From: Elusimicrobiota bacterium | GTDB taxonomy: Bacteria; Elusimicrobiota; Elusimicrobia; Elusimicrobiales; UBA9959 | Reading direction: 5' to 3' | Assembly: GCA_016234365.1 (NCBI GenBank) | Contig: JACRER010000079.1 | Location: forward strand, 82,233-146,232 | DNA: 64,000 nucleotides | In this document: one piece after another, positions 1-64,000 of the stretch | How the letters are laid out: every line of letters starts with the position of its first letter | Numbering within the stretch: the first letter of the stretch is position 1 | Made by a program: the position numbers and the translations under genes | Notes under the pieces: generated by a model | What the model was told of the DNA's origin: nothing | Databases searched by the model: none | The model's input: only the letters and a program-made list of their open reading frames with translations

Positions 1-3000
1 CAGGAAACCAGGGTTTCAGGCCTGAACCTGCTCACGACGTATTATTTCTCGATACGGGCCGAGGACGAACTCGGCAACCGCGCCGGCCTTTCCAACGAGG
101 TCGCCATTTTTAAGGGTTTCGTGAAAGCCGCCACGGTCACGGTGAACGGGGTCCCCGAAGTAACTTTCCTGGCGCCCGTGCCGCCAAGCGTAGCGCTCGT
201 CAGCACGGTTTCCGCGACGGGGACCGTGGCCATAGCGTCCGCCGCTGCAGGCGGGTTGACGCTGGCGGGCAATATGTATGAGATAGGCCCGGAAACCACT
301 TTTGATCCGCCGGCCGTGCTGACGTTCACTTACTCCACGGCAACGCTGGCGGCGCTGGGCTTATGGGAAACGGATATAGCCATATACGAGCATTTTGCGG
401 GCGAAGGATGGGTTAAGCTGCCGGGGCAGGCGCTGGACACGACGGCACATAAAATTACGGTCCCGGTATCCCGCGTGGCGTCGCTTTTCGGCGTGTTCGG
501 CATTGTCAAGGACCGCGCCGCGCCGGTGACGGGGATCTCCTATCTCGGGCCTGATCATCGCGCCGACGGCAAAATATTCCTTGCCGGCGGCTCCAGCGTT
601 ACCCTGTCGGCTTATGACCCGGTGGTCTACGGCACTTCCACCGGCGTGGCCTTTACCGAATACCGAATCGACCCCGGCACTTCACCCGCCTTTGCAGTCT
701 ACTCTGCGCCATTCAACTTGTCCGAAGGCTTGCGCCTGATAGAGTTCCGCAGCCGGGACCATGCCGGGAACTTTGAGGTTGCCGGGGCCACGGAGGTTTA
801 TGTGGACGCCTCCGCGCCGCAGACGAGCGCGCTCATTTCCGGAACCACTGGGCAGGAGGGTTGGTATGTTTCAGCCGCTACTGTGGCCCTGTCGGCCGTC
901 GACGGCCTCAGCGGGGTGAAGGGGTTGTACTGGCTGAGCGGGGCGTCGACCGACACCCGGAAATATGTTTCCCCTCTTGAGTTCAGTTCCGAAGGGATAC
1001 ATGCCCTGCGCTATTATGCCGTGGATAATGTCGGCAACAGGGAAGAGGAAAAAGCGACGGAGATAAAAATAGATCTTTACGGGCCGCAGATCTCGGCGGT
1101 TAGCACTCCGACTGCCAATGCGGCGGGTTGGAACAATACGGATGTGAACGTTGTTTTCTCGGGGACTGACGCCGTATCCGGCCTGGCCGGCTGCGACGCT
1201 CCGAAGATGGTGACGGAAGAAGGGCCCGCTGTGCGGGTTTCCGGGGGCTGCGAGGACCGCGCCGGCAACCGTTCGCTGATGGAAGTGGCATTGAAAATAG
1301 ACAAAACAGCGCCGGTGGTAGGTATCTCCTCCCCTACGTCCGGTGTTTTTATTGCCACTAAAAGGAAAATCATCGCCCTGTTCTCCGTATTCGACGCGCT
1401 TGACGCCGCGCCGGAGACAAGAGCGGAGCTTGTGCAGACGGAGGACAGCGGCAGCCAGCGCGGTGACAGGCCGGACAGGGTCGCGGTAATTAGCGGCCAG
1501 GAGATAGAACCGCTGGATATAGACGACGGGTTGTGGAAACTGGCGGTGAGCGCCATGGATGCCGCCGGCAATACAACGTATCTGGAAGGCGTGACTTTTG
1601 AGGTGATACATGATGTGCGGCCTCCCAGGAGTACGCAGACGGTTTCCGGCGGTCCTCTGTATGAAACCGGCGGGTTGGTATATATAACCGGGAAGACAGA
1701 GTTGAAACTGGCCAGTATTGACGACCTGGTGGAGAGCGGAGACGGCGCGGGGCTTGGTGTGAGGCGGCAGAATCTTGGCGTGGCAACAGGTGGCGCGACG
1801 GTGAGGGGCGTCGTCTTTGAGGATCCGTGGCCGGCGCAGGGTGGAGTCTTTGTGTCTACGTTCACGCTCATCGGGGAGCCGGACGGCGCATATCCGCTGC
1901 GCTATAACGCCGAGGATATACTTGGAAATATCGAGAGCGTAAGGGTAAGCACTGTTTCCCTGGATAATACCGCGCCGGAAAGCACGCACCGCTTTGGCGC
2001 TCCGCATTATGCCGGCGCCGGCATGGACTATGTTTCGGCGGGCACGCCGCTAAACTTTTCTGTGCTGGACCCTGTTTTCGGCGGGGTCGCCGCCGGGGTG
2101 TCGCTTACAAAGTATCGTCTGGACGAGGGAGAGTGGCGGATATACTCAGGCAGCTTTACCGTGCTCACCGAGGGGCTGCACAAGCTGGAATACTATAGCT
2201 TTGACAATCTGATGAACGCGGAGCAGATGAGGACGGCGGAAATAAGCGTCGATAACACCCCTCCGGCCACAACGGTGGCTCTTGGAGAACCCAAGTTCGA
2301 GATGCTCGGCTTGCCGGTCCTCGCGCCGGAAGCTGTTATCAGTTTAAGCGCCGCGGACGCCGTGTCCGCGGGTGTGGCTTCAGGGGTGAAGCAGATAGTC
2401 TATGAGGCCAGGAATGCCGCCACAGGCGCGTCCTCCGTCAATAGTTATACCGGACCTTTCACTTTGCCGCAGGGGACCTATGACTTGCGCTATTGGTCGA
2501 CCGATAATCTCGGTAATGTGGAGACCTATAAACAAATCCGCTTTGGAGTGGCGGCCTTCCAGAAAGATTCGCTGCAGGCCGTGGACGGCCTGGATATGTC
2601 CGGGAGCGCGGATATTTCCGGAGCCGTCAGGTCCAACGCGCTAGTTTCCGTGAGCGGCAGCGCGCGCATACTTGGCGACGTTACGGCCAGCACAATTACT
2701 GTTTCCGGAAAGGCCCAGATAACAGGCCAGCGCATAACCGGCGCGCAACCGCTGGCTCCGGAACCGCTGCATCTTGGAGCCATTCCCGAGGTCCAGCCCA
2801 GCACGGTTCCTGCCGGCTATGTGGTGGACGGCAGGCTTGTTGTGAGTTCGCAGGCCAGGCTTGTCCTGTCGACCGGGACATACTACTTCAGCGGGGTAGA
2901 ACTTTCCGGCGGCAGCGAGATAGTTGTGGATGGGAAAGTGGATATGCTGGTGTCAGGCGACGTGCTTGTCAGCGGCGGCAGTTCGTTCAATGCGGCAGGG

Positions 3001-3597
3001 CCGGCCTCGAATTTAAACATTCTTATCAACGTCCCTTCCACGATGACCTTTACCGGCGGCGGTAACCTTGTGGCAATGGTCTATGCCCCGAAAACACAGA
3101 TGAAACTGGCGGGGAATGCTTTGCTGGGTGGACATTTCTTTGTGCGGTCGGCGCTGGTAAGCGGCAACGGCAATATAGTGCAGGCGGGGGAAGTTTTGCC
3201 TGAAGTCGCTCCCGAATCCGGAGGCGGGAAAACGAAGACCTCCGCTTTCGGTGTACAAAGCTATGGGGTGTTGGCCGGTCCGTCCCCGGAATTCCGTCTC
3301 GGAGAAGTGTATGTGTATCCGGACCCGGCCAGGCGTTCCGAGATCCCGGTGTTCCACATTGAATGCGGCATAGCGGATAGCGTGACCATTAGCATTTATG
3401 CCATAAGCGGACGGCAGGCGCATGAGGTGACTTTAACGGGGCTGCCGGTTGCGTTGGACGATGGTAACGGCTTGAGCTATGCTTATGAATATTCCTGGCG
3501 CGGGCATATTCCGAGCGGAATTTACCTGTATTCCATAGAGGCGCGGCACGCAGGACAGAAATTAAAGAAGACCGGGAAATTTGGGGTGGTCCGCTAG
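1..3597 (+). CDS. Giant secreted surface protein (5' partial): FN3 end, ZU5/GAIN-like segment, multiple Ig-like (OmpL47-type) repeats, beta-helix-like region, C-terminal T9SS sorting-domain-like tail
   Basis: Frame 1 is open from base 1 (QETRVSGLNLLTTYYFSIRAEDELGNRAGLSN, FN3-like), so the true start is upstream of the window. Repeated D-x-x-P-P-x-T ... G-x-H-x-L-x-Y-x-x-x-D-x-x-GN-x-E units. Tail VYVYPDP...VTISIYAISGRQ...WRGHIPSGIYLYSI...KTGKFGVVR. Confidence 0.75.
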   Translation, partial: QETRVSGLNLLTTYYFSIRAEDELGNRAGLSNEVAIFKGFVKAATVTVNGVPEVTFLAPVPPSVALVSTVSATGTVAIASAAAGGLTLAGNMYEIGPETTFDPPAVLTFTYSTATLAALGLWETDIAIYEHFAGEGWVKLPGQALDTTAHKITVPVSRVASLFGVFGIVKDRAAPVTGISYLGPDHRADGKIFLAGGSSVTLSAYDPVVYGTSTGVAFTEYRIDPGTSPAFAVYSAPFNLSEGLRLIEFRSRDHAGNFEVAGATEVYVDASAPQTSALISGTTGQEGWYVSAATVALSAVDGLSGVKGLYWLSGASTDTRKYVSPLEFSSEGIHALRYYAVDNVGNREEEKATEIKIDLYGPQISAVSTPTANAAGWNNTDVNVVFSGTDAVSGLAGCDAPKMVTEEGPAVRVSGGCEDRAGNRSLMEVALKIDKTAPVVGISSPTSGVFIATKRKIIALFSVFDALDAAPETRAELVQTEDSGSQRGDRPDRVAVISGQEIEPLDIDDGLWKLAVSAMDAAGNTTYLEGVTFEVIHDVRPPRSTQTVSGGPLYETGGLVYITGKTELKLASIDDLVESGDGAGLGVRRQNLGVATGGATVRGVVFEDPWPAQGGVFVSTFTLIGEPDGAYPLRYNAEDILGNIESVRVSTVSLDNTAPESTHRFGAPHYAGAGMDYVSAGTPLNFSVLDPVFGGVAAGVSLTKYRLDEGEWRIYSGSFTVLTEGLHKLEYYSFDNLMNAEQMRTAEISVDNTPPATTVALGEPKFEMLGLPVLAPEAVISLSAADAVSAGVASGVKQIVYEARNAATGASSVNSYTGPFTLPQGTYDLRYWSTDNLGNVETYKQIRFGVAAFQKDSLQAVDGLDMSGSADISGAVRSNALVSVSGSARILGDVTASTITVSGKAQITGQRITGAQPLAPEPLHLGAIPEVQPSTVPAGYVVDGRLVVSSQARLVLSTGTYYFSGVELSGGSEIVVDGKVDMLVSGDVLVSGGSSFNAAGPASNLNILINVPSTMTFTGGGNLVAMVYAPKTQMKLAGNALLGGHFFVRSALVSGNGNIVQAGEVLPEVAPESGGGKTKTSAFGVQSYGVLAGPSPEFRLGEVYVYPDPARRSEIPVFHIECGIADSVTISIYAISGRQAHEVTLTGLPVALDDGNGLSYAYEYSWRGHIPSGIYLYSIEARHAGQKLKKTGKFGVVR

Positions 3598-3609
3598 CGA
3601 GGGGGAAAT

Positions 3610-4581
3610 ATGGAAAACAAACATATCCCTCAACATGATGTGGTCAACCGCGTGTTCTATGCTTTGTCGCGGCCGTGGGTCCTGGCTTTGTTATTGATGT
3701 TCGTACTACTGCCTTCGGCGATGATAACCCAAGCGCTGGAAAGTGGCGCCGAATTCCTGCGTATAGACACGGACGCGCGGGCGGGGGCCATGTCTTCTGG
3801 CGGAACGGCCTCGGCCATGGGTATAAGCGCCATAAGTTATAACCCGGCGGGGCTTGTCTCTATGAGCAGGGGCGAGGCGGCATTAAGCCACAGTGCCTGG
3901 TATCTGGGCAGTATGCATGACTTTGTGGGCGCGGGGTTCGGCATGGCCAAAGGCTGGAAGTTAGGCCTCGGCTTCACACGGCTTTCGGCCGGCGACATGG
4001 AGGGCCGCACGGCCGACCGTGGTAAAAGCGGTGGCTATAGTGCCTATGACCAGGCGGCTGGGTTGGCGGTGGCAAAGCAGTTCGGGGCCTATAGCGCCGG
4101 AGGTGCGGTGAAGTATATAGAAAGTTCAATAGCCGGGACCAAGGGCACTGGCTATGCTGTGGACCTGGGGTTGAAGCGCGGGTTTAAGGCGGTGCCGGTC
4201 AGCATAGGCGTGGCGGTGCAGAACATTGGCCCTGGCATCAAGTATATTTCACAGCGCGACCAACTGCCGTTGAGTGTAAGCGCCGGAGTGGTGTTTATGC
4301 CCATATCGGGCGTAATGCTTAACTTTGATGCCAAGCGCTATGTTTACGACAAGTACACGACCTACAGCCTTGGCACGGAGTATGTCTTGTTCGGTGGCAA
4401 CAGCAGCGCCTATGGGGTAAGCCTGCGCGGCGGAGTTAACGGCCAGCCGGAGCAGGGTGCGGCGGGCGCGTTCAGCGCGGGAGCGGGCATAAAATTCATG
4501 AACGCCGACCTGGACTACTCCATGACGCCGCAGGGAAGCCTGGGTGGCACGCAGCGCATAACGCTGAAGAAGAAATTTTGA
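3610..4581 (+). CDS. PorV/PorQ (UPF0164)-family outer-membrane beta-barrel
   Basis: Hydrophobic signal region, GAEFLRIDTDARAGAM motif, YNPAGL, alternating beta-strands, C-terminal Phe (LKKKF); GGGGG RBS. Confidence 0.8.
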   Translation: MENKHIPQHDVVNRVFYALSRPWVLALLLMFVLLPSAMITQALESGAEFLRIDTDARAGAMSSGGTASAMGISAISYNPAGLVSMSRGEAALSHSAWYLGSMHDFVGAGFGMAKGWKLGLGFTRLSAGDMEGRTADRGKSGGYSAYDQAAGLAVAKQFGAYSAGGAVKYIESSIAGTKGTGYAVDLGLKRGFKAVPVSIGVAVQNIGPGIKYISQRDQLPLSVSAGVVFMPISGVMLNFDAKRYVYDKYTTYSLGTEYVLFGGNSSAYGVSLRGGVNGQPEQGAAGAFSAGAGIKFMNADLDYSMTPQGSLGGTQRITLKKKF

Positions 4582-4589
4582 GGGCGCAT

Positions 4590-5384
4590 ATGGCTGAAAT
4601 AAAATTAGCCCATGTGCCGCAACCCCTCAGTAGCGGCAGCCAGGAAGAAAAGCTTGCGGCGCTTCGGGAGCTCTTCGCGCTGGCAGAGCAGAGCCGCGCC
4701 AAAGCCGATGCTCCTTCTGACGATTATGGGGTAGTCCCGGGTGACAAACCATGGCGGGAATTCCGCGGGGTTGTCGGCCGCCCGCTCTTTGACCAGCTAA
4801 CGGCAATTGTTCGTTACGATCCACCCTCGGAAGTTCGTGAATTAGCCGGGGACATAATGGCGTTGCTCCTGCATCCGTGCGCTGTGGGCCGCGTACTCGA
4901 ACTCTACGAACGCCGCGCCTCGGAAGCGGATGATCCCCCGCCGTTGCGGATATACAAAAACCTGGGCGACATAGGTACCGGAGGTGCGGCCCGGGCGCTG
5001 ATGTGGCTTTGGGGTTCAAGGTGGGGCGCAGATATGGCCGGGGCGCTCGGGAAGTGCAAGTCCAGCGCCGCGCAGAAGTTCCTGATAAGGGAGGCCGTGG
5101 CGCACCCAAGTTCCCATGTGCGCCAGATGTGCCTTGCGTATGTGAAACTGCCGCTCACAAAGGCGAAGATAGATCTGTTCCTGGACCGGCTCCGGAACGG
5201 GACTTATAATGAGAGGTTCACTGCAATTCTGAAGGTGCAGGAACTGCGTGTAGGCCGCGCGCTGGAAACGCTTGTGGCTATGCGCGAAGAGAGCGAAAAT
5301 GCGGACTTCATCGGATTTATAAACGACGTTCTTCCGGTTCTGTCGGGAAGAAAGATGGTTGCCGCCGGGGGGAAGCAGGCCTGA
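4590..5384 (+). CDS. HEAT-repeat-like helical protein
   Basis: Repeated EVRELAGDIM / HVRQMCLAY / NERFTAILKV helical motifs; ATG at 4590 preferred over TTG at 4578. Confidence 0.55.
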   Translation: MAEIKLAHVPQPLSSGSQEEKLAALRELFALAEQSRAKADAPSDDYGVVPGDKPWREFRGVVGRPLFDQLTAIVRYDPPSEVRELAGDIMALLLHPCAVGRVLELYERRASEADDPPPLRIYKNLGDIGTGGAARALMWLWGSRWGADMAGALGKCKSSAAQKFLIREAVAHPSSHVRQMCLAYVKLPLTKAKIDLFLDRLRNGTYNERFTAILKVQELRVGRALETLVAMREESENADFIGFINDVLPVLSGRKMVAAGGKQA

Positions 5385-5415
5385 AAACAAAATTATCGGA
5401 TTTGTGGAATCGCGG

Positions 5416-5444
5416 ACCGGGCTTGGCAGGCAAGCCCGGTTTTA
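5416..5444. terminator. Intrinsic terminator between convergent genes
   Basis: accgggcttg-gcagg-caagcccggt hairpin followed by a T-rich tract. Confidence 0.65.
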
Positions 5445-5774
5445 CTTTTTGTAATGAGAGACGATATCTTTTACCAGGCCAAGGACCAGGGCTTTGCGCT
5501 TTGTGTCCAACCCGCTGATGAGGTTTTCCACGGCAGTCTCGTAAAGGCGTTCTTTCCCGTGAGGGGATGTCTGGAACAGGTCCCCCGGGCTGGTTTTGAG
5601 CGCTTTGGCGATGGCGGCGAAAGTCTTGAGGCTCGGGACATTGGCCCCGCGCTCGATCTGTCCGTAAAATGACATATCTATCCCGGCCTTTTCCGCAACC
5701 TGGGCCTGGGTCATCCGCATTGCTTTCCTGACGGATTTCATGCGTCCGCCTATTTCCGAATAGAAACTGTCCAT
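5442..5774 (-). CDS. XRE-family helix-turn-helix transcriptional regulator
   Basis: RKAMRMTQAQVAEKAGIDMSFYGQIERGANVPSLKTFAAIAKAL is a classic HTH_3 pattern. Confidence 0.9.
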   Translation of the reverse strand: MDSFYSEIGGRMKSVRKAMRMTQAQVAEKAGIDMSFYGQIERGANVPSLKTFAAIAKALKTSPGDLFQTSPHGKERLYETAVENLISGLDTKRKALVLGLVKDIVSHYKK

Positions 5775-5821
5775 AGATACAATTGAAAGACATTTTTGCC
5801 GCCGCCGGAAGATATTATAGG

Positions 5822-5855
5822 CCCTGTTGACAGGGTTTATAAACCTATATAAAAT
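5822..5855 (+). promoter_or_regulatory. Sigma70 promoter overlapped by two palindromes (candidate XRE operators)
   Basis: TTGACA (5827-5832), 17 bp, TAAAAT (5850-5855); palindromes ccctgt-tg-acaggg (5822-5835) and ggtttataaacc (5834-5845). Confidence 0.7.
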
Positions 5856-5990
5856 ATGGTAGTGGTTGGGGGACTTTAAGGCATCATGTTAAGGACTATT
5901 GGAGCGCGGTCGCTTTTGCGACCGGGTTGATGGTTTTGCCGTAAATAGCAGCGCTTTTGTGCGGTAAGCGGCCTTTAGCGGTGTTGGGAT

Positions 5991-6395
5991 ATGGTGATTA
6001 TGCCCCAGAAGAAAATATTAGTTATTGATGATGAGGTGGTCTGGCACAGGCTGTTGGAGAAGCTTCTTTGCCCGTTGGGGTATCTGGTTTACGCCGCCGC
6101 CTCCTGCGCGGACGGTATCCGACTTGCCGGTGAGGTGCGCCCCGACTGCATAGTGCTGGATTTTCACTTGCAGGACGGCGACGCGGTGAGCGTCTGCACG
6201 GCTATACGCGATAACAGGGCTATCGGCAGGACGCCCATACTGATATTCAGTTCCGACCCCGCGGCGGAGATAGCGGCGTATTCTTCCTGCCGGGCCAACG
6301 GATTCCTTCATAAAGGCGCGGGGGTTATGGCCGGGTTATGTGTGGCCATAAAAGATATTTTGGCGTCCGCTGTTTCGGAGCCCAGGGAGTCCTGA
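5991..6395 (+). CDS. Stand-alone response regulator receiver domain
   Basis: ILVIDDE, phosphoacceptor LDFHL, IFSS, GFLHKG. Confidence 0.9.
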   Translation: MVIMPQKKILVIDDEVVWHRLLEKLLCPLGYLVYAAASCADGIRLAGEVRPDCIVLDFHLQDGDAVSVCTAIRDNRAIGRTPILIFSSDPAAEIAAYSSCRANGFLHKGAGVMAGLCVAIKDILASAVSEPRES

Positions 6396-6847
6396 CTCTG
6401 GAGGGTGGCGCTTATAGATAGCGGCGGGCGGCTTTTCATCCCAACCCCTACCCCAGCCCACAGGAAGGCCGTCCGCCCTTAGTTTACTCCATAGGATCCC
6501 GCACGAAAGGTGTTCTGCGCCTTATAAAAGCCCGGAGTTGATGCGCGCGGGGAATAATTTTCTGTTCTGTAATAAGAGCGGGGCACCTTATGGTGGAGTA
6601 GAGCGAGCCCGCAGCCGGCCCTCTGATGGGCCGGCGTGTGGGCGAGCCTGCGGACCCTCCTTCTCGCGGCAAGGAGCAGTGCTGGGCCGCGCTTCGTGGC
6701 CACGCCTGCGACGACATCTCGCGGATAAGATCCGCCTACCGCAGATTTCACGGCTGATCGCCGGTATTTATAAGTCAACCTCAGGATGTTGCGCAAAGTA
6801 GTCGCGAATTTCATCCTGAAAGGACCGCCAAATTTTCCGAGAAAATT

Positions 6848-6935
6848 TGGCGGAGAGGGAGGGATTCGAACCCTCGAAGGTTTGACCCTTACAGGTTTTC
6901 GAGACCTGCTGTTTCAACCGCTCACACACCTCTCC
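6848..6935 (-). tRNA. tRNA-Ser(CGA)
   Basis: Reverse complement GGAGAGGTGTGTGAGCGGTTGAAACAGCAGGTCT-CGA-AAACCTG...GGTTCGAATCCCTCCCTCTCCGCCA; long variable arm, encoded CCA. Confidence 0.95.
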
Positions 6936-7105
6936 ACCTGTCGCGCCCCTCGCTTGCGCTCGGGGCCGAATGCGGCCCGCCTTTAGAAGTGACGGCCGGC
7001 GCTCCACAAGGAGGGCTCTGCCCTCCATTTCATCGTCGCTTGCTCCCTGCGCCGCGCTTGGTCGCCGCGCTGAACCACCCGAAGATGAAAAACTTTACAA
7101 AGAAC

Positions 7106-7196
7106 TGGCGGAAGGAGTGGGATTCGAACCCACGGTACGCATTAAGCGTACACCGGTTTTCAAGACCGGCGCCTTAAACCGCTCGGCCATCCTTCC
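7106..7196 (-). tRNA. tRNA-Ser(TGA)
   Basis: Reverse complement GGAAGGATGGCCGAGCGGTTTAAGGCGCCGGTCT-TGA-AAACCGG...GGTTCGAATCCCACTCCTTCCGCCA. Confidence 0.95.
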
Positions 7197-7226
7197 CTGC
7201 CGGGCCTTACAGCGCCGTGAACAGAA

Positions 7227-7246
7227 TGATATAATATAAAATTATA
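7227..7246. promoter_or_regulatory. Overlapping divergent -10 elements for glmM and the tRNA-Ser pair
   Basis: Plus strand extended -10 TGATATAAT (7227-7235); minus strand TATAAT (attata, 7241-7246) within an AT-rich patch. Confidence 0.5.
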
Positions 7247-7275
7247 GTTCGTTATTAAAAGCGGGAAGGTAGCGC

Positions 7276-8640
7276 ATGGGAAAATTGTTCGGCACGGACG
7301 GCATACGCGGCATTACCTGGGACTATCCCTTTACCCCGGATTTCATCCGCCGGATAGGCTACGCGGCCTCGCTGGTGCTGCCCAAGTATAAGAAGAAGGG
7401 CCACACCGGCAAGCCGGTGGTGCTCATAGGCATGGATTCGCGCGCCTCCGGCCGGCTCATAAAGAAGTACCTGGTGGAAGGCCTTGGCGCGAGCCGGTTC
7501 AAAGTGGTGGACCTGGGCATCATCCCTACCCCGGCCGTCTCCTACCTGGTGAAACGCGAGAACGCCGACTTCGGCATAGTCATCTCCGCCAGCCACAACC
7601 CGCCCGAATTCAACGGCATAAAGTTCTTTTCCAGCGAAGGCCTCAAGCTCAACGACGCCATAGAGGGTAAGATAGAAGCGCTGCTGCTCGGCAAAAAGCC
7701 GCTCGCCTTCCGTCCGTCGCACCCCGGCCTCCACAAGAAAGATTTCACGCGCGACTACGAGGATTTCCTCAAGTGCACCCTGCCGCCCGGCTTCACGCTC
7801 AAAGGCCTGAAGATCCTGCTGGACTGCGCCAACGGCGCCGCCTACAAGATAGCTCCCCGCATTTTCCGCGACCTGGGCGCGAAAGTAAAGGTCATAGGCG
7901 ACAAACCCAACGGCAAGAACATCAACATGGGCTGCGGCGCGCTCCACACGGAGAAGATGGCCGCGGCCGCCGCTAAATGGGGCGCTTTCTGCGGCATCAG
8001 CTTCGACGGCGACGCCGACCGCTGCATGTTCGCCGACGAAAAAGGTTTCCAGCTGGACGGCGACGACGTGATAGCCATGGCCGCCCCCTACATGAAGCAG
8101 CGCGGCCGCCTCACCAACAGCGGCGTGTCGCTCACCTTTATGTCCAACTACGGCCTGCTCAAGTACCTCAAGAGCCAGGGCATAAGCGTGGCCCAGGTGC
8201 CGGTGGGGGACAAGAACGTCACCGACGCCATGGTGAATGGCGACCTGAAGCTGGGCGGCGAGACCAGCGGCCACATCATTTTCCGCGAGTTCGCCCCCAC
8301 GGGCGACGGCGTGCTGACGGCGCTGCAGACGCTGGCGGCCGTGCTGGACATGGGCAAACCTTTCAGCTGGTTCCGCCGGCACTGGAGCCGCTACCCGCAG
8401 GTGGTGGAGAAGGTGAAGGTGGCCAGCAAGCCCGCTTTCAAGGCGGTGCCCGGCTTTGCCGACAAGCTTTCCAGGCTCGAGAGCGGCCTTAAGGGCAACG
8501 GCCGCATCTTTATCCGTTATTCCGGCACCGAGCCGCTGCTGCGCCTGCTGGTGGAGGGCGAGAGCAAGGCCGAGATCAAGGCCATCGCCGACGACCTGCT
8601 GGCGCATTATAAGAAGCATTCCGGCGCGCTCGCAATTTAG
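7276..8640 (+). CDS. glmM: Phosphoglucosamine mutase
   Basis: FGTDGIRG, ISASHNP, DGDADR, GGETSGH, RYSGTEP motifs. Confidence 0.95.
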   Translation: MGKLFGTDGIRGITWDYPFTPDFIRRIGYAASLVLPKYKKKGHTGKPVVLIGMDSRASGRLIKKYLVEGLGASRFKVVDLGIIPTPAVSYLVKRENADFGIVISASHNPPEFNGIKFFSSEGLKLNDAIEGKIEALLLGKKPLAFRPSHPGLHKKDFTRDYEDFLKCTLPPGFTLKGLKILLDCANGAAYKIAPRIFRDLGAKVKVIGDKPNGKNINMGCGALHTEKMAAAAAKWGAFCGISFDGDADRCMFADEKGFQLDGDDVIAMAAPYMKQRGRLTNSGVSLTFMSNYGLLKYLKSQGISVAQVPVGDKNVTDAMVNGDLKLGGETSGHIIFREFAPTGDGVLTALQTLAAVLDMGKPFSWFRRHWSRYPQVVEKVKVASKPAFKAVPGFADKLSRLESGLKGNGRIFIRYSGTEPLLRLLVEGESKAEIKAIADDLLAHYKKHSGALAI

Positions 8641-8645
8641 GGACC

Positions 8646-8692
8646 GGGGACATAGCACAAATTTTGTCCCAAAAAATTTGCGCTGTGTCCCC
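8646..8692. repeat. REP-like intergenic palindrome (GGGGACA...TGTCCCC)
   Basis: ggggacatagcacaaattt-tgtcccaaa-aaatttgcgctgtgtcccc imperfect inverted repeat. Confidence 0.5.
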
Positions 8693-8709
8693 AGATCAAG
8701 GAGAAAATC

Positions 8710-9429
8710 ATGAGACACATTAAACTCGGGGTAAACATAGACCACGTGGCCACGCTGCGCCAGGCGCGCAGGGAAAAGAACCCGGACACCGTAGAGGCCG
8801 CGCGCGTGGTGTACAGCTCCGGCGGCGACCTGGTGGTGATGCACCTGCGCCAGGACCGCAGGCACATACAGGATTCCGATATCGAAAGGGTGCGCAACGA
8901 GGTGAAGGGCCTCATCCACCTGGAAATGGCCGCCGTGCCCGAAATGGAGAAGATAGCGCTGCGTCTGCGGCCCGATTCCGTCTGCCTCGTGCCCGAGGGC
9001 CCGAAGGAAGTTACCACCCAGGGCGGCCTGAAGCTGGAAGGCAAGCAGACCGAGCTGGCCAAGATCATCAAGAACCTGTCCAACGCCGGCCTGTCCGTGA
9101 GCCTGTTCACCGACCCGGAACCCGGCGCCATCCGCGCCGCCCACAACCTGGGCGCCGACAGCATAGAGCTGTGCACCAGCAAGTATTCCGAGGCCTGGGG
9201 AAAGAAGCTGCAGGCCAAGGAGCTGGAGAAGCTGCAGCTGGCCGGCTTCCTGGTGAAAGAGCTCAAGATGGAACTTCACGCCGGGCACGGCCTGGATTAT
9301 TACAACGTGGCGCCGGTGGCCCGCATCGAGGGCATGGACTGCCTCAACATCGGCTACTCCATAATTTCCAGGGCCATGTTCGTGGGCCTTAAAACCGCCG
9401 TTTCCGAGATGAAACGGCTGATACAGTAA
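8710..9429 (+). CDS. pdxJ: Pyridoxine 5'-phosphate synthase
   Basis: LGVNIDHVATLRQAR, HLRQDRRHIQ, HAGHGL motifs. Confidence 0.96.
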   Translation: MRHIKLGVNIDHVATLRQARREKNPDTVEAARVVYSSGGDLVVMHLRQDRRHIQDSDIERVRNEVKGLIHLEMAAVPEMEKIALRLRPDSVCLVPEGPKEVTTQGGLKLEGKQTELAKIIKNLSNAGLSVSLFTDPEPGAIRAAHNLGADSIELCTSKYSEAWGKKLQAKELEKLQLAGFLVKELKMELHAGHGLDYYNVAPVARIEGMDCLNIGYSIISRAMFVGLKTAVSEMKRLIQ

Positions 9430-9511
9430 CTTTCTACTCTGAGCGCGGGCGGCGTGATGCGGCTTTAAGGGCCGTCTCAGCCGTCCGCGGCATAAAGGGA
9501 CGCGAGGGATT

Positions 9512-11386
<1,875 letters not shown>

Positions 11387-11388
11387 GT

Positions 11389-11748
11389 ATGCCGCGCAAA
11401 GCCGCTCCCGCGGTGGCGGGCCTCGGTGTGGACCTGGCGGAAGTGGCCAGGATCCGGCGCCTCGCGGCCAACCCGCGCTTTCTGAAAAAAGTTTTCACTC
11501 CCGGCGAGCTGGCCTACGCGGCGAAGAGCCGCAACCGCTACGAGCGGCTGGCCGCGCGCTTCGCCGTGAAAGAGGCCGTGATAAAGGCGCTGGACGCCAC
11601 CGACCTGCCGCTCAACGGCATAGAGGTGGAGAACACGGACAGCGGCCGCCCGCAGGTCAGCGTGAAAGGCCGCCGTGGCGCGCGCCTGCTGGTTTCCATC
11701 TCGCACACCGCGGCTTACGCCTGCGCCGCCGTCATAGCTTTCGAATGA
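11389..11748 (+). CDS. acpS: Holo-ACP synthase
   Basis: GLGVDL, ARFAVKEAVIKAL, SISH; ATG at 11389. Confidence 0.92.
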   Translation: MPRKAAPAVAGLGVDLAEVARIRRLAANPRFLKKVFTPGELAYAAKSRNRYERLAARFAVKEAVIKALDATDLPLNGIEVENTDSGRPQVSVKGRRGARLLVSISHTAAYACAAVIAFE

Positions 11749-12629
11749 AGACCGCCAACAAAGCCCAGCTGCGGGCGCTGCTGCCCGCGCGCCGCAAGGA
11801 GTCCCACAAAGGGGATTTCGGCCGCGTGCTCGTGGTGGCGGGGTCCCGCGGTATGGCCGGCGCCGCCGTGCTGGCCGCCCGCGCGGCGCTTAAGGCCGGC
11901 GCGGGGCTGGTTACCGTGGCCTGCCCGGAAACCGAGCGGCGCACCATAGCCTGCGCGCTGCCCGAAGCCATGACCTTCGGCGCCGCCTGCGCCGGCGGGG
12001 CTTTTACGCCCGCCGCGGCGGCAAAGATAGCCGCTTTTGCGCGCCGCAAGGAGATAGGCGTGGTCCTTATCGGCCCGGGCCTGGGTGAAAGCCCCGGGGC
12101 GCGGGCGTTCGCCCGAAAACTGCTGGCCGCGCTGCCGGGTCCGGCGGTGGTGGACGCGGACGCGCTTAACGCGCTGGCCGCGGGGCCGCGCCCGCTGAAG
12201 CTGAAAGTTTCTCCCGCAGTTTTTACGCCGCATCCCGGCGAGGCCGCGCGCCTGCTGGGCAAAAAGATAACCGACAGGCGTTGCGCCGCGCTGGCCCTGG
12301 CCAAACTGACCGGCGGCGCCGTAATTTTAAAAGGCGCTGGCACGCTGGTCTGCCTGGGCGGAAAAATATTCAAAAATTACACCGGCGGCCCCGAACTGGC
12401 CAAGGGCGGTTCTGGCGACGTGCTGGCCGGGCTTTGCGCCGGCCTCCTGGCGCAGATGGGCACGGCGCGGGGTTTTACTCCGGAGACCGCGTTGGGCGCG
12501 GCAAGGCTGGCCGCGCACCTGCACGGCCGCTGCGGCGGTTTGGCCGCTAAAAAATTCACTTCCCGCTGCGTGCTGGCCGGGGAACTGCTGGACTTCCTGC
12601 CGGCCGCGTTCAGGAGCCTTGAAAGATGA
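11745..12629 (+). CDS. nnrD: ADP-dependent NAD(P)H-hydrate dehydratase (YjeF C-terminal domain only)
   Basis: HKGDFG, GPGLG, VVDADAL, TPHPGE, GGSGDVLAG. Confidence 0.92.
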   Translation: MKTANKAQLRALLPARRKESHKGDFGRVLVVAGSRGMAGAAVLAARAALKAGAGLVTVACPETERRTIACALPEAMTFGAACAGGAFTPAAAAKIAAFARRKEIGVVLIGPGLGESPGARAFARKLLAALPGPAVVDADALNALAAGPRPLKLKVSPAVFTPHPGEAARLLGKKITDRRCAALALAKLTGGAVILKGAGTLVCLGGKIFKNYTGGPELAKGGSGDVLAGLCAGLLAQMGTARGFTPETALGAARLAAHLHGRCGGLAAKKFTSRCVLAGELLDFLPAAFRSLER

Positions 12630-13597
12630 AGAAGAAAGGGGCCGAAGCCCGGCTGATAGAGCACATAGAGAAGACTTTCCGCTTCCCCGGCGACCGCCGC
12701 CTGCTGCTGGGGCCCGGCGACGACTGCGCGGTGCTGCGGCACGGCGCCGGCCGCGACCTGGTGATCACCACCGACGAAATAGTGGAAGGTACGCACTACC
12801 TGGCGCGCTTTGCCACGCCCGAGGACCTGGCCCGCAAGCTGATGCGCATAAATCTGAGCGACCTCGCTTCCATGGGCGACGTGCGGCCCGTTTCCTGCGT
12901 GGTAGGCTCCGGCCTGAAGAAAGCGACGCCGCCGGATTTTACGCGCCGTTTCATGAAAGAACTGAAGAGGGAAGCGCTGCGCTTCGGCATCTCCATAGCC
13001 GGCGGCAACCTGGCCGGCGCGCGGGAGAACCACTTTTATATGACCGTCTGGGGCGAGACCGGGCGCGGCCGGCTGGTGACGCGCTACGGCGCCAAACCTG
13101 GCGACCTGCTGTTCAACGTGGGGCCGCTGGGGCGGTCCGCGGCCGGGCTGGAGATACTGATGGGTGGACGCGCGGCCCTGAAGAAAAAATTTCCGGGGCT
13201 GGTGCGCGCCTTCTGGCGGCCCGAGCCTATGCTGGCCGCCGGCTCCCTGCTGGGCCGGCGCGGCCTGGCCTCCGCCATGCTCGACAATTCCGACGGCCTG
13301 GCCCGCAGCGCCGCGATAATTTCCGAGCTTTCCCGCTGCCGGGTGATAGTAAGCCCAGGGGAAGGCGCCTGCGCGCCGGACCTGCGCGTGTACTGCGCCG
13401 CCTCCGGCCGGCCGTGGCGGTATTACGCCATAGGCGGCGGCGAGGATTACGGCCTGGTGTTCACGGCGCCGGCGGCGCGCCTGGCGGCGATAAAAAAACT
13501 GCTGCCGGCGGCGCTGGTGGTGGGCCGCGTGGAGAAAGGACGCGGGGCGGTAATAGAGAATTTTAATGGCAAGGTCAAAAGCTTCGAGCATTTTTAA
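12626..13597 (+). CDS. thiL: Thiamine-monophosphate kinase
   Basis: GPGDDCA, NLSDLASMG, DNSDGL, GGEDYGL, C-terminal FEHF. Confidence 0.92.
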   Translation: MKKKGAEARLIEHIEKTFRFPGDRRLLLGPGDDCAVLRHGAGRDLVITTDEIVEGTHYLARFATPEDLARKLMRINLSDLASMGDVRPVSCVVGSGLKKATPPDFTRRFMKELKREALRFGISIAGGNLAGARENHFYMTVWGETGRGRLVTRYGAKPGDLLFNVGPLGRSAAGLEILMGGRAALKKKFPGLVRAFWRPEPMLAAGSLLGRRGLASAMLDNSDGLARSAAIISELSRCRVIVSPGEGACAPDLRVYCAASGRPWRYYAIGGGEDYGLVFTAPAARLAAIKKLLPAALVVGRVEKGRGAVIENFNGKVKSFEHF

Positions 13598-14054
13598 GAG
13601 CGGCTGCCCGGAAGACACCGCGCGGCTGGCGCGCGTCTTTGCCGGGGAGCTGGCCGGCGGCGCCGCGCTCTTTCTGGAGGGGCCGATAGGCTCCGGCAAG
13701 ACCTTTTTTGTGCGGGAGCTGGCCAAGGCCCTGGGCGCTAAAAAGCTGCCGGTGAGCGCCAGCTTTAACCTGATGCGCGCCTACCGCGGCCGCCTGAAGC
13801 TTTATCACTTCGACCTGTTCCGCGCCGGAGAGGCGGATATGGAAAATATAGGTTTGGACGAATACCTGGGCCGCCCCGACGGGATAACCGCGGTGGAATG
13901 GCCCGGGACCGGCGGGGAACTTTACTCGGGGACGGAGCCGCTGCGGCTGGAATTCGCGCTGGCCGGCGGGGACCGCAGGCTGATAAAGGTCCGCGCGCCC
14001 GGAGGGGAAATTCTGGAAAGGATAGAAGCCGGATGGCTGAAAAAGCGACGTTAG
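13566..14054 (+). CDS. tsaE: tRNA threonylcarbamoyladenosine biosynthesis ATPase
   Basis: LEGPIGSGKTFF, YHFDLFR, AVEWP. Confidence 0.9.
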   Translation: MARSKASSIFKSGCPEDTARLARVFAGELAGGAALFLEGPIGSGKTFFVRELAKALGAKKLPVSASFNLMRAYRGRLKLYHFDLFRAGEADMENIGLDEYLGRPDGITAVEWPGTGGELYSGTEPLRLEFALAGGDRRLIKVRAPGGEILERIEAGWLKKRR

Positions 14055-14749
14055 GGATCTGCACCTCGGGTTCGCGGCTGAAGCTGGCCGCGGCCGCGGG
14101 CGGGAAGGCCTTTGAGGCGCAGAAAAAGGTCTTCAACCAGGAGCTGTTCCTGTTCCCGCTGGCCGAGAGCGTGCTGGCGCGGGCGGGCTCGGGGCTGCGC
14201 TCCGTGGGAACGGTCTGCGCCGTGCGCGGGCCGGGCCGCTTTACGGGCATCCGCATTTCGCTCACGCTGGCCGGCGCGCTGAAGGCGCTGGGCGGGGCCG
14301 CGGTCTATACCGTGACGCTTTTCGAGGTGCTCGCGGACCAGGCCTGGGCCACGCCGCAGTTTTGCGCCTGGAAAGCGAGCAACCCCGGCGGCCGGCTGGC
14401 GGCGCTGCTGCACGCGTTCAAAGACGAATATTTCTGCCAGTTCTTCCGTACGGGCGGCAAGGCCCCCGCGGCCGACGGCGAACCCGTGTGGCTGAAGGCG
14501 GAACAGCTTAAAGAACTGCTCGCCGGCGCCGGAAAACTTTTTGCCGTAGGGGACGCCGAGGAAGCCCCGGAGATCTACGGCCTGCTGCCCCCTGGCGCCG
14601 CGGCCGCCCCCAGGGCCGTCTCCAGGGTGCGGCCGGCCGCCGTAATAAGTTCCGCGCTCGCCCGCAAGAACAGGACGCTGAAACCGCTTTACCTGAAACC
14701 GGCCAAGTACGAGCTGGAGAACAACGTGAGCTACGGCCTCGGGAAATAA
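14033..14749 (+). CDS. tsaB: tRNA threonylcarbamoyladenosine biosynthesis protein TsaB
   Basis: GPGRFTGIR motif, C-terminal PLYLK, between tsaE and rimI; start reassigned to ATG 14033. Confidence 0.85.
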   Translation: MAEKATLGICTSGSRLKLAAAAGGKAFEAQKKVFNQELFLFPLAESVLARAGSGLRSVGTVCAVRGPGRFTGIRISLTLAGALKALGGAAVYTVTLFEVLADQAWATPQFCAWKASNPGGRLAALLHAFKDEYFCQFFRTGGKAPAADGEPVWLKAEQLKELLAGAGKLFAVGDAEEAPEIYGLLPPGAAAAPRAVSRVRPAAVISSALARKNRTLKPLYLKPAKYELENNVSYGLGK

Positions 14750-14750
14750 G

Positions 14751-15197
14751 ATGCTGATACGCCGGGCCCGCAAAGAGGATTACGCCGCCTTCGCCGCCAT
14801 AGAGGCGCAGTATCCCGGTTTCCCGGCGTGGGGCCCCGGCGGCTTCGAAACGGAGGAGGGCAACCGCAACTCCGTCACGCTGGCGGCCGAGGCGGAAGGC
14901 GAGGTGGCCGGCTTCATTAATTTCTGGATCCTCCGCCCGCAGGTGCAGCTTAACACGCTGGCGGTGGCCCGGGCGCACGCCCGGCGCGGCGCGGCCCGGG
15001 CGCTGGTAGGGAAGCTTTGCGAGTACGCGGCCAAAAACCTCTGCCGCGAGATAGACCTGGAAGTTAACGAGCGCAACTCCGGGGCCATAGCCCTCTACGC
15101 CGCGCTCGGCTTCGAGGTGGTGGGGCGCAGGCCTAAATTCTATAATAACACCGACGCGGCCCTGCTGATGCGCAGGACGCTGCCGGCCAAGGACTGA
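14751..15197 (+). CDS. rimI: Ribosomal-protein-alanine N-acetyltransferase (GNAT)
   Basis: LAVARAHARRGAA, LEVNERNSGAIALY, GRRPKFY, DALLM; context. Confidence 0.85.
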   Translation: MLIRRARKEDYAAFAAIEAQYPGFPAWGPGGFETEEGNRNSVTLAAEAEGEVAGFINFWILRPQVQLNTLAVARAHARRGAARALVGKLCEYAAKNLCREIDLEVNERNSGAIALYAALGFEVVGRRPKFYNNTDAALLMRRTLPAKD

Positions 15198-15198
15198 T

Positions 15199-17352
15199 AT
15201 GAAAAGAACCATCCTAACCGCTTTAGCCGTATGCCTGTTCGCCGCGGGCGTTTCCGCCGCCGCCGACAAGGAGGCCTACCTGCACTTCATGAACGGTATG
15301 GTGCTGGAGCGGCAGGGCAACTACGATTCCGCGCTGCAGGAATACAAGCGCACGCTGCTGCTGGACCCCCAGTCGGTCTTTGTTTACAAGCAGGCGCTGA
15401 ACCTGGCGCTGCGCGTGGGGAAAGTGGAGGATGCCTCCCGCTGGGCCGACTTTGTGGTTAAATCGGATTCCTCCACGGCGGACAACTGGGTGCTGTACGG
15501 CAACGTGCGCTGGGCCTCCGGGGATATGCCGGGCGCCGGCGCCGCCTACGAACGCGCGGCCGCTCTGGATGAGAACAACCACGAGGCCTTTTACCAGCTG
15601 GCCAGCCTGTGGAGCTCGCGCGACCCCGACCGGTCCGTGGGCTACCTTAAGAAATACCTGGAGCTCAAGCCCGACGACGCGGCCGAGATAAACTACCAGA
15701 TAGCCGTGCTGCACAACATGAAGGGGCGGTACGAGGAAATGAAGCGCAGCCTGCTGAAGTCCAAGGAGGCCGACGCCTATTACCTGCAGCCGCGCTACAT
15801 GCTGGCCAACTATTACGAGACCAAGAACGACACCGCCGCCGCGCTGGGGGAGTATTCGGAGCTGCTGGAACTGGAGAGCGGCAACGTGGAACTGTACGAC
15901 CACGTGGGAGAGCTTTATGCCAGCCCCGCGGTCTCCAGGTTGGACGAAGCGGAAAAGTATTTCCTGAAGGCCTGGGAGCTGGCCAAATCCGACCCCGTGG
16001 CCTGCTTCTGGCTTTCCGTGATCAGCGAACAGCGCCGCGACTTCCCCGGGGCCGCCGCCTACCTGGAAGGCTCCTCCGGGCTTAAGGACGACGCCGGCCT
16101 GACCCTGCGGCTGGCCTATTACTATACCCAGAGCGGGTGCTACGACAAGGCCATAGCCATGCTGGAAACTTCCGCCAAGCGCTGGCCGGACAACAGCGAG
16201 ATAGCGTATTTCCTGGCGCTCGGTTACGACGATACCGGCAAGACGGAAAAGGCCCGGGCCGCGCTGCGGGCCCTGCTGGCCAAAGATCCCGACCATGCCG
16301 AGGCGCGCATGCAGTACGCCGTTATCAGCGAGCGGGAAGGGGATATGCCGGCCGCGGAGGAAAGTTTCCGCCGGCTGCTTGCCAAAGACCCCGGCAACGC
16401 CAATGTGCTCAACTACCTGGGCTATTCGCTGGCCGACCGCGGCCTGAAGCTGGAAGAGGCCGAGGCGCTGATCTCCAGCGCCGTGGCGAAGGAGCCGTTG
16501 AACGGCGCCTACATGGATTCCATGGCCTGGGTGAAATTCCGCCGCGGCGACCTGGCGGCCGCCCGCGCCGGCATAAAGAAGGCCGTGGGGATAGTTTACG
16601 ACGACCCCGTGATCTGGGCCCACGCCGGGGAGATCTACGAGGCCGGCGGCGACTACAGGACCGCCTGGCTGGCCTGGAAAAATTCACGCCTGCTGGACAA
16701 GCCGGCCAAGCGCGCGGCTGCCGACTCCCATTTGAAAGCCCTGCAGAAAAAGATCCCGGCCGCCGAGGCCGACGGCCTGCAGCGCGCCTACCTGGGGTCC
16801 TTCCTCCCGGCGGGCCAGGAATTCTCCTCGTTCGCCAAGGTGGAGGCCCGGCTGCGCGGCCGCACCGTAAAGTTCGACGCGATCCTGCATTTTTCGCCGC
16901 CCCAGGATTTCAGCCTGACGGTGATGGGCCCGCTGATGGCCCCGCTCTGGCGCGCCCGGTTCAGCGGCGGCGGCCTGGAGATGGACTCCATGGAACTCAA
17001 GGAGATAGATCCCGGCGCCTTCAATTACTGGGCCGCGCTGATAACCGGCGAACTGCGCGACTGGTTCTCCGGCAGGACGCTGGCCGGCGGCCGGCTGGAC
17101 GGAGGCTGGGGCGCCAACTGTTTCTCCGGCGGCGGCAAGGAGGTGTGCCTGGACGACGACGGCACCCCCGCCGAGGTGCGTCCCGACTCCGAGCGCAAGC
17201 TCCATTTTCTGACGTCGCGCTATTTCATGCGCAACCTGTACCTGTTCCCCTACGTCATGGAATTCGAACTGCCGCGCGTCTCGCTTAAGCTGACGCTGGA
17301 CGCCGCGCAGATGAACTTTAACGGCGTCAACAAACTGAGCCTGCCCGACTGA
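15199..17352 (+). CDS. Exported tetratricopeptide-repeat protein with LolB/DUF4292-like C-terminal domain
   Basis: Signal peptide, many TPRs including LNYLGYSLADRG and YMDSMAWVKF; non-TPR beta-rich tail from about aa 535. Confidence 0.8.
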   Translation: MKRTILTALAVCLFAAGVSAAADKEAYLHFMNGMVLERQGNYDSALQEYKRTLLLDPQSVFVYKQALNLALRVGKVEDASRWADFVVKSDSSTADNWVLYGNVRWASGDMPGAGAAYERAAALDENNHEAFYQLASLWSSRDPDRSVGYLKKYLELKPDDAAEINYQIAVLHNMKGRYEEMKRSLLKSKEADAYYLQPRYMLANYYETKNDTAAALGEYSELLELESGNVELYDHVGELYASPAVSRLDEAEKYFLKAWELAKSDPVACFWLSVISEQRRDFPGAAAYLEGSSGLKDDAGLTLRLAYYYTQSGCYDKAIAMLETSAKRWPDNSEIAYFLALGYDDTGKTEKARAALRALLAKDPDHAEARMQYAVISEREGDMPAAEESFRRLLAKDPGNANVLNYLGYSLADRGLKLEEAEALISSAVAKEPLNGAYMDSMAWVKFRRGDLAAARAGIKKAVGIVYDDPVIWAHAGEIYEAGGDYRTAWLAWKNSRLLDKPAKRAAADSHLKALQKKIPAAEADGLQRAYLGSFLPAGQEFSSFAKVEARLRGRTVKFDAILHFSPPQDFSLTVMGPLMAPLWRARFSGGGLEMDSMELKEIDPGAFNYWAALITGELRDWFSGRTLAGGRLDGGWGANCFSGGGKEVCLDDDGTPAEVRPDSERKLHFLTSRYFMRNLYLFPYVMEFELPRVSLKLTLDAAQMNFNGVNKLSLPD

Positions 17353-17353
17353 C

Positions 17354-18235
17354 ATGCTTAAACTGAAGGCCCCTGCCAAAATAAACCTCTTCCTGGAAAC
17401 GGTGCGGCGCCGGCCGGACGGCTACCATGACCTGGCCACGCTGTTCGCCCGCACCGGGGTCTGCGACACGCTTTCATTTAGCCGCAAGGCGGCGGCGGGG
17501 ATAAAATTGTCCGTGAAAGGCGGCCCCAGGGAACTGGGCCGGCCGGAGGACAACATAATCCACAAGGCGGCGGTTAAATTCTTCGCGACTTTTAACCTGG
17601 ACCCGGCGGTGGAAATTACTCTCGAAAAGGTGATCCCGGTGGGCGCGGGCCTTGGCGGCGGCTCTTCCGACGCGGCTACGGCGCTGCTGGGCCTGGCGAA
17701 ACTTTATAAAATTGGCCGCTCCGGCGCGGCTAAACTGATGAAGATAGCGGCGGCGGTGGGTTCGGACGTGCCGTTCTTTATGCTGGAAGCCATGGCGGCG
17801 GAGGGTCGCGGCCGCGGCGAGCGGTTGAGGCCTTTTAAACCGAGGGGCCGCCTTCCTTATGTAGTGCTGGCCTATCCCGGAGTTCCGGTCTACACAAAAG
17901 AAGTTTACGGGAACCTGCAACTCGGTTCCACGGCGGAGATAAAGGCCCGCGTAAAGGATTTCGGGCGGCTGTGCCGGCTGCTCCGGGCCGGTAAATTCGG
18001 CAAGGCGGACGCCGGCCTGCTGTTCAACCGGCTGGAAGGCCCTGTGCTGCCGCGCCATAAAGCGGTGCGCCAGGCCAAAGAGCGGCTGGCCGCTTTGGGC
18101 GCGGACGCGGTGATGATGTCCGGCTCAGGGGCCACGGTGTTCGCGCTGTGCTGGAACAGGGCCGCGGCGGCCCGCGTGGCGGCCGGGGCGGGGCGTATCA
18201 GGGGTTACAGGGTTTTTTTGACGAATTTTTGGTAG
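17354..18235 (+). CDS. ispE: 4-diphosphocytidyl-2-C-methyl-D-erythritol kinase
   Basis: APAKINL, RRPDGYH, KVIPVGAGLGGGSSDAA, GSDVPFF, MSGSG. Confidence 0.95.
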   Translation: MLKLKAPAKINLFLETVRRRPDGYHDLATLFARTGVCDTLSFSRKAAAGIKLSVKGGPRELGRPEDNIIHKAAVKFFATFNLDPAVEITLEKVIPVGAGLGGGSSDAATALLGLAKLYKIGRSGAAKLMKIAAAVGSDVPFFMLEAMAAEGRGRGERLRPFKPRGRLPYVVLAYPGVPVYTKEVYGNLQLGSTAEIKARVKDFGRLCRLLRAGKFGKADAGLLFNRLEGPVLPRHKAVRQAKERLAALGADAVMMSGSGATVFALCWNRAAAARVAAGAGRIRGYRVFLTNFW

Positions 18236-18320
18236 AATTTCAGCAGTAGTACATTTGTAACGCTGCCTTGCAGGAGTATGCAACGGGTTTCTGTAGGGGG
18301 GGCGGTAATCAGGGGGGAGT

Positions 18321-18617
18321 ATGGAAATCACCGAAGTGAGGATACATCTCAGGAACGAGGCCCGGCTTAAGGCTTTCGCCACTGTGACCTTTGACAATGC
18401 GTTCGTGGTGCACAACATGAAGGTCGTGAACGGCAATAACGGCCTTATAGTCTGCATGCCGTCCCGCAAGATAAAGGACGGGACGTACAAGGACATTGCG
18501 CACCCTATTCACAACGACTTCCGCAGCAAACTGGAACAGCTCATTCTGAAAGAGTACGAGAATGAGATGGCTAAGGCCGGGCCGATGGCGGCGCCGACCC
18601 AAACCGAAGGCTTCTAA
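18321..18617 (+). CDS. spoVG: SpoVG nucleic-acid-binding regulator
   Basis: MEITEVRI...LKAFATVTFDNAFVVH...MPSRK...YKDIAHPI. Confidence 0.95.
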   Translation: MEITEVRIHLRNEARLKAFATVTFDNAFVVHNMKVVNGNNGLIVCMPSRKIKDGTYKDIAHPIHNDFRSKLEQLILKEYENEMAKAGPMAAPTQTEGF

Positions 18618-18685
18618 GCCCCGAGACGGCAAAGGCTGACCCTTCCCGTACTCGCGGGAAGGGATTTTGCGCTGTAAAGTTTTAT

Positions 18686-18759
18686 TCCCGGGTGGTGTAA
18701 CGGTAGCACAACCGACTTTGACTCGGTTAGACATGGTTCAAATCCATGCCCGGGAGCCA
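18686..18759 (+). tRNA. tRNA-Gln(TTG)
   Basis: TCCCGGGTGGTGTAACGGTAGCACAACCGACT-TTG-ACTCGGTTAGACATGGTTCAAATCCATGCCCGGGAGCCA. Confidence 0.95.
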
Positions 18760-18768
18760 GTTTTAACC

Positions 18769-19050
18769 ATGCCCGCCGCAACATTAAAGAACAGGAACTG
18801 GACGGTGTATATTGTGAGGTGCGCGAACGGCTCCTTGTATACCGGCATTACCAATAATTTGGCGGGGCGCATAGCGGCCCATAACGCCGGGCGCGGGGCC
18901 AAGTATACGGCGGCCTTCGGGCCGGTGGAACTGGTGTGGAAGAAAAGGAAGAAGGACCGCTCGGCGGCCTCCGTGCTGGAGGCGGCGCTCAAGAAACTGC
19001 CCCGCCAGGGCAAAAATGATATTATTTCCGGCAGGAGGAGAGCAGCATGA
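18769..19050 (+). CDS. GIY-YIG nuclease family protein (UPF0213/YhbQ-like)
   Basis: WTVYIVRCANGSLYTGITNNLAGRIAAHNAGRGAKYT; start moved to ATG 18769, past the tRNA. Confidence 0.9.
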   Translation: MPAATLKNRNWTVYIVRCANGSLYTGITNNLAGRIAAHNAGRGAKYTAAFGPVELVWKKRKKDRSAASVLEAALKKLPRQGKNDIISGRRRAA

Positions 19051-19592
19051 ACAAGTCGCGCCTCAAAGCCGTAAATTCCGCCGCCGACATCCCGGCGTCC
19101 CTGCGCGGCACCCCCATAGCCGACCTCCTGCTCTACCACAACCTGGGCAAACCCTTTAAAAAGCACGACAACGCCAGGCTGGTGGCCTGCATGTGCATGG
19201 ACAACCGCAAGCAGCTGCGGCTGCCCGACAATTTCGCCTACATCCTGCGCACCGGCGGCGGCAACATCCGCCACAGCGAATTCAAGGTCTCCTACGCCAT
19301 CGGCATAGGCGGCGTGCGCTACGTGGCCATGATAGCCCACGACAACTGCGGCATGTCCAACCTGTTCTCCAAGCGGGAGGCGTTCGTGAAGGGCCTCATA
19401 AAGAACGCCGGCTGGACCCGCAAAAAGGCCATGGATTATTTCGTGGCCTACGCCCCGCTCTTCGAAATAGGCAACGAGATAGATTTCGTGGTGGCCGAGG
19501 CCCGGCGCCTCAACTTCAAATACCCCAAGGTGAAAGTGCTGCCCATGTTCTACGGCATAGCCGACGGCCGCCTTTACCTGATAAAGAAATAG
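19047..19592 (+). CDS. Beta-class carbonic anhydrase
   Basis: Zn ligands CMDNR (CxDxR) and HDNCG (HxxC). Confidence 0.85.
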   Translation: MNKSRLKAVNSAADIPASLRGTPIADLLLYHNLGKPFKKHDNARLVACMCMDNRKQLRLPDNFAYILRTGGGNIRHSEFKVSYAIGIGGVRYVAMIAHDNCGMSNLFSKREAFVKGLIKNAGWTRKKAMDYFVAYAPLFEIGNEIDFVVAEARRLNFKYPKVKVLPMFYGIADGRLYLIKK

Positions 19593-19677
19593 CGCTAATT
19601 CCAAGCGCGCCCGCCTTTTTAGTAGAATTTATACGTAGTCCTTCCGATCCTTATTTCTCGGTTTTTTTACGGTAACT

Positions 19678-21069
19678 ATGCCAAAGAACAAGAATTTCGC
19701 GGCGGTGGTGCTGGCGGCCGGCCTCGGCACCAGGATGAAGTCCGACCTGCCGAAGGTGCTCCATTATCTGGGCGATATGTCGCTGGCCGAACGCGCCATC
19801 CGCAAGGTAGCCGAACTGGGCCCGGAAAAGATCATAGTCGTGACCGGCCATAAGGCCGAACTGGTGGAGGCCGAGCTGAAGAAAAAGCTGGCCCACCTCG
19901 GCGGCATACTCGTTTTCGTCCGGCAGAAACTCCTGAAAGGCAGCGGCCGCGCCGTGCAGGAAGCCCTGGTCGAGATCCGCCGCCACGCGCACGTGCTGGT
20001 GCTGTGCGGCGACGCCCCGCTGATGCGCGTCTCCACCACCAAGCGCATGCGCGACCTCTATTTCCGCAACGGCCCCGGCTGCCTGGTGATGACCGCCGAC
20101 CTGGCCGAGCCCGGCTCCTACGGGCGCATCCGCCGCGACCACGCGGGCGGCGTAGCCGCCGTGGTGGAGGCGGCCGACGCAGACGAGTGGGAGCGCGAGA
20201 TAAAGGAAGTGAATTCCGGCACCTATTTCTTCAACGTGAAAGCCCTGGCCCGCGCCGTGGGCGGCCTTAAAAAGAAAGGCTCCAAGGGCGAATACTACCT
20301 CACCGACGCGCTGGAGAACATCATAGCCGCGGGCGGCAGGGTGGAGGCTTTCAAGCTCTCCGACGCCGACGAGATGAGCGGCATCAATTCCCGCGCCGAC
20401 CTCGCGGCCGCCTACGCCAAGCTGTGCCGCCGCAAGGCGGACGAACTGATGGCCGACGGCGTTACCGTGGTGGACCCGGCCAATACCTATATAGAGGAAA
20501 GCGTGCGCGTGGGGCGCGATACCGTTATCTTCCCCGGCGTGTTCATAAAGGGCGCCACGGTGATAGGCCGCAATTGTAAAATAGGCCCGGCCGGCGTTAT
20601 AGAGGACTGCGTTATAGATGACGGCGCGAGCATAAAGTATTCCTGCGCGCTGGAAAAAAGCCGCGTGCGCCAGGGCGCCATAGTGGGGCCTTTCGCCCGC
20701 CTGCGCCCGCTGTCCGACATTGGCCCGGCGGCCGAGATAGGCAATTTCGCGGAAGTCAAAAAGTCGCGCATAGGGCGCGGCTCCAAGATGCACCATCACA
20801 GCTACGTGGGCGACACCGAGATGGGGGAGAAGGTCAACATCGGCGCCGGCACCATAACCTGCAATTACGACGGGGTGAACAAGAACAGGACCGTGCTGGG
20901 GGCCGGCGCTTTTATAGGCTCCAACACCAATTTGGTGGCCCCGGTCAACATCGGGCCCGGCGCCTACACGGCCGCCGGTTCCACGATAACCGAGGACGTC
21001 CCGGGCGGTACGCTAGGCATAGCGCGCGCCCGGCAGGTGGTTAAGAGGCTAAAAAAAAGGACTAAATGA
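19678..21069 (+). CDS. glmU: Bifunctional UDP-GlcNAc pyrophosphorylase / GlcN-1-P N-acetyltransferase
   Basis: LAAGLGTRMKS, GEYYLTD, hexapeptide repeats, TCNYDGVNK. Confidence 0.96.
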   Translation: MPKNKNFAAVVLAAGLGTRMKSDLPKVLHYLGDMSLAERAIRKVAELGPEKIIVVTGHKAELVEAELKKKLAHLGGILVFVRQKLLKGSGRAVQEALVEIRRHAHVLVLCGDAPLMRVSTTKRMRDLYFRNGPGCLVMTADLAEPGSYGRIRRDHAGGVAAVVEAADADEWEREIKEVNSGTYFFNVKALARAVGGLKKKGSKGEYYLTDALENIIAAGGRVEAFKLSDADEMSGINSRADLAAAYAKLCRRKADELMADGVTVVDPANTYIEESVRVGRDTVIFPGVFIKGATVIGRNCKIGPAGVIEDCVIDDGASIKYSCALEKSRVRQGAIVGPFARLRPLSDIGPAAEIGNFAEVKKSRIGRGSKMHHHSYVGDTEMGEKVNIGAGTITCNYDGVNKNRTVLGAGAFIGSNTNLVAPVNIGPGAYTAAGSTITEDVPGGTLGIARARQVVKRLKKRTK

Positions 21070-22019
21070 CTCCCGAACTGAAGAAGCGGGGTTCGTTCAA
21101 GATATTCAGCGGCAGCGCCAACCCGGACCTGGCCCGCAAGATCTGCGACAAACTGGGCGTGCCGCTCTCCGAGGTGAAGGTGGGCCGTTTTGCCGACGGC
21201 GAAATAGACGTGCAGATCCTCGAAAGCGTGCGCGGCGAGGACTGCTACGTGGTGCAGCCCACCTGCAACCCCGTCAACGACAACCTGATGGAGCTGCTGA
21301 TCTTCATGGACGCCCTCAGGCGGGCCTCCGCCGGCCGCATCACGGCCGTTATCCCCTATTACGGCTACGCCCGCGCCGACCGCAAGCCGGCCCCGCGCGT
21401 GGCCATTACCGCCAAGCTGGTGGCCAACCTGATAACCGAAGCCGGCGCCACGCGCGTGATCACGCTGGACCTGCACGCCGCGCAGATCCAGGGCTTCTTC
21501 GACATCCCGCTGGACCACCTCTACGGCCGGCCGGCGGTGCTGGAGTATATCAAGGGCCGCAATTTCGAGAACACCGTTGTGGTGTCGCCCGACGTGGGCA
21601 GCGTGGAGCGCGCCCGGTCCTTCGCCAAGCGCCTGGACATGGGCCTGGTCATCATCGACAAGCGCCGCCCGCGCCCCAACGAGGCCGTGGTGTACAACAT
21701 CATCGGCGACGTGAAGGGCAAGACCTGCTTTATCTTCGACGACCTGGTGGACACGGCCGGCACGCTGGTGCAGGTGGCCAACAGCATAAAAGAGCATGGC
21801 GCGGCCAAGATAATAGCCGCGGCCTCCCACGGCGTGCTCTCCCGGGACGCCATCGACAGGATAGACAGATCCCCCATAGAAGAGCTCATTTTAACGGATA
21901 CCATTCCCGTAAATGCCTCAAAAAGTGCTAAAATAAAGATAGTATCGGTGGCCCCCATCCTGGCGGAGGCCATTAAGCGCAATCACATGGGCGAGTCCAT
22001 AAGCGAACTTTTTAAGTGA
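21066..22019 (+). CDS. prs: Ribose-phosphate pyrophosphokinase
   Basis: FADGE, PYYGYARADRK, DLHAAQIQGFF, VSPDVG, DDLVDTAGT. Confidence 0.97.
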   Translation: MTPELKKRGSFKIFSGSANPDLARKICDKLGVPLSEVKVGRFADGEIDVQILESVRGEDCYVVQPTCNPVNDNLMELLIFMDALRRASAGRITAVIPYYGYARADRKPAPRVAITAKLVANLITEAGATRVITLDLHAAQIQGFFDIPLDHLYGRPAVLEYIKGRNFENTVVVSPDVGSVERARSFAKRLDMGLVIIDKRRPRPNEAVVYNIIGDVKGKTCFIFDDLVDTAGTLVQVANSIKEHGAAKIIAAASHGVLSRDAIDRIDRSPIEELILTDTIPVNASKSAKIKIVSVAPILAEAIKRNHMGESISELFK

Positions 22020-22145
22020 TTTGCCGAGGATAGATCGAAAAACAGGGGACCAAGAGTTCCCATGAAAGCACCCGGCCGGAGAAGGCCGTCCGCCAAAGCG
22101 GACCGCGCAGCGGCGCGGGGGGTGTGACAAGGAGAAAAAAGTACC

Positions 22146-22880
22146 ATGCAACAGACTAAAATCGCAGCCGAGATGAGAAACAATTCCGGTCAGCGCGGGA
22201 CGCTCAGCGCCCATCGCGCCGCCGGCCGCATACCCGCCGTGGTTTACGGCCTGGACAAGAAGCCCGTGAGCGTGACCGTGGATGAGAAGGCCATCTCGCT
22301 CATCATCCGCAAGGACGCCAACGCCATCATCACCATCAGCTACCAGGGCGGCGAGGACGTGGTCATCATAAAGGCCATCCAGCGCCACCCCGTTACCGAC
22401 AAGTACACCCATTTCGACTTCCAGCGCATCTCGCTGACCGAGAAGATCAAGGTTAAGGTGCACGTGAAGCTCATAGGCGAGTGCTATGGCGTGAAAACGC
22501 AGGCCGGCCTGGTGGAGCACACCATGCGCGAAGTCAACGTCTCCTGTCTGCCGACGGAGATCCCGCACGAGATCACGCTGGACATTACCGACCTTCACAT
22601 CAACCACTCGCTGCGCGTAAAAGATATAAAGCCCGGCAAGTTCGACCTGCTGGACGCTCCGGAGCAGATAGTGGTCAGCGTGACCGCTCCGAAGGAAGAG
22701 AAGGTGGAAGAGCCAGTGGCCGGAGCCGCGGAACCGGAAGTCGTGGCCGCCAAGGGCAAGAAGGAAGAGGGCGCCGAGGGCGCCGCTCCTGCCGCCGGAG
22801 CCAAACCTGCAGCGGGCGCCAAGCCCGCCGCCGGTGCCGCTCCCGCCGGGGACAAGAAAGCGGACGCTCCCAAGAAGTAA
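22146..22880 (+). CDS. rplY: 50S ribosomal protein bL25 / Ctc (long form)
   Basis: GRIPAVVYG, QRHPV, HFDF, CLPTEIP; Ala/Pro/Lys-rich tail with PAAGAK repeats. Confidence 0.93.
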   Translation: MQQTKIAAEMRNNSGQRGTLSAHRAAGRIPAVVYGLDKKPVSVTVDEKAISLIIRKDANAIITISYQGGEDVVIIKAIQRHPVTDKYTHFDFQRISLTEKIKVKVHVKLIGECYGVKTQAGLVEHTMREVNVSCLPTEIPHEITLDITDLHINHSLRVKDIKPGKFDLLDAPEQIVVSVTAPKEEKVEEPVAGAAEPEVVAAKGKKEEGAEGAAPAAGAKPAAGAKPAAGAAPAGDKKADAPKK

Positions 22881-22896
22881 CGGGAGACCGCCTGAT

Positions 22897-22950
22897 ACGG
22901 GGAGCGGAAGTTGGACTTTTAACGTTCGGCTTCCGCTCTCCGTCGTTTTT
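22897..22950 (+). terminator. Intrinsic terminator-like hairpin after rplY
   Basis: acggggagcggaagttgga...ttcggcttccgctctccgt followed by cgttttt. Confidence 0.6.
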
Positions 22951-22964
22951 ACTGGGGGATTCGC

Positions 22965-23561
22965 TTGAACGACCAGGTACAGTTAGCGGCCCTGCTGGGC
23001 AACCCGGGGCCGGGTTACGAAAAGACCCGCCACAATATCGGCTTTATGCTGGCCGACCTTGCGGCTTCCCGCCTTGCGCCCGGCAAAAGCTGGCGCGACT
23101 GGAAAGGCCTCGGCCTTTACGTCGAGTTCGAACTGGCCGGCCTGCGCCGGTTCATCCTCAAACCCCAGACCTACATGAACCTCTCCGGCCAGGCGGTGCA
23201 GAGCCTGGGCGGTTTCTACAAGGTGCCGCCGTCGGCCATCCTTACGGGCTACGACGACCTGGCCCTGCCCTTCGGCAAGCTGCGCCTGCGCAAGGACGGC
23301 TCCGCCGGTTCGCACAACGGCATGGCCTCGGTCATTTCGGCCGTGGGGCCGGCGTGCCCGCGGCTGCGCATGGGCATTGGCCCGCGCCCGGCCCACATAG
23401 AGGGCAAGGATTTCGTGCTTTCCAAATTCTCCAAGGAAGAGGGGGGGCGGCTGCCCGAGTTCCTGGGCCTGGCCTGCGACGCGCTGGCGTCGGTGCTGCG
23501 CGATGGCGTAGTGACGGCCATGAACCGCTTTAACCATGACAACGATAAACCCGTACATTAA
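22965..23561 (+). CDS. pth: Peptidyl-tRNA hydrolase
   Basis: LGNPGPGYEKTRHNIGF, KPQTYMNLSG, GSHNG, RLRMGIG. Confidence 0.96.
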   Translation: MNDQVQLAALLGNPGPGYEKTRHNIGFMLADLAASRLAPGKSWRDWKGLGLYVEFELAGLRRFILKPQTYMNLSGQAVQSLGGFYKVPPSAILTGYDDLALPFGKLRLRKDGSAGSHNGMASVISAVGPACPRLRMGIGPRPAHIEGKDFVLSKFSKEEGGRLPEFLGLACDALASVLRDGVVTAMNRFNHDNDKPVH

Positions 23562-23766
23562 GGTATTCTTCGGCCTGCTGTTCATCCTGCTGGGGCTGGG
23601 CTACATCTACAGGCCCGACGCCATAGAGCGGGTGAACCGGCTTATAAAAGAGACGTTCCTCAACGACTCCTACGTGGCGCTGCACCGCAGGAACTGGGGC
23701 TTCCTGCTGCTGCTCTTGGGCGGGGTGCTGGTCTACATGGGTGCCAGCAGGGCGCTGGGCAAGTAG
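23536..23766 (+). CDS. Small two-TM membrane protein
   Basis: Two hydrophobic helices; overlaps the end of pth; host-like codon usage. Confidence 0.65.
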   Translation: MTTINPYIKVFFGLLFILLGLGYIYRPDAIERVNRLIKETFLNDSYVALHRRNWGFLLLLLGGVLVYMGASRALGK

Positions 23767-23863
23767 GCCTTTAGGCCCTTGGCTTTGGCGCGCGGTGAGG
23801 CTACACTATAGCGTGAGATTTCGGCGGCCCGGGGGGGCCGGAACATTCGGTGGTGGGGGGAAT

Positions 23864-24043
23864 ATGACCTGGGAAGAAATAGGTAAAAAATACGAGCAGG
23901 ATACCAAGCTGGCGAGGCCCGAGAAGAAGGCCCCGAAGCTGGCCAAGAACTGGGACAACCTCGTGAAGTCCACGGATAAACTGGTGTGGCTCTTCGCTAT
24001 GTCCAACGGCGGGCGGCCGCCGGCCAAGAACAGCGGCACCTGA
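23864..24043 (+). CDS. Small hypothetical protein (59 aa)
   Basis: G-rich RBS before ATG 23864; host-like codons; hairpin downstream. Confidence 0.55.
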   Translation: MTWEEIGKKYEQDTKLARPEKKAPKLAKNWDNLVKSTDKLVWLFAMSNGGRPPAKNSGT

Positions 24044-24054
24044 CGGATAAAAGA

Positions 24055-24096
24055 AAGACGCCGGCGCGGGCCCCACGGGGAGCCGCCGGCGTTCTT
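24055..24096. terminator. Hairpin between convergent genes
   Basis: aagacgccggcg...cgccggcgttctt inverted repeat. Confidence 0.55.
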
Positions 24097-24520
24097 ATTT
24101 GGCCAGGCCGTCCAGGGTGATCTCGGAACCTTTGCTGATGATCCACACGCCGTTATTCATTTGGCCGCGCAGGTCGCCGCGCTTTATGGCGCCAAGCTGG
24201 CCGTGCGTGTTGAGGGCCGCTTCAAGGTAGACGCGGCGCGTAAGCAGGTCCGGCATGATGAGGCTGGAGGGGCCGATATCGAACCGCGCCGGGAATACCG
24301 GGTTGATGATCTTCTTCACGGCCACGGGGACGCCGCCGTCGTTGCGTACCACCACGAAGAGCATGCTGTTGGACCCCGGCAGGGCCGTAAGCAGGTCCGG
24401 CCGGATACTTACCGTGCCCGAGGCGCGGAACAGGTACTTCAGGGTAGCCGGGTAGGCGAACTTCCAGCCCGTGAACAGCGCGGCGGCGAGCGCGGCCAGT
24501 ACCAGCAGTTTCCTTAGCAT
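24095..24520 (-). CDS. Membrane-anchored protein with CcmI/CycH C-terminal Ig-like domain resemblance
   Basis: N-terminal TM; GTVSI...LFVVVR..GGVPVAVKKI...FPARF pattern. Confidence 0.55.
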   Translation of the reverse strand: MLRKLLVLAALAAALFTGWKFAYPATLKYLFRASGTVSIRPDLLTALPGSNSMLFVVVRNDGGVPVAVKKIINPVFPARFDIGPSSLIMPDLLTRRVYLEAALNTHGQLGAIKRGDLRGQMNNGVWIISKGSEITLDGLAK

Positions 24521-24669
24521 TCCATAATTCTATAAAAGTTCCCGTTCCCGGCCAAAACGGCCGGGCGCCCGCCTATGACACATTCTGTTAATAATCATTT
24601 AACATTCCTTTTATTGCCTTATACGGGCCCGTATATTAGACTTGATATAGAGCGGTAAAAGGACTAACT

Positions 24670-27600
24670 ATGGCGAACGAATACGGCGAACTCGAACAGC
24701 TTGTAAACGACGTGACCAGCCTGGACACGGCGCGCATGACGCTGCGCTGGGCCCTGGAACGGCTCAACACGATAGAAAAAGAGAAGGCCGACCTCAAGAA
24801 GAACCTGGCCCTTGCCGAGGAAACTTCCAAGAAACTGCAGCTCAAGGATTCCTCGCTGCAGGACGCCTACACCGCCCGCTCCAAGACGCTCGAGGAAAAA
24901 GAGGATTTCTACACCAAGCTCGAGGCTACCATGTCGCTGTTGGGCGAGGGGAAGCTGGACATCCAGCAGCTGCTCAAGAAAGAGGCCAAGCTGGATTCCC
25001 TGCGCAAGAACCTGGAGAACGAATACCAGGAAAAATTCGACGACCTGGACCGCAACCAGCGCTCCGTGATAGAGCGCTGGAACGCCCGCCTGCTGGAAGT
25101 GGAGAGCCAGTATGCCGGCCGCCTGACGGACGCCCAGAAAAAATACGATTCGCTCCGCTCCGAGCTGGAGACCGAGTACCAGGCCCGGATGACGTCCCTG
25201 CAGACCTCGTTCAAGAGCCGCGAAAAAGAGCTGGGCTCCCGGATAGAGGCGCTGGAAGGCAGCGTGAAGAACGCCGAAGACAAGGTGGAAGCCCGCCGCA
25301 AAGCCCTGGAATCCGAATACCTGCTCAAGCAGCGCGAGATAGAGGAGAATTACCGCAAGGTAAAGGCTTCCCTCGAAGCCAATTTCGACGACAAACTTCG
25401 TGCCATGGATTCCGACCACATGGCGCAGGTGCGCTCGCTGGAAGCTTCCTGGCAGACCGAGCGCAACCGCCTGCTGGAAGAGCAGCGCGTGCGCGAAGAC
25501 CAGTTCGCCTCGGCGCAGACCCGCCTGGCCGAAGTGGAGAACCGCCTGGCCGCGCAGCAGGAGATGCACCACTCCGAACTGCTGAAGGTCATTACCGAGA
25601 AGGAGAACGCTTTCAGGGCGCAGGTTGCGGAACTGGAAAAGGAAAAGGCGCAGAAAGAAGCCACCGTCAAAGAACTTATCGTGAGGCTGGAGCAGAAGTC
25701 CACCGGCTGGGCCGCCGAGCGCGCCGCGCTGGAGGCCGAGTTCGGCCTGAAGCTGGCCGGTATAGAATCCGTCATGAACGAGCGGGTTTCTTCGCTGGCA
25801 AGCGCGCTTTCCGCCAAGGAGCAGGAACTGGAAGCCGTCGCAGAACGTCACCGCGCCGAACTGGTGGAACGGGTCCAGGCCGGCGAGGCCTCTTTCCGCG
25901 CCAGGCTGGAAACTTTCGAGGAGGAAAAGAGGTCCTATAATGAAACTATAAAGAATCTGGCCATCAGGCTGGAGGACGCCGCCCGCGCCGCGGCCATGGA
26001 GAAAGAGAATTTCCGCAGCGAGCTGGCCGACCTGTCCGCCAAGGCCGAAGCTAAGGCCGAGGACCGCAACGCCGTGGTGCGGGCCGATTACGAGGCGCGC
26101 AAAGCCGACCTGGAAAAGAATTTCGCTGCGCGCTACGAAGACAGGGTGCGCGCCCTTGAGGCCGAAAAGGCCCGCATGGCCGAAGCGCTGGCCGAGCGCG
26201 AAAAGCAGCTGGACGCGGCCTTTAAGGAAGCGCGCCAGCTGGATACCGCGCTGGCCGGAGTGCGCATGCGCGCGGCCGAAGAGAAGACGCTTTTGACCCG
26301 CGATTACGAGCGGGAGATGGTCTCGGCGATGAAGAACGCCGAGGACGCCGCCCGGGCCCGCGACGCCGAGCTGCGCGCGGAGTTAGAAGTGCTGCGCAAC
26401 GAACTGTCCGAAAAGGACCGCCTGCTGTCGCAGGAAAAGGGACGGCTGGTGGCCGAACTTTCCAAGGCGTCGCTGGACGCGCATAACCGCGGCGAGGAAC
26501 GCGCCGCCGCCGTGAGGTCAGAATACGAAGCCAAGCTCTCGTCGCTGGAAGCCTCGGTAGAGAACCGGATGGCGGAACTGAAGCAGACCATCGCGGCCAA
26601 AGAGGCGCTGCTGGAGGATTCCTTCAAGGCCCGCGAGGCCGCGGAAAAAACCTTGAAGGCCGCCTTCGAGGCCGAGAAGGCGGGGTGGACGCAAGAGCGT
26701 GCCCGCATGGCGGCCGATTTTGACAAGCGCCTGGCGGAAATAGAGGCTGGCCTGGTGGACAGGACCGCCGGGATACGCGCGGATTACGAACTGCGCAAGG
26801 CGGACCTGGAGAAGGATTTTGCGGCCCGGTATGGCGACAGGCTTAAGGCGCTGGAGGCCGAGAAGGCCCGCATGGCCGAAGCGCTGGCCGAGCGCGAGGG
26901 GCAGTTGGAAGCCTCTTTCAAGGAAGCGCAGGAACTGGACTCGGCGCTGGCCGGGCTGCGCATGCGCGCCGCCGAAGAGAAGACCATCCTGTCGCGCGAT
27001 TACGAGCGGGAAATGACCGCGGCGCTGAAGAACGCCGAGGACGCCGCCCGGGTGCGCGACGCCGGGTTGCGCTCTGACATAGAGGCGCTGCGCGGCGAAC
27101 TGGTAGAAAAGGACCGCCTGCTGTCGCAGGAAAAGGGCCGGCTGGTGGCCGAACTTTCCAAGGCGTCGCTGGACGCGCATAACCGCAGCGAGGAACGCTC
27201 CTCCGCGGTAAAAGCCGAGTACGAGGCCAGGCTGGCCTCCCTGGAGGCCGCCGCGGAGAGCCGCGAGGAGGAACTGCGCCAGGCCATAGCGGCGAAAGAG
27301 GCGCTGCTGGAACGGGCCCTTGCCGAGAGGGCCGCCGCCGAGGCCTCGGTCAGGTCTGAATTCGAACGCAAACGTTCGGCGCTGGAAGAGGCTCTGGCCG
27401 CCCGCGCCGCCACCCTGGAAGCGGATTACGCCTCGCACAAAGAGCGCCTGGCCGCCGAACTGGCCGCCCGGACCGACGCCGTGCAGGCCGAAGCCGCCGC
27501 CAAGGCGGAACTGGAGCGCGGCAACTGGGCCGCCGAGCGCTCGCGCATAGAGCGCGCGCTGGAGGAAACTTCCTCCAATTTCCGCGCCGCACAGAAGGAT

Positions 27601-28788
27601 ATAGCCGAACTGAACAAGGGGCTGCGCAAGGCCGAAGAATTCAACGCGCAGCGCGAAGCCGAACTCAGCCACGAGCTGATGGAGGCCAAGTCCAATTTCG
27701 ACAAGGAGCTGGCCTACCGCGTGAAGGACGCCGTTGGCATCCAGACCGCGCACCTGGTGGAGTCGCTGGAATCCTCCAAGGCGAAACAGGAAGAGCTTTA
27801 TAAACACCTCGAAGCCAAGGACGAGGCCATCCGCTCCATGCGGGCCGAAGCCGAGGAGAACCGCCGGATCTACGAGAACAAGATCCTGGACGCCAGCTCC
27901 GGCGCGCTGAAAGAGCGCCGCGAGGAACTGGAGCGCCACTACGCCGCCAAGTCCGCCGCGCTGGAAGAGGAGATGTCTTCCTTCCGCCGCATCATGGAGG
28001 CCGAGAACGAGGCGCTGCGCGCCGCTATGGAGCAGGCCCGCGAGGAAGTGCTGTCCGCCAATAAGCGCGCCGACGACACCTTCAACGACATGCTGAAGGC
28101 CTCCAAGGCCGTGCAGGAGGAGAAACTGGAGATCAACCGCCTGCGCACCGACGAATTCAACGCGGCCGTGACAGAGGCCGTGCGCAAGGCCACCGAGTCC
28201 ACCGCGCAGAAACTGCGCCACTCCGAGGCCGAACTGGTGCGCATCCAGGAAGTTAACCGCGACGAAGTCAACCTGCTGACCGAGGCCTTCAATAAGGAGA
28301 AGGACCGCATGCTCGAAGAGATAGTGCGCCGCGAGAACTACCTGGAATCCGCCGACCTGAAGATCCAGGAGCAGGAGCAGCAGATGGCGGCGCTGCGCCA
28401 GAACTCCTCGGTGGACCTGATGCGCCACGTGTCCGAGCAGGACAAGCGCTTCCGCGACATCGTTACCGCGGAGAAGGCCCGCTACGAGGCCCGCATAAAG
28501 CAGATGGAAGAGCTGCTGGCCGCCAAGGAACGCCTGCTGGCCGACAGCGAGCGCGTCTACCGGCAGAAACAGGTGGAACTGGACAGCCTGCACTCAGAAC
28601 TTAACGCCAGCGTCAGCCGCTTCAACGAGGACCTCTTCGCCCAGCGCCAGGCGCTCAGCGAGAAAGAAAAGAGCATCACGGACCTGCGCCTGAAGCTGGA
28701 GAAGGACTACGGCGCCAAGGCGGCGGACCTGGAGAAGATGAAGACCGAACTCGCCCACGCGATCATGGACTATAAGAACAGGAAATAA
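24670..28788 (+). CDS. Very long coiled-coil protein (1372 aa) with internal 232-aa duplication
   Basis: E/A/K/R/L-rich heptads throughout, no Pro seen, no Walker motifs, no signal peptide or TM. Confidence 0.85.
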   Translation: MANEYGELEQLVNDVTSLDTARMTLRWALERLNTIEKEKADLKKNLALAEETSKKLQLKDSSLQDAYTARSKTLEEKEDFYTKLEATMSLLGEGKLDIQQLLKKEAKLDSLRKNLENEYQEKFDDLDRNQRSVIERWNARLLEVESQYAGRLTDAQKKYDSLRSELETEYQARMTSLQTSFKSREKELGSRIEALEGSVKNAEDKVEARRKALESEYLLKQREIEENYRKVKASLEANFDDKLRAMDSDHMAQVRSLEASWQTERNRLLEEQRVREDQFASAQTRLAEVENRLAAQQEMHHSELLKVITEKENAFRAQVAELEKEKAQKEATVKELIVRLEQKSTGWAAERAALEAEFGLKLAGIESVMNERVSSLASALSAKEQELEAVAERHRAELVERVQAGEASFRARLETFEEEKRSYNETIKNLAIRLEDAARAAAMEKENFRSELADLSAKAEAKAEDRNAVVRADYEARKADLEKNFAARYEDRVRALEAEKARMAEALAEREKQLDAAFKEARQLDTALAGVRMRAAEEKTLLTRDYEREMVSAMKNAEDAARARDAELRAELEVLRNELSEKDRLLSQEKGRLVAELSKASLDAHNRGEERAAAVRSEYEAKLSSLEASVENRMAELKQTIAAKEALLEDSFKAREAAEKTLKAAFEAEKAGWTQERARMAADFDKRLAEIEAGLVDRTAGIRADYELRKADLEKDFAARYGDRLKALEAEKARMAEALAEREGQLEASFKEAQELDSALAGLRMRAAEEKTILSRDYEREMTAALKNAEDAARVRDAGLRSDIEALRGELVEKDRLLSQEKGRLVAELSKASLDAHNRSEERSSAVKAEYEARLASLEAAAESREEELRQAIAAKEALLERALAERAAAEASVRSEFERKRSALEEALAARAATLEADYASHKERLAAELAARTDAVQAEAAAKAELERGNWAAERSRIERALEETSSNFRAAQKDIAELNKGLRKAEEFNAQREAELSHELMEAKSNFDKELAYRVKDAVGIQTAHLVESLESSKAKQEELYKHLEAKDEAIRSMRAEAEENRRIYENKILDASSGALKERREELERHYAAKSAALEEEMSSFRRIMEAENEALRAAMEQAREEVLSANKRADDTFNDMLKASKAVQEEKLEINRLRTDEFNAAVTEAVRKATESTAQKLRHSEAELVRIQEVNRDEVNLLTEAFNKEKDRMLEEIVRRENYLESADLKIQEQEQQMAALRQNSSVDLMRHVSEQDKRFRDIVTAEKARYEARIKQMEELLAAKERLLADSERVYRQKQVELDSLHSELNASVSRFNEDLFAQRQALSEKEKSITDLRLKLEKDYGAKAADLEKMKTELAHAIMDYKNRK
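26077..27440 (+). repeat. Intragenic tandem duplication, period 696 nt
   Basis: ADYEARKADLEKNFAARY (gat at 26086) vs ADYELRKADLEKDFAARY (gat at 26782); KDRLLSQEKGRLVAELSKASLDAHNR identical in both copies. Confidence 0.85.
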
Positions 28789-28790
28789 TT

Positions 28791-29507
28791 ATGGAAAAAG
28801 AACGCGCCATACAATGCGTCCCGGTAGAACTGCTCGAACGGCTCAAGGCCCTCGGCGCCCGTCTCTGGGACGATAAGAACCCGGCTTCGGTGCACCTCAA
28901 CGCGATCCTGGAGGAGTTCGACTCCGACGTGCGGACCCTGGGGCATATAGTAAAGGAATACGAGACCGACTTCGAGGGCCGGCTGGCCATAAAGGAACGC
29001 GACCACGCCCGCAGCCAGGAACGCCTGCGCGCCGAGACCGACGCCGCCGCCGCCCGCCTGGGCAAGCTGCAGGTGGAGCACGCCGCCGCGCTGAAGAAGG
29101 TGGAAGAACTGAAATCCACGCTGGCCGCCCGCGAAGGCGAGCTGGCCGAACTGAAGTCCAAGACCATGGAGGACGGCAGCGAGCTGAACTCCAGGTACGT
29201 GACCAGGATGCAGGAACTTTACGACAAGGTCAACAAGAAGGAGCTGGAGATGCTGGCCCGCTGGGAAGAAAAGAACGGCGGCCTCGACGGCAAGATCCGC
29301 GAGGTCGAAACGGAGTTCGCCGCCAAGACCAAGCAGCTGGCGCTGCGCGAGAAGGCGCTGGCCGAGGACTTTAACGGCCGCAAAGCGGAGCTTATCAGGA
29401 CTTTCGACAAGATCCGCGCCGACCTGGAGGCCAGGGAGCGGGCGCTTTCGGAAAGGGAAGCTAAAAAAACTCCCAACGGCAAGCCTGCCTTTACCGAGGA
29501 AATATGA
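28791..29507 (+). CDS. Coiled-coil protein (238 aa)
   Basis: Short N-terminal head then heptad repeats; 2 bp after the previous stop. Confidence 0.8.
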   Translation: MEKERAIQCVPVELLERLKALGARLWDDKNPASVHLNAILEEFDSDVRTLGHIVKEYETDFEGRLAIKERDHARSQERLRAETDAAAARLGKLQVEHAAALKKVEELKSTLAAREGELAELKSKTMEDGSELNSRYVTRMQELYDKVNKKELEMLARWEEKNGGLDGKIREVETEFAAKTKQLALREKALAEDFNGRKAELIRTFDKIRADLEARERALSEREAKKTPNGKPAFTEEI

Positions 29508-30118
29508 GCGGAACCGAAGATCTGAAGAACCTTTTGGACCGGCTGAAGGACGAGGTGGGCCCCCTGCCGGAACCGCCGCAGCGCCGCGAGGCGCCGCCGC
29601 GGTCGGAAGTTCCCGCCGCCAGGGCGCTGCCCGCCGACGGCCAGGCGCCCAGGCGTCCGGACTATTTTCCGCGGTCCTACCGGGCCGAAGCGCCGCGCGC
29701 CCAGGCTCCCGGGCACGGCCAGCCCAACCTGGTCTGGAGCGAGAACAAAGAGACCATACTTTTCGGCATGCTGACGGCGCTGATAGCGGCGTTCGGCGGG
29801 ATCCTCTCCGGCCTGGACTACCTGGTGCTGATAGGCGGCGTGGTGTTCATGCTGTTCTCGTTCATGATGCTGTTGACGCTGTTCGGTTATTACCTTAATT
29901 CCCGCCGCAAGAGTGGAGCGCCAGACGGGCAGGGGCTGGCGGAGAAAGTGGAGGCGCTTTCGCGCAGGGTGGAGGCGCTCTCTTCCATGGCCGCCTCGGG
30001 AGGCGGGGTGGGCTACGCACCTTCGCAGGAGAAGGAACGCGAGCTGGAGCATAAAGTGGATGAGCTGCGCGTGCTGGTAAAGACGCTCTCTCGCGCGGTT
30101 GAGCAGCAGGACAGGTAA
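29504..30118 (+). CDS. Two-TM membrane protein with Pro-rich linker and C-terminal coiled coil
   Basis: ATGA overlap; TM hairpin ILFGMLTALIAAFGG...LLTLFGYY; LEHKVDELRVLVKTL. Confidence 0.8.
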   Translation: MSGTEDLKNLLDRLKDEVGPLPEPPQRREAPPRSEVPAARALPADGQAPRRPDYFPRSYRAEAPRAQAPGHGQPNLVWSENKETILFGMLTALIAAFGGILSGLDYLVLIGGVVFMLFSFMMLLTLFGYYLNSRRKSGAPDGQGLAEKVEALSRRVEALSSMAASGGGVGYAPSQEKERELEHKVDELRVLVKTLSRAVEQQDR

Positions 30119-30148
30119 AAACGCCCTAAATATATATATAATTACCCT

Positions 30149-30838
30149 ATGAAGATACTCTCCCTTGCGCTGTCAATTCTGACGCTCTTCGGTTCCGTGC
30201 CGGCCTTCAGCCTGGAGCTTACGCTGCCCGCCCCGGAAAAAGAATACTTCATAGAGGCCGGCGATATCATCAACGTCAACGTTTCCCCGGCGGACGAATT
30301 TTCCAAGGAAGTTACGGTGCAGCCGGACGGGACCATAGAGATCCCGCTGCTGGGGTCCCTTAAGGCCTCGGGACTGAAGGCCGACGACCTGGCCAAGCAG
30401 CTGACCGCCAAATTCTCCAAGTACGTGGCTAACCCCAGCATCACGATCAACGTGCGCAAGTTCGCCTCCAATAAGGTGGCGGTGATAGGGCAGATAACCA
30501 GCCCCGGTTACTACGAGTACCGCGAGGGTATGCGCCTGCTGGACCTGGTGGCGCAGGCTTCCGGCCCGCAGGATTACGCCCGGTCGGCCAAGGTGCGCAT
30601 CTACCGCCGCACGCCCGGCCCCGACGGTAAATTCACCGAGCAGGTCATTAAGGCCGACCTCGGCGCGGTGCTGGACGGCAAAATGGACAAGAACATCCAG
30701 CTGCTCAACGGGGACATAGTCTACATCCCGAAGAAACCTTTTTACAAGACCGCCAAGTGGATAACCGATAATTTCCTGCCGTGGGCCACGCTGTTCACCT
30801 TTGCGGTAACGGCGAGCATTGTGGCGAGGAAGAACTGA
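30149..30838 (+). CDS. wza: Polysaccharide export OPX/Wza-family protein
   Basis: YFIEAGDII, VQPDGTIEIPLLG, SLBB (VIGQITSPG), LLNGDIVYIP, C-terminal amphipathic helix. Confidence 0.85.
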   Translation: MKILSLALSILTLFGSVPAFSLELTLPAPEKEYFIEAGDIINVNVSPADEFSKEVTVQPDGTIEIPLLGSLKASGLKADDLAKQLTAKFSKYVANPSITINVRKFASNKVAVIGQITSPGYYEYREGMRLLDLVAQASGPQDYARSAKVRIYRRTPGPDGKFTEQVIKADLGAVLDGKMDKNIQLLNGDIVYIPKKPFYKTAKWITDNFLPWATLFTFAVTASIVARKN

Positions 30839-30840
30839 GC

Positions 30841-32697
30841 ATGGACGCACAGGAACTTACACTCTACGATTACTGGCGCATAGTCAACAGGCGCAAGTGG
30901 ATGGCGCTGATGGTCTTTGCCGTCACGGTCTTTTCCACGATGTTCTATACGCGCCTGCAGCCCACGGTTTACCGCAGCCAGGCCCTCATCCAGATAAAGC
31001 CCCCGGCCTCCTACAGCCGCATCCCCGGTTCCGAGATAAACGATTTCGATCCCTGGAGCGCGGTGGCCACCGAACTGAAGGTGATAACCTCCTCGGAGAT
31101 CTCCGAGCGCGCGGCGGCCAAGCTCGGCCTGCCCGCCGGGCCCTCCTCCACCGCCCGGATAGCCGGTTCCTTTAAGGTGGAGCGCCTGTCGGATTCCAAC
31201 CTGATCTCCCTTTCCGCGTTCAGTTCCGACCCGGGCCGCGCGGCCGACATGGCTTCCGCCGTTATCGACGCCTACCGCGACTACGACCTGGAACAGAAGA
31301 GCCGCCAGGCCCGCAAGACGCTGGAGGACATCTCCGCCCGCAAGAACGAGGTGGAGGACAACCTGCGCACCCTGGAAAAACAGAAACAGACTTTTATAGA
31401 GCGTAACCCCAAGACCGGCCTGGGTTCGGCGCTCGCCAACCAGCTGGCCGACCTGGAGATAAAGAAACGCGAGCTGCTGGAGAAGTACACCCCCAACCAT
31501 CCCGACGTGCTGAGCCTGGAGCAGCGCATAGACGTGGTGCAGCAGAAGCTGGAGGAGATCCCCGCGCAGGAAGTGGAGCTGGCCCGCATCAGCCGCGAAG
31601 TGCGCATGCAAGAGGAACTCTACACCACGCTGAATAAGCAGTACGAGGAGGCCAAGCTGGGCGTCTCCTCCATGGTCTCTTTCGTAAGCGTGGTGAACCG
31701 CCCCATCCCCGAGACCGCGCCCATTTCTCCCAACAGCCGCCTGAATATGATGGTGGGCGCCGTGCTTGGCCTGTTCCTTGCCGTGGTGCTGGTGTTCCTG
31801 CTGGAGAACCTTGACGTTTCCATCTCCACCATCGAGGACATCGAGAATTTCATAAAGCTGCCGGTGCTGGGCATTATCCCCAACATCTTGAGCGAGAAGC
31901 CGCTGGACAACTGGCTGACCAATGTCTTCAAGAAAGAGCGCTACACGGTGGACGCGTTCCGCAGCGTCCTGATAGTCAACCGCAAGTATTCCTCCAGCGT
32001 CATAGAGGCGTACCACACGCTGCGTACCAACATCATGTCCAACCTCAAGACCAAGGAAAGCGTTTCCCTGGTCATCAGCTCCGCCGGGGCCGCCGAGGGC
32101 AAGACGCTCACCGCCGTTAATTTCGCCCTGGCCAGCGCCCATTCCGGCCTGCGCACCCTTCTTATAGATGCCGACCTCAGGCGCCCCGCCATTAACCAGA
32201 TCTTTGGCACCCGCAGGGAACCTGGCCTCTCCGACGTGCTGGCCGGCAAGGCCGACTGGCGCGACGCCGTGCTGGAGAGCGCCGATTTCATTATGGGCGG
32301 CCTGGACTTCGACCAGCTCATGCGCTTTCCCGGAATAGAGAACCTGAAGGTGCTCAACTGCGGCACGCAGACCGGTAACGTCGTGGACCTGCTGGATTCC
32401 GCCAACTGGAAAGAGATCATGGGCGAACTCAAGAGCGAGTTCGACATGATAATCTTCGACGCGCCCCCGGTGCTGCTGTTCGTGGATTCCGTGATGATAG
32501 CCAAGCACGCCTCCGACGGCGTGGTGCTGGTCTACAAGGCCGGCAAGATAGCCCGCGGCGCGCTGAAGCGCGCCAAGGACCAGATAGGCGGCGCCGCCAA
32601 GATGCTGGGCGTGGTGCTCAACGGCGTACGCGCCTCCGAAATGGGGCCGCAGTACGGCTACTACTACTACGACTACAAGAAGTACGCGCGGCGCTGA
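30841..32697 (+). CDS. wzc: Polysaccharide co-polymerase / BY-kinase (Wzc)
   Basis: Wzz-like N-terminus, YTPNHPDV, Walker A AEGKT, DADLRRP, FDAPP, C-terminal Tyr cluster YGYYYYDYKKY; ATG at 30841. Confidence 0.93.
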   Translation: MDAQELTLYDYWRIVNRRKWMALMVFAVTVFSTMFYTRLQPTVYRSQALIQIKPPASYSRIPGSEINDFDPWSAVATELKVITSSEISERAAAKLGLPAGPSSTARIAGSFKVERLSDSNLISLSAFSSDPGRAADMASAVIDAYRDYDLEQKSRQARKTLEDISARKNEVEDNLRTLEKQKQTFIERNPKTGLGSALANQLADLEIKKRELLEKYTPNHPDVLSLEQRIDVVQQKLEEIPAQEVELARISREVRMQEELYTTLNKQYEEAKLGVSSMVSFVSVVNRPIPETAPISPNSRLNMMVGAVLGLFLAVVLVFLLENLDVSISTIEDIENFIKLPVLGIIPNILSEKPLDNWLTNVFKKERYTVDAFRSVLIVNRKYSSSVIEAYHTLRTNIMSNLKTKESVSLVISSAGAAEGKTLTAVNFALASAHSGLRTLLIDADLRRPAINQIFGTRREPGLSDVLAGKADWRDAVLESADFIMGGLDFDQLMRFPGIENLKVLNCGTQTGNVVDLLDSANWKEIMGELKSEFDMIIFDAPPVLLFVDSVMIAKHASDGVVLVYKAGKIARGALKRAKDQIGGAAKMLGVVLNGVRASEMGPQYGYYYYDYKKYARR

Positions 32698-32736
32698 GCT
32701 GCGCCTGGCGCGCACCCCGGCGGCGGGGTCAACCTG

Positions 32737-34125
32737 ATGCCGATAATCTTCCTCCTAATTTCCGCTGTTGCGGCCGTAGCCCTGGGATTTCTGGCCGCCA
32801 CCTCTTCTCCCCAGTTTATAATGGGGGCGACCGCTTCCCTGCTGGTTTTCCTGTTCGCTTTCTTCTCTCCCAAACTGAGCCTCGCCCTGATGGTGGTTTC
32901 CATGCTGTTTTCCCCGGAGATAGGTTTCGGCGCACTTAACAGCCAGCGCTCGGTGGTGGTGCGCTATGACGACATCCTGCTGGTGGTGATCTTCTTCTCC
33001 TGGCTGGCCCGCTCGGCTATCCGCAAAGACACGGCCTTTGTGACCAATACGCCGGTGCAGAAGCCCATAATCCTTTACACCTCCCTGTGCGTCCTGTCCA
33101 CCATGCTGGGCGTGCTGCGCGGTGATATCCGATTTGAGGTTTCAGTTTTTTATCTGATGAAGTATGTGGAGTATTTCCTTCTTTATTTCATGACCGTCAA
33201 CGTGCTGGAGTCCAAAGAGGAAATAGCCAGGTACCTGCGCTACGCCTTCTTCGTGCTGCTGGCCGTAACGGTGTATGCTTATTTCTACTATTTCAGCTCC
33301 GGGTCCGGCGCCAGGGCCAGCGCCCCTTTCGAGGCGCCTTTGGGTAAGCCTCAGGAATCAGAACCGGCCTCCCTCGGCGGGTATTACCTGCTGGCCATGG
33401 GCGTGCTGCTCGCGCTGTTCGCTGAGGGGGGGGGGCGCCAGCTTGCTTACGCGCTGGGGACGCTGGCTTTTGTTTTTCCGGCCTTCCTGCTTACCTTCTC
33501 GCGCGCCTCTTACATCGGCTTTGCCCTCATGGCGCTCGCCCTCGTCATTAAGACTAACAAGCGGCGCCTGGCCTTGCTGGCTATGGTCATTGTCGGGCTC
33601 GGCGCCCTGTTCGCCACCCGGGGACTTTCCGAGAAAGTGCGTGAACGTGTGGAGATGACCTATAGCGGTCAGTATGCCACGCACGATGTCAGATTTTTGG
33701 GTATTGAATTCCGGCTGGAGGAATCCGCTTACATACGCTATGCTTCCCTGAGTGAAGCCTTTACAAAATGGCTTCCTCAACACCCGGTGCTGGGCCGCGG
33801 AGTTACGGGCGTGGGTCTGGGCGACACGCAATACACGTTGCTGATAGGCGAGCTGGGCATGGTCGGTTTCTTCTCTTTTTTCTGGATGCTTTACAGCATC
33901 TATTCGGCCGCTAAGGACGTCTATGAGGATTATGAGGAGCCTTGGATCAAGGCGGTGGCGCTGGGGCTGATCATCAGTCTGATAGGCCTGCTGGGGCAGG
34001 CAATAGGCGTTAACACCTTTATCATTGTGCGCATCATGGAGCCGTTCTGGTTCCTGACCGCCGTCATTATGAAACTTTACGTGCTAAGGCGAAATCCTAA
34101 GGAAATAGCCGCGGAGCAGGCCTAA
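32737..34125 (+). CDS. O-antigen ligase/Wzy-family polymerase
   Basis: About 12 TMs, LLTFSRASY, HPVLGRG, LIGELGMVG. Confidence 0.8.
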   Translation: MPIIFLLISAVAAVALGFLAATSSPQFIMGATASLLVFLFAFFSPKLSLALMVVSMLFSPEIGFGALNSQRSVVVRYDDILLVVIFFSWLARSAIRKDTAFVTNTPVQKPIILYTSLCVLSTMLGVLRGDIRFEVSVFYLMKYVEYFLLYFMTVNVLESKEEIARYLRYAFFVLLAVTVYAYFYYFSSGSGARASAPFEAPLGKPQESEPASLGGYYLLAMGVLLALFAEGGGRQLAYALGTLAFVFPAFLLTFSRASYIGFALMALALVIKTNKRRLALLAMVIVGLGALFATRGLSEKVRERVEMTYSGQYATHDVRFLGIEFRLEESAYIRYASLSEAFTKWLPQHPVLGRGVTGVGLGDTQYTLLIGELGMVGFFSFFWMLYSIYSAAKDVYEDYEEPWIKAVALGLIISLIGLLGQAIGVNTFIIVRIMEPFWFLTAVIMKLYVLRRNPKEIAAEQA

Positions 34126-35568
34126 ATGCCGGACGGTGACAGTCGGCTTTCAGTTTACGGCCTTCTTTCTATTCTTCTTTTCGGACTCTCGCTGCGGCTG
34201 CTTTTTTTCAGCGGCATGACGGGCTATGACGAGTTCCATTACGCGCACATAGCCCGCAACTTCGCCCTCGGCAATTTCTCGCTTCCCGAAGTTTCCGGCT
34301 ATTACGGGTTTAGGTACCTCGTTACCATCCCCGCCGCTTTTTTTACTTCCGTCTTCGGCCTGAACGCCGCGGCGCTGAGCCTCTGGCCGCTCGCCTGTTC
34401 CCTCGGTTCTATCTCTGTGGTTTTTCTGCTCGGCAGGCTCCTGTCCGGAGAGCGGGCCGGGCTGATAGCAGCCTTGCTCTACGCCTGCCTGCCGGGCAGC
34501 GTCATTTCCGGGACCATGCTTTACCCGGATGAGACCGTGACTTTCTTCACCGGGTTGTCCGCGCTGTTCTTCCTGAGGGGGGAAAAACAAAAGTCGGGAG
34601 GCGGGATATTATTCTTCCTGCTTGCCGGTCTGTTCTGCGGCCTGGGTTACCTTGCCCGCATAAACGCGCTGCTTATAATTCTTTTTTTCGCGGCGTACGC
34701 TGCTGTCAGTGGCTGGAAAACAGGGAGACTGGCCTTCTTCGCCGGTCTGGCTCTTGCCCTGCTTCCGGAAGCCGCTTTTAATTTCGCCAAAACCGGGGAT
34801 GTTCTCTTCTCCTGGAACGCCCAGCAGTTGCGGTTGGCCGCGGATGCCGTTAATTTTTCCACCAGTCTTCTGGTGTACCCGAGGGGGATGCTGGGTTTGG
34901 ACCTCTACGGCCTGGGCCTTTTCGGTTTTTTCTTTCACCTTTTCCTGATCTGCATGGGAGCCTATCTTATGGGCCGCAGGCCGGCCGGCAGCGGGCCGCT
35001 GCTGCTCTGGTTCGCCTGCGTTTTTCTGTACCTGGAATTCGGCCCGTCGCACTTGTCCCCTGGCGGCTATGTGCCCGCGCATAAGCAGTTGCGCTTCCTT
35101 TCCATGGCCGCCATGCCGGCCGTTCTTTTTTCGGCGCTTTACCTGGCTGAAATGAGGCGTGCCGCCGCCGCCTGCGCGGCGATGTTCATGGTTTTTACCT
35201 CTGCCTTCGGGGCGGCAAAGATATCGGAATATCACGCTTTCCATGCAGAGCCCTATGAACGGGCCTTTGCTTACATGAAAGACACCTCTCCGTTGGCAGT
35301 ATCGGTCCCCGACGAGGATTGGCGCGCACGCCTCAATTTCTATTATCGATCCCCCCTGTCTTTGCCCTATTATCCTTCCGGCGGAGCGGGCGGAGTACGG
35401 CTAGCCGGAGAACCGCGGCCAGCCAATGCGCATCCGCCGTTCTGGAGCGTTGCTGCGGGAGAGGCCAAAGCTTCTGAAGCCCAGGGAGCAGGGCCGGCAA
35501 AAACCGTGGCTTTGGGCGGAGGAGTATTTCTTAAGCGTTATTCAGCGAGCCCGACACCGCGTTTTTGA
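34126..35568 (+). CDS. GT-C fold (GT39/ArnT-like) membrane glycosyltransferase
   Basis: N-terminal GYDE..Y motif, multi-TM, GLGYLAR, RFL motif. Confidence 0.75.
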   Translation: MPDGDSRLSVYGLLSILLFGLSLRLLFFSGMTGYDEFHYAHIARNFALGNFSLPEVSGYYGFRYLVTIPAAFFTSVFGLNAAALSLWPLACSLGSISVVFLLGRLLSGERAGLIAALLYACLPGSVISGTMLYPDETVTFFTGLSALFFLRGEKQKSGGGILFFLLAGLFCGLGYLARINALLIILFFAAYAAVSGWKTGRLAFFAGLALALLPEAAFNFAKTGDVLFSWNAQQLRLAADAVNFSTSLLVYPRGMLGLDLYGLGLFGFFFHLFLICMGAYLMGRRPAGSGPLLLWFACVFLYLEFGPSHLSPGGYVPAHKQLRFLSMAAMPAVLFSALYLAEMRRAAAACAAMFMVFTSAFGAAKISEYHAFHAEPYERAFAYMKDTSPLAVSVPDEDWRARLNFYYRSPLSLPYYPSGGAGGVRLAGEPRPANAHPPFWSVAAGEAKASEAQGAGPAKTVALGGGVFLKRYSASPTPRF

Positions 35569-36877
35569 GCAGGATGAAGTCCTGCTTCCCGGGCACGAGG
35601 AAAGACCAGGGGTGATTGCCGGTGTGCCGCCAGTAAAGGACCGAGATCGTAATCCCAGAAGCGCAGTAAGACAGCGAGGTCGCTATTGCGGCCCCGGCTA
35701 TTCCGTACGCCGGAATGGCCGCTATGCTGGTCCCGGCTGAAAGAAGCAGGGCCACGGCCGAAGTCAAAGCCGGGTATTCCGGTTTCCCGCGGGCGGCCAG
35801 GTCGTTGCCCAGGACTTTTGTGATGCCCAGCGCGATGACGCCGGGGATAAGCATTGCGGCTGGTGCCGCCGCCCCGGAGAATTGTTCCCCGAAAAGAAAG
35901 CCGATCAGGTGCGGCGCGAGCAGAAGCAGGCCGGCGCCGGCCGCGATGGTCAGCGCCAGCGTGATGCGGGAAACCTGGGGTGTTATCCGGTCGGCGGTTC
36001 GCGCGTCGCTGGCGGAAATTTTAGGGAACAGTACATACCCGACCGCGTTCGGGATATACCAGATGGTCTCCGCTATCATGACCGATACGGAATATATCCC
36101 CACGTTCACCGGCGTCATAAAAAAATTTATCAGGAATATGTCCAGGCGGTAGTTCAGCAGTTGTATGACGCTGCCGACAAAACCTTTTGCCGAATAGGTC
36201 AGGATATCCCTTATCATCCGCGGGCTGAATGAAATAGTCAGTTTCTCCAGCCTGCGGGAATACAGCCAGGACGCCAGCAGCGCCGCCCAAAAAGAGGTCG
36301 CGGTGGCGGCGATGGCGCCTTTTATCCCGGACTGAAAGGCCAGGAGCAGGACCGCGACCAGCGCGAGAGTCAGGAAAGAGCGGAGCAGGTCTATAGTGGA
36401 GGCGGTTTTGATGCGCTGGCTGCCCAGTATGGCCCCGCTGAAAGGGATCCCCAGCATGACCGCTGGATAGATGAAAAAAGACAGCAGCAGGTAATCAGTA
36501 GAGAGTCCCTTAAAGGCGAACCTGGAGATCTCCGGCAGGAATGCCAGGTAGAGGGCTCCGAAGACGAGCGTCAAAAGGGCGCATAGACTGAAGACATTGC
36601 CCATTAGCAGGCCAGGGGTGTACTTCCTGTTGCCGATGTAATAAGTGGTGCCGGCGCCCATATTGAACGCCGTGAAAGTGCTGAGGAGCATCGGGGCCAG
36701 TATCGCCAGGGAATATATCCCCTTCCCCTCGGGCCCTGTGGCGCGCGCGATGAGGACATTGTACAGGATGGCTATGGTTACGGAGACGACCTGGGCGCCC
36801 AGCGTGAACGCCACATTCTGCGCGAACTGCGGCAGGCGGCTGAAAAAGGCGCGGGGGGGAACCCGCGGCTCAGCCAC
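35531..36877 (-). CDS. Wzx-type oligosaccharide flippase
   Basis: IARATGPEGKGIYS, NYRLDIFLI, VGIYSV, IPAYGIAGAAIAT. Confidence 0.88.
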   Translation of the reverse strand: MAEPRVPPRAFFSRLPQFAQNVAFTLGAQVVSVTIAILYNVLIARATGPEGKGIYSLAILAPMLLSTFTAFNMGAGTTYYIGNRKYTPGLLMGNVFSLCALLTLVFGALYLAFLPEISRFAFKGLSTDYLLLSFFIYPAVMLGIPFSGAILGSQRIKTASTIDLLRSFLTLALVAVLLLAFQSGIKGAIAATATSFWAALLASWLYSRRLEKLTISFSPRMIRDILTYSAKGFVGSVIQLLNYRLDIFLINFFMTPVNVGIYSVSVMIAETIWYIPNAVGYVLFPKISASDARTADRITPQVSRITLALTIAAGAGLLLLAPHLIGFLFGEQFSGAAAPAAMLIPGVIALGITKVLGNDLAARGKPEYPALTSAVALLLSAGTSIAAIPAYGIAGAAIATSLSYCASGITISVLYWRHTGNHPWSFLVPGKQDFILLKNAVSGSLNNA

Positions 36878-37829
36878 GGCGCCTCGCGCCGGTCATGCGC
36901 CTGGCCAGGGAGAATAAAAATTGTTTTACCCGCCCTTTAAAGACCTGGTAGATATTCTGTGCGGCCTTCTCCATCGCCGCGAAGTCGCCAGGGAACACCA
37001 TGCCGCCGGTATCGGTGCAGATGACCGATTTGCCGCTGATGCGCGCGATCTGTAGGGCTTCGGCGTGGGAGCTTTCAAAGAACATCACGGCCCCGGTCTC
37101 CGCGTACATTTTGGCCTTGAAGGGGGCGTGGCTGCCCAGGCGTATGCGGGTGGCTTGGTCCGGCAGGTCAAGCATTAGTAGGCGCTCGTAGGGGATATGG
37201 TTGGCGGCCAGCCAGGCCTGCGTCAGGTCCCTGTATTTTTCCAGCCTGGAGGTGACCAGCCATTTCACGCGGACGGAAGGCCTGATCTTCAGCGGCACCG
37301 TGGAAATAAATTCCCGATAGGCCGGCCCGTCGTCGTTCTCTTTCGGCTCAGGGTCCCTGCAGAGTATCCCGTCTATATCCATGCAGGAATTCTCAAGCAC
37401 CGGGTGGTGGAAGATGCCCCATTCGAAGAGCCGCGGCACGGGCAGGACCTGGTAATAAAGGTCCACCAGGGCGGCGCTCTCCTGGCCTATGTAGGGCGCC
37501 GCGAAAATAAAAGCGCAGTCCTTGCGGGCGGCGGACAATTTTTGTTTCGCTTCGAGCATGGCCCTGCCGGTGAACACGGTGTCGTCCACTATAAGGACGC
37601 GGTTGTAGACCTTCTTGTCCAGGTACATGCCGCGCGCCCCCACGCCCATCACCCGGCCTTCCAGGAAGCCGTCTATGTCTGCCAGAGGCTTGTGCATATA
37701 GAAGGCGATAAGGTTGGCGGCGAGCATGCCGCCGCGCGGTATGCCTACTACCGTGTCTATATCTTTAGGGAGGGCGCTCATCCAATCCAGGATGTCCCGG
37801 TTCAGGTCCGCGACACTTTTATAGTTCAT
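36870..37829 (-). CDS. Type I phosphoribosyltransferase fused to HAD-like phosphatase
   Basis: VVGIPRGG and PRPP loop VLIVDDTVFTG; C-terminal half MDIDGILC, LVTSR, FKA. Confidence 0.8.
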   Translation of the reverse strand: MNYKSVADLNRDILDWMSALPKDIDTVVGIPRGGMLAANLIAFYMHKPLADIDGFLEGRVMGVGARGMYLDKKVYNRVLIVDDTVFTGRAMLEAKQKLSAARKDCAFIFAAPYIGQESAALVDLYYQVLPVPRLFEWGIFHHPVLENSCMDIDGILCRDPEPKENDDGPAYREFISTVPLKIRPSVRVKWLVTSRLEKYRDLTQAWLAANHIPYERLLMLDLPDQATRIRLGSHAPFKAKMYAETGAVMFFESSHAEALQIARISGKSVICTDTGGMVFPGDFAAMEKAAQNIYQVFKGRVKQFLFSLARRMTGARRRG

Positions 37830-38410
37830 GGTTTAACGCAGGTAACCCGCAGACATGGGGCAAGCGTGCTGTGCGGGTCCCGGGCAGGCTCATCCTGCAC
37901 CGAGGTAAAGCCGCAGTTTCCCAGCAGGGCTTTCAGGCGGCGTACGTTGTATCCGAAATAATGGAAATCAGAGGCGTAACGCTGAAGGCCGAAAATATGG
38001 TCGAGAAAAGTGTCGTCGCCGCCCATATAGCCTTTTACGTCTGCGTCGAAGTCGGGGCATTCCATGATGAGCCGCCCGCCAGGCTTCAGGACGCGGTGCC
38101 AGGACCGCAGGGCGGGCTCAAGGTCGTGACGGCCCAGGTGTTCGATGACGTGGTAGTTCTCTATAAGTTCGAAGGAGCCGGTCCTGAAGGGCAGGCGGCG
38201 GATGTCGCAGACCATGTCGGTGGCATGTGTTTTGCGGATATCGAGGTTCAGGTAGCCGTCGAAATGCCTGTCGCCGCAGCCCAGGTGCAGTTTGCCGGAC
38301 CACAGGGACGGCGCGCAGGCCGTAACGGCCCGCCAAAAAAGGTCCCGGGCCAGGTTGATGGTGGCCGACTGGTACCAGAAATGGTAGATGGCTTTTATTA
38401 TTTTCAGCAC
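37826..38410 (-). CDS. Class I SAM-dependent methyltransferase
   Basis: KLHLGCG, HVIEHL, RVLKPGG; GTG start. Confidence 0.88.
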   Translation of the reverse strand: MLKIIKAIYHFWYQSATINLARDLFWRAVTACAPSLWSGKLHLGCGDRHFDGYLNLDIRKTHATDMVCDIRRLPFRTGSFELIENYHVIEHLGRHDLEPALRSWHRVLKPGGRLIMECPDFDADVKGYMGGDDTFLDHIFGLQRYASDFHYFGYNVRRLKALLGNCGFTSVQDEPARDPHSTLAPCLRVTCVKP

Positions 38411-38531
38411 GTTGGTTCTTGGCGGACCTGGCCTTTAGGTGCGGCCCCGCCCGTTGATTCTAACTCTTTTATCACCCTGCGGTAAATATGGCTAGGGTCA
38501 GGCCGCTTTTATATATAATTGACCAAGACTA

Positions 38532-39461
38532 ATGATTATGCCGGATCCACGACCAGGTCCCGCGGGCGGGAATTGTTTCCTGTGCAGGAGCGCGGACTTT
38601 TTGCCTGTTTACCCCACGGTCCCTTATGGCCTGATAAAGTGCTCCTCCTGCGGTATGGTCAGGATAGCGCCCATGCCGGACCCGGCGGTCAGCCTGGAAA
38701 TAAACGAGGCCGTATATTCCGCGGCTGAATATAAAGAACGCTATTTCAAAGACAGACATAATTTCGCCGCTTGGGCGCGGGAGAAACTGCGGTTGATAGA
38801 GCGTTGCAGGCCGGGGAAGGGCCGTATCCTCGACGTGGGCTGCAGTTACGGAGTGTTCATAGAAGAGGCCGCGAAGCTGGGTTGGGATGCCTGCGGCTGC
38901 GAGTTGAATCCTGTTACCGGCAATTATTCCCGCGACCGTTTCGGCGGGAAAGTGCACGCCGGAGACCTGGCTACGGCGCCTTTCCATCTTGCCTCGTTCG
39001 ACGTTATAACCTTGTGGGACGTGATAGAGCATCAGCCCGACCCGGCGGCCTTCCTGAAGACCGCGGCCAAATACCTGAAAGACGACGGGCTGATCTTCCT
39101 GCAGGTCCCGAATTTCGACAGTTATATCTCCGGGCTTAAAAAAGACGGCTGGGATTGGCTTACGCCCGGTGATCACAAATACTTCTTCACTCCGGCTACG
39201 CTTGTCCGTACCGCGGCCGCCGCCGGCTTTTCGCTGATATACCTGAAAACCTGGGAGCCGACGAGGTATTTTATAGACTCCCTCATCGGACTTGGTGAAA
39301 GGAGCGGGCCTGTTGCGGATATATACAGGGCGACTGTAGTGCGGTTTGTCCGGCTTTTCCTCTTTTTCCTGTTCCTGCCTTTCCAGAGCCGGCTGCGGGA
39401 CGCGGATAGAGGCGCTTTACTGGTATGCGGGTTCTCCAGGAAGGAGGGCACCGATGCTTAA
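38532..39461 (+). CDS. Class I SAM-dependent methyltransferase with N-terminal Zn ribbon
   Basis: CFLC...CSSCG, ILDVGCSYG, WDVIEH. Confidence 0.9.
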   Translation: MIMPDPRPGPAGGNCFLCRSADFLPVYPTVPYGLIKCSSCGMVRIAPMPDPAVSLEINEAVYSAAEYKERYFKDRHNFAAWAREKLRLIERCRPGKGRILDVGCSYGVFIEEAAKLGWDACGCELNPVTGNYSRDRFGGKVHAGDLATAPFHLASFDVITLWDVIEHQPDPAAFLKTAAKYLKDDGLIFLQVPNFDSYISGLKKDGWDWLTPGDHKYFFTPATLVRTAAAAGFSLIYLKTWEPTRYFIDSLIGLGERSGPVADIYRATVVRFVRLFLFFLFLPFQSRLRDADRGALLVCGFSRKEGTDA

Positions 39462-40383
39462 GTCTGTATTTAAGGCTCTTTCCCCTGCGTTCAGAGGCAG
39501 CCTCCTTCCCTTTCCCAGGAAGGTGCAGATAGAGACCACTACGGTTTGCAATGCCAACTGCATAATGTGTCCACACTCTTCCATAACCAGGGTCAAGGGG
39601 CATATGCAGTATCCCCTTTTCAAGAAGATAATAGACGAATGCGCGGAACACGCCGGCCAAGTCGCGGAGGTTTACCCCTTCCTGAACGGGGAGCTCTTCC
39701 TCACCCCGCAGTGGGAGAATTACCTGGCCTACGCCCGGAAAAAACTCCCGGCAGCCCGCATCATAGTTTTCACTAATGGCTCTCTTCTGAACGAGGAAAA
39801 CACAGGCAAACTGCTGGAGATAGCCCCGGACGCGCTCAACGTGAGTTTCGACGGGACCAGCAAGGAAGCTTATGAGTCCATCCGCCGTAACCTGAAGTTA
39901 GAGGAGGTGGAGGGGAATATCCGCGCGTTCATGGCGCGGCGCGGCTCAGACCCTTCCGGGAAACCGCGGGTTTCCATTTCCGTCATAGAAATGGACAAGA
40001 CGGCCGCGGATATTCCCGCGTTCGTAGAGAAGTGGGGAAAGGTCGTAGATAAGGTCTCCGTGGAGCCGTACAATACCTGGACGGGAGAAATAGCCGACAG
40101 GGGCGTGAAGGGCCGTCAGTCCCGATCGCGTGTTCCCTGCCCCAGGCTTTGGCAGAACCTGACAGTGCTTAATTCCGGCAAAGTGGCCCTGTGTTGTCTT
40201 GACTACGACGGACAGGTAGAAATAGGGGACCTGAATTCCGCTTCTATAGAGGAAGTCTGGACTGGGGAACGCCTGCGTGAGATGCGACGCATGCATGAGG
40301 CCGGAGAATATGACGGCTCCGGCATATGCCGCGACTGTGACTATGGCAAGTATCAGTCTGAAACGCCCTTCTGGTGGCGATAA
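39454..40383 (+). CDS. Radical SAM / SPASM-domain protein
   Basis: CNANCIMC (CxxxCxxC); C-terminal CPRLW...GKVALCC...CRDC; start at ATG 39454 after GGAGG. Confidence 0.92.
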   Translation: MLKSVFKALSPAFRGSLLPFPRKVQIETTTVCNANCIMCPHSSITRVKGHMQYPLFKKIIDECAEHAGQVAEVYPFLNGELFLTPQWENYLAYARKKLPAARIIVFTNGSLLNEENTGKLLEIAPDALNVSFDGTSKEAYESIRRNLKLEEVEGNIRAFMARRGSDPSGKPRVSISVIEMDKTAADIPAFVEKWGKVVDKVSVEPYNTWTGEIADRGVKGRQSRSRVPCPRLWQNLTVLNSGKVALCCLDYDGQVEIGDLNSASIEEVWTGERLREMRRMHEAGEYDGSGICRDCDYGKYQSETPFWWR

Positions 40384-41531
40384 AAAGAATGCGATACTTC
40401 GTCTATTATTACCTGTATGACCCCCGTCTGCGCTCGGTGCCGGGCGGCCCCATGAAGATTTTCGATCTTTGCAACAACCTGGTGAAGCTCGGACACGAGG
40501 TCGTGCTTTTTGCGCCTGACATTGGCAGTCCAAGATCACAGACGGCGGCGAAAGTGGTGGCGATACCCGCTTTCGGGGTCCCGGTGCTGGGCATACTATG
40601 GCATGAAGCGGCCAGCCTGGCGGTTTCACTGCTGTATCTGGCGTGGGGGCGCTGCGATGCGGTATATGTGCGAATTACAACTTCCTTCGTGCCGTTGCTC
40701 ATTGCGCGCCTGGCTGCCGCCCGCCTGTTCACCGACGTCAATGACGACCCGTTCTACCGCTACGACTCCGAGCGGGGGCCGGGTCGGCTGAAACTGCCTT
40801 GCGTGCGCACCTGCGACGCGCTTAACCTGAAAAACAGCTACAGGGTGTTCGTCGTCAACTCCGCCGTGGCGGAGAAGCTGCGGCTGCGGCTCGGCCTGGC
40901 CGCGGAAAAACTGGAGGTGATGCTCAGCGGTGCTAACACGGACGTGTTCAGGCCGCTAGCCAGGGACGGGGCCTGCGCGGAGTTGGGGCTGGACCCTTCG
41001 CTGAGGTATCTCTGTTTTGTGGGCAGCCTTAACCACTGGAACGATTATTCTCTGCTCGCGGCCGTGGTCAGGAGGGTGACGGCGGCGCTGCCAGGCGTGC
41101 GCTGTCTTGTGGTTGGGGACGTTTCGGAAGAGCAGCTGCGGTTGGTCTCCGGCTCTCCTTTCATCCTGGCGGGCAGGGTCCCGCCGGCGGCCGCGGCGAA
41201 ATATATCTCCTGCTCCGAGGTGTGCCTGGCGCCGCTCATCCCGCAATGGCGAGAGATCCGCTCCGTGAAGATCTTCGATTATCTGGCCTGCGGCAGGCCG
41301 GTGGCGGCCACAAAAGCGCCGGATGCGGACAACGTGTTCTCGGACTGCCCGGCCGTGGCGATAACGCCCTCCGGTGACGAGGATGCTTTCTTTAGATCCG
41401 TTATGCGATTATTGTCGGACCCGGCCGGCGCTGCCGCTTTGGGCGCCGCGGGTCGCGAGTTGGTGGTGCGCAAGCATGACCGGGCCGCCGCAGCCAGGCG
41501 GCTGGCAGAGCTGACCGGAGGACGTAAGTGA
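40374..41531 (+). CDS. Glycosyltransferase family 4
   Basis: GHEV, FVGSL, KIFDYLACGRPV; alternative ATG at 40389. Confidence 0.88.
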   Translation: MAIKRMRYFVYYYLYDPRLRSVPGGPMKIFDLCNNLVKLGHEVVLFAPDIGSPRSQTAAKVVAIPAFGVPVLGILWHEAASLAVSLLYLAWGRCDAVYVRITTSFVPLLIARLAAARLFTDVNDDPFYRYDSERGPGRLKLPCVRTCDALNLKNSYRVFVVNSAVAEKLRLRLGLAAEKLEVMLSGANTDVFRPLARDGACAELGLDPSLRYLCFVGSLNHWNDYSLLAAVVRRVTAALPGVRCLVVGDVSEEQLRLVSGSPFILAGRVPPAAAAKYISCSEVCLAPLIPQWREIRSVKIFDYLACGRPVAATKAPDADNVFSDCPAVAITPSGDEDAFFRSVMRLLSDPAGAAALGAAGRELVVRKHDRAAAARRLAELTGGRK

Positions 41532-42679
41532 GGATCGCCGTTACTTGCTATGAGAGCCTTGGCTTGCCCGGCGGCAGCGCGCTGCAGGTGCTCCGCCTGG
41601 CCGAAGGGCTCGCGGCCGCGGGACATGAGGTCATTGTCTATTCGCCCGGCATTACCACCGTTCAAGCCGCCGGAGTGAGTGTGGTATATATCCCAGTGAT
41701 AAATCTGCGCGGCTTGAGGTTCCCCTCGTATCTGCTCGCGGCGCCGTTCTTCCTGGCTTACCGGTTCCTGCGGTCAAGGCCGGACGCCGTCCTGGCTTTC
41801 GAGGTCTACTTCGATTGTTCGGTTTTACTGGCCGCAAAGCTCGCCGGGGCACCGCTTCACGCGTTCATTAACGCTATCGCGGAGCAGGAACTGGACCTTG
41901 GCGGGGCGAGGCTGCCGCTCAAATGGGCTCTCCACGCCGTGCAGCGTCTCCTGGTGCGGTCCGCCCGGGGGCTTTTTACGGTTTCGGAAGAGATCTCAGC
42001 CTGGCTGGCGGACAAGTACGGCGTGCCGCCGGGTTTTCCGGTAGTAGTAAAGAACGGAGTAGACACAAAGCTTTTCTCACCCCGGCCGCGAAGCGAGGCT
42101 GTGAAGACGGCTGGCCTGCCGGAGTCCGCGATGTACGTCGGTTTTGTCGGGTGCCCCGCAGTGTGGCACGGTTTGGAATATCTCGCGGATGCTGCCCCGC
42201 TGATATTGAGGGAGTTCCCGGCCGCTAAATTCCTTATAGTCGGGGACGGACCGGCGCTGCCTGCCTTTCGCGAATACGTCAGCCTCCGCGGGCTCGAGAA
42301 GGATTTCCTGTTCATTGGCGCGGTCCCCCACGGGGATGTGCCCGCCTATATAGGGGCCTGCGAGTTATGCGTGGTGCTGTTCAGACCGGTGCGCTCTTAC
42401 CCGGGGGACCCGATGAAGATTTACGAATATCTCGCCTGCGGAAGGCCCGTGGTAGCCAGCGCCGTGCCTGGGTACGGAGACTTCGTGGAGGCCGCCGGCG
42501 CCGGAGTTTCCGCGGATGCCTCCAACCCAGCCGCGCTTGCTTCCGCAATAAACAAACTTCTTCTGGATGCTGGCGCCAGGGCAAGGATGGGACAAAATGC
42601 CAGGCAGGCGGCTGAGTCTGGGCACAGCTGGGCAGCGCGCGCTGAAAAGATAGCTAATGAGTTAGCCGGGGGGCGATGA
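41528..42679 (+). CDS. Glycosyltransferase family 4
   Basis: NGVDTKLF, IVGDGP, PMKIYEYLACGRPVV. Confidence 0.9.
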   Translation: MRIAVTCYESLGLPGGSALQVLRLAEGLAAAGHEVIVYSPGITTVQAAGVSVVYIPVINLRGLRFPSYLLAAPFFLAYRFLRSRPDAVLAFEVYFDCSVLLAAKLAGAPLHAFINAIAEQELDLGGARLPLKWALHAVQRLLVRSARGLFTVSEEISAWLADKYGVPPGFPVVVKNGVDTKLFSPRPRSEAVKTAGLPESAMYVGFVGCPAVWHGLEYLADAAPLILREFPAAKFLIVGDGPALPAFREYVSLRGLEKDFLFIGAVPHGDVPAYIGACELCVVLFRPVRSYPGDPMKIYEYLACGRPVVASAVPGYGDFVEAAGAGVSADASNPAALASAINKLLLDAGARARMGQNARQAAESGHSWAARAEKIANELAGGR

Positions 42680-43422
42680 TGACGGGGCAACCGGAACGCA
42701 CAGGTTTTAGCAGGGTCATACACGGACTGGCCGCCGCTATCCTGCGGACCGACGGGGAACAGACCCGGTTGCGCGGGGATTTTCATCGCCTGCTCGGCAG
42801 AGCTGGAACCGCCCGGGCCATTCTGGATGTGGGTGCCGCTGACGGCCTGATGACGCTTGAATATGCCCGGCTGCTGAAAGTTCCGGAAGGCGGAGTTTTC
42901 GGGATAGAGGTAATGGATCATTACCTTGAGAGGATCGCCAAGGGAGTGAAAGCTCAGAAGCTGGACATAGAGAAGGAGCCTTTTCCTTACCAGGACGGGG
43001 CTTTCGACGTAGTGGTCTGCAACCAGGTGCTGGAGCACCTTAAGAATATTTTCCTGCCGCTGTCGGAAATGGAGAGGGTCTTGAAACCCGGCGGCCGCCT
43101 GGCGCTGGGGATACCGAATCTCGCGGGGCTGCATAACAGGGTACTGTTGGCGTTCGGTTCCCAGCCGCTGTGTAACGCTATCTCGGGGCCGCATGTGCGG
43201 TGTTTCACGCATAAAGGCTTTCTGGAATTACTGCGGTCCAACGGGAACTTTACAGTGGAAGCCGTGGCGGGGTCTTCGCTTTACCCGCTGCCCTGGCCTT
43301 TGGTGGACTTCGGGGCCAGGTTTTTCCCCGGGCTCAGCGCCTATACTTTTTACCTTTTACGCAAAACAGGAACTGGTTCCGGCGGCTGGTCGCGGAAGTC
43401 GATAGGCGACACTTGTCTTTGA
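42676..43422 (+). CDS. Class I SAM-dependent methyltransferase
   Basis: ILDVGAADG, FDVV, QVLEHL, RVLKPGG. Confidence 0.88.
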   Translation: MMTGQPERTGFSRVIHGLAAAILRTDGEQTRLRGDFHRLLGRAGTARAILDVGAADGLMTLEYARLLKVPEGGVFGIEVMDHYLERIAKGVKAQKLDIEKEPFPYQDGAFDVVVCNQVLEHLKNIFLPLSEMERVLKPGGRLALGIPNLAGLHNRVLLAFGSQPLCNAISGPHVRCFTHKGFLELLRSNGNFTVEAVAGSSLYPLPWPLVDFGARFFPGLSAYTFYLLRKTGTGSGGWSRKSIGDTCL

Positions 43423-43443
43423 CGGCCGCAGCGGAAACTGAGA

Positions 43444-44625
43444 ATGAAAAAAGTAGTTTATCTAACGGCGCTCGGCAAGGCTTACGCGCGCTCCGGCATG
43501 GAAGCCGGGGCGGATATCCTGCGGCTTGTGACGGCCATGAACGCCGGCGCGGAGACCCTGGGCTGGCGGGCCGCGGCCGTGGCGCGCTACGAGAAGTTGC
43601 GCATCTTCACTCCCGAAAGGGAAGCTATGCCCGCCCCGGAGCTGGCCCCTACGCAGGATTTCTTCCGGGGCCTGAAGGATTTTAAAGCCCGGCTGGACTT
43701 TGGCGGTATCGTGCGCGCCTACGCCGCCAAGCTGGATGAGTACGGCCCCGAGCTGGAGCAGGCCGACCTGGTGCACGCCTGGGATACGCCGGCGGTGGTG
43801 GCCTTTAAAAAAATGTCGGAAGGCTGGCTCATCAAAAAGCCGCTGCTCTTCACTCCGGAAGCCGTTTTCTGTTCTCCCAGGCCGCACTGGCTGGATACGC
43901 AGCGCCGGCTGGTCCTGGACATGGTGGACGCGCTGGTGCTGCCCGGGGCCTGGGCCTGCGCCGCTATCACGGATGAATTTGGTTTCAAGCGCAAGTGCCA
44001 TACCCTGCCCAGGGGCATAGAGGATTTTAAATACCTGCGGAAAGGCCGTATACGGGCGGAACTAGGGCTGAAGGATACCGATATCCTGGTCTGCGCCATG
44101 GGGCGGTTAAGCCGCGAGAGCGGCTTCAAGTCGCTGGTTGACGCCATGCGCCTGGCGCTCAAGAAAAAACCAAAAGGGCTCTACTGCGCTATCGCCGGCG
44201 CCGGGCCGGAAGAGGGGGCGCTCCGGTCCCGCGTGGCGGAACTGGGCCTCGAGGACAGGGTAAGGCTTTTAGGCTTCCGCCAGGACGCCGGAGAGCTCAT
44301 GGCCGACGCCGAGATCTTCGCGGCGCCTGCGCTCAAGACCATGTCCGACCAGGGTGTGATAGAGGCCCTGCGCTCCGGTCTCGCTGTGATCTCGTCGGAC
44401 GCCGGTGGCAATCCGGAGGCGCTGGGTTGGGGCCAGGCTGGCCTGTTGGTGCCGCCCGGGGACCCAGGGGCCATGGCCGAGGCCCTGCTCAGGGTCGCCG
44501 GCAGCCCCAAGGAACTCGTCTACCTTTCGGCACGGGCCAGGGAATTCTATTCCAAGACCCATTCGCTTCCGGCGCTGGCTTCCGGGGCCGCGCATATATA
44601 TAATAAGACGCTGGAAGACCTCTAA
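43444..44625 (+). CDS. Glycosyltransferase family 4 (atypical donor-binding motif)
   Basis: GRL, IAGAGPEE, LLGFRQD, EALRSGLAVI, GGNPE; first Glu of the E-x7-E motif absent. Confidence 0.82.
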   Translation: MKKVVYLTALGKAYARSGMEAGADILRLVTAMNAGAETLGWRAAAVARYEKLRIFTPEREAMPAPELAPTQDFFRGLKDFKARLDFGGIVRAYAAKLDEYGPELEQADLVHAWDTPAVVAFKKMSEGWLIKKPLLFTPEAVFCSPRPHWLDTQRRLVLDMVDALVLPGAWACAAITDEFGFKRKCHTLPRGIEDFKYLRKGRIRAELGLKDTDILVCAMGRLSRESGFKSLVDAMRLALKKKPKGLYCAIAGAGPEEGALRSRVAELGLEDRVRLLGFRQDAGELMADAEIFAAPALKTMSDQGVIEALRSGLAVISSDAGGNPEALGWGQAGLLVPPGDPGAMAEALLRVAGSPKELVYLSARAREFYSKTHSLPALASGAAHIYNKTLEDL

Positions 44626-44626
44626 A

Positions 44627-45754
44627 ATGTCGCGCAAACTTAAACTGCTTTTTGTGATAGAGAACGCGGCCTACGGCGGCGGGGAGAAGGTATTTTCCCT
44701 GCTCATCCGTTCTTTGCCCGCTGAGAAGTTCGAGCTTTTCTGCGCGGCACTGCCGCAGGGCAGGTTCTACGAAGAGACCAGGGACCGCTGCCGCTTCCTG
44801 CCGCTGGACCTTTCCCGCAGGTTCAATTTCTGGAATATCGGCCTGCTGCGCAAAATGATGACGGACAACGGTATAGACATTGCGCACAGTCAGGGGGCGC
44901 GGGCCGATTTCTTCTGCGCGCTGGCCGCCGCCGGAACCCGGGCCAAGGCCGTTTCTACCGTGGCCATGCCGGTGGAGGGGTTCGACGTCTGCCTGCCGAA
45001 AAAACTGGCTTACCTGGCGCTTAATTCGTTCGCGGCGCGCAAGATGGCGGCCGCAGTAACGGTTTCCGGGACTCTGGAGAAGCAACTGCGCGGCAAATAT
45101 CCGCTGGTGGAGCTGATACCGAACCCGGTGGACCTGTCCGAATTCAGCCCTTCCAATTTCGACGCCGGTCCTGTCATAGAGCGCTTCGGGCTGCGCGGGC
45201 GCACGGTAATGGCCGCGCTCGGCAGGCTGGAATGGCAGAAGGGGTACCCGCAGCTTCTCTCGGCGCTGGAGCTGATGTTCAGGCGCGAACCGGAATTAAA
45301 GCAAAGGCTCGTCTGCCTGGTAGGCGGTACGGGCAGCCTGGAAAAGAAACTCAAGAGGCAGGTTGAAGCCTCCGGCCTCTCCGGCAGTGTGATCTTCTGC
45401 GGAGACGTGGCCAATGCCCGGGATTTCCTGGGTGCGGCCGATATCTTTGTTATGCCTTCCCTGCGCGAAGGGCAGCCCCTGGCGCTGCTGGAAGCCATGG
45501 CCATGGCCAAGCCGATAGTAGCCACGGCGATCCCCGGCATAAAGGACACCGTGGACGGCGGTAAAGAAGCGCTGTTGGTGGCGCCGGCCGACCCTCAAGC
45601 CTTGGCAAACTCCCTGTTGGAGCTGCTGCGCGACATGCCCGCCGCCATGAGCATGGGCGCCAAGGCCCGCGCCAAAGCCGAGCGCTATGGCCTGCCGGAC
45701 TACGTGGCCGCTCACGAGGCTTTTTACCATAAACTTTCCGGGGAGGCGCGCTGA
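44627..45754 (+). CDS. Glycosyltransferase family 4
   Basis: GGGE, GRLEWQKG, PSLREGQPLALLEAMA; ATG at 44627. Confidence 0.92.
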   Translation: MSRKLKLLFVIENAAYGGGEKVFSLLIRSLPAEKFELFCAALPQGRFYEETRDRCRFLPLDLSRRFNFWNIGLLRKMMTDNGIDIAHSQGARADFFCALAAAGTRAKAVSTVAMPVEGFDVCLPKKLAYLALNSFAARKMAAAVTVSGTLEKQLRGKYPLVELIPNPVDLSEFSPSNFDAGPVIERFGLRGRTVMAALGRLEWQKGYPQLLSALELMFRREPELKQRLVCLVGGTGSLEKKLKRQVEASGLSGSVIFCGDVANARDFLGAADIFVMPSLREGQPLALLEAMAMAKPIVATAIPGIKDTVDGGKEALLVAPADPQALANSLLELLRDMPAAMSMGAKARAKAERYGLPDYVAAHEAFYHKLSGEAR

Positions 45755-47295
45755 TGTGCGGCATCTGCGGCTTTAGCGGACCCTCTAATGAGCCCCTGCT
45801 CAAAGGCATGGCGGCGTCGCTGGCTCACCGCGGGCCCGACGAGGACGGCTTCTTCAGCGACGGGGGGAATATTTCCCTCGGCATGCGCCGCCTTAAGATC
45901 ATAGACTTCGCCACCGGTTCCCAGCCAATTTCCAACGAAGATAATACCGTTACCGTGGTCTTCAACGGGGAGATCTATAATTTCAAGGAATTGCGCGCGG
46001 ACCTTCAGGCGAAGGGACACCGCTTTCGCACCAATACCGACACCGAAGTGCTGGTGCATCTCTACGAGGAGCATGGCGAGGCCTTCCCTAAACTGCTGCG
46101 CGGCATGTTCGCTTTCGCGCTGTGGGACGCCAAAGCGCGCAAGCTCATGCTCGCGCGCGACCAGTTCGGCATAAAGCCGTTGTACTACGCTCTATCCGGC
46201 AACAGGCTGTATTTCGCTTCCGAGCTGAAGGCGCTGCGCCTGGCGGCCGGGGTATGCGGGGACCTGGACCCGCTGGCCGTGGACTACTATTTCACTTACC
46301 TCTATGTCCCGGCGCCGCTCACTATCTACAAGGGCGTAAAGAAATTAGAGCCGGCTTCCACGCTGGTTTTCAGCGGCGGGGCCGTGCGGACCGCTAAGTA
46401 CTGGGAACTGCAGGCGGTGCCAGGAGAAGAGCGGACTGAGGAATATTGCCTGGAGGGCATCAAGGACCTGCTGTCCAAGAGCGTGAAAGAACAGTTGGTC
46501 AGCGACGTGCCCCTGGGCCTCCTGCTTTCCGGCGGCATGGATTCGGTCTCCATCCTGGCCTTCATGGCGGAGCACGCCGGCGCCGGGGTAAAAGCGTTTA
46601 CCGCGGGCTTTGGCGAGGAGAGCTTTGACGAACTGCCGGCCGCGCGCGCCGCCGCCAGGCATTTCGGGGCGGAACATATAGAGATCCCCGTGCGGGCCGA
46701 TATCGGCGCGGTGATAAGGGAGCTGGCCGGGCAGTTCGACGAGCCTTTCGCGGATTCCTCGGCGCTGGCCAACTATCTGGTGACCAAAGAAGCCCGCAAG
46801 CACGTGACCGTGGCGCTGGCCGGGGTAGGGGGGGGACGAACTTTTTGCCGGTTACCCGCGCCACCTTGGCGCCCGCCTGCTGCCCGCCTACCTGAAAGTC
46901 CCGGCGGCCCTGAGAGGGTTCGCCGGCCGGGCCGCGTTAAACTGCTCGGTTTCCGGCAGGACGTCGGCGAGCTGCTGGCGGATTCCGAGATCTTTGTGGC
47001 GCCGGCGGTAAAGACCATGTCCGACCAGGGCGTAATAGAGGCCATGCGCGCCGGGCTGGCCATAATCTCCGCCGACGCCGGCGGCAACCCGGAGGCCCTA
47101 AACTGGGGCCAGGCCGGAAAACTGGTGCCCGCCGGCGACGCGGTGGCGCTGGCCTCCGCGCTTTCCTCCCTGGCGGGCAGCCCCCGCGACCTTATCTCCC
47201 TGGCGGCGCGCGCCAGAGAGTTTTACACGAAGACCCACTCGCTGCCGGCCCTCGCCGCCGGGGCGGCGCGCATCTATCATTCAGTATTGAAGTAG
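45754..47295 (+). pseudogene. asnB: Truncated asparagine-synthase-like amidotransferase, frameshifted and fused to a GT4 C-terminal fragment
   Basis: MCGICG, HRGPD, NGEIYN, LSGGMDS, DEPFADSS; GGDELFAGY lies in another frame after G8 (46828-46835); from about 46930 the sequence is paralogous to 44257-44625. Confidence 0.85.
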
Positions 47296-47372
47296 CGGCC
47301 TCCGCGCCTTTACCCCTTCCCCGGCTTTATCCTATTATAGATGTGCCGGTTACTATCTAAAGGGGTTTGGAT

Positions 47373-48083
47373 ATGCGACAGCGAACGCTGCTTCTCATCG
47401 ACGACGATAAATTCTGGTCCGGCATGACCGCCGGGTTTTTTAAGAGAAATAATTACAGGGTCGTGACCGCGGCGACCTGCGCCGATGGCCTGCGGCTGGC
47501 CGCGGAGACGCGGCCTGATTGCGTTTTGCTGGATTTTCACCTGCCGGACGCGGATGGTTGCTCCGGCGCATTCGCCATCCGGAATGACGGCAACCTCAAA
47601 AAAACTCCTGTGATAATGGCCAGTTGCGATGGCACAAAAGAACTGACGGCCTGCCGGGATTATAAAGTGGACGGCTTCTTTCTGAAGCCGGGCCGCTATG
47701 AAAGACTTCTCGATATGGTGGATGGGCTTTTACGGCGCGTAGAGTGGGAGCGCGGCATATTGACTCACAAGGATATACGCCTGGATGGCACCTCGTTTAC
47801 CGTTTCCCGGGACGCGAGGCTGGTGGCCAAACTTACGAAAGAGCAGTTCCGGCTGCTTTTTGGGCTTGTAGAACGTACTCCGGATATCGTCAGCAATCTG
47901 GAGATAGCCAGGAACGTTTTCGGCCCGGAAACCGTTGAAGAACGGGAGGACGCTATCCGCGGACTGGCGCACCGCCTGAGGGTGAATCTCGGGGCGCGGC
48001 TGGGCCACCGCATAAAGTCGCGCGCCGGAGAAGGGTGGGGCTACCTCCACCCCGCAGATAAGAAGCGCCAGCAGCGAAAGTGA
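47373..48083 (+). CDS. Response regulator with OmpR-like winged-helix output domain
   Basis: LLIDDD, LDFHL, FFLKP; C-terminal LTKEQFRLL...HRLRVNLG...IKSRAGEGWGY. Confidence 0.88.
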   Translation: MRQRTLLLIDDDKFWSGMTAGFFKRNNYRVVTAATCADGLRLAAETRPDCVLLDFHLPDADGCSGAFAIRNDGNLKKTPVIMASCDGTKELTACRDYKVDGFFLKPGRYERLLDMVDGLLRRVEWERGILTHKDIRLDGTSFTVSRDARLVAKLTKEQFRLLFGLVERTPDIVSNLEIARNVFGPETVEEREDAIRGLAHRLRVNLGARLGHRIKSRAGEGWGYLHPADKKRQQRK

Positions 48084-48121
48084 TCCGGCGGCGTCATCTC
48101 CGACGTGAAATGTGAAAAACT

Positions 48122-48165
48122 ATCACGCGCGCGTGATTGACTATGTTCGTCCGCTTGCTTATACT
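48122..48165 (+). promoter_or_regulatory. Sigma70 promoter of the Rhs gene with abutting perfect palindrome
   Basis: atcacgcgcgcgtgat (48122-48137); TTGACT (48137-48142), 17 bp, TATACT (48160-48165). Confidence 0.7.
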
Positions 48166-48256
48166 TGATAGGTGCCAGGCGGCTTGGCGCGTTGTCGGGA
48201 ATGCCGCCGGGCCCTTGTGGCACCTGGATTTTCAGTAAAGTAGCGCATCAACGCCA

Positions 48257-51200
48257 ATGTCCGTGATAAAAGCGAGATCGTCGATGCATGCCCTGCGCAG
48301 ACCGATAATGGCTGTCGCCGGGTTATTGTTGTTCCTTGAGTTCCCTCTGAATGTCCGTGCCGCGTCCGTCGCCTGGACCGGCCAGGGCGGGGATTCAAAT
48401 TGGTTCACTTCGGCTAATTGGGGCGGGAATGCCGTGCCTGGGTCCGGGGATGACGTGACAATAGACGCGAACGTTACCGTGACCGCGGCCTCGTTCCCGA
48501 TAAATTTCAATACGCTCACTCTTGGGGGGGTGAACAGCCCCACGCTTAAATTGTCCACTGGTACGGCAAACGCCGGTTCGTTGGTGATCAATAATAAGTC
48601 CGTTTTTGAACAGAACAGTTCTCTGCCGCTCACGTTTTCCTACGTGACGATCAATTCCGGCGGTAAATTGACCCACACTCCCAATTCCAGCTCCCGCCAG
48701 TATTCAGTCAATCTCAATGTTACCGGGGACCTTGTGCTGCAGGCCGGGGCCACCATATATCTGGACTGGTTGGGCTACGCCAGCGACAGCGGACCCGGCA
48801 AAGGGTTTAATGCTGAGGGCGCGTCCGGAGGCGGCGGCGGCCATGGCGGCGCCGGCGGGAACAGCAATGCCGTGAGCGGCGGCATAGCGTATGACCTGGC
48901 TGCAAATCCAGGCGATCTGGGCAGCGGCGGCGGGCGTGCGGGCAGCGGAGCGTATGCAGGCGGAGGTTCCGGCGGTGGTATGGTGTCCGCGGTTATAGGC
49001 GGAACTGCCCACATAAACGGCTTGATAACCGCCGACGGGGGCTACGGTTATGCGGCCAATTCCGGCGGCAGCGGCGGCGGTGCTGGCGGCAGCATAATTA
49101 TTTCGGCCGGTGCCATTGATGGCAGCGGCGTGATGCGGGCCAATGGCGGTGCGGGCAAGACCGGCACCAATCAGTACGGCGGCGGCGGCGGCGGCGGCAT
49201 CATAGCCGTATCGGTGTCCATAGCTGATAATTTTTACGGGAGCAAGTCGGCTTTTGCCGGTTCCGGATATAAAACCGGCGGTACCGGTATCCTGGCGGGC
49301 CGCGTGGGCGCCGGGGCGAAGTATTCCATAACGGTGGATAATGCAAGCGTCCAGTCCAGTACGACGACTAAAATCACCGGCAACGCGGCGATAGGAAGCC
49401 TTTATCTGGCCCGAAGCAGTCTTGTTTTCAGCACGTTCAGTGTTGACAGTCTTATGCTCGGACCAGAGGTTTCCATAACCGGCAACTATCTGGAAACCGG
49501 GGACCTTGTGGTTAGCACGAATGCTGGGAACGGGGTCATATCCAGCAGCCTGACCGTACGCAACAACGCCGTCATCAATTCCAGCGCGTCGCTGGTTTTG
49601 AGCACCATGACCGTGAACGGGGACCTGCTGTTGCTGCCCGGTTCGCAGCTAAAGCATAACGCGAATGAGGGTACGAAACAGTACTGGCTGAACCTGAGTG
49701 TTGGCGGCAATCTGGACCTTCAGGCCGGTGCTACCCTCTACCTAGACGGGCTGGGCTATGGCAGCGACAGCGGGGCGGGCAAAGGAGCCTTACTGGAAGG
49801 CGGTTCCGGCGGAGGCGGCGGACATGGCGGTTCCGGCGGCAGCGCCAATTCGGCCAGCGGAGGAACGGCGAACGACGTGGCGGCAGATCCCGCAGACCTG
49901 GGCAGCGGTGGTGGCCGCGCCGGGTCCAGCGGCGGTTATGGCGGTGGCGGTTCCGGCGGCGGATTGCTGTTGGCGAGGATAACCGGCTCGGCCCATATAA
50001 ACGGCTTGATAACCGCTAACGGTAGTGACGGTTCGTCCAGTAACGCCGGCGGCAGCGGCGGCGGAGCTGGCGGCAGCATAAATATTACGGCCGGCGCCGT
50101 TGACGGCAGCGGCGTGATGCGGGCCAATGGCGGCGCGGGCAAGACCGGCACCAATCAGTACGGCGGCGGCGGCGGCGGCGGCATCATAGCCGTATCGGTG
50201 GCCATAGCTGATAATTTTTATGGGAGCAAGTCGGCTTTTGCCGGTTCCGGATATAAAACCGGCGGTACCGGTATCCTGGCGGGCCGCGCGGCCGCCGGGG
50301 CGAAGTATTCCATAACGGTGGATAATGCTAGCGTTCAGTCCAGCACGACGACCAGAATTACCGGCAACGCGGCGATAGGAAGCCTTTATCTGGCCCGGAG
50401 CAATCTTGTTTTCAGCACGTTCAGTGTTGACAGTCTTATGCTCGGACCAGAGGTTTCCATAACCGGCAACTATCTGGAGACCGGGGACCTTGTGGTGAGT
50501 ACGAATGCTGGGAACGGGGTCATATCCAGCAGCCTGACCGTACGCAACAACGCCGTTATCAATTCCAGCGCGTCGCTGGTTTTGAACACCATGACCGTGA
50601 ACGGGGACCTGCTGTTGCTGCCCGGTTCGCTGCTTAAGCATAGCGCGAATGCGGGTACGAAACAGTACTGGCTGAACCTCACTGTGGGCGGTAACCTGGA
50701 CCTGCGGGCCGGAGCCACTATCTACCTCGACGGGCTGGGTTATGCCAGCGACAGCGGGACGGGCAAAGGAGCCTATGCTGAATGCGCATCCGGCAGCGGC
50801 GCCGGGCATGGCGGTGCCGGCGGCAACACCAATTCTCTGAACGGCGGTCAAGTCTATGACGTGGAGGCTGATCCGGCGGAACTGGGCAGCGGCGGCGGCC
50901 GTGCCGGCTGCAGCGGCGGTTACGCGGGCGGAGGTTCCGGAGGCGGATTCCTGCTGGCGAAGGTGAACGGCGCGGCCCATATAAACGGCTTGATAACCGC
51001 CGACGGGGGCTATGGTTATGCGGCCAATTCCGGCGGCAGCGGCGGCGGTGCTGGCGGCAGCATAGTTATTTCGGCCGGTGCCATTGATGGCAGCGGCGTG
51101 ATGCGGGCCAACGGCGGTGCGGGCAAGACCGGCGCCAGCCAGTATGGTGGCGGCGGCGGCGGCGGAAGGCTAGTGCTCACCTATACTTCCCTCAGCCCGG

Positions 51201-54200
51201 CCATCATTTCCCAGGTAAATGGCGGCGGCGGTTATCAAAGCGGCGGGACAGGGACAATATATAAGGTAAACACCGATTTCCCGCATGTTTCTACCGTAAC
51301 TTTTGGCGGTACGGCCATCGCCGGCAGTGCCCCCGATAAAGCGCACGCTGGAGACCTCGCTGTTACCATAACGTTCGACCAGGCCATGGACACCGCCTCG
51401 CCGCCTTCGGTGACCATCGGCACCGAGGCTCCGTTCGATCAGAATACCGTGGCGGGAAGCTGGCGGGACCTTGGTGTCTGGTCGGGTACTTTTACGATCA
51501 CGGAACAGCTTCCTAACGGAACGCAAACGCTGGTCATAAGTAATGCCAAAGCCCAGAACGGCAAATATCTTGAAGCGGCCGCGACCAGGACGTTCGCCCT
51601 GGACACCGTCAGCCCGGCCGCTCCCGTTCTCTCCGCAGTGGCCGTGGCCGGCGGGAAAGTGGACCTGGGCTTCCAGCGGCTGGAGCCGCCATCCGAGGCG
51701 GGCCTGGTCCTGCAGCGGTCGACCGAGGCCGCGTTCTCTACCTTCACCGTGCTGGCGGACGAACTTGCAACGGGGACGCAGGTCTCCGTGCCGTTCACCG
51801 ACACTCCCGCCGCCGACGGCGCCTACTATTACCGGGCGGCGTTCCGTGACACTGCGGGGAACACCGGCGTATTCTCGGATATGGTTTCCGCGGTCTCCGA
51901 CAGGGTCCCGCCTGTCCCTCCTTCACAGCTTCAGACAGTGTTTGCCGGGGGCAGTGTTTTGTTGAACTGGGATCTGGTGGCCGATGCGGCGGCCTACAAT
52001 ATCTACCGGACTACGTATTCCGCCGTGGCCGCGACCGGTCTGACCCCGGCAATAGCGGGCGCGGCCGGCATTACGGCCGCTGACTCTCCTTCCGCGGATG
52101 CCACTTACTACTACATGGTTACCGCCGTGGACGCGGCCGGCAACGAAGGCGCTCCGGCCTTTGGCACTCTTGCCGTGGACTTGCACGCGCCGGTACTCGC
52201 GATATCCGGGTTTACGGATGGGGGGCAGTACAATAGCGATGTGGCGGTTTCGGTGGCCATAGCAGATTTCTCCTCGGTGTCGTCCACGATCTCGCTTAAC
52301 GGGGTCGTTGTGGGCAGCTTTACCGTGGTTTCAGCTGCTGGGGCATATACCCTCTCGGTGGAAGCCACGGATGCTTTCGGTTCGTCCACCTCGACCGTGC
52401 GCGGCTTCGTTATAGACAAGACCGCGCCGCAGTTCTCCATTCTCTTCCCGGCGGAGGGGTTGGTGACCAACCAGAACGTGACCGCGGTCTACGCCTCCAC
52501 CGACGACTTTACCCCGTATTCTTCCCTGGTCTTCCGCGACGACCTGGGCCGCGCGCCGCCTTTTACCTACTCGACCGAAGGGGTTAAGACCGCCACCTTC
52601 ACCGCCCGCGACCTGGCCGGCAACGTGGCCGCGGCCACCGTAACTTTCACCATAGACAAGACCGGCCCGGGCGCGGTCGCCGACCTGCGCTTCACGCAGT
52701 TCCTGCCGGCCTCCGGCAAGGTGGACCTGGCCTGGACCGCGCCGTACGACTCCCTGAGCGGCCTGGCGTCCTATACGCTTAAAGCCGCCACCTACCCCAT
52801 AACCGCCGCCAATTTTACGGCAGCCCCCGCCCTGTTGGAAGGCATCCCTGCCCAGCCGTCCGGCTCCGCGGAGCAGTTCAGCATACCGGTGAGCACGGCT
52901 CAAACGCTTTACTTCGCGCTGAAGGCGGCCGACGCCGCCGGCAATCTGTCCGCCGTTTCCAATGCCCTGATAATGGACGTGCAGCCGCCGGTGATCTCCG
53001 CCCTGTCGCCTTCCGCCACAGGCTACCTCACGCGCCCGGTCACGGTGGGCGCCGGCATAACAGACGACATCGGCCTCGCCTCCGTGGCCTTCTACGTGGA
53101 CGGCGCTCAGGTTTACGCGCCCGCCGCCCCGCCGTATTCTTTCCACTGGAACACGGTGGCCCGGCAGGACGGGGAGCATACGGTGCTGGTACGCGCGAGC
53201 GACGCCGCCGGCGGCGTAACCGAGCGCTCCGTGGTCTATAACCTTCAGTACCAGCCGCCGGCTACCCCGGCTCTGACCTCGCCATCTTCCGGGGTGGCCA
53301 TAAAGGTGGCCACCTTCACCGTGGCCGGCTTCGCCGAAGCGGGGATAACCGTGCAGTTCAAGGTCGACGGGTATGTGGCCGTGTCCACGCAGGCCGCCGT
53401 TAACGGCGCGTTCAGCGCGGTGGTAACTTTGCAGACCGAAGGCGCCCATGCGTTGACCGTCGCGGCCGCCGACGCCAGGGGCGCCAGCGCCCCCAGCGCT
53501 CCCGTCATGGTGGAGTATAATTTCACCGCTCCCGGGGCCCCGGCCGGGCTGGCCGCCGGGGTTGCCGCCGCCGGCAAGGTGCCTTTGTCCTGGAACGTGC
53601 CCGAAGGGAAGGTCCCCTCCGGCTACCGTGTTTACCGGAGCACTTTCGAGACCGGGCTGGCCGCCGGTACTTCGCCGTCCCAGGCGCCGGCGGCTTCCGT
53701 GACGGGTCTTGCCTACAGCGATCTGCCCTCCTCCGACGGAGTATACTACTACGGCGTTACGGCCCTGGACGCCAGCGGCAATGAAAGCCCGTTGTCCAGT
53801 ATTGTGCCTGGAGTTTCCGACCGCACGCCGCCTTCCGCCGCGCTGGCTTTCAGCGGCGTACAGCCGCCTTTCGGCGCCGGGGATCACCCATTCAACCTGA
53901 CTCTTTCCGGCATTCTGGCCTCCGCGCCGGTGCTCGTGTTCACCCCGCCGGGTATGGACCCGGTGAACGTTCCGCTGTCGGCGTCGTCTCCGACCGTGTG
54001 GATAGGCACCCTTTCCGTAACGCAGGCCATGTCCCCGGGTAATGGCCGCTTCGCCTTCCAGGGCAAGGACCTGGCCGGAAACACCGGCACCGCCATTTCC
54101 GCAGGTTCCGTAGTTGCTCTGGATCTTGCCGGCCCGTCCGGCGCGGTGGAACTGGTCCCCGCCTCGCCGGTGAAGGCTGGGGAGGTATTTGTGACTCTGC

Positions 54201-57200
54201 GGCTTTCCGAGCCAGCCGCGTACACACCAAACCTGGTATGCAGACCGGCCGCGGGGGACCCGATAACCGTTGTCCTTTCAGGTTCAGGCGAGCTCTGGAG
54301 CGGTATTCTCAACGTACCGCAGGGGGCGGACGGCCAGGCCGCGTTCATCTATAACGCCTCCGATCAGTTGGGGAACCTGGGCACCAGCTTGTCCGCCGGC
54401 GGCGTATTCACCATAGATACTGTTCCCCCGGGAGCGCCGCTGTACGCGCGGGCGTCCGCTAAAACAGCCGGCGCGGTAGAATTGAACTGGAGTTCGCCGA
54501 TAGGCGGGACGCCGTGGCGGTATAAAGTCCACCGCGACGGAGTGGAGGTTTCCTCTTCCGTGGCGCCAAAGGCGGACGGCAGCGGTACCTACCTGGAAAC
54601 TCCGGTGGACGGCGAGCATTCCTATACCGTTCTGGCCGTGGACGCGGCGGGCAACGAGGGCCCGCTTTCCCAGGCGGCGCAGGTAACGGCGCGTTCAACG
54701 CCGCCCGCGGCGCCGCTCTCTTTGAACGCCGCTCTTAACCAGTACGGCCGCGCGGAGCTTTCCTGGCAGCCTGGTGACGCGGACGCCGCCTCTTACGCGG
54801 TTTACAGGACCACTTACCAGCTTGTTGCCGCGGCGGGGGCTTCGGGCGCCCCGGTCTCGCAGCCGCCCTACGTGGATACCCCGGAAAAGAACGGCCTGTA
54901 CCATTATGCGGTATCGGCTTTCGACTACGCCGGCAACGAATCGGCGCTGTCGCAGGAAATTCTTTTAAACTGGGACAAAGCGCCGCCGGTGATAACCATA
55001 ACGGGAGCGGCTGACGGAGCGATATATAACTATGCCCCGGCGCCGGCCTTCAGCGCCGCCGACGGCGTTTCACCGCAGATAACTATTTACGCCAAACTTG
55101 ACAATGTCCCGTTCCTTTCCGGCGCGGTCGTGGCGGCGGAGGGGGAGCATACCCTGGTCGTTACCGCCGTGGGCCAGTCGCTGGCCTCCTCCACCAGGAC
55201 CGTGCATTTTACCGTGGACCTCACCTCCCCGGCGGTCTCCATAGCCGGCGCGGAAGACGGGGCCTTCTACTCCTCCGAGGTCGTGCCGGTGATCTCTGCC
55301 TCCGACGCGCGGCTCGCCGCCGTGCAGTTGGTTCTGGACGGGGCGGCCTATACGGCCGGGGTGCCGGTCTCGTCCGACGGGCGCCATCTGCTGTCCGCGA
55401 CGGCGCGGGACCTGGCCGGCAATATTTCCGTGGCCAGCGCGGCTTTCACTCTGGACCTGCCGCCTCCGGCGCCAGCCGGGTTCACGTTCAACGCGCAGGA
55501 GACCGCCGGCGCCGTGCTGACCTGGAATTCCCCGGCCGCCGACACCGCCGGCTACCGCGTTTATAAGGACGGGCAGCTGCACTCGCAGGGGCTGGTGCGC
55601 GAGCTCAATTATTCCGACCCCGCTTTTGTGCAGGGCGAGGCCCATGTCTACGGGGTTTCGGCCGTGGACGCAGCCGGCCATGAGGGCGCGCGCGCCGTCA
55701 TCAACATTCCCGCTGTCACTTTTACGCTGGATTCTTACGGCGTCGCCGACAGCAGTTCCGCGGTTTTCGTGCGCGGCTTCTTCGATACGGCGCGCCTGAG
55801 GCTCGGCAATAACGGGCCCCTCCCGCAGCTTATAGGGCCGGTCACGGCGGCGCTGGTTTCCGGCGGGGTTTCCGCCCAGGCTCCGGCGGTCTCCGTGGCG
55901 GCCGGCGGTTCCGCGCTGGTCTCCCCGGTGCTGCCGGTCCCGGCGGAACTGCCGGCTTCTTCCCAGCTCAGGGTCACGCTTGCGCTGCCCGCCGGCATAG
56001 GTTCGGCGGCGTCCTTCACCCGGATATTCACCGTGGCGGCGGTCTCGCCGCGCGAGCCTATAGTTGAACTGCTCACCGAGCCTCTGGTGCGCGGCATGAA
56101 CAGCAGGGTACAGGTGAAGTTCAACAACAAAGGTTCGGCGCCGCTGGAGATAAAGACCTGGCCCGGCGACATAGCGGCGCAGCTCTCTACCCCGGAGGGC
56201 ACCACCCTGGCGCAGGGCCGGCTGCAGCAGATCGGCGGCGGCGCCCAGCCCTGCCCCGGCGGCTATTTCGTGCAGGTGGGCGCGCAGTCCAGTTACATTT
56301 TTGAGCCTATAAGCCTGTTCGTGCCGGCCGGGCTGGGTGACAGCGGGCAGGTCTCCGCCGTAATAGAACGGGTTTATAGCGGCCTGGCCGGTTCCTCTCC
56401 AGCGGCCGGGGCGCGCGTATTCTCCGCGACCGTTACGTTGTCAGGTGTTGCGGAGCCGCCCTATTCCGCTACCGTGGTGCCGGAACGCGCCGTTTACGAC
56501 CAGGGCACGGCGGTGAAACTTGCCGGGTCCGCGCTGCTGTCCGGCGGTTCCCTGCTTCCCGGCGCAACGGTGCAGATAGGCGTTTTGGCGCGCGGCTATG
56601 AACGCACGGCTTCCACGGTGACGGACGCTTCCGGCCATTACGAACTCACGTTCGCTCCCACTCCGGGCGAATCCGGTATCTATTCCCTCTGGGCCGCCTA
56701 TCCCGGGGTCCTCAACCGGATGCAGCAATCCAGTTTCACCATAGTCGGGTTCGGTTTCCAGTATTCCGATTACAGCGCGAGCCTGGTGCAGAACTCCTCC
56801 GTCGCTTTCCGCGTGAACCTGCTCAATTCAGGCCAGACCCCCCTGGCGGGCCTGACGGCCTCCGTGGAGGGCTCCGCGGCCGGGGTGGCGCTGTCGCTGG
56901 ACCAAGACTCTCTGCCGGCGGGCCTGGGCAGCGGGCAAAGCGCCCCGCTGAGTTTCACCGCTTCCGCCTCGGCGGCGGCGGCCGTGGGAACCTATAACTT
57001 CACCGTTAACGTGGAGGAGGCAGACGGCTACAGGCGCAGCCTGCCGGTAAAGATAGCGGTGGCGGCCGCTTCCCCGGTACCTTCAGCGTCGCCCAACGCT
57101 TTCAAGATAGGCATGTCGGCCGGGCAGACCAGGACGCTTACCGTGACCTTGTTGAATAACGGCATGGCTGACTGGAAAGGCATGTATCTGGCCGCGCCGT

Positions 57201-60200
57201 CCCTGGCCTGGGTCTCCTTCACCGGAAATACGGCCATAGGCGATATACCTCCCGGCGGTTCCGCGGTGGTTACGCTCAAGGCCGCTCCTCCGGCCGGCCT
57301 GGCCAGCCAGGCTTTCGCTTCCAACCCGCTTTTTGAAGCGCGTTCTTCCAACGCGGCCCCGCTGCCGGTCTCTTCCCTTATAACCATAACCGCTTCCGGG
57401 CTGGGCAACGCTGTTTACAACGTCATCAACGCCGACAAGCCGGCGGTCAACGGCGCGGGCACGGGCATAGCCGGCGCCGAGGCCGAACTAATAAGCCTGG
57501 ACGTGGCCGGCCTCAGCGCTAAGGGCACCGCCGACGCCAACGGGGTCATACAGGTGCTTAACGTGCCGGCCGGGCGCTATTCCTATACCGTCAGGGCGGC
57601 CGGTTTTGAGAACGCTTCCGGCGTGGAGACCATAGAGCCGGGAGTGACGCTGCAGCGCGACGTGGCGCTGCCCACGGATGTGGTGAGTTACGAGTGGACG
57701 GTCACGCCTACCACCATAGCGGACACCTACAACGTCTCGCTCAGCATCACTTTCAAGACCGACGTGCCCGCCCCGGCCCTGGCCATGTCCTCGCCGTTGT
57801 TCAACTTCGAGCTGCCGGAAGAAGGCGGCGGGGCCGACGGGCAGTTCACGCTTACCAATAACGGACTGGTCTCGGCGCGCAATATAGAGCTGAACTCTTC
57901 CGGCGATGCCGCCATGTCCGTTTACCTGCCGTATTCCTCCATCTCCGAGCTCCGGCCGGGCGCCAGCGTGGTGGTGCCGTTCCATGTTGCGCTGGCGCAC
58001 GCCTCCTGCCATAGCGGCACGCTGGGCGGAAACTATAAGTATACCGCCGCCTGCGGCCAGACAATGACCAAATCCCTACCGTCGGCCAAGGTTAACGCCG
58101 GGCAATGCGCCTCCATAGGCGCCAGCACCAATACTGCCTCCTCTTCCGGCGGCTTTATTGGAGGTGGCGGCGGCACGGGCGGGGGAGGTGCGTCCGGGGT
58201 CAGCATTTCAGTGCCGTCGTCTTTCGTGTCTTACGTGGTGGCCAATCCGCCGGCGGTGACGCCTACTTCCAAAATGTGCCGCGAACCGGCCGAGAAGAGA
58301 CCCTCGGAATGCGTAAGCGGCGTTTGCGTTGACGGGGCGGCCTACAGCGACGCGGGCGGCGATCCGCGCATTCCCGTGGCGGACCTGTCCGTGGAGCTCC
58401 CCAGTTTGGGCGGGGCGCTGCCCTTCGCGCGGGTGTACGACAGCCTGGACATGGACGCCGGGGCTTTCGGGCGTTCCTGGCTCCACTCCTTTGAATCGCG
58501 CGTGGCGTTGCGTTACGCAGGGTCTGCGTATTTTACCGGCGCGGGCGGGACGGCGCAGGCGGGCATTCCGGCCGTAAGCGCCTCCGGGGCCGTGGCTTTA
58601 CGCGGCCCGGCCGACGTTCTGGCCGAAGTGCGCCCGCCGGACGGGCGGAGGCTCGTTTATACCGCCAACCCTGACGGTTCCTTCGCGCCGCCTTCCGGTG
58701 AAAGCTCCACGCTGGCGGTCATAGGCTCCACGGCGGCTCCGGAAGGGTTCGCCTGGACCACTCCGGGTAAGACCGTCTACCGCTACGACGCTTCCGGCCG
58801 GCTGGTTTCCATAACCGACAACAATGATTCCGCTATAACGCTGGAATACGGCGGCGGGCGGCTTACGGCCGTGAAGGACCCGGAGGGAAGGACGGTGTAT
58901 TCGTTCGTTTACAACCAGGACGGGACATTGGCCTCCGTAACGGACCTGGGCGGCCGTTCGGCGGCGTTCGGTTACGCGGACGGTATGCTGGCCTCCGCGG
59001 ACGGCCCCGAGGGCCATACGGCTTATGCCTACGGCGCCTACGGGATAGACGGGCTGGCGGCGTTCGGCGCCGGCGTGCTGGACGACCTGCAGGCGGACGT
59101 GAAGACGCTGAAACTGATCACCGGCGTAACCTCGCCCAACGGGCACGTGACCAGCTTTACCTACGGCGCGCCGGCGCAGGTGGTGGACTACGTTTCGCAG
59201 GCTTCGGCCATAAATACCGGCACTAACTATACCGGTGCCTCCACCGGCGAACTGTCGTTCTGGGGCTTCAGCGCCCAGCCGGTTACGGCGGGCAAGCCGG
59301 AACTCGCGGAGGAGAAGTATTATTATGCGCCGCTGCTTGTCACGCAGTCCGGCTACGCGCTGGACAAGGCGGCGTTCGCGCGCTGGTATTTCCCGCAGGT
59401 GTATGTTACCACCGGCGAAATCGGCAGCAGGGGCGCGTTCACGTTCCGGCACACCATGGACGAGCTGCTGGGCATAGGCTCCACGGAAGTGACGGACCCG
59501 CTGGGCCGCAAGAGCACCTACAAATGGGAGGTCTTGAGCGGGCGCGCGGTGGGGATGGAGCGGACCGATCCTGCGGGCGGCGCTACGGCTACGGCCTACG
59601 ACACGCGGCGCAACCCGGTGCAGGTGACCGACCGCGCCGGCAGGGTAACGCAGTTCGTCTACGATTCCAAGAACAACGTAACGGCGGTGATAGACCCGCT
59701 GGCCAACCGGACCAACTTTACCTACGAGCCGATCTTTAATGGCCTGGCCTCGGTAATGGACCCGCGCGGCAACAGCAGCTCTTTCGGCTACGACGCCAAA
59801 GGCAACCTGACCAGCGCGCAGGACGCGCTGGGGAACGCCGTGCAGATAGCGTACGACGCCCACGGCCTGCCCGTAAGCATAACGGACCCGCTTAACCACA
59901 CCGTAACCATAACGCGCGACGGCAACGGCTACGCCACCCAGATAACGGACCCCTTAACCCGCAGCGCGCACATGGGCTACAACAATATCGGCCGGGTGGT
60001 GTCTTTCACGGACGGCGCAAACAGGCAAACCCAGTTCGCGTACGATACGGCCGACAACCTCACCCAGGTTACCGACGCCATTAACGGCGCAACGCATTAC
60101 AACTACACCGCTGGCATAATAGCCGAGGGTAAGTTGCTTTCTTCACTTGAGGACGCCAAGAGCCACACCACGCAGTTCGGGTACGACACCCGCGGCAGGC

Positions 60201-62170
60201 TTACTAGCGTAACCAACCCCCTTAACCAAAGCCGCTCTTACGAGTACGACGAGGCCAACAACCTTACCAAGGTAACCAAGGCCGACGGCGTACAGATAAC
60301 CTTTGAATACGACAATCTTAACCGGCTGACCAAGAAGAATATCCCCGGCGACCCTGTAGCCTACGCCTACGACGCTGCAAGTAATCTTATAAGCGCCGAA
60401 GACAACGCCAGCAAGATACAAATAGGCTACGACGCCGGCGACCGTCCCACGCGTGTGATCCAGACCAACAAGGCCGCCAACCTCACCAGCCAGCTAGATT
60501 ACGAGTACGACGCCAACGGCAACCGCACCAAAATGACCTTGGCAGCGAACCCCGCACCGTTCGTATGGAACTACACGTATGACAACCTGAACAGGCTGAC
60601 CAGGATAACAACGCCCGACAACACCAACATCGCTTTTGAATACGATGCAATGAGTCGCCGCACAAGAATGGGTTACCCCAATGGCACTGAGGCCAACTAC
60701 ACCTATGACAACGCCAGCCAGCTAACCGGCATAACGCATAAGCGCACCGCCGACAACACCATAATAGCCCAAGCCAACTACCAATACGACACCGCCGGCA
60801 ACCGCACCAGCATGACGGATACGGCAGGCACGCATAGCTATGGTTATGATGACCTTCATAGATTAACAAGCGCTAGTCATCCCACAGCTTCAGCCCTGGA
60901 CGTGAAAAATGAAATATTTAACTACGACGGTGTAGGCAACCGCCTGAATGACGCTGTCCGGTCAAACTACACCTACGACGCCGCCAACCGCCTTAACAGC
61001 GATTCACTGTACGATTACACCTACGACCAAAACGGCAACCGCAACGGCGAAACGGATAAAGCCACCAATGCGCATACAGCCTATTCGTACAACGCGAAGG
61101 ACCAATTTGTAAGTGCGACCATGCCAGATGGCACGGCGGCGACTTATAAATACGATACGCAGGGCAGAAGAATGGAGAAAGTGGTTTCCAGCGGGACGGT
61201 CACAACCACCACACGATATGTTTATGATGGCAATGATGTAATTGCCGTGCTGGATGGGAATAACGCCTTAAATGCCATGTTTACTCATGGGCCCAAAATG
61301 GATGAGCCTCTTGTTATTAAACATGATGGGCAGAATTATTTTTATCACGCGGTTGGGGTGCAAAATGTGGCAGCTATAACAGATAATTCCAGCGCGATAG
61401 TTGAAACGATGGAATATCAAGCCTACGGCAAACCTGTTGTGGAAAACAGAGTCGGAGCTGTTTTTGATAAATCCACAATTGGGAATATATTCCTCTATGC
61501 TGGCAGGGAATATGACGCAGAAACCGGATTTATAAATGATCGAGCCCGCGTTTATGCTTCCAAAACCGGAGTGTTTTTACAGGAAGATCCGCTTAGAAAT
61601 ATAAATCAATATGCTTACGTGGGGAATAATCCAATAACCAGGATGGATCCATTGGGTCTTGACTGGATTGACGATGCGGCTAATGCAGGCGCTGGATATG
61701 GAGACGGGTTAACGATGGGTTTGACCCGGTTGGTGCGTGAAAAATTATTAAACCTCCACAATATTGATTATTGCTCCGATTTGTACCGGGGAGAATTTGC
61801 GGTTGGAATGGGTGTGTCTACTGTGGCGGGATTTTTTACGGGTGCTAGTGAGATAAATGCAGCAGAAGTTATTCAGCCAGGAACTAGGGTTTATCGAGTT
61901 TGGGGAGATGGAGCTGGCCCGTGGGGGAAATATTGGACAACGGTTGATCCTGGAACAATTCCTAACTATCGAAGCGTTGCAGGGTTGCCGTCAGTAAACA
62001 GTGGACGGTTTGTAAGTGAGGGTGTATTGGCAAATACAGAAGGTGTTGTTAGTGGCCGTGCCTCAACTATTCTGCCTGGGCAAACGGGCGGATTAAACGA
62101 GCTCAGAATTACAAATCCTGAAGCCGCAGTTGTGCTGGATCATGTATCGGGTGCAAACCCTGGATTTTAG
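48257..62170 (+). CDS. Giant Rhs/YD-repeat polymorphic toxin (4637 aa): signal peptide, three Gly-rich repeats, FN3/Ig stalk, DUF6531-like, YD shell, Rhs core, C-terminal toxin
   Basis: Signal-like HALRRPIMAVAGLLLFLEFPLNVRA (start may be 48284); many D-x-A-G-N Ig/FN3 units; FARVYDS..FGRSW; YD repeats; YAGREYD..TG, NPITRMDPLGL. Confidence 0.93.
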   Translation: MSVIKARSSMHALRRPIMAVAGLLLFLEFPLNVRAASVAWTGQGGDSNWFTSANWGGNAVPGSGDDVTIDANVTVTAASFPINFNTLTLGGVNSPTLKLSTGTANAGSLVINNKSVFEQNSSLPLTFSYVTINSGGKLTHTPNSSSRQYSVNLNVTGDLVLQAGATIYLDWLGYASDSGPGKGFNAEGASGGGGGHGGAGGNSNAVSGGIAYDLAANPGDLGSGGGRAGSGAYAGGGSGGGMVSAVIGGTAHINGLITADGGYGYAANSGGSGGGAGGSIIISAGAIDGSGVMRANGGAGKTGTNQYGGGGGGGIIAVSVSIADNFYGSKSAFAGSGYKTGGTGILAGRVGAGAKYSITVDNASVQSSTTTKITGNAAIGSLYLARSSLVFSTFSVDSLMLGPEVSITGNYLETGDLVVSTNAGNGVISSSLTVRNNAVINSSASLVLSTMTVNGDLLLLPGSQLKHNANEGTKQYWLNLSVGGNLDLQAGATLYLDGLGYGSDSGAGKGALLEGGSGGGGGHGGSGGSANSASGGTANDVAADPADLGSGGGRAGSSGGYGGGGSGGGLLLARITGSAHINGLITANGSDGSSSNAGGSGGGAGGSINITAGAVDGSGVMRANGGAGKTGTNQYGGGGGGGIIAVSVAIADNFYGSKSAFAGSGYKTGGTGILAGRAAAGAKYSITVDNASVQSSTTTRITGNAAIGSLYLARSNLVFSTFSVDSLMLGPEVSITGNYLETGDLVVSTNAGNGVISSSLTVRNNAVINSSASLVLNTMTVNGDLLLLPGSLLKHSANAGTKQYWLNLTVGGNLDLRAGATIYLDGLGYASDSGTGKGAYAECASGSGAGHGGAGGNTNSLNGGQVYDVEADPAELGSGGGRAGCSGGYAGGGSGGGFLLAKVNGAAHINGLITADGGYGYAANSGGSGGGAGGSIVISAGAIDGSGVMRANGGAGKTGASQYGGGGGGGRLVLTYTSLSPAIISQVNGGGGYQSGGTGTIYKVNTDFPHVSTVTFGGTAIAGSAPDKAHAGDLAVTITFDQAMDTASPPSVTIGTEAPFDQNTVAGSWRDLGVWSGTFTITEQLPNGTQTLVISNAKAQNGKYLEAAATRTFALDTVSPAAPVLSAVAVAGGKVDLGFQRLEPPSEAGLVLQRSTEAAFSTFTVLADELATGTQVSVPFTDTPAADGAYYYRAAFRDTAGNTGVFSDMVSAVSDRVPPVPPSQLQTVFAGGSVLLNWDLVADAAAYNIYRTTYSAVAATGLTPAIAGAAGITAADSPSADATYYYMVTAVDAAGNEGAPAFGTLAVDLHAPVLAISGFTDGGQYNSDVAVSVAIADFSSVSSTISLNGVVVGSFTVVSAAGAYTLSVEATDAFGSSTSTVRGFVIDKTAPQFSILFPAEGLVTNQNVTAVYASTDDFTPYSSLVFRDDLGRAPPFTYSTEGVKTATFTARDLAGNVAAATVTFTIDKTGPGAVADLRFTQFLPASGKVDLAWTAPYDSLSGLASYTLKAATYPITAANFTAAPALLEGIPAQPSGSAEQFSIPVSTAQTLYFALKAADAAGNLSAVSNALIMDVQPPVISALSPSATGYLTRPVTVGAGITDDIGLASVAFYVDGAQVYAPAAPPYSFHWNTVARQDGEHTVLVRASDAAGGVTERSVVYNLQYQPPATPALTSPSSGVAIKVATFTVAGFAEAGITVQFKVDGYVAVSTQAAVNGAFSAVVTLQTEGAHALTVAAADARGASAPSAPVMVEYNFTAPGAPAGLAAGVAAAGKVPLSWNVPEGKVPSGYRVYRSTFETGLAAGTSPSQAPAASVTGLAYSDLPSSDGVYYYGVTALDASGNESPLSSIVPGVSDRTPPSAALAFSGVQPPFGAGDHPFNLTLSGILASAPVLVFTPPGMDPVNVPLSASSPTVWIGTLSVTQAMSPGNGRFAFQGKDLAGNTGTAISAGSVVALDLAGPSGAVELVPASPVKAGEVFVTLRLSEPAAYTPNLVCRPAAGDPITVVLSGSGELWSGILNVPQGADGQAAFIYNASDQLGNLGTSLSAGGVFTIDTVPPGAPLYARASAKTAGAVELNWSSPIGGTPWRYKVHRDGVEVSSSVAPKADGSGTYLETPVDGEHSYTVLAVDAAGNEGPLSQAAQVTARSTPPAAPLSLNAALNQYGRAELSWQPGDADAASYAVYRTTYQLVAAAGASGAPVSQPPYVDTPEKNGLYHYAVSAFDYAGNESALSQEILLNWDKAPPVITITGAADGAIYNYAPAPAFSAADGVSPQITIYAKLDNVPFLSGAVVAAEGEHTLVVTAVGQSLASSTRTVHFTVDLTSPAVSIAGAEDGAFYSSEVVPVISASDARLAAVQLVLDGAAYTAGVPVSSDGRHLLSATARDLAGNISVASAAFTLDLPPPAPAGFTFNAQETAGAVLTWNSPAADTAGYRVYKDGQLHSQGLVRELNYSDPAFVQGEAHVYGVSAVDAAGHEGARAVINIPAVTFTLDSYGVADSSSAVFVRGFFDTARLRLGNNGPLPQLIGPVTAALVSGGVSAQAPAVSVAAGGSALVSPVLPVPAELPASSQLRVTLALPAGIGSAASFTRIFTVAAVSPREPIVELLTEPLVRGMNSRVQVKFNNKGSAPLEIKTWPGDIAAQLSTPEGTTLAQGRLQQIGGGAQPCPGGYFVQVGAQSSYIFEPISLFVPAGLGDSGQVSAVIERVYSGLAGSSPAAGARVFSATVTLSGVAEPPYSATVVPERAVYDQGTAVKLAGSALLSGGSLLPGATVQIGVLARGYERTASTVTDASGHYELTFAPTPGESGIYSLWAAYPGVLNRMQQSSFTIVGFGFQYSDYSASLVQNSSVAFRVNLLNSGQTPLAGLTASVEGSAAGVALSLDQDSLPAGLGSGQSAPLSFTASASAAAAVGTYNFTVNVEEADGYRRSLPVKIAVAAASPVPSASPNAFKIGMSAGQTRTLTVTLLNNGMADWKGMYLAAPSLAWVSFTGNTAIGDIPPGGSAVVTLKAAPPAGLASQAFASNPLFEARSSNAAPLPVSSLITITASGLGNAVYNVINADKPAVNGAGTGIAGAEAELISLDVAGLSAKGTADANGVIQVLNVPAGRYSYTVRAAGFENASGVETIEPGVTLQRDVALPTDVVSYEWTVTPTTIADTYNVSLSITFKTDVPAPALAMSSPLFNFELPEEGGGADGQFTLTNNGLVSARNIELNSSGDAAMSVYLPYSSISELRPGASVVVPFHVALAHASCHSGTLGGNYKYTAACGQTMTKSLPSAKVNAGQCASIGASTNTASSSGGFIGGGGGTGGGGASGVSISVPSSFVSYVVANPPAVTPTSKMCREPAEKRPSECVSGVCVDGAAYSDAGGDPRIPVADLSVELPSLGGALPFARVYDSLDMDAGAFGRSWLHSFESRVALRYAGSAYFTGAGGTAQAGIPAVSASGAVALRGPADVLAEVRPPDGRRLVYTANPDGSFAPPSGESSTLAVIGSTAAPEGFAWTTPGKTVYRYDASGRLVSITDNNDSAITLEYGGGRLTAVKDPEGRTVYSFVYNQDGTLASVTDLGGRSAAFGYADGMLASADGPEGHTAYAYGAYGIDGLAAFGAGVLDDLQADVKTLKLITGVTSPNGHVTSFTYGAPAQVVDYVSQASAINTGTNYTGASTGELSFWGFSAQPVTAGKPELAEEKYYYAPLLVTQSGYALDKAAFARWYFPQVYVTTGEIGSRGAFTFRHTMDELLGIGSTEVTDPLGRKSTYKWEVLSGRAVGMERTDPAGGATATAYDTRRNPVQVTDRAGRVTQFVYDSKNNVTAVIDPLANRTNFTYEPIFNGLASVMDPRGNSSSFGYDAKGNLTSAQDALGNAVQIAYDAHGLPVSITDPLNHTVTITRDGNGYATQITDPLTRSAHMGYNNIGRVVSFTDGANRQTQFAYDTADNLTQVTDAINGATHYNYTAGIIAEGKLLSSLEDAKSHTTQFGYDTRGRLTSVTNPLNQSRSYEYDEANNLTKVTKADGVQITFEYDNLNRLTKKNIPGDPVAYAYDAASNLISAEDNASKIQIGYDAGDRPTRVIQTNKAANLTSQLDYEYDANGNRTKMTLAANPAPFVWNYTYDNLNRLTRITTPDNTNIAFEYDAMSRRTRMGYPNGTEANYTYDNASQLTGITHKRTADNTIIAQANYQYDTAGNRTSMTDTAGTHSYGYDDLHRLTSASHPTASALDVKNEIFNYDGVGNRLNDAVRSNYTYDAANRLNSDSLYDYTYDQNGNRNGETDKATNAHTAYSYNAKDQFVSATMPDGTAATYKYDTQGRRMEKVVSSGTVTTTTRYVYDGNDVIAVLDGNNALNAMFTHGPKMDEPLVIKHDGQNYFYHAVGVQNVAAITDNSSAIVETMEYQAYGKPVVENRVGAVFDKSTIGNIFLYAGREYDAETGFINDRARVYASKTGVFLQEDPLRNINQYAYVGNNPITRMDPLGLDWIDDAANAGAGYGDGLTMGLTRLVREKLLNLHNIDYCSDLYRGEFAVGMGVSTVAGFFTGASEINAAEVIQPGTRVYRVWGDGAGPWGKYWTTVDPGTIPNYRSVAGLPSVNSGRFVSEGVLANTEGVVSGRASTILPGQTGGLNELRITNPEAAVVLDHVSGANPGF
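48650..51270 (+). repeat. Three tandem glycine-rich units, period 984 nt (328 aa)
   Basis: ggcagcggcgtgatgcgggc at 49121, 50105 and 51089; 49121-49700 nearly identical to 50105-50680. Confidence 0.9.
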
Positions 62171-62180
62171 GAGAAATTGT

Positions 62181-62612
62181 ATGAACGAATTTTATTTAAT
62201 TTCGGGCGAGTCTGCTGCGTATGGCCCTATTGCATGTCGGATTCTTGAACGTTATGCGACAGGGACAGGGAATGATTACGCAGTTGTCACGGTATCACCC
62301 AAAATACAGAAAAGTATTTATAACACAGAAGTTGAAATTTCAATAGTAATATTGGTCAGTAGATGGGAAGGATATTCTCTGTTTTCTCCTTCTAAGTGGC
62401 CTATTCCTGTGAATGTGTATCTCCTCAAGCAAGATAATGCGGCAATGCCCGAGAGGGGGAACATAGGTGAATTGGCTTCTAAGAGTGCTTTGAAAACATA
62501 TTCAACAAGCGAAATGGTTATTAAGTGTTTTGATATCAACAAATTGACTCTTGTTGATAGAGGTGAGATTTATATTTCAAAAGAAGAAGCGCGGAAATCC
62601 ATGGTCGATTAA
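62181..62612 (+). CDS. Putative immunity protein for the Rhs C-terminal toxin
   Basis: Starts 10 bp after the toxin stop with an AGGAGA RBS; low GC like the toxin tip; SRWEGYSLF..WP motif. Confidence 0.7.
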   Translation: MNEFYLISGESAAYGPIACRILERYATGTGNDYAVVTVSPKIQKSIYNTEVEISIVILVSRWEGYSLFSPSKWPIPVNVYLLKQDNAAMPERGNIGELASKSALKTYSTSEMVIKCFDINKLTLVDRGEIYISKEEARKSMVD

Positions 62613-62686
62613 GGATGGCACAGCGAAAAACAGAAGACTCCGGTGTGTAGATCCGGAACGTTAAACGATAACTCAACAATTTGTTT

Positions 62687-64000
62687 ATGTCTAGAATAGC
62701 AGGAATAACTTCAAACACGAACTCGGCAATGCCTGGCATGCCGAATGTGTTCTCTTTATTCCCTGAAGTTTGCCCTTCACGCTTTGCTGTTCCTATACCC
62801 CGTAAGAAATCAGCAAAATATAAATTACATAAAACTAAGGGCAACACCAGCCAGTTCACTTATGACGGCCAGGGCAACCTTACCCGGGCGCAGGACGCGC
62901 AAAGCCACGCCGTAACTATCGGCTATGATTCCAACGGCCTGCCTGTAAGCATTACGGACCCGCTTAACCACACCGTAACCATAACGCGCGACGGCAACGG
63001 CTATGCCACCCAGATAACGGACCCCTTAACCCGCAGCGCGCACATGGGCTACGACAATATCGGCCGGGTGGTCTCTTTCACGGACGGCGCAAACAAGCAA
63101 ACCCAGTTCGCCTACGACACGGACGATAACCTTACCCAGGTGACCGACGCCATAAACGGCGTAACGCATTACAACTACACCGCCGGCATAATAGCCGAGG
63201 GTAAGCTGCTTTCTTCACTTGAGGACGCCAAGAGCCACACCACCAGCTTTAATTACGACACCCGCGGCCGGCTTACCAGCGTAACCAACCCCCTCAACCA
63301 GACCCGCTCTTACGAGTACGACGAGGCCAACAACCTTACCAAGGTAACCAAGGCCGACGGCGTGCAGATAACCTTTGAGTACGACAGCCTGAACAGGCTG
63401 ATAAAAAAGAATATCCCCGGTGACTCCGTCAGTTACGCCTATGACGCAGCAGGCAACCTTATAACAGCCGAAGACAACGCCAGCAAGGTCCAGCTAGGCT
63501 ACGACGCCGGCGACCGCCCCACCAAAGTAATACAAACAAATAAATCAGCCAACCTTACCAGTCAGCTAGACTACGAATACGACCAGAACGGCAACCGCAC
63601 CAAAATGACCCTGGCCGCCAACCCCAGCCCGTTCGTATGGAACTATACCTACGACACATTAAACAGACTTACAACCATCCACACCCCAGAAAACACGACC
63701 ATCACCTTAGAATACGACGCTTTAAGCCGCCGCACCAGGCTGGTCTACCCCAACGGCACGGAAGCCAACTACACCTATGACGCGGCAAGCCAGTTGACGG
63801 GCATAACTCACAAAAAAACGACGGACAACACCATAATAGCCGAAGCTAATTACGCTTACGACAACGCCGGCAACCGCACCAGTATGACCGATACAGCGGG
63901 CCAACACAGTTACGGTTATGACGACCTGCACAGGCTGACCAGCGCCAACCACCCCACAGCCTCGGCCCTGGACGTAAAGAACGAAGTGTTCAATTACGAC
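62687..64000 (+). CDS. Orphan Rhs core module (3' partial; may be silent)
   Basis: Frame open from 62672 to the window end; from 62840 colinear without indels (offset 3072) with 59768-60928 of the main Rhs gene; lacks the N-terminal domains. Confidence 0.85.
   Translation, partial: MSRIAGITSNTNSAMPGMPNVFSLFPEVCPSRFAVPIPRKKSAKYKLHKTKGNTSQFTYDGQGNLTRAQDAQSHAVTIGYDSNGLPVSITDPLNHTVTITRDGNGYATQITDPLTRSAHMGYDNIGRVVSFTDGANKQTQFAYDTDDNLTQVTDAINGVTHYNYTAGIIAEGKLLSSLEDAKSHTTSFNYDTRGRLTSVTNPLNQTRSYEYDEANNLTKVTKADGVQITFEYDSLNRLIKKNIPGDSVSYAYDAAGNLITAEDNASKVQLGYDAGDRPTKVIQTNKSANLTSQLDYEYDQNGNRTKMTLAANPSPFVWNYTYDTLNRLTTIHTPENTTITLEYDALSRRTRLVYPNGTEANYTYDAASQLTGITHKKTTDNTIIAEANYAYDNAGNRTSMTDTAGQHSYGYDDLHRLTSANHPTASALDVKNEVFNYD

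What the first reader, a model, noticed from the sequence alone, without database searches (positions are those of the whole stretch)
24670..30118. Three-gene coiled-coil plus membrane-anchor operon feeding into wza-wzc: candidate cytoskeletal scaffold
Seen: a 1372-aa essentially pure coiled coil with a short distinctive head (LDTARMTLRWALERL), a 238-aa coiled coil and a two-TM protein with a coiled tail are tightly coupled (2-bp gap, ATGA overlap), have core-genome codon usage, lack ATPase motifs and end 30 bp before wza. Known: crescentin, FilP/Scy and DivIVA are ATP-independent coiled-coil scaffolds. Inference: an undescribed membrane-tethered filament or polar organiser, possibly positioning polysaccharide export.
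Basis: partly seen in the sequence, partly recalled or inferred. Interest (0 to 1): 0.7.

Follow-up and report, generated by a model that had tools for sequence, protein, structure and literature searches.

The report
Coiled-coil triad heading polysaccharide exporter
Three tightly packed genes known only from Elusimicrobia encode a very long helical rod, a short rod and a small membrane anchor placed directly in front of the cell's only sugar-polymer export machine, which points to an undescribed internal scaffold whose function is still untested.

Summary
ORFs of 1372, 238 and 204 aa lie at the stated coordinates with the stated junctions. They match no known family. The two rods are predicted all-helical, and the third protein has a two-helix membrane hairpin.

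The triad is real and conserved. All 24 other genomes searched in the genus hold the long rod. 16 of 18 fetched loci hold the whole block rod, short rod, anchor, wza, wzc, wzy. These include two genomes of a second family with 30-48% identity.

The rod's N-terminal motif (DTARMTLRWALER) defines an unnamed family confined to one class of Elusimicrobiota: 166 hits among 1.84 billion representatives. In a third family its members are fused to a membrane helix plus beta-propeller and lie directly after a different wza-wzc pair.

The link is not obligatory. Wza occurs in many genomes without the triad, and the family occurs where no Wza was found.

Best reading (about 0.45): a membrane-tethered cytoplasmic coiled-coil scaffold that serves the Wzx/Wzy-type exporter. 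Filament formation, binding and co-transcription are untested.

The scan met this triad before in two other genomes (e1-2429995, e1-3202068), with the same reading.

The parts
24521..24669 (+). Divergent intergenic region before the rod gene. It holds a block of about 75 nt that is nearly invariant in 10 loci of the genus, with a TATATT box at 24632-24637 and an AAAGGA ribosome site about 8 nt before the ATG.
   Evidence: Alignment of 10 upstream regions; sequence read. That it is a promoter is inferred.
24586..24604 (.). Perfect palindrome TGTTAA-N7-TTAACA inside the conserved block; a candidate operator for a dimeric regulator.
   Evidence: One match in the window against 0 in 100 shuffles. 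It is the only exact match in the whole genome. Its arms are invariant or nearly so in the 10-locus alignment.
24670..28788 (+). Long rod protein, 1372 aa: conserved head, length-variable helical middle, conserved tail. About 200 nm long if it is one continuous coiled coil.
24670..25866 (+). Conserved head (residues 1-399) with the family signature VNDVTSLDTARMTLRWALERL at residues 12-32.
   Evidence: 17-sequence alignment with 74% mean column identity. A profile of it finds 166 proteins in 1.84 billion representatives.
25999..27390 (+). Tandem duplication of a 232-aa (696-nt) unit, residues 444-675 and 676-907.
   Evidence: Direct DNA repeat with spacing 696 and 79% identity over 300 nt. Protein alignment gives 61.5% identity. 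Extra copies of this stretch in longer homologues appear (G019, G014).
27886..28785 (+). C-terminal 300 aa, with the conserved tail RLKLEKEY..ELEKMK.EL.RAI.EYK.RK at the very end.
   Evidence: 20-sequence alignment.
28791..29507 (+). Short rod protein, 238 aa: a small conserved head (L..L...LW...NP..V.L.A.LEEF) followed by one helix of about 190 residues.
   Evidence: A look-alike gene follows the rod gene in other families.
29504..30118 (+). Membrane anchor, 204 aa: conserved N-terminal helix, Pro/Arg-rich linker, hairpin of two TM helices (nt 29756-29812 and 29822-29881), then two conserved C-terminal helices.
   Evidence: That both ends face the cytoplasm is inferred from the 3-residue loop (104-106) and the RRK after TM2.
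30127..30144 (+). Conserved AT-rich element TAAATATATATATAATTA, ending 4 nt before the wza ATG. It contains TATAAT at 30137-30142. No Shine-Dalgarno sequence lies in the spacer.
   Evidence: Alignment of 9 spacers; sequence. Its role (internal promoter for a leaderless mRNA, or AU-rich ribosome site) is inferred.
30149..30838 (+). Wza-type outer-membrane polysaccharide export protein, 229 aa (Poly_export + SLBB). It is the only one found in the genome.
30841..32697 (+). Wzc-type co-polymerase and BY tyrosine autokinase (Wzz, GNVR, P-loop, C-terminal YGYYYYDYKKY). It is the only one found in the genome. The ORF opens at GTG 30781; the likely start is ATG 30841.
32737..34125 (+). Wzy-like polymerase (O-antigen ligase family, below the Pfam cut-off). 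It is the last member of the conserved six-gene block.
34126..35568 (+). PMT_2-type membrane glycosyltransferase. It follows on the same strand but is conserved in only some loci.

Best explanation
The three genes encode a cytoplasmic, nucleotide-independent coiled-coil assembly attached to the inner membrane.

Anatomy:
- A rod of about 200 nm whose length changes through tandem 232-aa repeats, and which keeps a conserved head and a conserved tail.
- A second rod of about 35 nm.
- A hairpin membrane protein with both helical ends in the cytoplasm, which serves as the tether.

In this family the assembly acts as an accessory scaffold for the genome's single Wzx/Wzy-dependent exporter (Wza-Wzc-Wzy). 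It would position, cluster or space the machines, or hold cytoplasmic partners at the Wzc kinase ring.

Shown: gene structure, helical and heptad character, membrane hairpin, restriction to one class, conserved order, and recurrent adjacency to wza-wzc.

Inferred: cytoplasmic location, mutual binding, polymerisation through the head and tail, and any effect on export.
For: 1. All-helical, heptad-biased proteins without a signal peptide, TM segment or Walker A motif, followed by a two-TM hairpin protein.

2. Co-occurrence among 41 genomes (G000 and 40 relatives). The rod is found in 24/24 other genomes of the genus, 2/2 of family f3 and 0/14 of f2. The short rod is found in 20/24, 2/2 and 0/14. 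The anchor is found in 22/24, 2/2 and 0/14.

3. 16 of 18 fetched loci carry the whole block rod, short rod, anchor, wza, wzc, wzy. These include L017 and L018 of f3, where identities are only 30-48%. In L017 the upstream glmU-prs-L25-pth genes are not found. 4 of 8 loci from other genera of the own family carry the block as well; 3 of the other 4 end at a contig edge.

4. A second, different arrangement exists in family f6. There wza-wzc (about 25% identical to the window's pair) is directly followed on the same strand by a head-family rod fused to a TM helix and a beta-propeller, and then by a single-TM CBM48 protein. This holds in 3 of 4 genomes; the fourth has the same neighbours but no wza-wzc, and no Wza was found anywhere in it.

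5. The fused form shows that rods of this family are membrane-anchored at their C-terminal end. The propeller of a separate third gene in L076 matches the fused propeller at E 6e-11.

6. G000 has exactly one wza and one wzc, both in this operon.

7. The triad, wza and wzc share housekeeping-like GC3 (0.82-0.85), whereas wzy and the glycosyltransferases lie at 0.66-0.76. The triad therefore belongs to the conserved core of the locus.

8. Both the head and the tail of the rod are conserved. From recall, conserved rod ends are what intermediate-filament proteins use for lengthwise assembly.
Against: 1. The link is not obligatory. Wza was found in 146 of 251 genomes of the phylum, including 50/81 of f2 and 18/60 of f15, where no head-family gene was found. 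In f9 the head family is in 3/4 genomes and Wza in 0/4.

2. Most f8 genomes hold both genes, but on different contigs or far apart. Only G253 has them within 10 kb, which could be chance.

3. Inside the own family, G110 keeps the rod and an elongated short rod without an anchor or wza in the 12 kb downstream. In G194 the rod and wza lie on different contigs. G013 keeps a 1117-aa rod followed by a response regulator. G202 has the rod but no Wza was found.

4. A conserved TATAAT-containing element 6 nt before the wza ATG may be an internal promoter, so co-transcription is not assured.

5. There is no experimental or structural evidence for binding or polymerisation.
Confidence: 0.45

Rival explanations
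1. A general cytoskeletal element of this class of Elusimicrobia, acting like an intermediate filament in cell shape, polarity or division. It sits beside envelope genes (glmU upstream, wza-wzc downstream) for co-regulation only, without physical coupling to the exporter.
For: Head-family genes occur without any nearby wza in f7, f9 and most f8 loci, next to genes such as tyrS, methylmalonyl-CoA mutase or priA. They also occur in genomes where no Wza was found (f9 0/4, G116, G202). The rod persists where the anchor and wza are not adjacent (G013, G110). Several paralogues per genome exist in f6 and f8. Conserved head and tail with a length-variable rod fits a self-assembling filament.
Against: The six-gene order is held down to 30-48% identity in f3. 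An independent arrangement with a different wza-wzc pair exists in f6, and immediate same-strand adjacency there is hard to get by chance. In f6 the following gene has a carbohydrate-binding CBM48 domain.
Confidence: 0.3
2. A regulatory adaptor or substrate of the Wzc tyrosine kinase. Phosphorylation of conserved tyrosines in the rods would switch their assembly, or would relay the kinase state to other processes. The role would be signalling rather than mechanical scaffolding.
For: Wzc here is a complete BY-kinase with Walker motifs and a C-terminal tyrosine cluster. The rod head has invariant tyrosines Y5, Y119, Y148 and Y159. Recurring E-Y-x-x-K/R motifs are seen by eye. The genes are adjacent to the kinase gene in two arrangements.
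Against: Tyrosine makes up only 2.0% of the rod. No phospho-site evidence exists. The family also occurs in genomes where no Wza was found; Wzc itself was not searched there. This reading is compatible with the main explanation rather than exclusive of it.
Confidence: 0.1
3. An extracytoplasmic rod, either a periplasmic spacer or a surface fibre, that is exported and anchored through the small membrane protein.
For: Long coiled-coil spacers and fibres exist in other bacteria (recalled: Thermotoga Omp-alpha, streptococcal M protein). The genes lie beside envelope genes.
Against: Neither rod has a signal peptide or hydrophobic segment; the hydropathy maxima are 0.68 and 0.66. In the fused relatives the rod precedes the single TM helix and the propeller follows it, which places rod and propeller on opposite sides of the membrane.
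Confidence: 0.03
4. A diverged SMC/SbcC/Rad50-type protein, or a defence-system (Zorya- or Lamassu-like) coiled-coil protein.
For: Some source annotations of homologues read 'chromosome segregation ATPase' or 'Zn-ribbon protein'. There are weak PADLOC hits to the ZorA tail (E 1e-4, 19 bits) and to LmuB (E 0.004).
Against: There is no Walker A motif and no Pfam, NCBIfam or PDB hit to any ATPase head, hinge or zinc hook. The PADLOC hits cover only coiled-coil stretches. No MotA-like or nuclease partner gene is present.
Confidence: 0.02

Closest known systems
FilP and Scy of Streptomyces (intermediate-filament-like coiled-coil proteins; PMC2680258 and PMC6599971, search listing and abstract starts only)
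   Same: Long, nucleotide-independent coiled-coil rods without enzymatic domains. A very long rod and a shorter one are encoded side by side. Rod length is set by repeats. The proposed role, organising envelope-building machinery at the membrane, is also similar.
   Different: No sequence relationship was detected: no Pfam or NCBIfam hit and none among PDB sequences. The present proteins have their own conserved head and tail motifs. A dedicated two-TM anchor gene is present. The genetic partner is a Wza-Wzc-Wzy exporter, not the polarisome. Self-assembly is untested.
Crescentin of Caulobacter (PMC10873595, search listing and abstract start only)
   Same: A membrane-associated, ATP-independent coiled-coil protein that forms a cytoplasmic structure along the inner membrane.
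   Different: Crescentin is a single protein of about 430 aa (length recalled), with no operon partner acting as anchor and no link to polysaccharide export. No sequence similarity was found.
BcsH (CcpAx)/BcsD 'cortical belt' of Komagataeibacter/Gluconacetobacter (PMC7811197 and PMC9757748, search listing and abstract starts only)
   Same: The clearest precedent for the proposed function: a cytoplasmic cytoskeleton-like scaffold, encoded within the secretion operon, that arranges polysaccharide secretion machines.
   Different: That system is synthase-dependent cellulose secretion rather than Wzx/Wzy-dependent export. Its proteins are unrelated and are not giant coiled coils. It occurs in a different phylum.
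Cyanobacterial coiled-coil-rich proteins (10.1101/674176, also held as PMC7002697; search listing and abstract start only)
   Same: Lineage-specific coiled-coil-rich proteins found by genome survey and shown to form filaments. They illustrate that such families are usually clade-restricted.
   Different: No homology. No conserved triad with a membrane anchor, and no conserved position beside wza-wzc.

Membership tests
Bacterial intermediate-filament-like / coiled-coil-rich cytoskeletal proteins (a functional class, not a homology family) | Long rod of coiled-coil segments with no enzymatic or nucleotide-binding domain | tested here: met
   AF2 predicts long helices. Heptad contrast is far above shuffles. 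There is no Walker A motif and no Pfam or NCBIfam domain.
Bacterial intermediate-filament-like / coiled-coil-rich cytoskeletal proteins (a functional class, not a homology family) | Spontaneous, cofactor-independent self-assembly into filaments or networks | not testable with these tools
   This needs purified protein with EM, or expression with tags. Conserved head and tail motifs are only suggestive.
Crescentin / FilP / Scy as homologous families | Detectable sequence similarity to these proteins | tested here: not met
   No PDB chain matched at E <= 0.01 with the whole protein. None matched at E <= 0.05 with the head profile; the best hit was E 0.061. Pfam and NCBIfam gave nothing. No direct pairwise comparison was run, because I held none of those sequences.
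SMC / SbcC / Rad50 / MukB | N- and C-terminal ABC-type ATPase half-sites (Walker A, Walker B, signature motif) flanking the coiled coil | tested here: not met
   No Walker A motif. No SMC_N, AAA or hinge hit in Pfam or NCBIfam. No PDB hit.
DivIVA / GpsB | DivIVA-type N-terminal membrane-binding domain (Pfam DivIVA) | tested here: not met
   No Pfam hit at E <= 0.01 for any of the three proteins.
Unnamed 'DTARM-head' coiled-coil family of class-level Elusimicrobia (defined here) | N-terminal motif [LI]-D-T-A-R-M-[TA]-L-R-W-A-L-E-R followed by a long helical rod | tested here: met
   The motif is invariant in 17 aligned sequences and is seen at the N-termini of distant hits. The family occurs in 48 of 251 genomes of the phylum, all of them in the window's class.
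Wzx/Wzy-dependent polysaccharide export system (as an accessory component) | Conserved genomic coupling to wza, wzc and wzy | tested here: met
   16 of 18 loci of the genus and f3, and 4 of 8 loci of other genera, hold the block. A second arrangement exists in f6. The coupling is not universal for the wider family.
Wzx/Wzy-dependent polysaccharide export system (as an accessory component) | Physical interaction with, or functional requirement for, Wzc/Wza/Wzy | not testable with these tools
Wza-Wzc systems exist without the triad in f2, so the triad cannot be a universal requirement.

The most novel reading that the evidence does not exclude
The triad is a new, phylum-restricted membrane cytoskeleton. 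The long rods polymerise head to tail beneath the inner membrane and physically order the Wza-Wzc-Wzy machines. Rod length, tuned between species by gain and loss of 232-aa repeats (about 740 to 2970 aa), would set the spacing or reach of the export sites. It would be the Wzx/Wzy-pathway counterpart of the cellulose 'cortical belt', with the Wzc tyrosine kinase possibly switching its assembly.
Probability: 0.2. Interest if true: 0.75.

Novelty: new variant of a known kind. Interest (0 to 1): 0.5.

Why it matters
How bacteria place and space Wzx/Wzy-type capsule and exopolysaccharide exporters in the envelope is largely unknown. No cytoplasmic scaffold for this pathway turned up in my searches. 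These cover only the held library, and I saw listings and abstract starts only.

A conserved rod, rod and anchor triad wired to the exporter in an uncultured phylum would give a concrete, cloneable candidate. It would also add a new family to the small set of bacterial intermediate-filament-like systems. The natural series of rod lengths, and the split and fused anchor forms, provide ready-made comparisons for experiments.

If the triad proves to be a general cytoskeletal element instead, it would still be the first cytoskeletal family specific to Elusimicrobia.

Tried and rejected
- Complex prediction of the rod C-terminal 300 aa, the short rod and the anchor (anchor as the scored partner), with alignments A4, A3 and A2: no verdict. 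The score was 0.00 and controls were not run. It says nothing either way.
- RNA runs for 28000-31500: none was listed, so co-transcription across 30118-30149 stays open.
- ESM Atlas with residues 1-240 of the rod: the best scores, 0.88-0.90 with 130-140 shared features, are at chance level.
- Foldseek of the head model against the PDB: 0 matches at E <= 10, as expected for extended helices.
- PDB sequence searches with the head profile, whole rod, short rod and anchor: only generic coiled-coil or designed-helix hits, with best E-values of 0.0018 (anchor profile) and 0.0041 (short-rod profile).
- PHROGs: nothing.
- PADLOC: only weak coil-on-coil hits to the ZorA tail and LmuB. I rejected these as membership.
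- Longer, fused forms of the anchor: none among 7999 scored candidates. The tool itself calls this weak evidence.
- My impression that the anchor's N-terminal helix resembles that of the TM-propeller gene in L076: hhalign does not support it (probability 0.2).
- Paralogy of the short rod with parts of the long rod: hhalign gives probability 80-86% and E about 1e-5. Coiled-coil composition can produce this, so I leave it open.
- The palindrome as a regulon marker: there is no second exact site in the genome, and the single 1-mismatch site is no more than the control gives.
- Rfam over 23500-30300: nothing relevant.
- The G253 (f8) adjacency to wza-wzc was considered as a third independent link. 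I set it aside because one such case among about 13 f8 genomes that hold both genes could be chance.
Full report
**The observation**

The junctions are a 2-base gap, an ATGA overlap, and a 30-base spacer before the wza ATG at 30149.

The long protein has no Pro or Cys and is rich in A, E, L, R and K. It has no hydrophobic segment; its hydropathy maximum is 0.68. AF2 of residues 1-399 on a 17-sequence alignment gives three long helices (H2-92, H98-234, H241-398) with mean pLDDT 83 and pTM 0.24, which indicates an extended shape. The 238-aa protein is predicted as a short helix (11-27), a turn at DKNP, and one helix from 32 to 224, with pLDDT 87.6.

A crude heptad measure is far above shuffled sequence for both rods: 0.41 against 0.25 +/- 0.011, and 0.46 against 0.25 +/- 0.03. 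It is not above shuffles for glmU or wzc.

The 204-aa protein has two hydrophobic segments, 85-103 and 107-126, joined by 3 residues (104-106). Its other parts are a conserved N-terminal helix, a Pro/Arg-rich linker and two conserved C-terminal helices. None of the three has a Walker A motif, and their codon usage matches the neighbouring housekeeping genes.

**Known families**

Pfam, NCBIfam and PHROGs give nothing for any of the three proteins at E <= 0.01, apart from sub-threshold noise. PADLOC gives only weak matches of coiled-coil stretches to the ZorA tail and LmuB. PDB sequence searches with the whole rod and with profiles of the head, the short rod and the anchor return nothing, or only generic helical bundles. 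Foldseek finds no match for the head model, and the ESM Atlas gives chance-level scores.

**Organism and range**

Source names of the closest homologues place the window in Elusimicrobiales.

A profile of the 400-aa head was searched against 1.84 billion representative proteins. It finds only 166 proteins at E <= 0.001, which is very few for a coiled-coil query.

The distant hits share the N-terminal signature [LI]DTARM[TA]LRWALER, followed by a helical rod of 390 to over 1300 aa. Five of the ten I looked up carry an organism label, and all five are Elusimicrobia or Elusimicrobiota.

Among 251 genomes of the phylum that are at least 85% complete, 48 have a match, and all 48 are in the window's class. 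By family the counts are f1 19/20, f6 4/4, f7 1/1, f8 17/20, f9 3/4, f11 2/3 and f12 1/1. The family was not found in f2 (0/81, small genomes of 1.2-1.9 Mb) or f15 (0/60), nor in any other family sampled.

The anchor family has 127 hits of 128-228 aa. All named ones are Elusimicrobia, and no longer fused form was found.

**Co-occurrence and gene order**

One search covered 41 genomes: G000 and 40 relatives. Without G000, the rod is found in 24/24 other genomes of the genus, 2/2 of f3 and 0/14 of f2. The short rod is found in 20/24, 2/2 and 0/14. The anchor is found in 22/24, 2/2 and 0/14, and two of those 22 are weak partial hits.

I fetched 18 loci and mapped the window's genes on them. Sixteen carry the full block rod, short rod, anchor, wza, wzc, wzy:
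- L022 has an extra 821-aa short-rod paralogue between the anchor and wza.
- L023 and L024 have an elongated short rod, in open frames of 629 and 646 aa.
- L023 is cut in the rod by a contig end.

The two exceptions are L020 and L025. L020 shows no wza in the 1.4 kb left before its contig end. L025 (G013) has a 1117-aa rod followed by a response regulator and a methyltransferase.

The block is kept in f3 (L017, L018) at only 44-48% (head), 32-34% (short rod), 30% (anchor), 46-50% (wza) and 57-59% (wzc) identity. In L017 none of the upstream genes of the genus (glmU, prs, L25, pth) is found in 6.9 kb. L018 ends at a contig edge, so its upstream side cannot be seen.

In other genera of the own family, 4 of 8 loci show the block (L057, L058, L062, L063). 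Three end at contig edges. One, L059 (G110), has the rod plus a 386-aa short rod and then unrelated genes. Coordinates agree: the rod and wza lie a few kb apart in G015, G227, G247, G012, G078, G084, G178, G233, G196 and G230. In G194 they are on different contigs. In G202 no Wza was found.

**A second, independent link to the exporter**

In family f6 (G204, G096, G166) the order is rpiB, HAD hydrolase, wza, wzc, and then a head-family protein of about 990-1080 aa by open frame. The wza and wzc there are only about 25% identical to the window's pair.

In library proteins with this architecture (P0094, P0098, P0099, P0100, P0116, P0126, P0161) the rod is followed by a Pro-rich linker, one TM helix and a beta-propeller-like domain. 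The next gene in f6 encodes a single-TM protein with a CBM48 carbohydrate-binding domain. Its score is 25.2 bits against a cut-off of 22.4 in L069, and just below the cut-off in the other two loci. A Kelch/FN3 protein of about 1750-1790 aa follows.

The fourth f6 genome, G116, has the same neighbours without wza-wzc, and no Wza was found anywhere in it.

In f8 locus L076 the order is head rod (499 aa), short-rod look-alike (286 aa), and a 383-aa protein with a TM segment and a propeller. That propeller matches the fused one at E 6e-11. So the anchor can be a separate gene or fused to the rod's C-terminus, which argues that the rods are cytoplasmic and tethered at their tail.

A short-rod look-alike, with head motif LW..D..AAV.LQA.IEEF, follows the rod gene in f9 and f8 as well (L065, L066, L067, L070, L076). 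The rod pair is therefore the conserved core of the wider family.

**Limits of the link**

Wza (PF02563) occurs in 146 of 251 genomes. These include 50/81 of f2 and 18/60 of f15, where the head family was not found. Wza was found in 0/4 of f9, where the head family is in 3/4.

Most f8 genomes hold both genes unlinked. Only G253 has a head-family gene inside an EPS locus, and that single case could be chance. Loci in f7, f8 and f9 show neighbours such as tyrS, methylmalonyl-CoA mutase, priA or histidine kinases.

The family is thus broader than polysaccharide export, and the exporter does not need it in general. In the window's own family and in f3 and f6, however, the coupling is strong.

**The window's locus**

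G000 is 96.5% complete and has one wza and one wzc, both here. Wzc has Walker motifs and the C-terminal cluster YGYYYYDYKKY; its likely start is ATG 30841, 2 bases after the wza stop. The triad, wza and wzc have GC3 of 0.82-0.85, like glmU and prs. The genes for wzy, the PMT-like transferase, the flippase and the glycosyltransferases lie at 0.66-0.76. This matches their lower conservation between species. The triad therefore belongs to the conserved core of a larger glycan region that runs to about 47 kb.

**Rod anatomy**

Residues 444-675 and 676-907 are a tandem duplication of a 232-aa unit. The DNA copies lie 696 nt apart and are 79% identical over 300 nt; the protein copies are 61.5% identical. 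Longer homologues match this stretch several times over (G019, G014). Homologues range from about 740 to 2970 aa.

Both ends of the rod are conserved: the 400-aa head and the tail RLKLEKEY..ELEKMK.EL.RAI.EYK.RK. Similar tails end the distant members (by eye). From recall, conserved rod ends with a variable middle are what intermediate-filament proteins use for lengthwise assembly, so I take this as a hint, not a test.

At 0.1485 nm per residue, a continuous coiled coil of 1372 aa would span about 200 nm, and the short rod about 35 nm.

**Regulatory signals**

The 149-nt region between the divergent Ig-like gene and the rod gene holds a block of about 75 nt that is nearly invariant in 10 loci of the genus. 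The block contains the palindrome TGTTAA-N7-TTAACA at 24586-24604, which is unique in the window and in the genome. It also contains a TATATT box. This fits a regulated promoter heading the triad.

The 30-nt spacer before wza carries the conserved element AAATATATATATAATTA. Its TATAAT ends 6 nt before the ATG, and there is no Shine-Dalgarno sequence. The element could be an internal promoter for a leaderless wza mRNA, or an AU-rich ribosome site. One transcript from 24670 to beyond wzy is therefore plausible but not shown. The scan found no + strand terminator-like site from the rod gene through wzc; the first + strand sites are weak ones (3 G-C pairs) at 30908, 32269, 32822 and 33453, and the first with 4 or more G-C pairs come at about 35077-35123. 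No RNA run was listed.

**Explanation and rivals**

I commit to a membrane-tethered cytoplasmic coiled-coil scaffold that, in this family, serves the Wza-Wzc-Wzy exporter (0.45). The main rival is a general cytoskeletal element that is only co-regulated with envelope genes (0.30). An extracytoplasmic rod (0.03) and an SMC-like or defence protein (0.02) are disfavoured by tests run here. The remaining 0.10 is unassigned.

**Comparison with what is known**

The closest known kinds are FilP/Scy and crescentin for the type of protein. For the proposed function, the closest is the BcsH/BcsD cortical belt of cellulose-secreting acetic acid bacteria. For all papers cited I saw only search listings and abstract starts. 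No homology to any of these was detected.

My literature searches found no description of this family or of a coiled-coil scaffold for Wzx/Wzy systems. They cover only the held library, so this is not proof of absence.

Two earlier follow-ups of this scan, on other genomes (e1-2429995 and e1-3202068), reached the same reading. I looked them up after my own analysis and confirmed their main claims here.

- the class-wide head family with split and fused anchors;
- the independent f6 arrangement with a CBM48 neighbour;
- the counts showing that the link is accessory rather than obligatory;
- the 232-aa repeat as the source of length variation;
- the conserved tail;
- the two conserved non-coding elements.

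Noticed in passing
window 24586-24604 (within 24521-24669): Perfect palindrome TGTTAA-N7-TTAACA inside a block of about 75 nt upstream of the rod gene that is nearly invariant across 10 loci of the genus. It is the only exact copy in the genome. A likely operator, with no regulator identified.
   Followed up: partly
window 30127-30144: Conserved AAATATATATATAATTA just before the wza ATG in 9 loci. Its TATAAT ends 6 nt before the start codon and there is no Shine-Dalgarno sequence. Possibly a leaderless internal transcript for wza, or an AU-rich ribosome site.
   Followed up: partly
window 30149-30838: The Wza homologue is only 229 aa (Poly_export plus one SLBB domain). It is too short to carry an outer-membrane-spanning C-terminal domain and resembles the 'Class-3 OPX' type named in the abstract of PMC12819527. 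No partner beta-barrel was looked for.
   Followed up: no
window 24670-47295: GC3 splits the locus. The triad, wza and wzc are at 0.82-0.85, like housekeeping genes. The genes for wzy, the PMT-like transferase, the flippase and two glycosyltransferases tested are at 0.66-0.76. This suggests a conserved export core next to a more exchangeable, serotype-like part.
   Followed up: partly
window 48257-62170: One ORF of 4637 aa with RHS repeats and bacterial Ig-like domains (Big_13, Big_7). It follows a response-regulator gene at 47367-48083.
   Followed up: no
window 38532-47295: Downstream glycan genes: two methyltransferases, a radical SAM/SPASM enzyme, four GT1/GT4 glycosyltransferases, and an asparagine-synthase-like protein fused to a GT1 piece.
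   Followed up: no
window 23741-24043 (+) and 24095-24520 (-): A small conserved ORF (its likely product is about 59 aa from ATG 23865) and a 141-aa protein with an Ig_CycH-like domain and a hydrophobic N-terminus. The second gene is transcribed divergently from the rod gene. In the own-family loci whose upstream side was fetched, the Ig_CycH-like gene precedes the rod gene in 23 of 24 (L063 is the miss). The small ORF was found in 19 of those 24: not in L012, L058, L061, L063 or L025. Neither was found in L017 of f3.
   Followed up: partly
L068 3840-7757, L069 11984-16025, L071 12614-16078: In family f6 the head-family protein (open frames of about 940-1080 aa) is followed by a single-TM protein with a CBM48 carbohydrate-binding domain and then by a Kelch/FN3 protein of 1746-1791 aa. 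Library proteins with this architecture are fused to a TM helix and a beta-propeller. The propeller has no Pfam match.
   Followed up: partly
L022 6136-8601: One genome of the genus (G007) has an extra 821-aa protein with the short rod's head, inserted between the anchor gene and wza. In G009 and G012 the short rod itself is elongated (614-aa ORF in G009; open frames 646 and 629 aa). So the short rod varies in length as well.
   Followed up: partly

Follow-up and report, generated by a model that had tools for sequence, protein, structure and literature searches.

Rhs toxins of diderm bacteria have been studied almost only as T6SS cargo or as Tc components. The 64,000-nucleotide stretch of Elusimicrobiota DNA analysed here (the window) encodes a giant Rhs protein that begins with a Sec-type leader, which raises the questions of what this protein is and by which route it could leave a cell with an outer membrane. 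The evidence supports assigning it to the polymorphic Rhs toxins, accompanied by a cognate immunity gene and by an orphan module. On balance we think it likely that the gene product is a Sec-exported toxin built on a modular scaffold of beta-helix head, Ig-like stalk and payload, which would be released on contact and deplete NAD(P)+ or carry out ADP-ribosylation, with a 143-aa protein conferring immunity.

Architecture of the giant Rhs protein

The open reading frame (ORF) was found at 48257–62170 as claimed in the initial annotation, whose description of the protein was borne out almost point for point. The features of the locus are as follows.

47367–48083, + strand: OmpR-type response regulator, directly 5' of the giant gene (Pfam Response_reg and Trans_reg_C)
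48137–48165, + strand: promoter-like site, TTGACT-17-TATACT, 10/12 (consensus scan, pattern match only)
48257–62170, + strand: giant Rhs polymorphic toxin gene (ORF, ATG start, 4637 aa, 470.6 kDa)
48257–48361, + strand: Sec-type signal peptide, aa 1–35 (V-R-A/A-S site, read directly from the sequence)
48362–51406, + strand: head of three Gly-rich repeats, modelled as a right-handed parallel beta-helix
51407–58006, + strand: stalk of Ig-like/FN3-like beta-sandwich domains, ~2200 aa (Pfam, NCBIfam)
58007–58327, + strand: Cys-rich, Gly-rich linker, aa 3251–3357 (Cys count)
58382–61414, + strand: DUF6531 and YD/RHS repeat shell (Pfam DUF6531, RHS_repeat; NCBIfam YD_repeat_2x)
61415–61660, + strand: Rhs-associated core, ending in PxxxxDPxGL (TIGR03696)
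61661–62167, + strand: 169-aa toxin tip with a predicted TNT-like NADase/ART-fold domain in its last ~105 aa (61847–62167)
62181–62612, + strand: predicted cognate immunity gene, 143 aa, no known family (linkage, complex model)
62681–64000 and on to C59:147468, + strand: orphan Rhs-CT module, 855-aa frame with its own DPSGL motif

In 7 of 28 related loci, a homologue of this OmpR-type regulator is encoded upstream in the same orientation. In the leader of the giant protein, the n-region is basic, the hydrophobic core spans 13 residues and cleavage is expected at V-R-A/A-S; there is no lipobox Cys. The public gene call, at 4571 aa, would leave it out; this call is too short, because a leader followed by an AxA-like site is conserved at the N-terminus across 14 homologous loci. 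The stalk domains match Pfam Big_13 and Big_7, with sub-threshold matches to Big_6, CarboxypepD_reg and NPCBM_assoc; NCBIfam adds a domain of the OmpL47 type. Between stalk and shell, the linker holds 6 of the 11 Cys residues of the whole protein.

The DUF6531-like domain is located at aa 3379–3431 (25.0 bits against a cut-off of 24.1) and is followed by the YD shell, for which RHS_repeat was matched at E 9e-74 in 10 stretches and TIGR01643 at E 1.9e-63. The Rhs-associated core (TIGR03696, aa 4387–4468) scored 62.6 bits against a cut-off of 32.5 and closes with the PxxxxDPxGL motif at aa 4459–4468, corresponding exactly to 61631–61660. Motifs of this type are the autoproteolysis site in studied Rhs proteins. 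Because the core's first DPxGL-like element is degenerate in this protein (D-P-L-R-N), self-cleavage is an assumption by analogy with the family, and autoproteolytic release of the tip may be proposed from the core domain.

The scaffold is not confined to this protein. Stalked Rhs giants form a family of at least 12 members including the present one, the others (at least 11) being public as automatic annotations only. The stalk is colinear with two homologues (P0155 and P0161) at 47–49% identity. With P0161 the colinearity extends over 3185 aa at 48.6% identity to just beyond DPLGL, after which the sequences are unrelated, and six stalked homologues with a clean motif carry six unrelated tips. 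The tip is thus variable rather than invariant among homologues, and the comparison shows that the head-and-stalk scaffold is reused with different payloads.

The toxin tip and its predicted activity

The 169-aa tip has the low GC content noted earlier (G+C 0.43–0.46, against 0.59–0.69 upstream). It gave no Pfam match at E≤10, TNT (PF14021) included, and no Pfam model exists for its family. Nevertheless, its last ~105 aa define a large family: 747 cluster representatives match at E≤1e-3, in every case at their C-terminal end. Of 150 matches listed from these 747, the architectures of 30 were scanned: 16 carry RHS_repeat, three of them together with SpvB and TcdB_toxin_midN, and the remainder comprise one CdiA-like protein, two with DnaJ, one with Ig domains and ten with no family. 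The CdiA-like carrier (P0123) has Fil_haemagg_2 and PT-VENN. Within the phylum, searches detected the tip itself in 3 of 401 genomes, and in none of 19 other genomes of the genus.

An AF2 model of the tip, with core pLDDT above 84, was compared with known folds. The best match was Tne2 (Z 10.7, rmsd 3.3 over 104 aa), then Serratia Rhs1-CT (Z 9.7, rmsd 3.0 over 99 aa), Tse6 (Z 6.5) and two fungal NADases (Z 5.6); TNT scored Z 4.5, and the rest of the list consists mostly of enzymes and toxins of the ART superfamily. Foldseek left the top order unchanged at weak E-values (best 5.9e-3, none ≤0.001). An Atlas feature search placed TNT-domain clusters at 0.93, which serves as a lead only. By sequence the relationship is silent: the tip gave no match to the solved NADases (Tne1–Tne3 structures) in the PDB, and hhalign of the tip with a TNT-bearing giant returned a probability of just 10.6%.

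Within the family, Arg79, Thr93 and Glu147 (tip numbering) are nearly invariant. This Arg / Ser-Thr / Glu-like set resembles R-S-E, the pattern of ADP-ribosyltransferases (ARTs), and would fit a transferase equally as well as a hydrolase. The tip could accordingly be an ADP-ribosyltransferase acting on a macromolecule, whether protein, RNA or DNA, rather than an NAD(P)+ glycohydrolase, and diphtheria toxin (Z 5.1), Scabin (Z 3.9), TreTu (Z 3.8), TreX (Z 3.7) and ParT (Z 3.7) do appear lower in the fold list. We regard this as rather unlikely, however, since the top two matches, which stand clear of the rest, have experimentally shown NAD(P)+ glycohydrolase activity (6B12 and 6XTD; PMC10539506), the next three are NADases too, and the domain is short, resembling a TNT-type palm. 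Judged from its modelled fold, the tip is probably a TNT-like NAD-destroying toxin, and its family probably represents a further clade of NAD-targeting toxins.

A predicted immunity protein

The small downstream gene is present at 62181–62612. Its family was found in 3 of 301 genomes of the class with the host genome included, and in all three cases the gene lies directly downstream of an Rhs ORF ending in a homologue of the tip (the others being G092 and G449; E 9e-19). A more distant relative of the tip (G096) is followed by an unrelated ORF.

A model of the complex between tip and 143-aa protein scored 0.75, with the best of three controls at 0.00. As a benchmark, 58 of 80 solved complexes scored this high, against 2 of 110 mismatched pairs, rates that apply only roughly because alignments made for this analysis were used. 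Model runs agreed in at least 76% of contacts, with partner pLDDT of at least 66. The interface contains the invariant Trp17, Gly25, Gly44, Pro46, Asn49 and Glu83 of the tip domain, and the 143-aa protein is modelled as covering conserved residues of the cleft. The gene is predicted to define a new immunity family.

The orphan module and possible exchange of cassettes

The second Rhs module suggested by the initial annotation is real. It starts at 62681 and extends beyond the window. It carries a motif of its own, and its Gly-rich, hydrophobic tip is unrelated to that of the giant protein. Two further orphan modules are located on other contigs. Positions 59768–61181 of the giant gene share 82% nucleotide identity with 62840–64253, and this common 1.4-kb stretch means that the end of the shell, the tip and the immunity gene could be exchanged by recombination.

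The same repeat, together with a drop in GC3 from ~0.8 to 0.47 within the ORF, raises the concern that the 4637-aa frame is an assembly chimera joining a high-GC stalk gene to the low-GC Rhs end of another strain or organism. Logan contigs are short in this region, none of those listed crosses the GC shift at 59.9–60.3 kb, and many others fit only in part. Nonetheless the reading frame stays open through the shift, colinearity with P0161, which comes from a different assembly, runs uninterrupted across it (aa 1362–4478), and pieces identical to the window cover the region at comparable depths of 3 to 8.3. As eleven other homologues of the stalk end likewise carry RHS repeats, and a 3' cassette of low GC is to be expected from Rhs recombination, a chimera is very improbable.

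The organization of the cassettes also bears on the likely target. The protein might instead be an adhesion-and-intoxication device aimed at a eukaryote, prey or host cell, as part of a lifestyle of predation or host association. One report describes enzymes that consume NAD(P) as potent trans-kingdom toxins (PMC13285283), another names Elusimicrobiota among the phyla prone to encode huge proteins and connects it there with host association (PMC11573180), and prey adhesion is proposed for giant proteins of Omnitrophota (10.1101/2023.11.21.568195). Against this, an immunity gene so dedicated and closely linked, together with orphan cassettes, is characteristic of conflict with siblings or competitors, and the sample is groundwater; a target of this kind therefore appears improbable, and a toxin deployed against related or competing bacteria is retained.

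The head and the route across the outer membrane

The host genome, recovered from a groundwater metagenome and 96.5% complete, encodes Omp85/BamA and four secretins, in agreement with the diderm envelope assumed earlier. Its GlmS shares 72% identity with the counterpart in an Elusimicrobia MAG, in line with an uncultured host from this little-studied phylum. No PAAR, TssC, Hcp or Phage_GPD was found in it while the control searches gave matches, so the survey uncovered no hidden PAAR or VgrG. Within the giant protein, Pfam at E≤0.01 gave no match to PAAR, VgrG, TPS, RTX, autotransporter or T9SS-tail models, as had been claimed. A T6SS-delivered Rhs effector was rejected on these grounds, as the searches found neither a PAAR/VgrG-binding N-terminus nor a T6SS in the genome. 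Neither a T1SS RTX signal nor a C-terminal beta-barrel was matched (Pfam, E≤0.01), and the protein has an N-terminal Sec leader. Likewise, no C-terminal Por_Secre_tail or CHU_C was detected (E≤0.01) and the C-terminus is the toxin; such T9SS-type tails are carried by other ORFs of the genome.

The head might direct export. Its Gly-rich repeats, noted in the initial annotation, number three and lie at 48362–49516, 49541–50500 (77% identity to the first) and 50525–51277 (63%). The AF2 model of the first unit (pLDDT 83.9, pTM 0.86) matched beta-helices. EtpA (Z 15.2) and HMW1 (Z 14.5), through their TPS secretion domains, head the list, in which HxuA (Z 10.7) and FHA (Z 10.6) also occur. Pfam gave a weak G8 match. 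These fold matches, an overall layout that mirrors CdiA, and a small 469-aa Omp85-domain protein of unassigned role on another contig (C27) would suit a TPS-like head, with an Omp85-family transporter exporting the protein N-terminus first in the manner of CdiA and FHA. Yet generic beta-helices occur in the same fold list at Z 9–12, Haemagg_act, the TPS domain, had no Pfam match in the head even at E≤10, and the unit is present three to five times per protein, unlike a secretion signal. On the transporter side, no Omp85 gene adjoins the giant gene, the only match to POTRA_2 (TpsB-type) fell below threshold and within the BamA ORF (its control was detected in five genomes), and the search of the genome for ShlB was blank with its control silent. 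TPS-like export is, in sum, decidedly improbable.

A further question is whether the protein stays on the cell. No known anchor is recognizable at either end, and the word tethered is for this reason a guess; contact dependence, surface tethering and the anchored end are only what we infer. The giant protein could alternatively be released untethered, through a T2SS-like system, vesicles or lysis, to act as a diffusible giant bacteriocin or as an adhesin-toxin that attaches to targets by itself. Such release would accord with the cleavable, lipobox-free signal peptide and the missing anchors, and one secretin locus does include PilM/PilO-like genes, a GspE/MshE-type ATPase and a pseudopilin. 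In Omnitrophota, T2SS-like loci adjoin giant genes (10.1101/2023.11.21.568195), but none of the four secretin loci here lies near the giant gene. Release is considered unlikely, and display at the cell surface is the reading pursued below.

In the sample taken from the phylum, an Rhs core was found in 65 of 401 genomes and the T6SS sheath protein TssC in none of the 401, and a Sec-type leader was present in all five Rhs proteins whose N-termini were inspected (the giant protein and four others). Together these counts make the question of how Sec-dependent Rhs proteins cross the outer membrane and reach a target concrete and testable in a single lineage.

Proposed mechanism

In the proposed mechanism, Sec would take the precursor into the periplasm, where the leader would be cut off, and the protein would then cross the outer membrane by a route other than T6SS, TPS, T9SS tail, T1SS or autotransporter. 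Head and stalk would hold the Rhs capsule off the cell surface. Contact with a competitor would release the tip from its capsule, to deplete NAD(P)+ or ADP-ribosylate a target, with the 143-aa protein protecting the producer. Recombination with the orphan module through the 82%-identical stretch may swap the end of the shell, the tip and the immunity gene. The low GC of the 3' end could be the mark left by acquisition of the present cassette.

More broadly, and tentatively, Elusimicrobiota may possess a previously undescribed means by which half-megadalton proteins pass the outer membrane and are put on display. Leader and head would then form the recognition and mounting module and the stalk a universal carrier of swapped payloads, these being Rhs-encapsulated toxins in most members and other C-terminal modules in some. 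If true, this would amount to contact-dependent Rhs warfare in the phylum without any T6SS, a reading that at present we would call doubtful.

Relation to known toxin systems

WapA of Bacillus subtilis, which mediates contact-dependent inhibition, has a Sec leader and a wall-associated N-terminal part ahead of its Rhs shell and C-terminal toxin, and is paired with an immunity gene. It has no outer membrane to cross because its host is a monoderm, whereas the present host has Omp85 and secretins; the N-terminal part of the giant protein is also four to five times longer than that of WapA and unrelated to it. The initial annotation held that Rhs toxins of diderms are typically T6SS cargo or Tc components and that Sec-exported WapA belongs to monoderms. 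This was an overstatement, given the at least 11 public stalked giants and an export class of signal-peptide-only Rhs toxins 'in all bacteria' listed in Table 1 of Zhang et al. 2012 (PMC3482391). The giant protein shares with this class the signal peptide, RHS repeats, variable C-terminal toxin, downstream immunity gene and standalone cassettes. As far as the available text of that work extends, the class is defined solely by comparative genomics and a 3300-aa beta-helix-plus-Ig scaffold is not described.

The closest payloads by modelled fold are those of Serratia marcescens Rhs1 (6XTD) and Pseudomonas protegens Tne2 (6B12), which likewise pair an Rhs shell with a TNT-like NADase tip. In those effectors an unrelated small immunity protein plugs the cleft (PMC10539506), and a small immunity protein is predicted here too. 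They differ in carrying PAAR and riding on VgrG, neither of which was found in the present genome, nor were Hcp and TssC.

CdiA toxins have a similar overall layout: a leader and N-terminal beta-helix, then a very long shaft, the pre-toxin motif and a variable toxin, with an immunity gene and orphans. In the giant protein, however, an Rhs capsule replaces the FHA repeats and VENN, and no Haemagg_act or TpsB was found. Giant proteins of Omnitrophota are also multi-thousand-residue extracellular proteins of uncultured diderms with a proposed role in cell attachment. They differ in exceeding 10,000 aa, with many transmembrane segments and a position beside T2SS-like loci, and in the portion of that study available they are not described as Rhs toxins with immunity genes (10.1101/2023.11.21.568195).

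Finally, TcB-TcC fusions of Tc toxins resemble the giant protein in enclosing a C-terminal toxin in an Rhs cocoon, and the tip family also occurs on proteins combining SpvB, TcdB_mid and RHS. Membership in this class was rejected, as neither SpvB nor TcdB_toxin_midN was found in the giant protein (Pfam, E≤0.01). Separately, TcB-TcC-type fusions with Sec-type leaders do occur in Elusimicrobiota (G284 and G317).

A signal-peptide-bearing Rhs giant

The main gene lies downstream of an exopolysaccharide cluster (Wza, Wzc, Wzy-like genes and numerous glycosyltransferases) and a response regulator of OmpR type, and is followed by a small putative immunity gene and an orphan, or second, Rhs module.

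47367–48083: OmpR-type response regulator
48257–62170, forward strand: main gene, 4637 open codons, predicted product 470.6 kDa
First 35 residues of the main protein: leader (basic n-region, hydrophobic core of 13 residues, V-R-A/A-S site)
61631–61660: PxxxxDPxGL motif, in the Rhs-associated core
62181–62612, forward strand: immunity gene, 143 aa
62681 to position 147468 of contig C59, which holds the window: orphan module, with a DPSGL motif of its own; the tip is Gly-rich, hydrophobic and unrelated

The public gene call starts 66 codons downstream, losing 48257–48454 and with them the signal peptide. At 14 homologous loci a hydrophobic leader, an AxA-like site and a W-x-G...N-W...N-W...D-D-x-x-I-D motif occur in the same order, and in the main protein this motif starts at residue 39. 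Because this order is conserved, and a promoter-like site is present ~90 bases 5’ of the gene start, the predicted start was taken as 48257 in preference to the shorter call. The leader contains no lipobox and agrees with the Sec-type signal proposed in the initial annotation. An OmpR-type regulator also stands directly 5’ of giant genes that carry this head at 7 of the 28 related loci (L017, L018, L019, L031, L033, L037 and L044), which suggests regulated expression of these giants.

Modular arrangement of head, stalk and payload

The head consists of three Gly-rich repeats, units 2 and 3 being 77% and 63% identical to unit 1. Ig-like matches extend over ~2200 residues of the stalk, and the linker, holding 6 of the 11 cysteines of the main protein, is followed by DUF6531, ten stretches of RHS_repeat and the Rhs-associated core. 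The Gly-rich repeats, long stalk, Cys-rich linker, DUF6531-like domain, YD shell and PxxxxDPxGL motif described from the sequence alone were thus all recovered.

A query with the end of the stalk (aa 2750–3290) returned 15 other proteins, those with names being from Elusimicrobiota. RHS repeats were present in 11 and absent from four, which makes the protein of the window one of at least 12 stalked Rhs giants. P0161, a protein of 5095 aa, shares 48.6% identity over aa 1362–4478, comprising stalk, linker, shell and core, and its likeness to the main protein ends just past DPLGL. P0155 (Elusimicrobia, 4582 aa) shares 47% identity over aa 1104–3284, after which its C-terminus differs and is non-Rhs. 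On these alignments head, stalk and payload behave as separate modules. P0155 has a head and stalk as in the protein of the window, and its C-terminal non-Rhs module of ~520 aa contains an H-E-x-x-H motif and matches no Pfam family.

Contigs from the same sequencing run tile 57000–64000 with identical pieces, one covering 60952–62285 (shell end, tip and start of the immunity gene) and another 62312–62983 (end of the immunity gene and start of the orphan). Among the same-run contigs listed none bridges 59.9–60.3 kb, and the region as a whole is unbridged, as it might be were the main ORF a chimera; the colinearity of P0161, which comes from another assembly, argues against this.

Fold and distribution of the head

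An AF2 model of head unit 1, for which 22 natural sequences were used, is a right-handed parallel β-helix (pLDDT 83.9, pTM 0.86). In the VIA fold ranking the TPS secretion domain of EtpA came first (Z 15.2, rmsd 3.8, 216 aa) and that of HMW1 second (Z 14.5, rmsd 4.7, 229 aa), with further matches to β-helices of adhesins, autotransporters and lyases at Z 9–12. Foldseek returned no match to the model at E≤1e-3 (best E 0.17), and in Pfam the head matched G8 alone, below threshold. The head unit occurs in 52 of 401 sampled genomes of the phylum (E≤1e-10), mostly in three families, at the front of open frames of ~1000 to 9000 aa. Comparable heads were found beyond the phylum in giants assigned to Auribacterota, Lentisphaerae, Thermoanaerobaculia and further groups, and a single unit used as query against the genome contigs found no relative. 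The Gly-rich head also scores highly against very large animal proteins, among them bivalve tenascin-X-like proteins; these matches may be compositional or G8-related.

The tip is read as a new family with a TNT-like NADase/ART fold

The 169-aa tip has no Pfam match at E≤10, and a hydrophobic, Gly-rich segment separates DPLGL from its toxin domain. An exhaustive phmmer search returned 344 cluster representatives at E≤1e-10 and 747 in all, and all matches cover tip residues ~66–169, always at their own C-terminus. Among 30 matches scanned, 16 were Rhs proteins (three TcB/TcC-like), one was CdiA-like, two started with DnaJ, one carried Ig domains and ten had no family. Such a spread of scaffolds is how a mobile polymorphic-toxin domain behaves.

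The AF2 model of the tip is confident over residues 71–169. An Arg at tip residue 79 and a Glu at tip residue 147 are conserved. Its best structural matches are Tne2 (PDB 6B12, Z 10.7) and Serratia Rhs1-CT (PDB 6XTD, Z 9.7), followed by Tse6, fungal NADases and TNT; the remainder of the list is mostly ART-superfamily enzymes and toxins. Foldseek gave an agreeing order, with weak E-values, none ≤1e-3. Tne2 and Serratia Rhs1-CT are reported to be NAD(P)+ glycohydrolases by experiment (PMC10539506). A further clade, Tne5, was described in 2026 and is stated to be closest to SPN (PMC13285283); a Tne5-like tip was ruled out because SPN matched the tip at just Z 3.6. No sequence search linked the tip to solved NADases, and tip-profile searches of the PDB gave chance rows only. 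The tip is read as a new sequence family with a TNT-like NADase/ART fold. Hydrolase activity is somewhat favoured by prediction, a transferase is a less probable assignment, and it is unlikely that the tip is neither.

The immunity gene accompanies the tip

The immunity protein had no Pfam match and no usable Atlas match, and a search for homologous proteins returned itself alone. A profile search of 301 genomes of the class found three holders of the family, the genome of the window (G000) and two others (G092 and G449), and in all three the gene lies directly 3’ of an Rhs ORF ending in a tip homologue. The giant of G092 (5055 aa) has a head quite different from that of the window’s protein yet the same pair, which argues that tip and immunity gene move as a unit. 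A fourth genome (G096) holds a more distant tip relative, and the ORF neighbouring it is unrelated.

A model of the tip–immunity complex scored 0.75 (0.75, 0.63 and 0.86 in three runs) against 0.00 for the best of three controls, with contact agreement between runs of ≥76% and partner pLDDT ≥66. The model passes the mark set for such models; 58 of 80 solved complexes pass it, against 2 of 110 mismatched pairs, counts that are approximate, own alignments having been used. The modelled interface takes in invariant residues of the toxin domain, a conserved Glu among them, and matches the cleft-plugging principle set out for other NADase immunity proteins (PMC10539506). The model supports binding of the tip by the immunity protein, in line with the function first assigned to this small gene.

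Orphan modules and probable cassette exchange

The orphan module, seen initially as a second Rhs module, shares 74.8% protein identity with aa 3837–4485 of the main protein, and 82% DNA identity over 1415 bases. At the end of the contig past the window (L051:2699–3765), its tip has no Pfam family and is followed by a 110-aa hydrophobic ORF running to the contig end; the two may represent a membrane-acting toxin and a membrane immunity protein. Two further contigs, C53 (1–1206) and C23 (1–826), open with other Rhs core ends and tips (loci L049 and L050). Both tips are Gly-rich and hydrophobic, the C23 copy being frameshifted; a small membrane-like ORF follows the tip on C53, and a homologous ORF of ~365 aa follows on both contigs.

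Over its final 450 codons, which include the tip noted for its low GC, the main gene drops in G+C and GC3, and both remain low in the immunity gene and orphan, as expected for cassettes acquired and exchanged by recombination. Far from being invariant, the tips of six stalked homologues that keep a clean motif are each unlike the others. The tip of the window was found in 3 of 401 genomes of the phylum, with no match in 19 further genomes belonging to the genus.

Predicted Sec-dependent, T6SS-independent export

TssC, Hcp, PAAR and VgrG gave no match in G000 while control searches did, which upholds the view that T6SS cargo signals are missing. None of the 401 phylum genomes sampled gave a TssC match, and 65 of them contain the Rhs core; four other Rhs proteins from the phylum (one plain, two TcB/C-like and one giant) all begin with a Sec-type leader. 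Together these results point to Rhs export in the phylum that is predicted to be Sec-dependent and T6SS-independent.

G000 encodes Omp85/BamA and four secretins, in loci of PilQ, MshE/GspE, Tad and unclassified type. TpsB was not found (for ShlB the control was silent), SprA_N had no match with its control likewise silent, and LptD had none with its control positive in two proteobacteria only. A T9SS route, for which tail-bearing ORFs in G000 and an ORF of the window with a weak PorV-like match were considered, was rejected for the main protein because the toxin occupies its C-terminus. The Por_Secre_tail ORFs number four (contigs C39, C13, C36 and C11), two over the cut-off, and CHU_C occurs on a 1089-aa ORF of contig C87 (L047:13542–16811) adjoining a Tad-like locus.

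The interpretation in the initial annotation was largely right, contact dependence and tethering staying putative. A class of RHS-repeat proteins with a signal peptide only is on record in Zhang et al. 2012 (PMC3482391), so what is new is not the category but the scaffold, tip family, immunity family and phylum-wide pattern. Literature searches on Elusimicrobia Rhs and on T6SS-independent signal-peptide Rhs proteins gave no account of the architecture; such proteins could be listed in the supplementary domain tables of that 2012 paper.

Host genome and neighbouring genes

G000 comprises 2.72 Mb in 100 contigs (62% G+C, 96.5% complete). The nearest record to its GlmS, at 72% identity, comes from an uncultured Elusimicrobia MAG, the next record (53%) likewise being from Elusimicrobiota. 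The sole sequencing run containing the stretch is a groundwater metagenome; no RNA sequencing runs containing it are listed. Within the window, 1–3597 is part of another giant ORF, a 2070-aa frame with Big_13 and DUF7305, followed at 3610–4581 by a 323-aa ORF whose PorV-like match is weak (E 0.0032, below the cut-off). At 24670–28788, just 5’ of the Wza/Wzc-type polysaccharide export genes, is an ORF of 1372 aa that matches no Pfam family.
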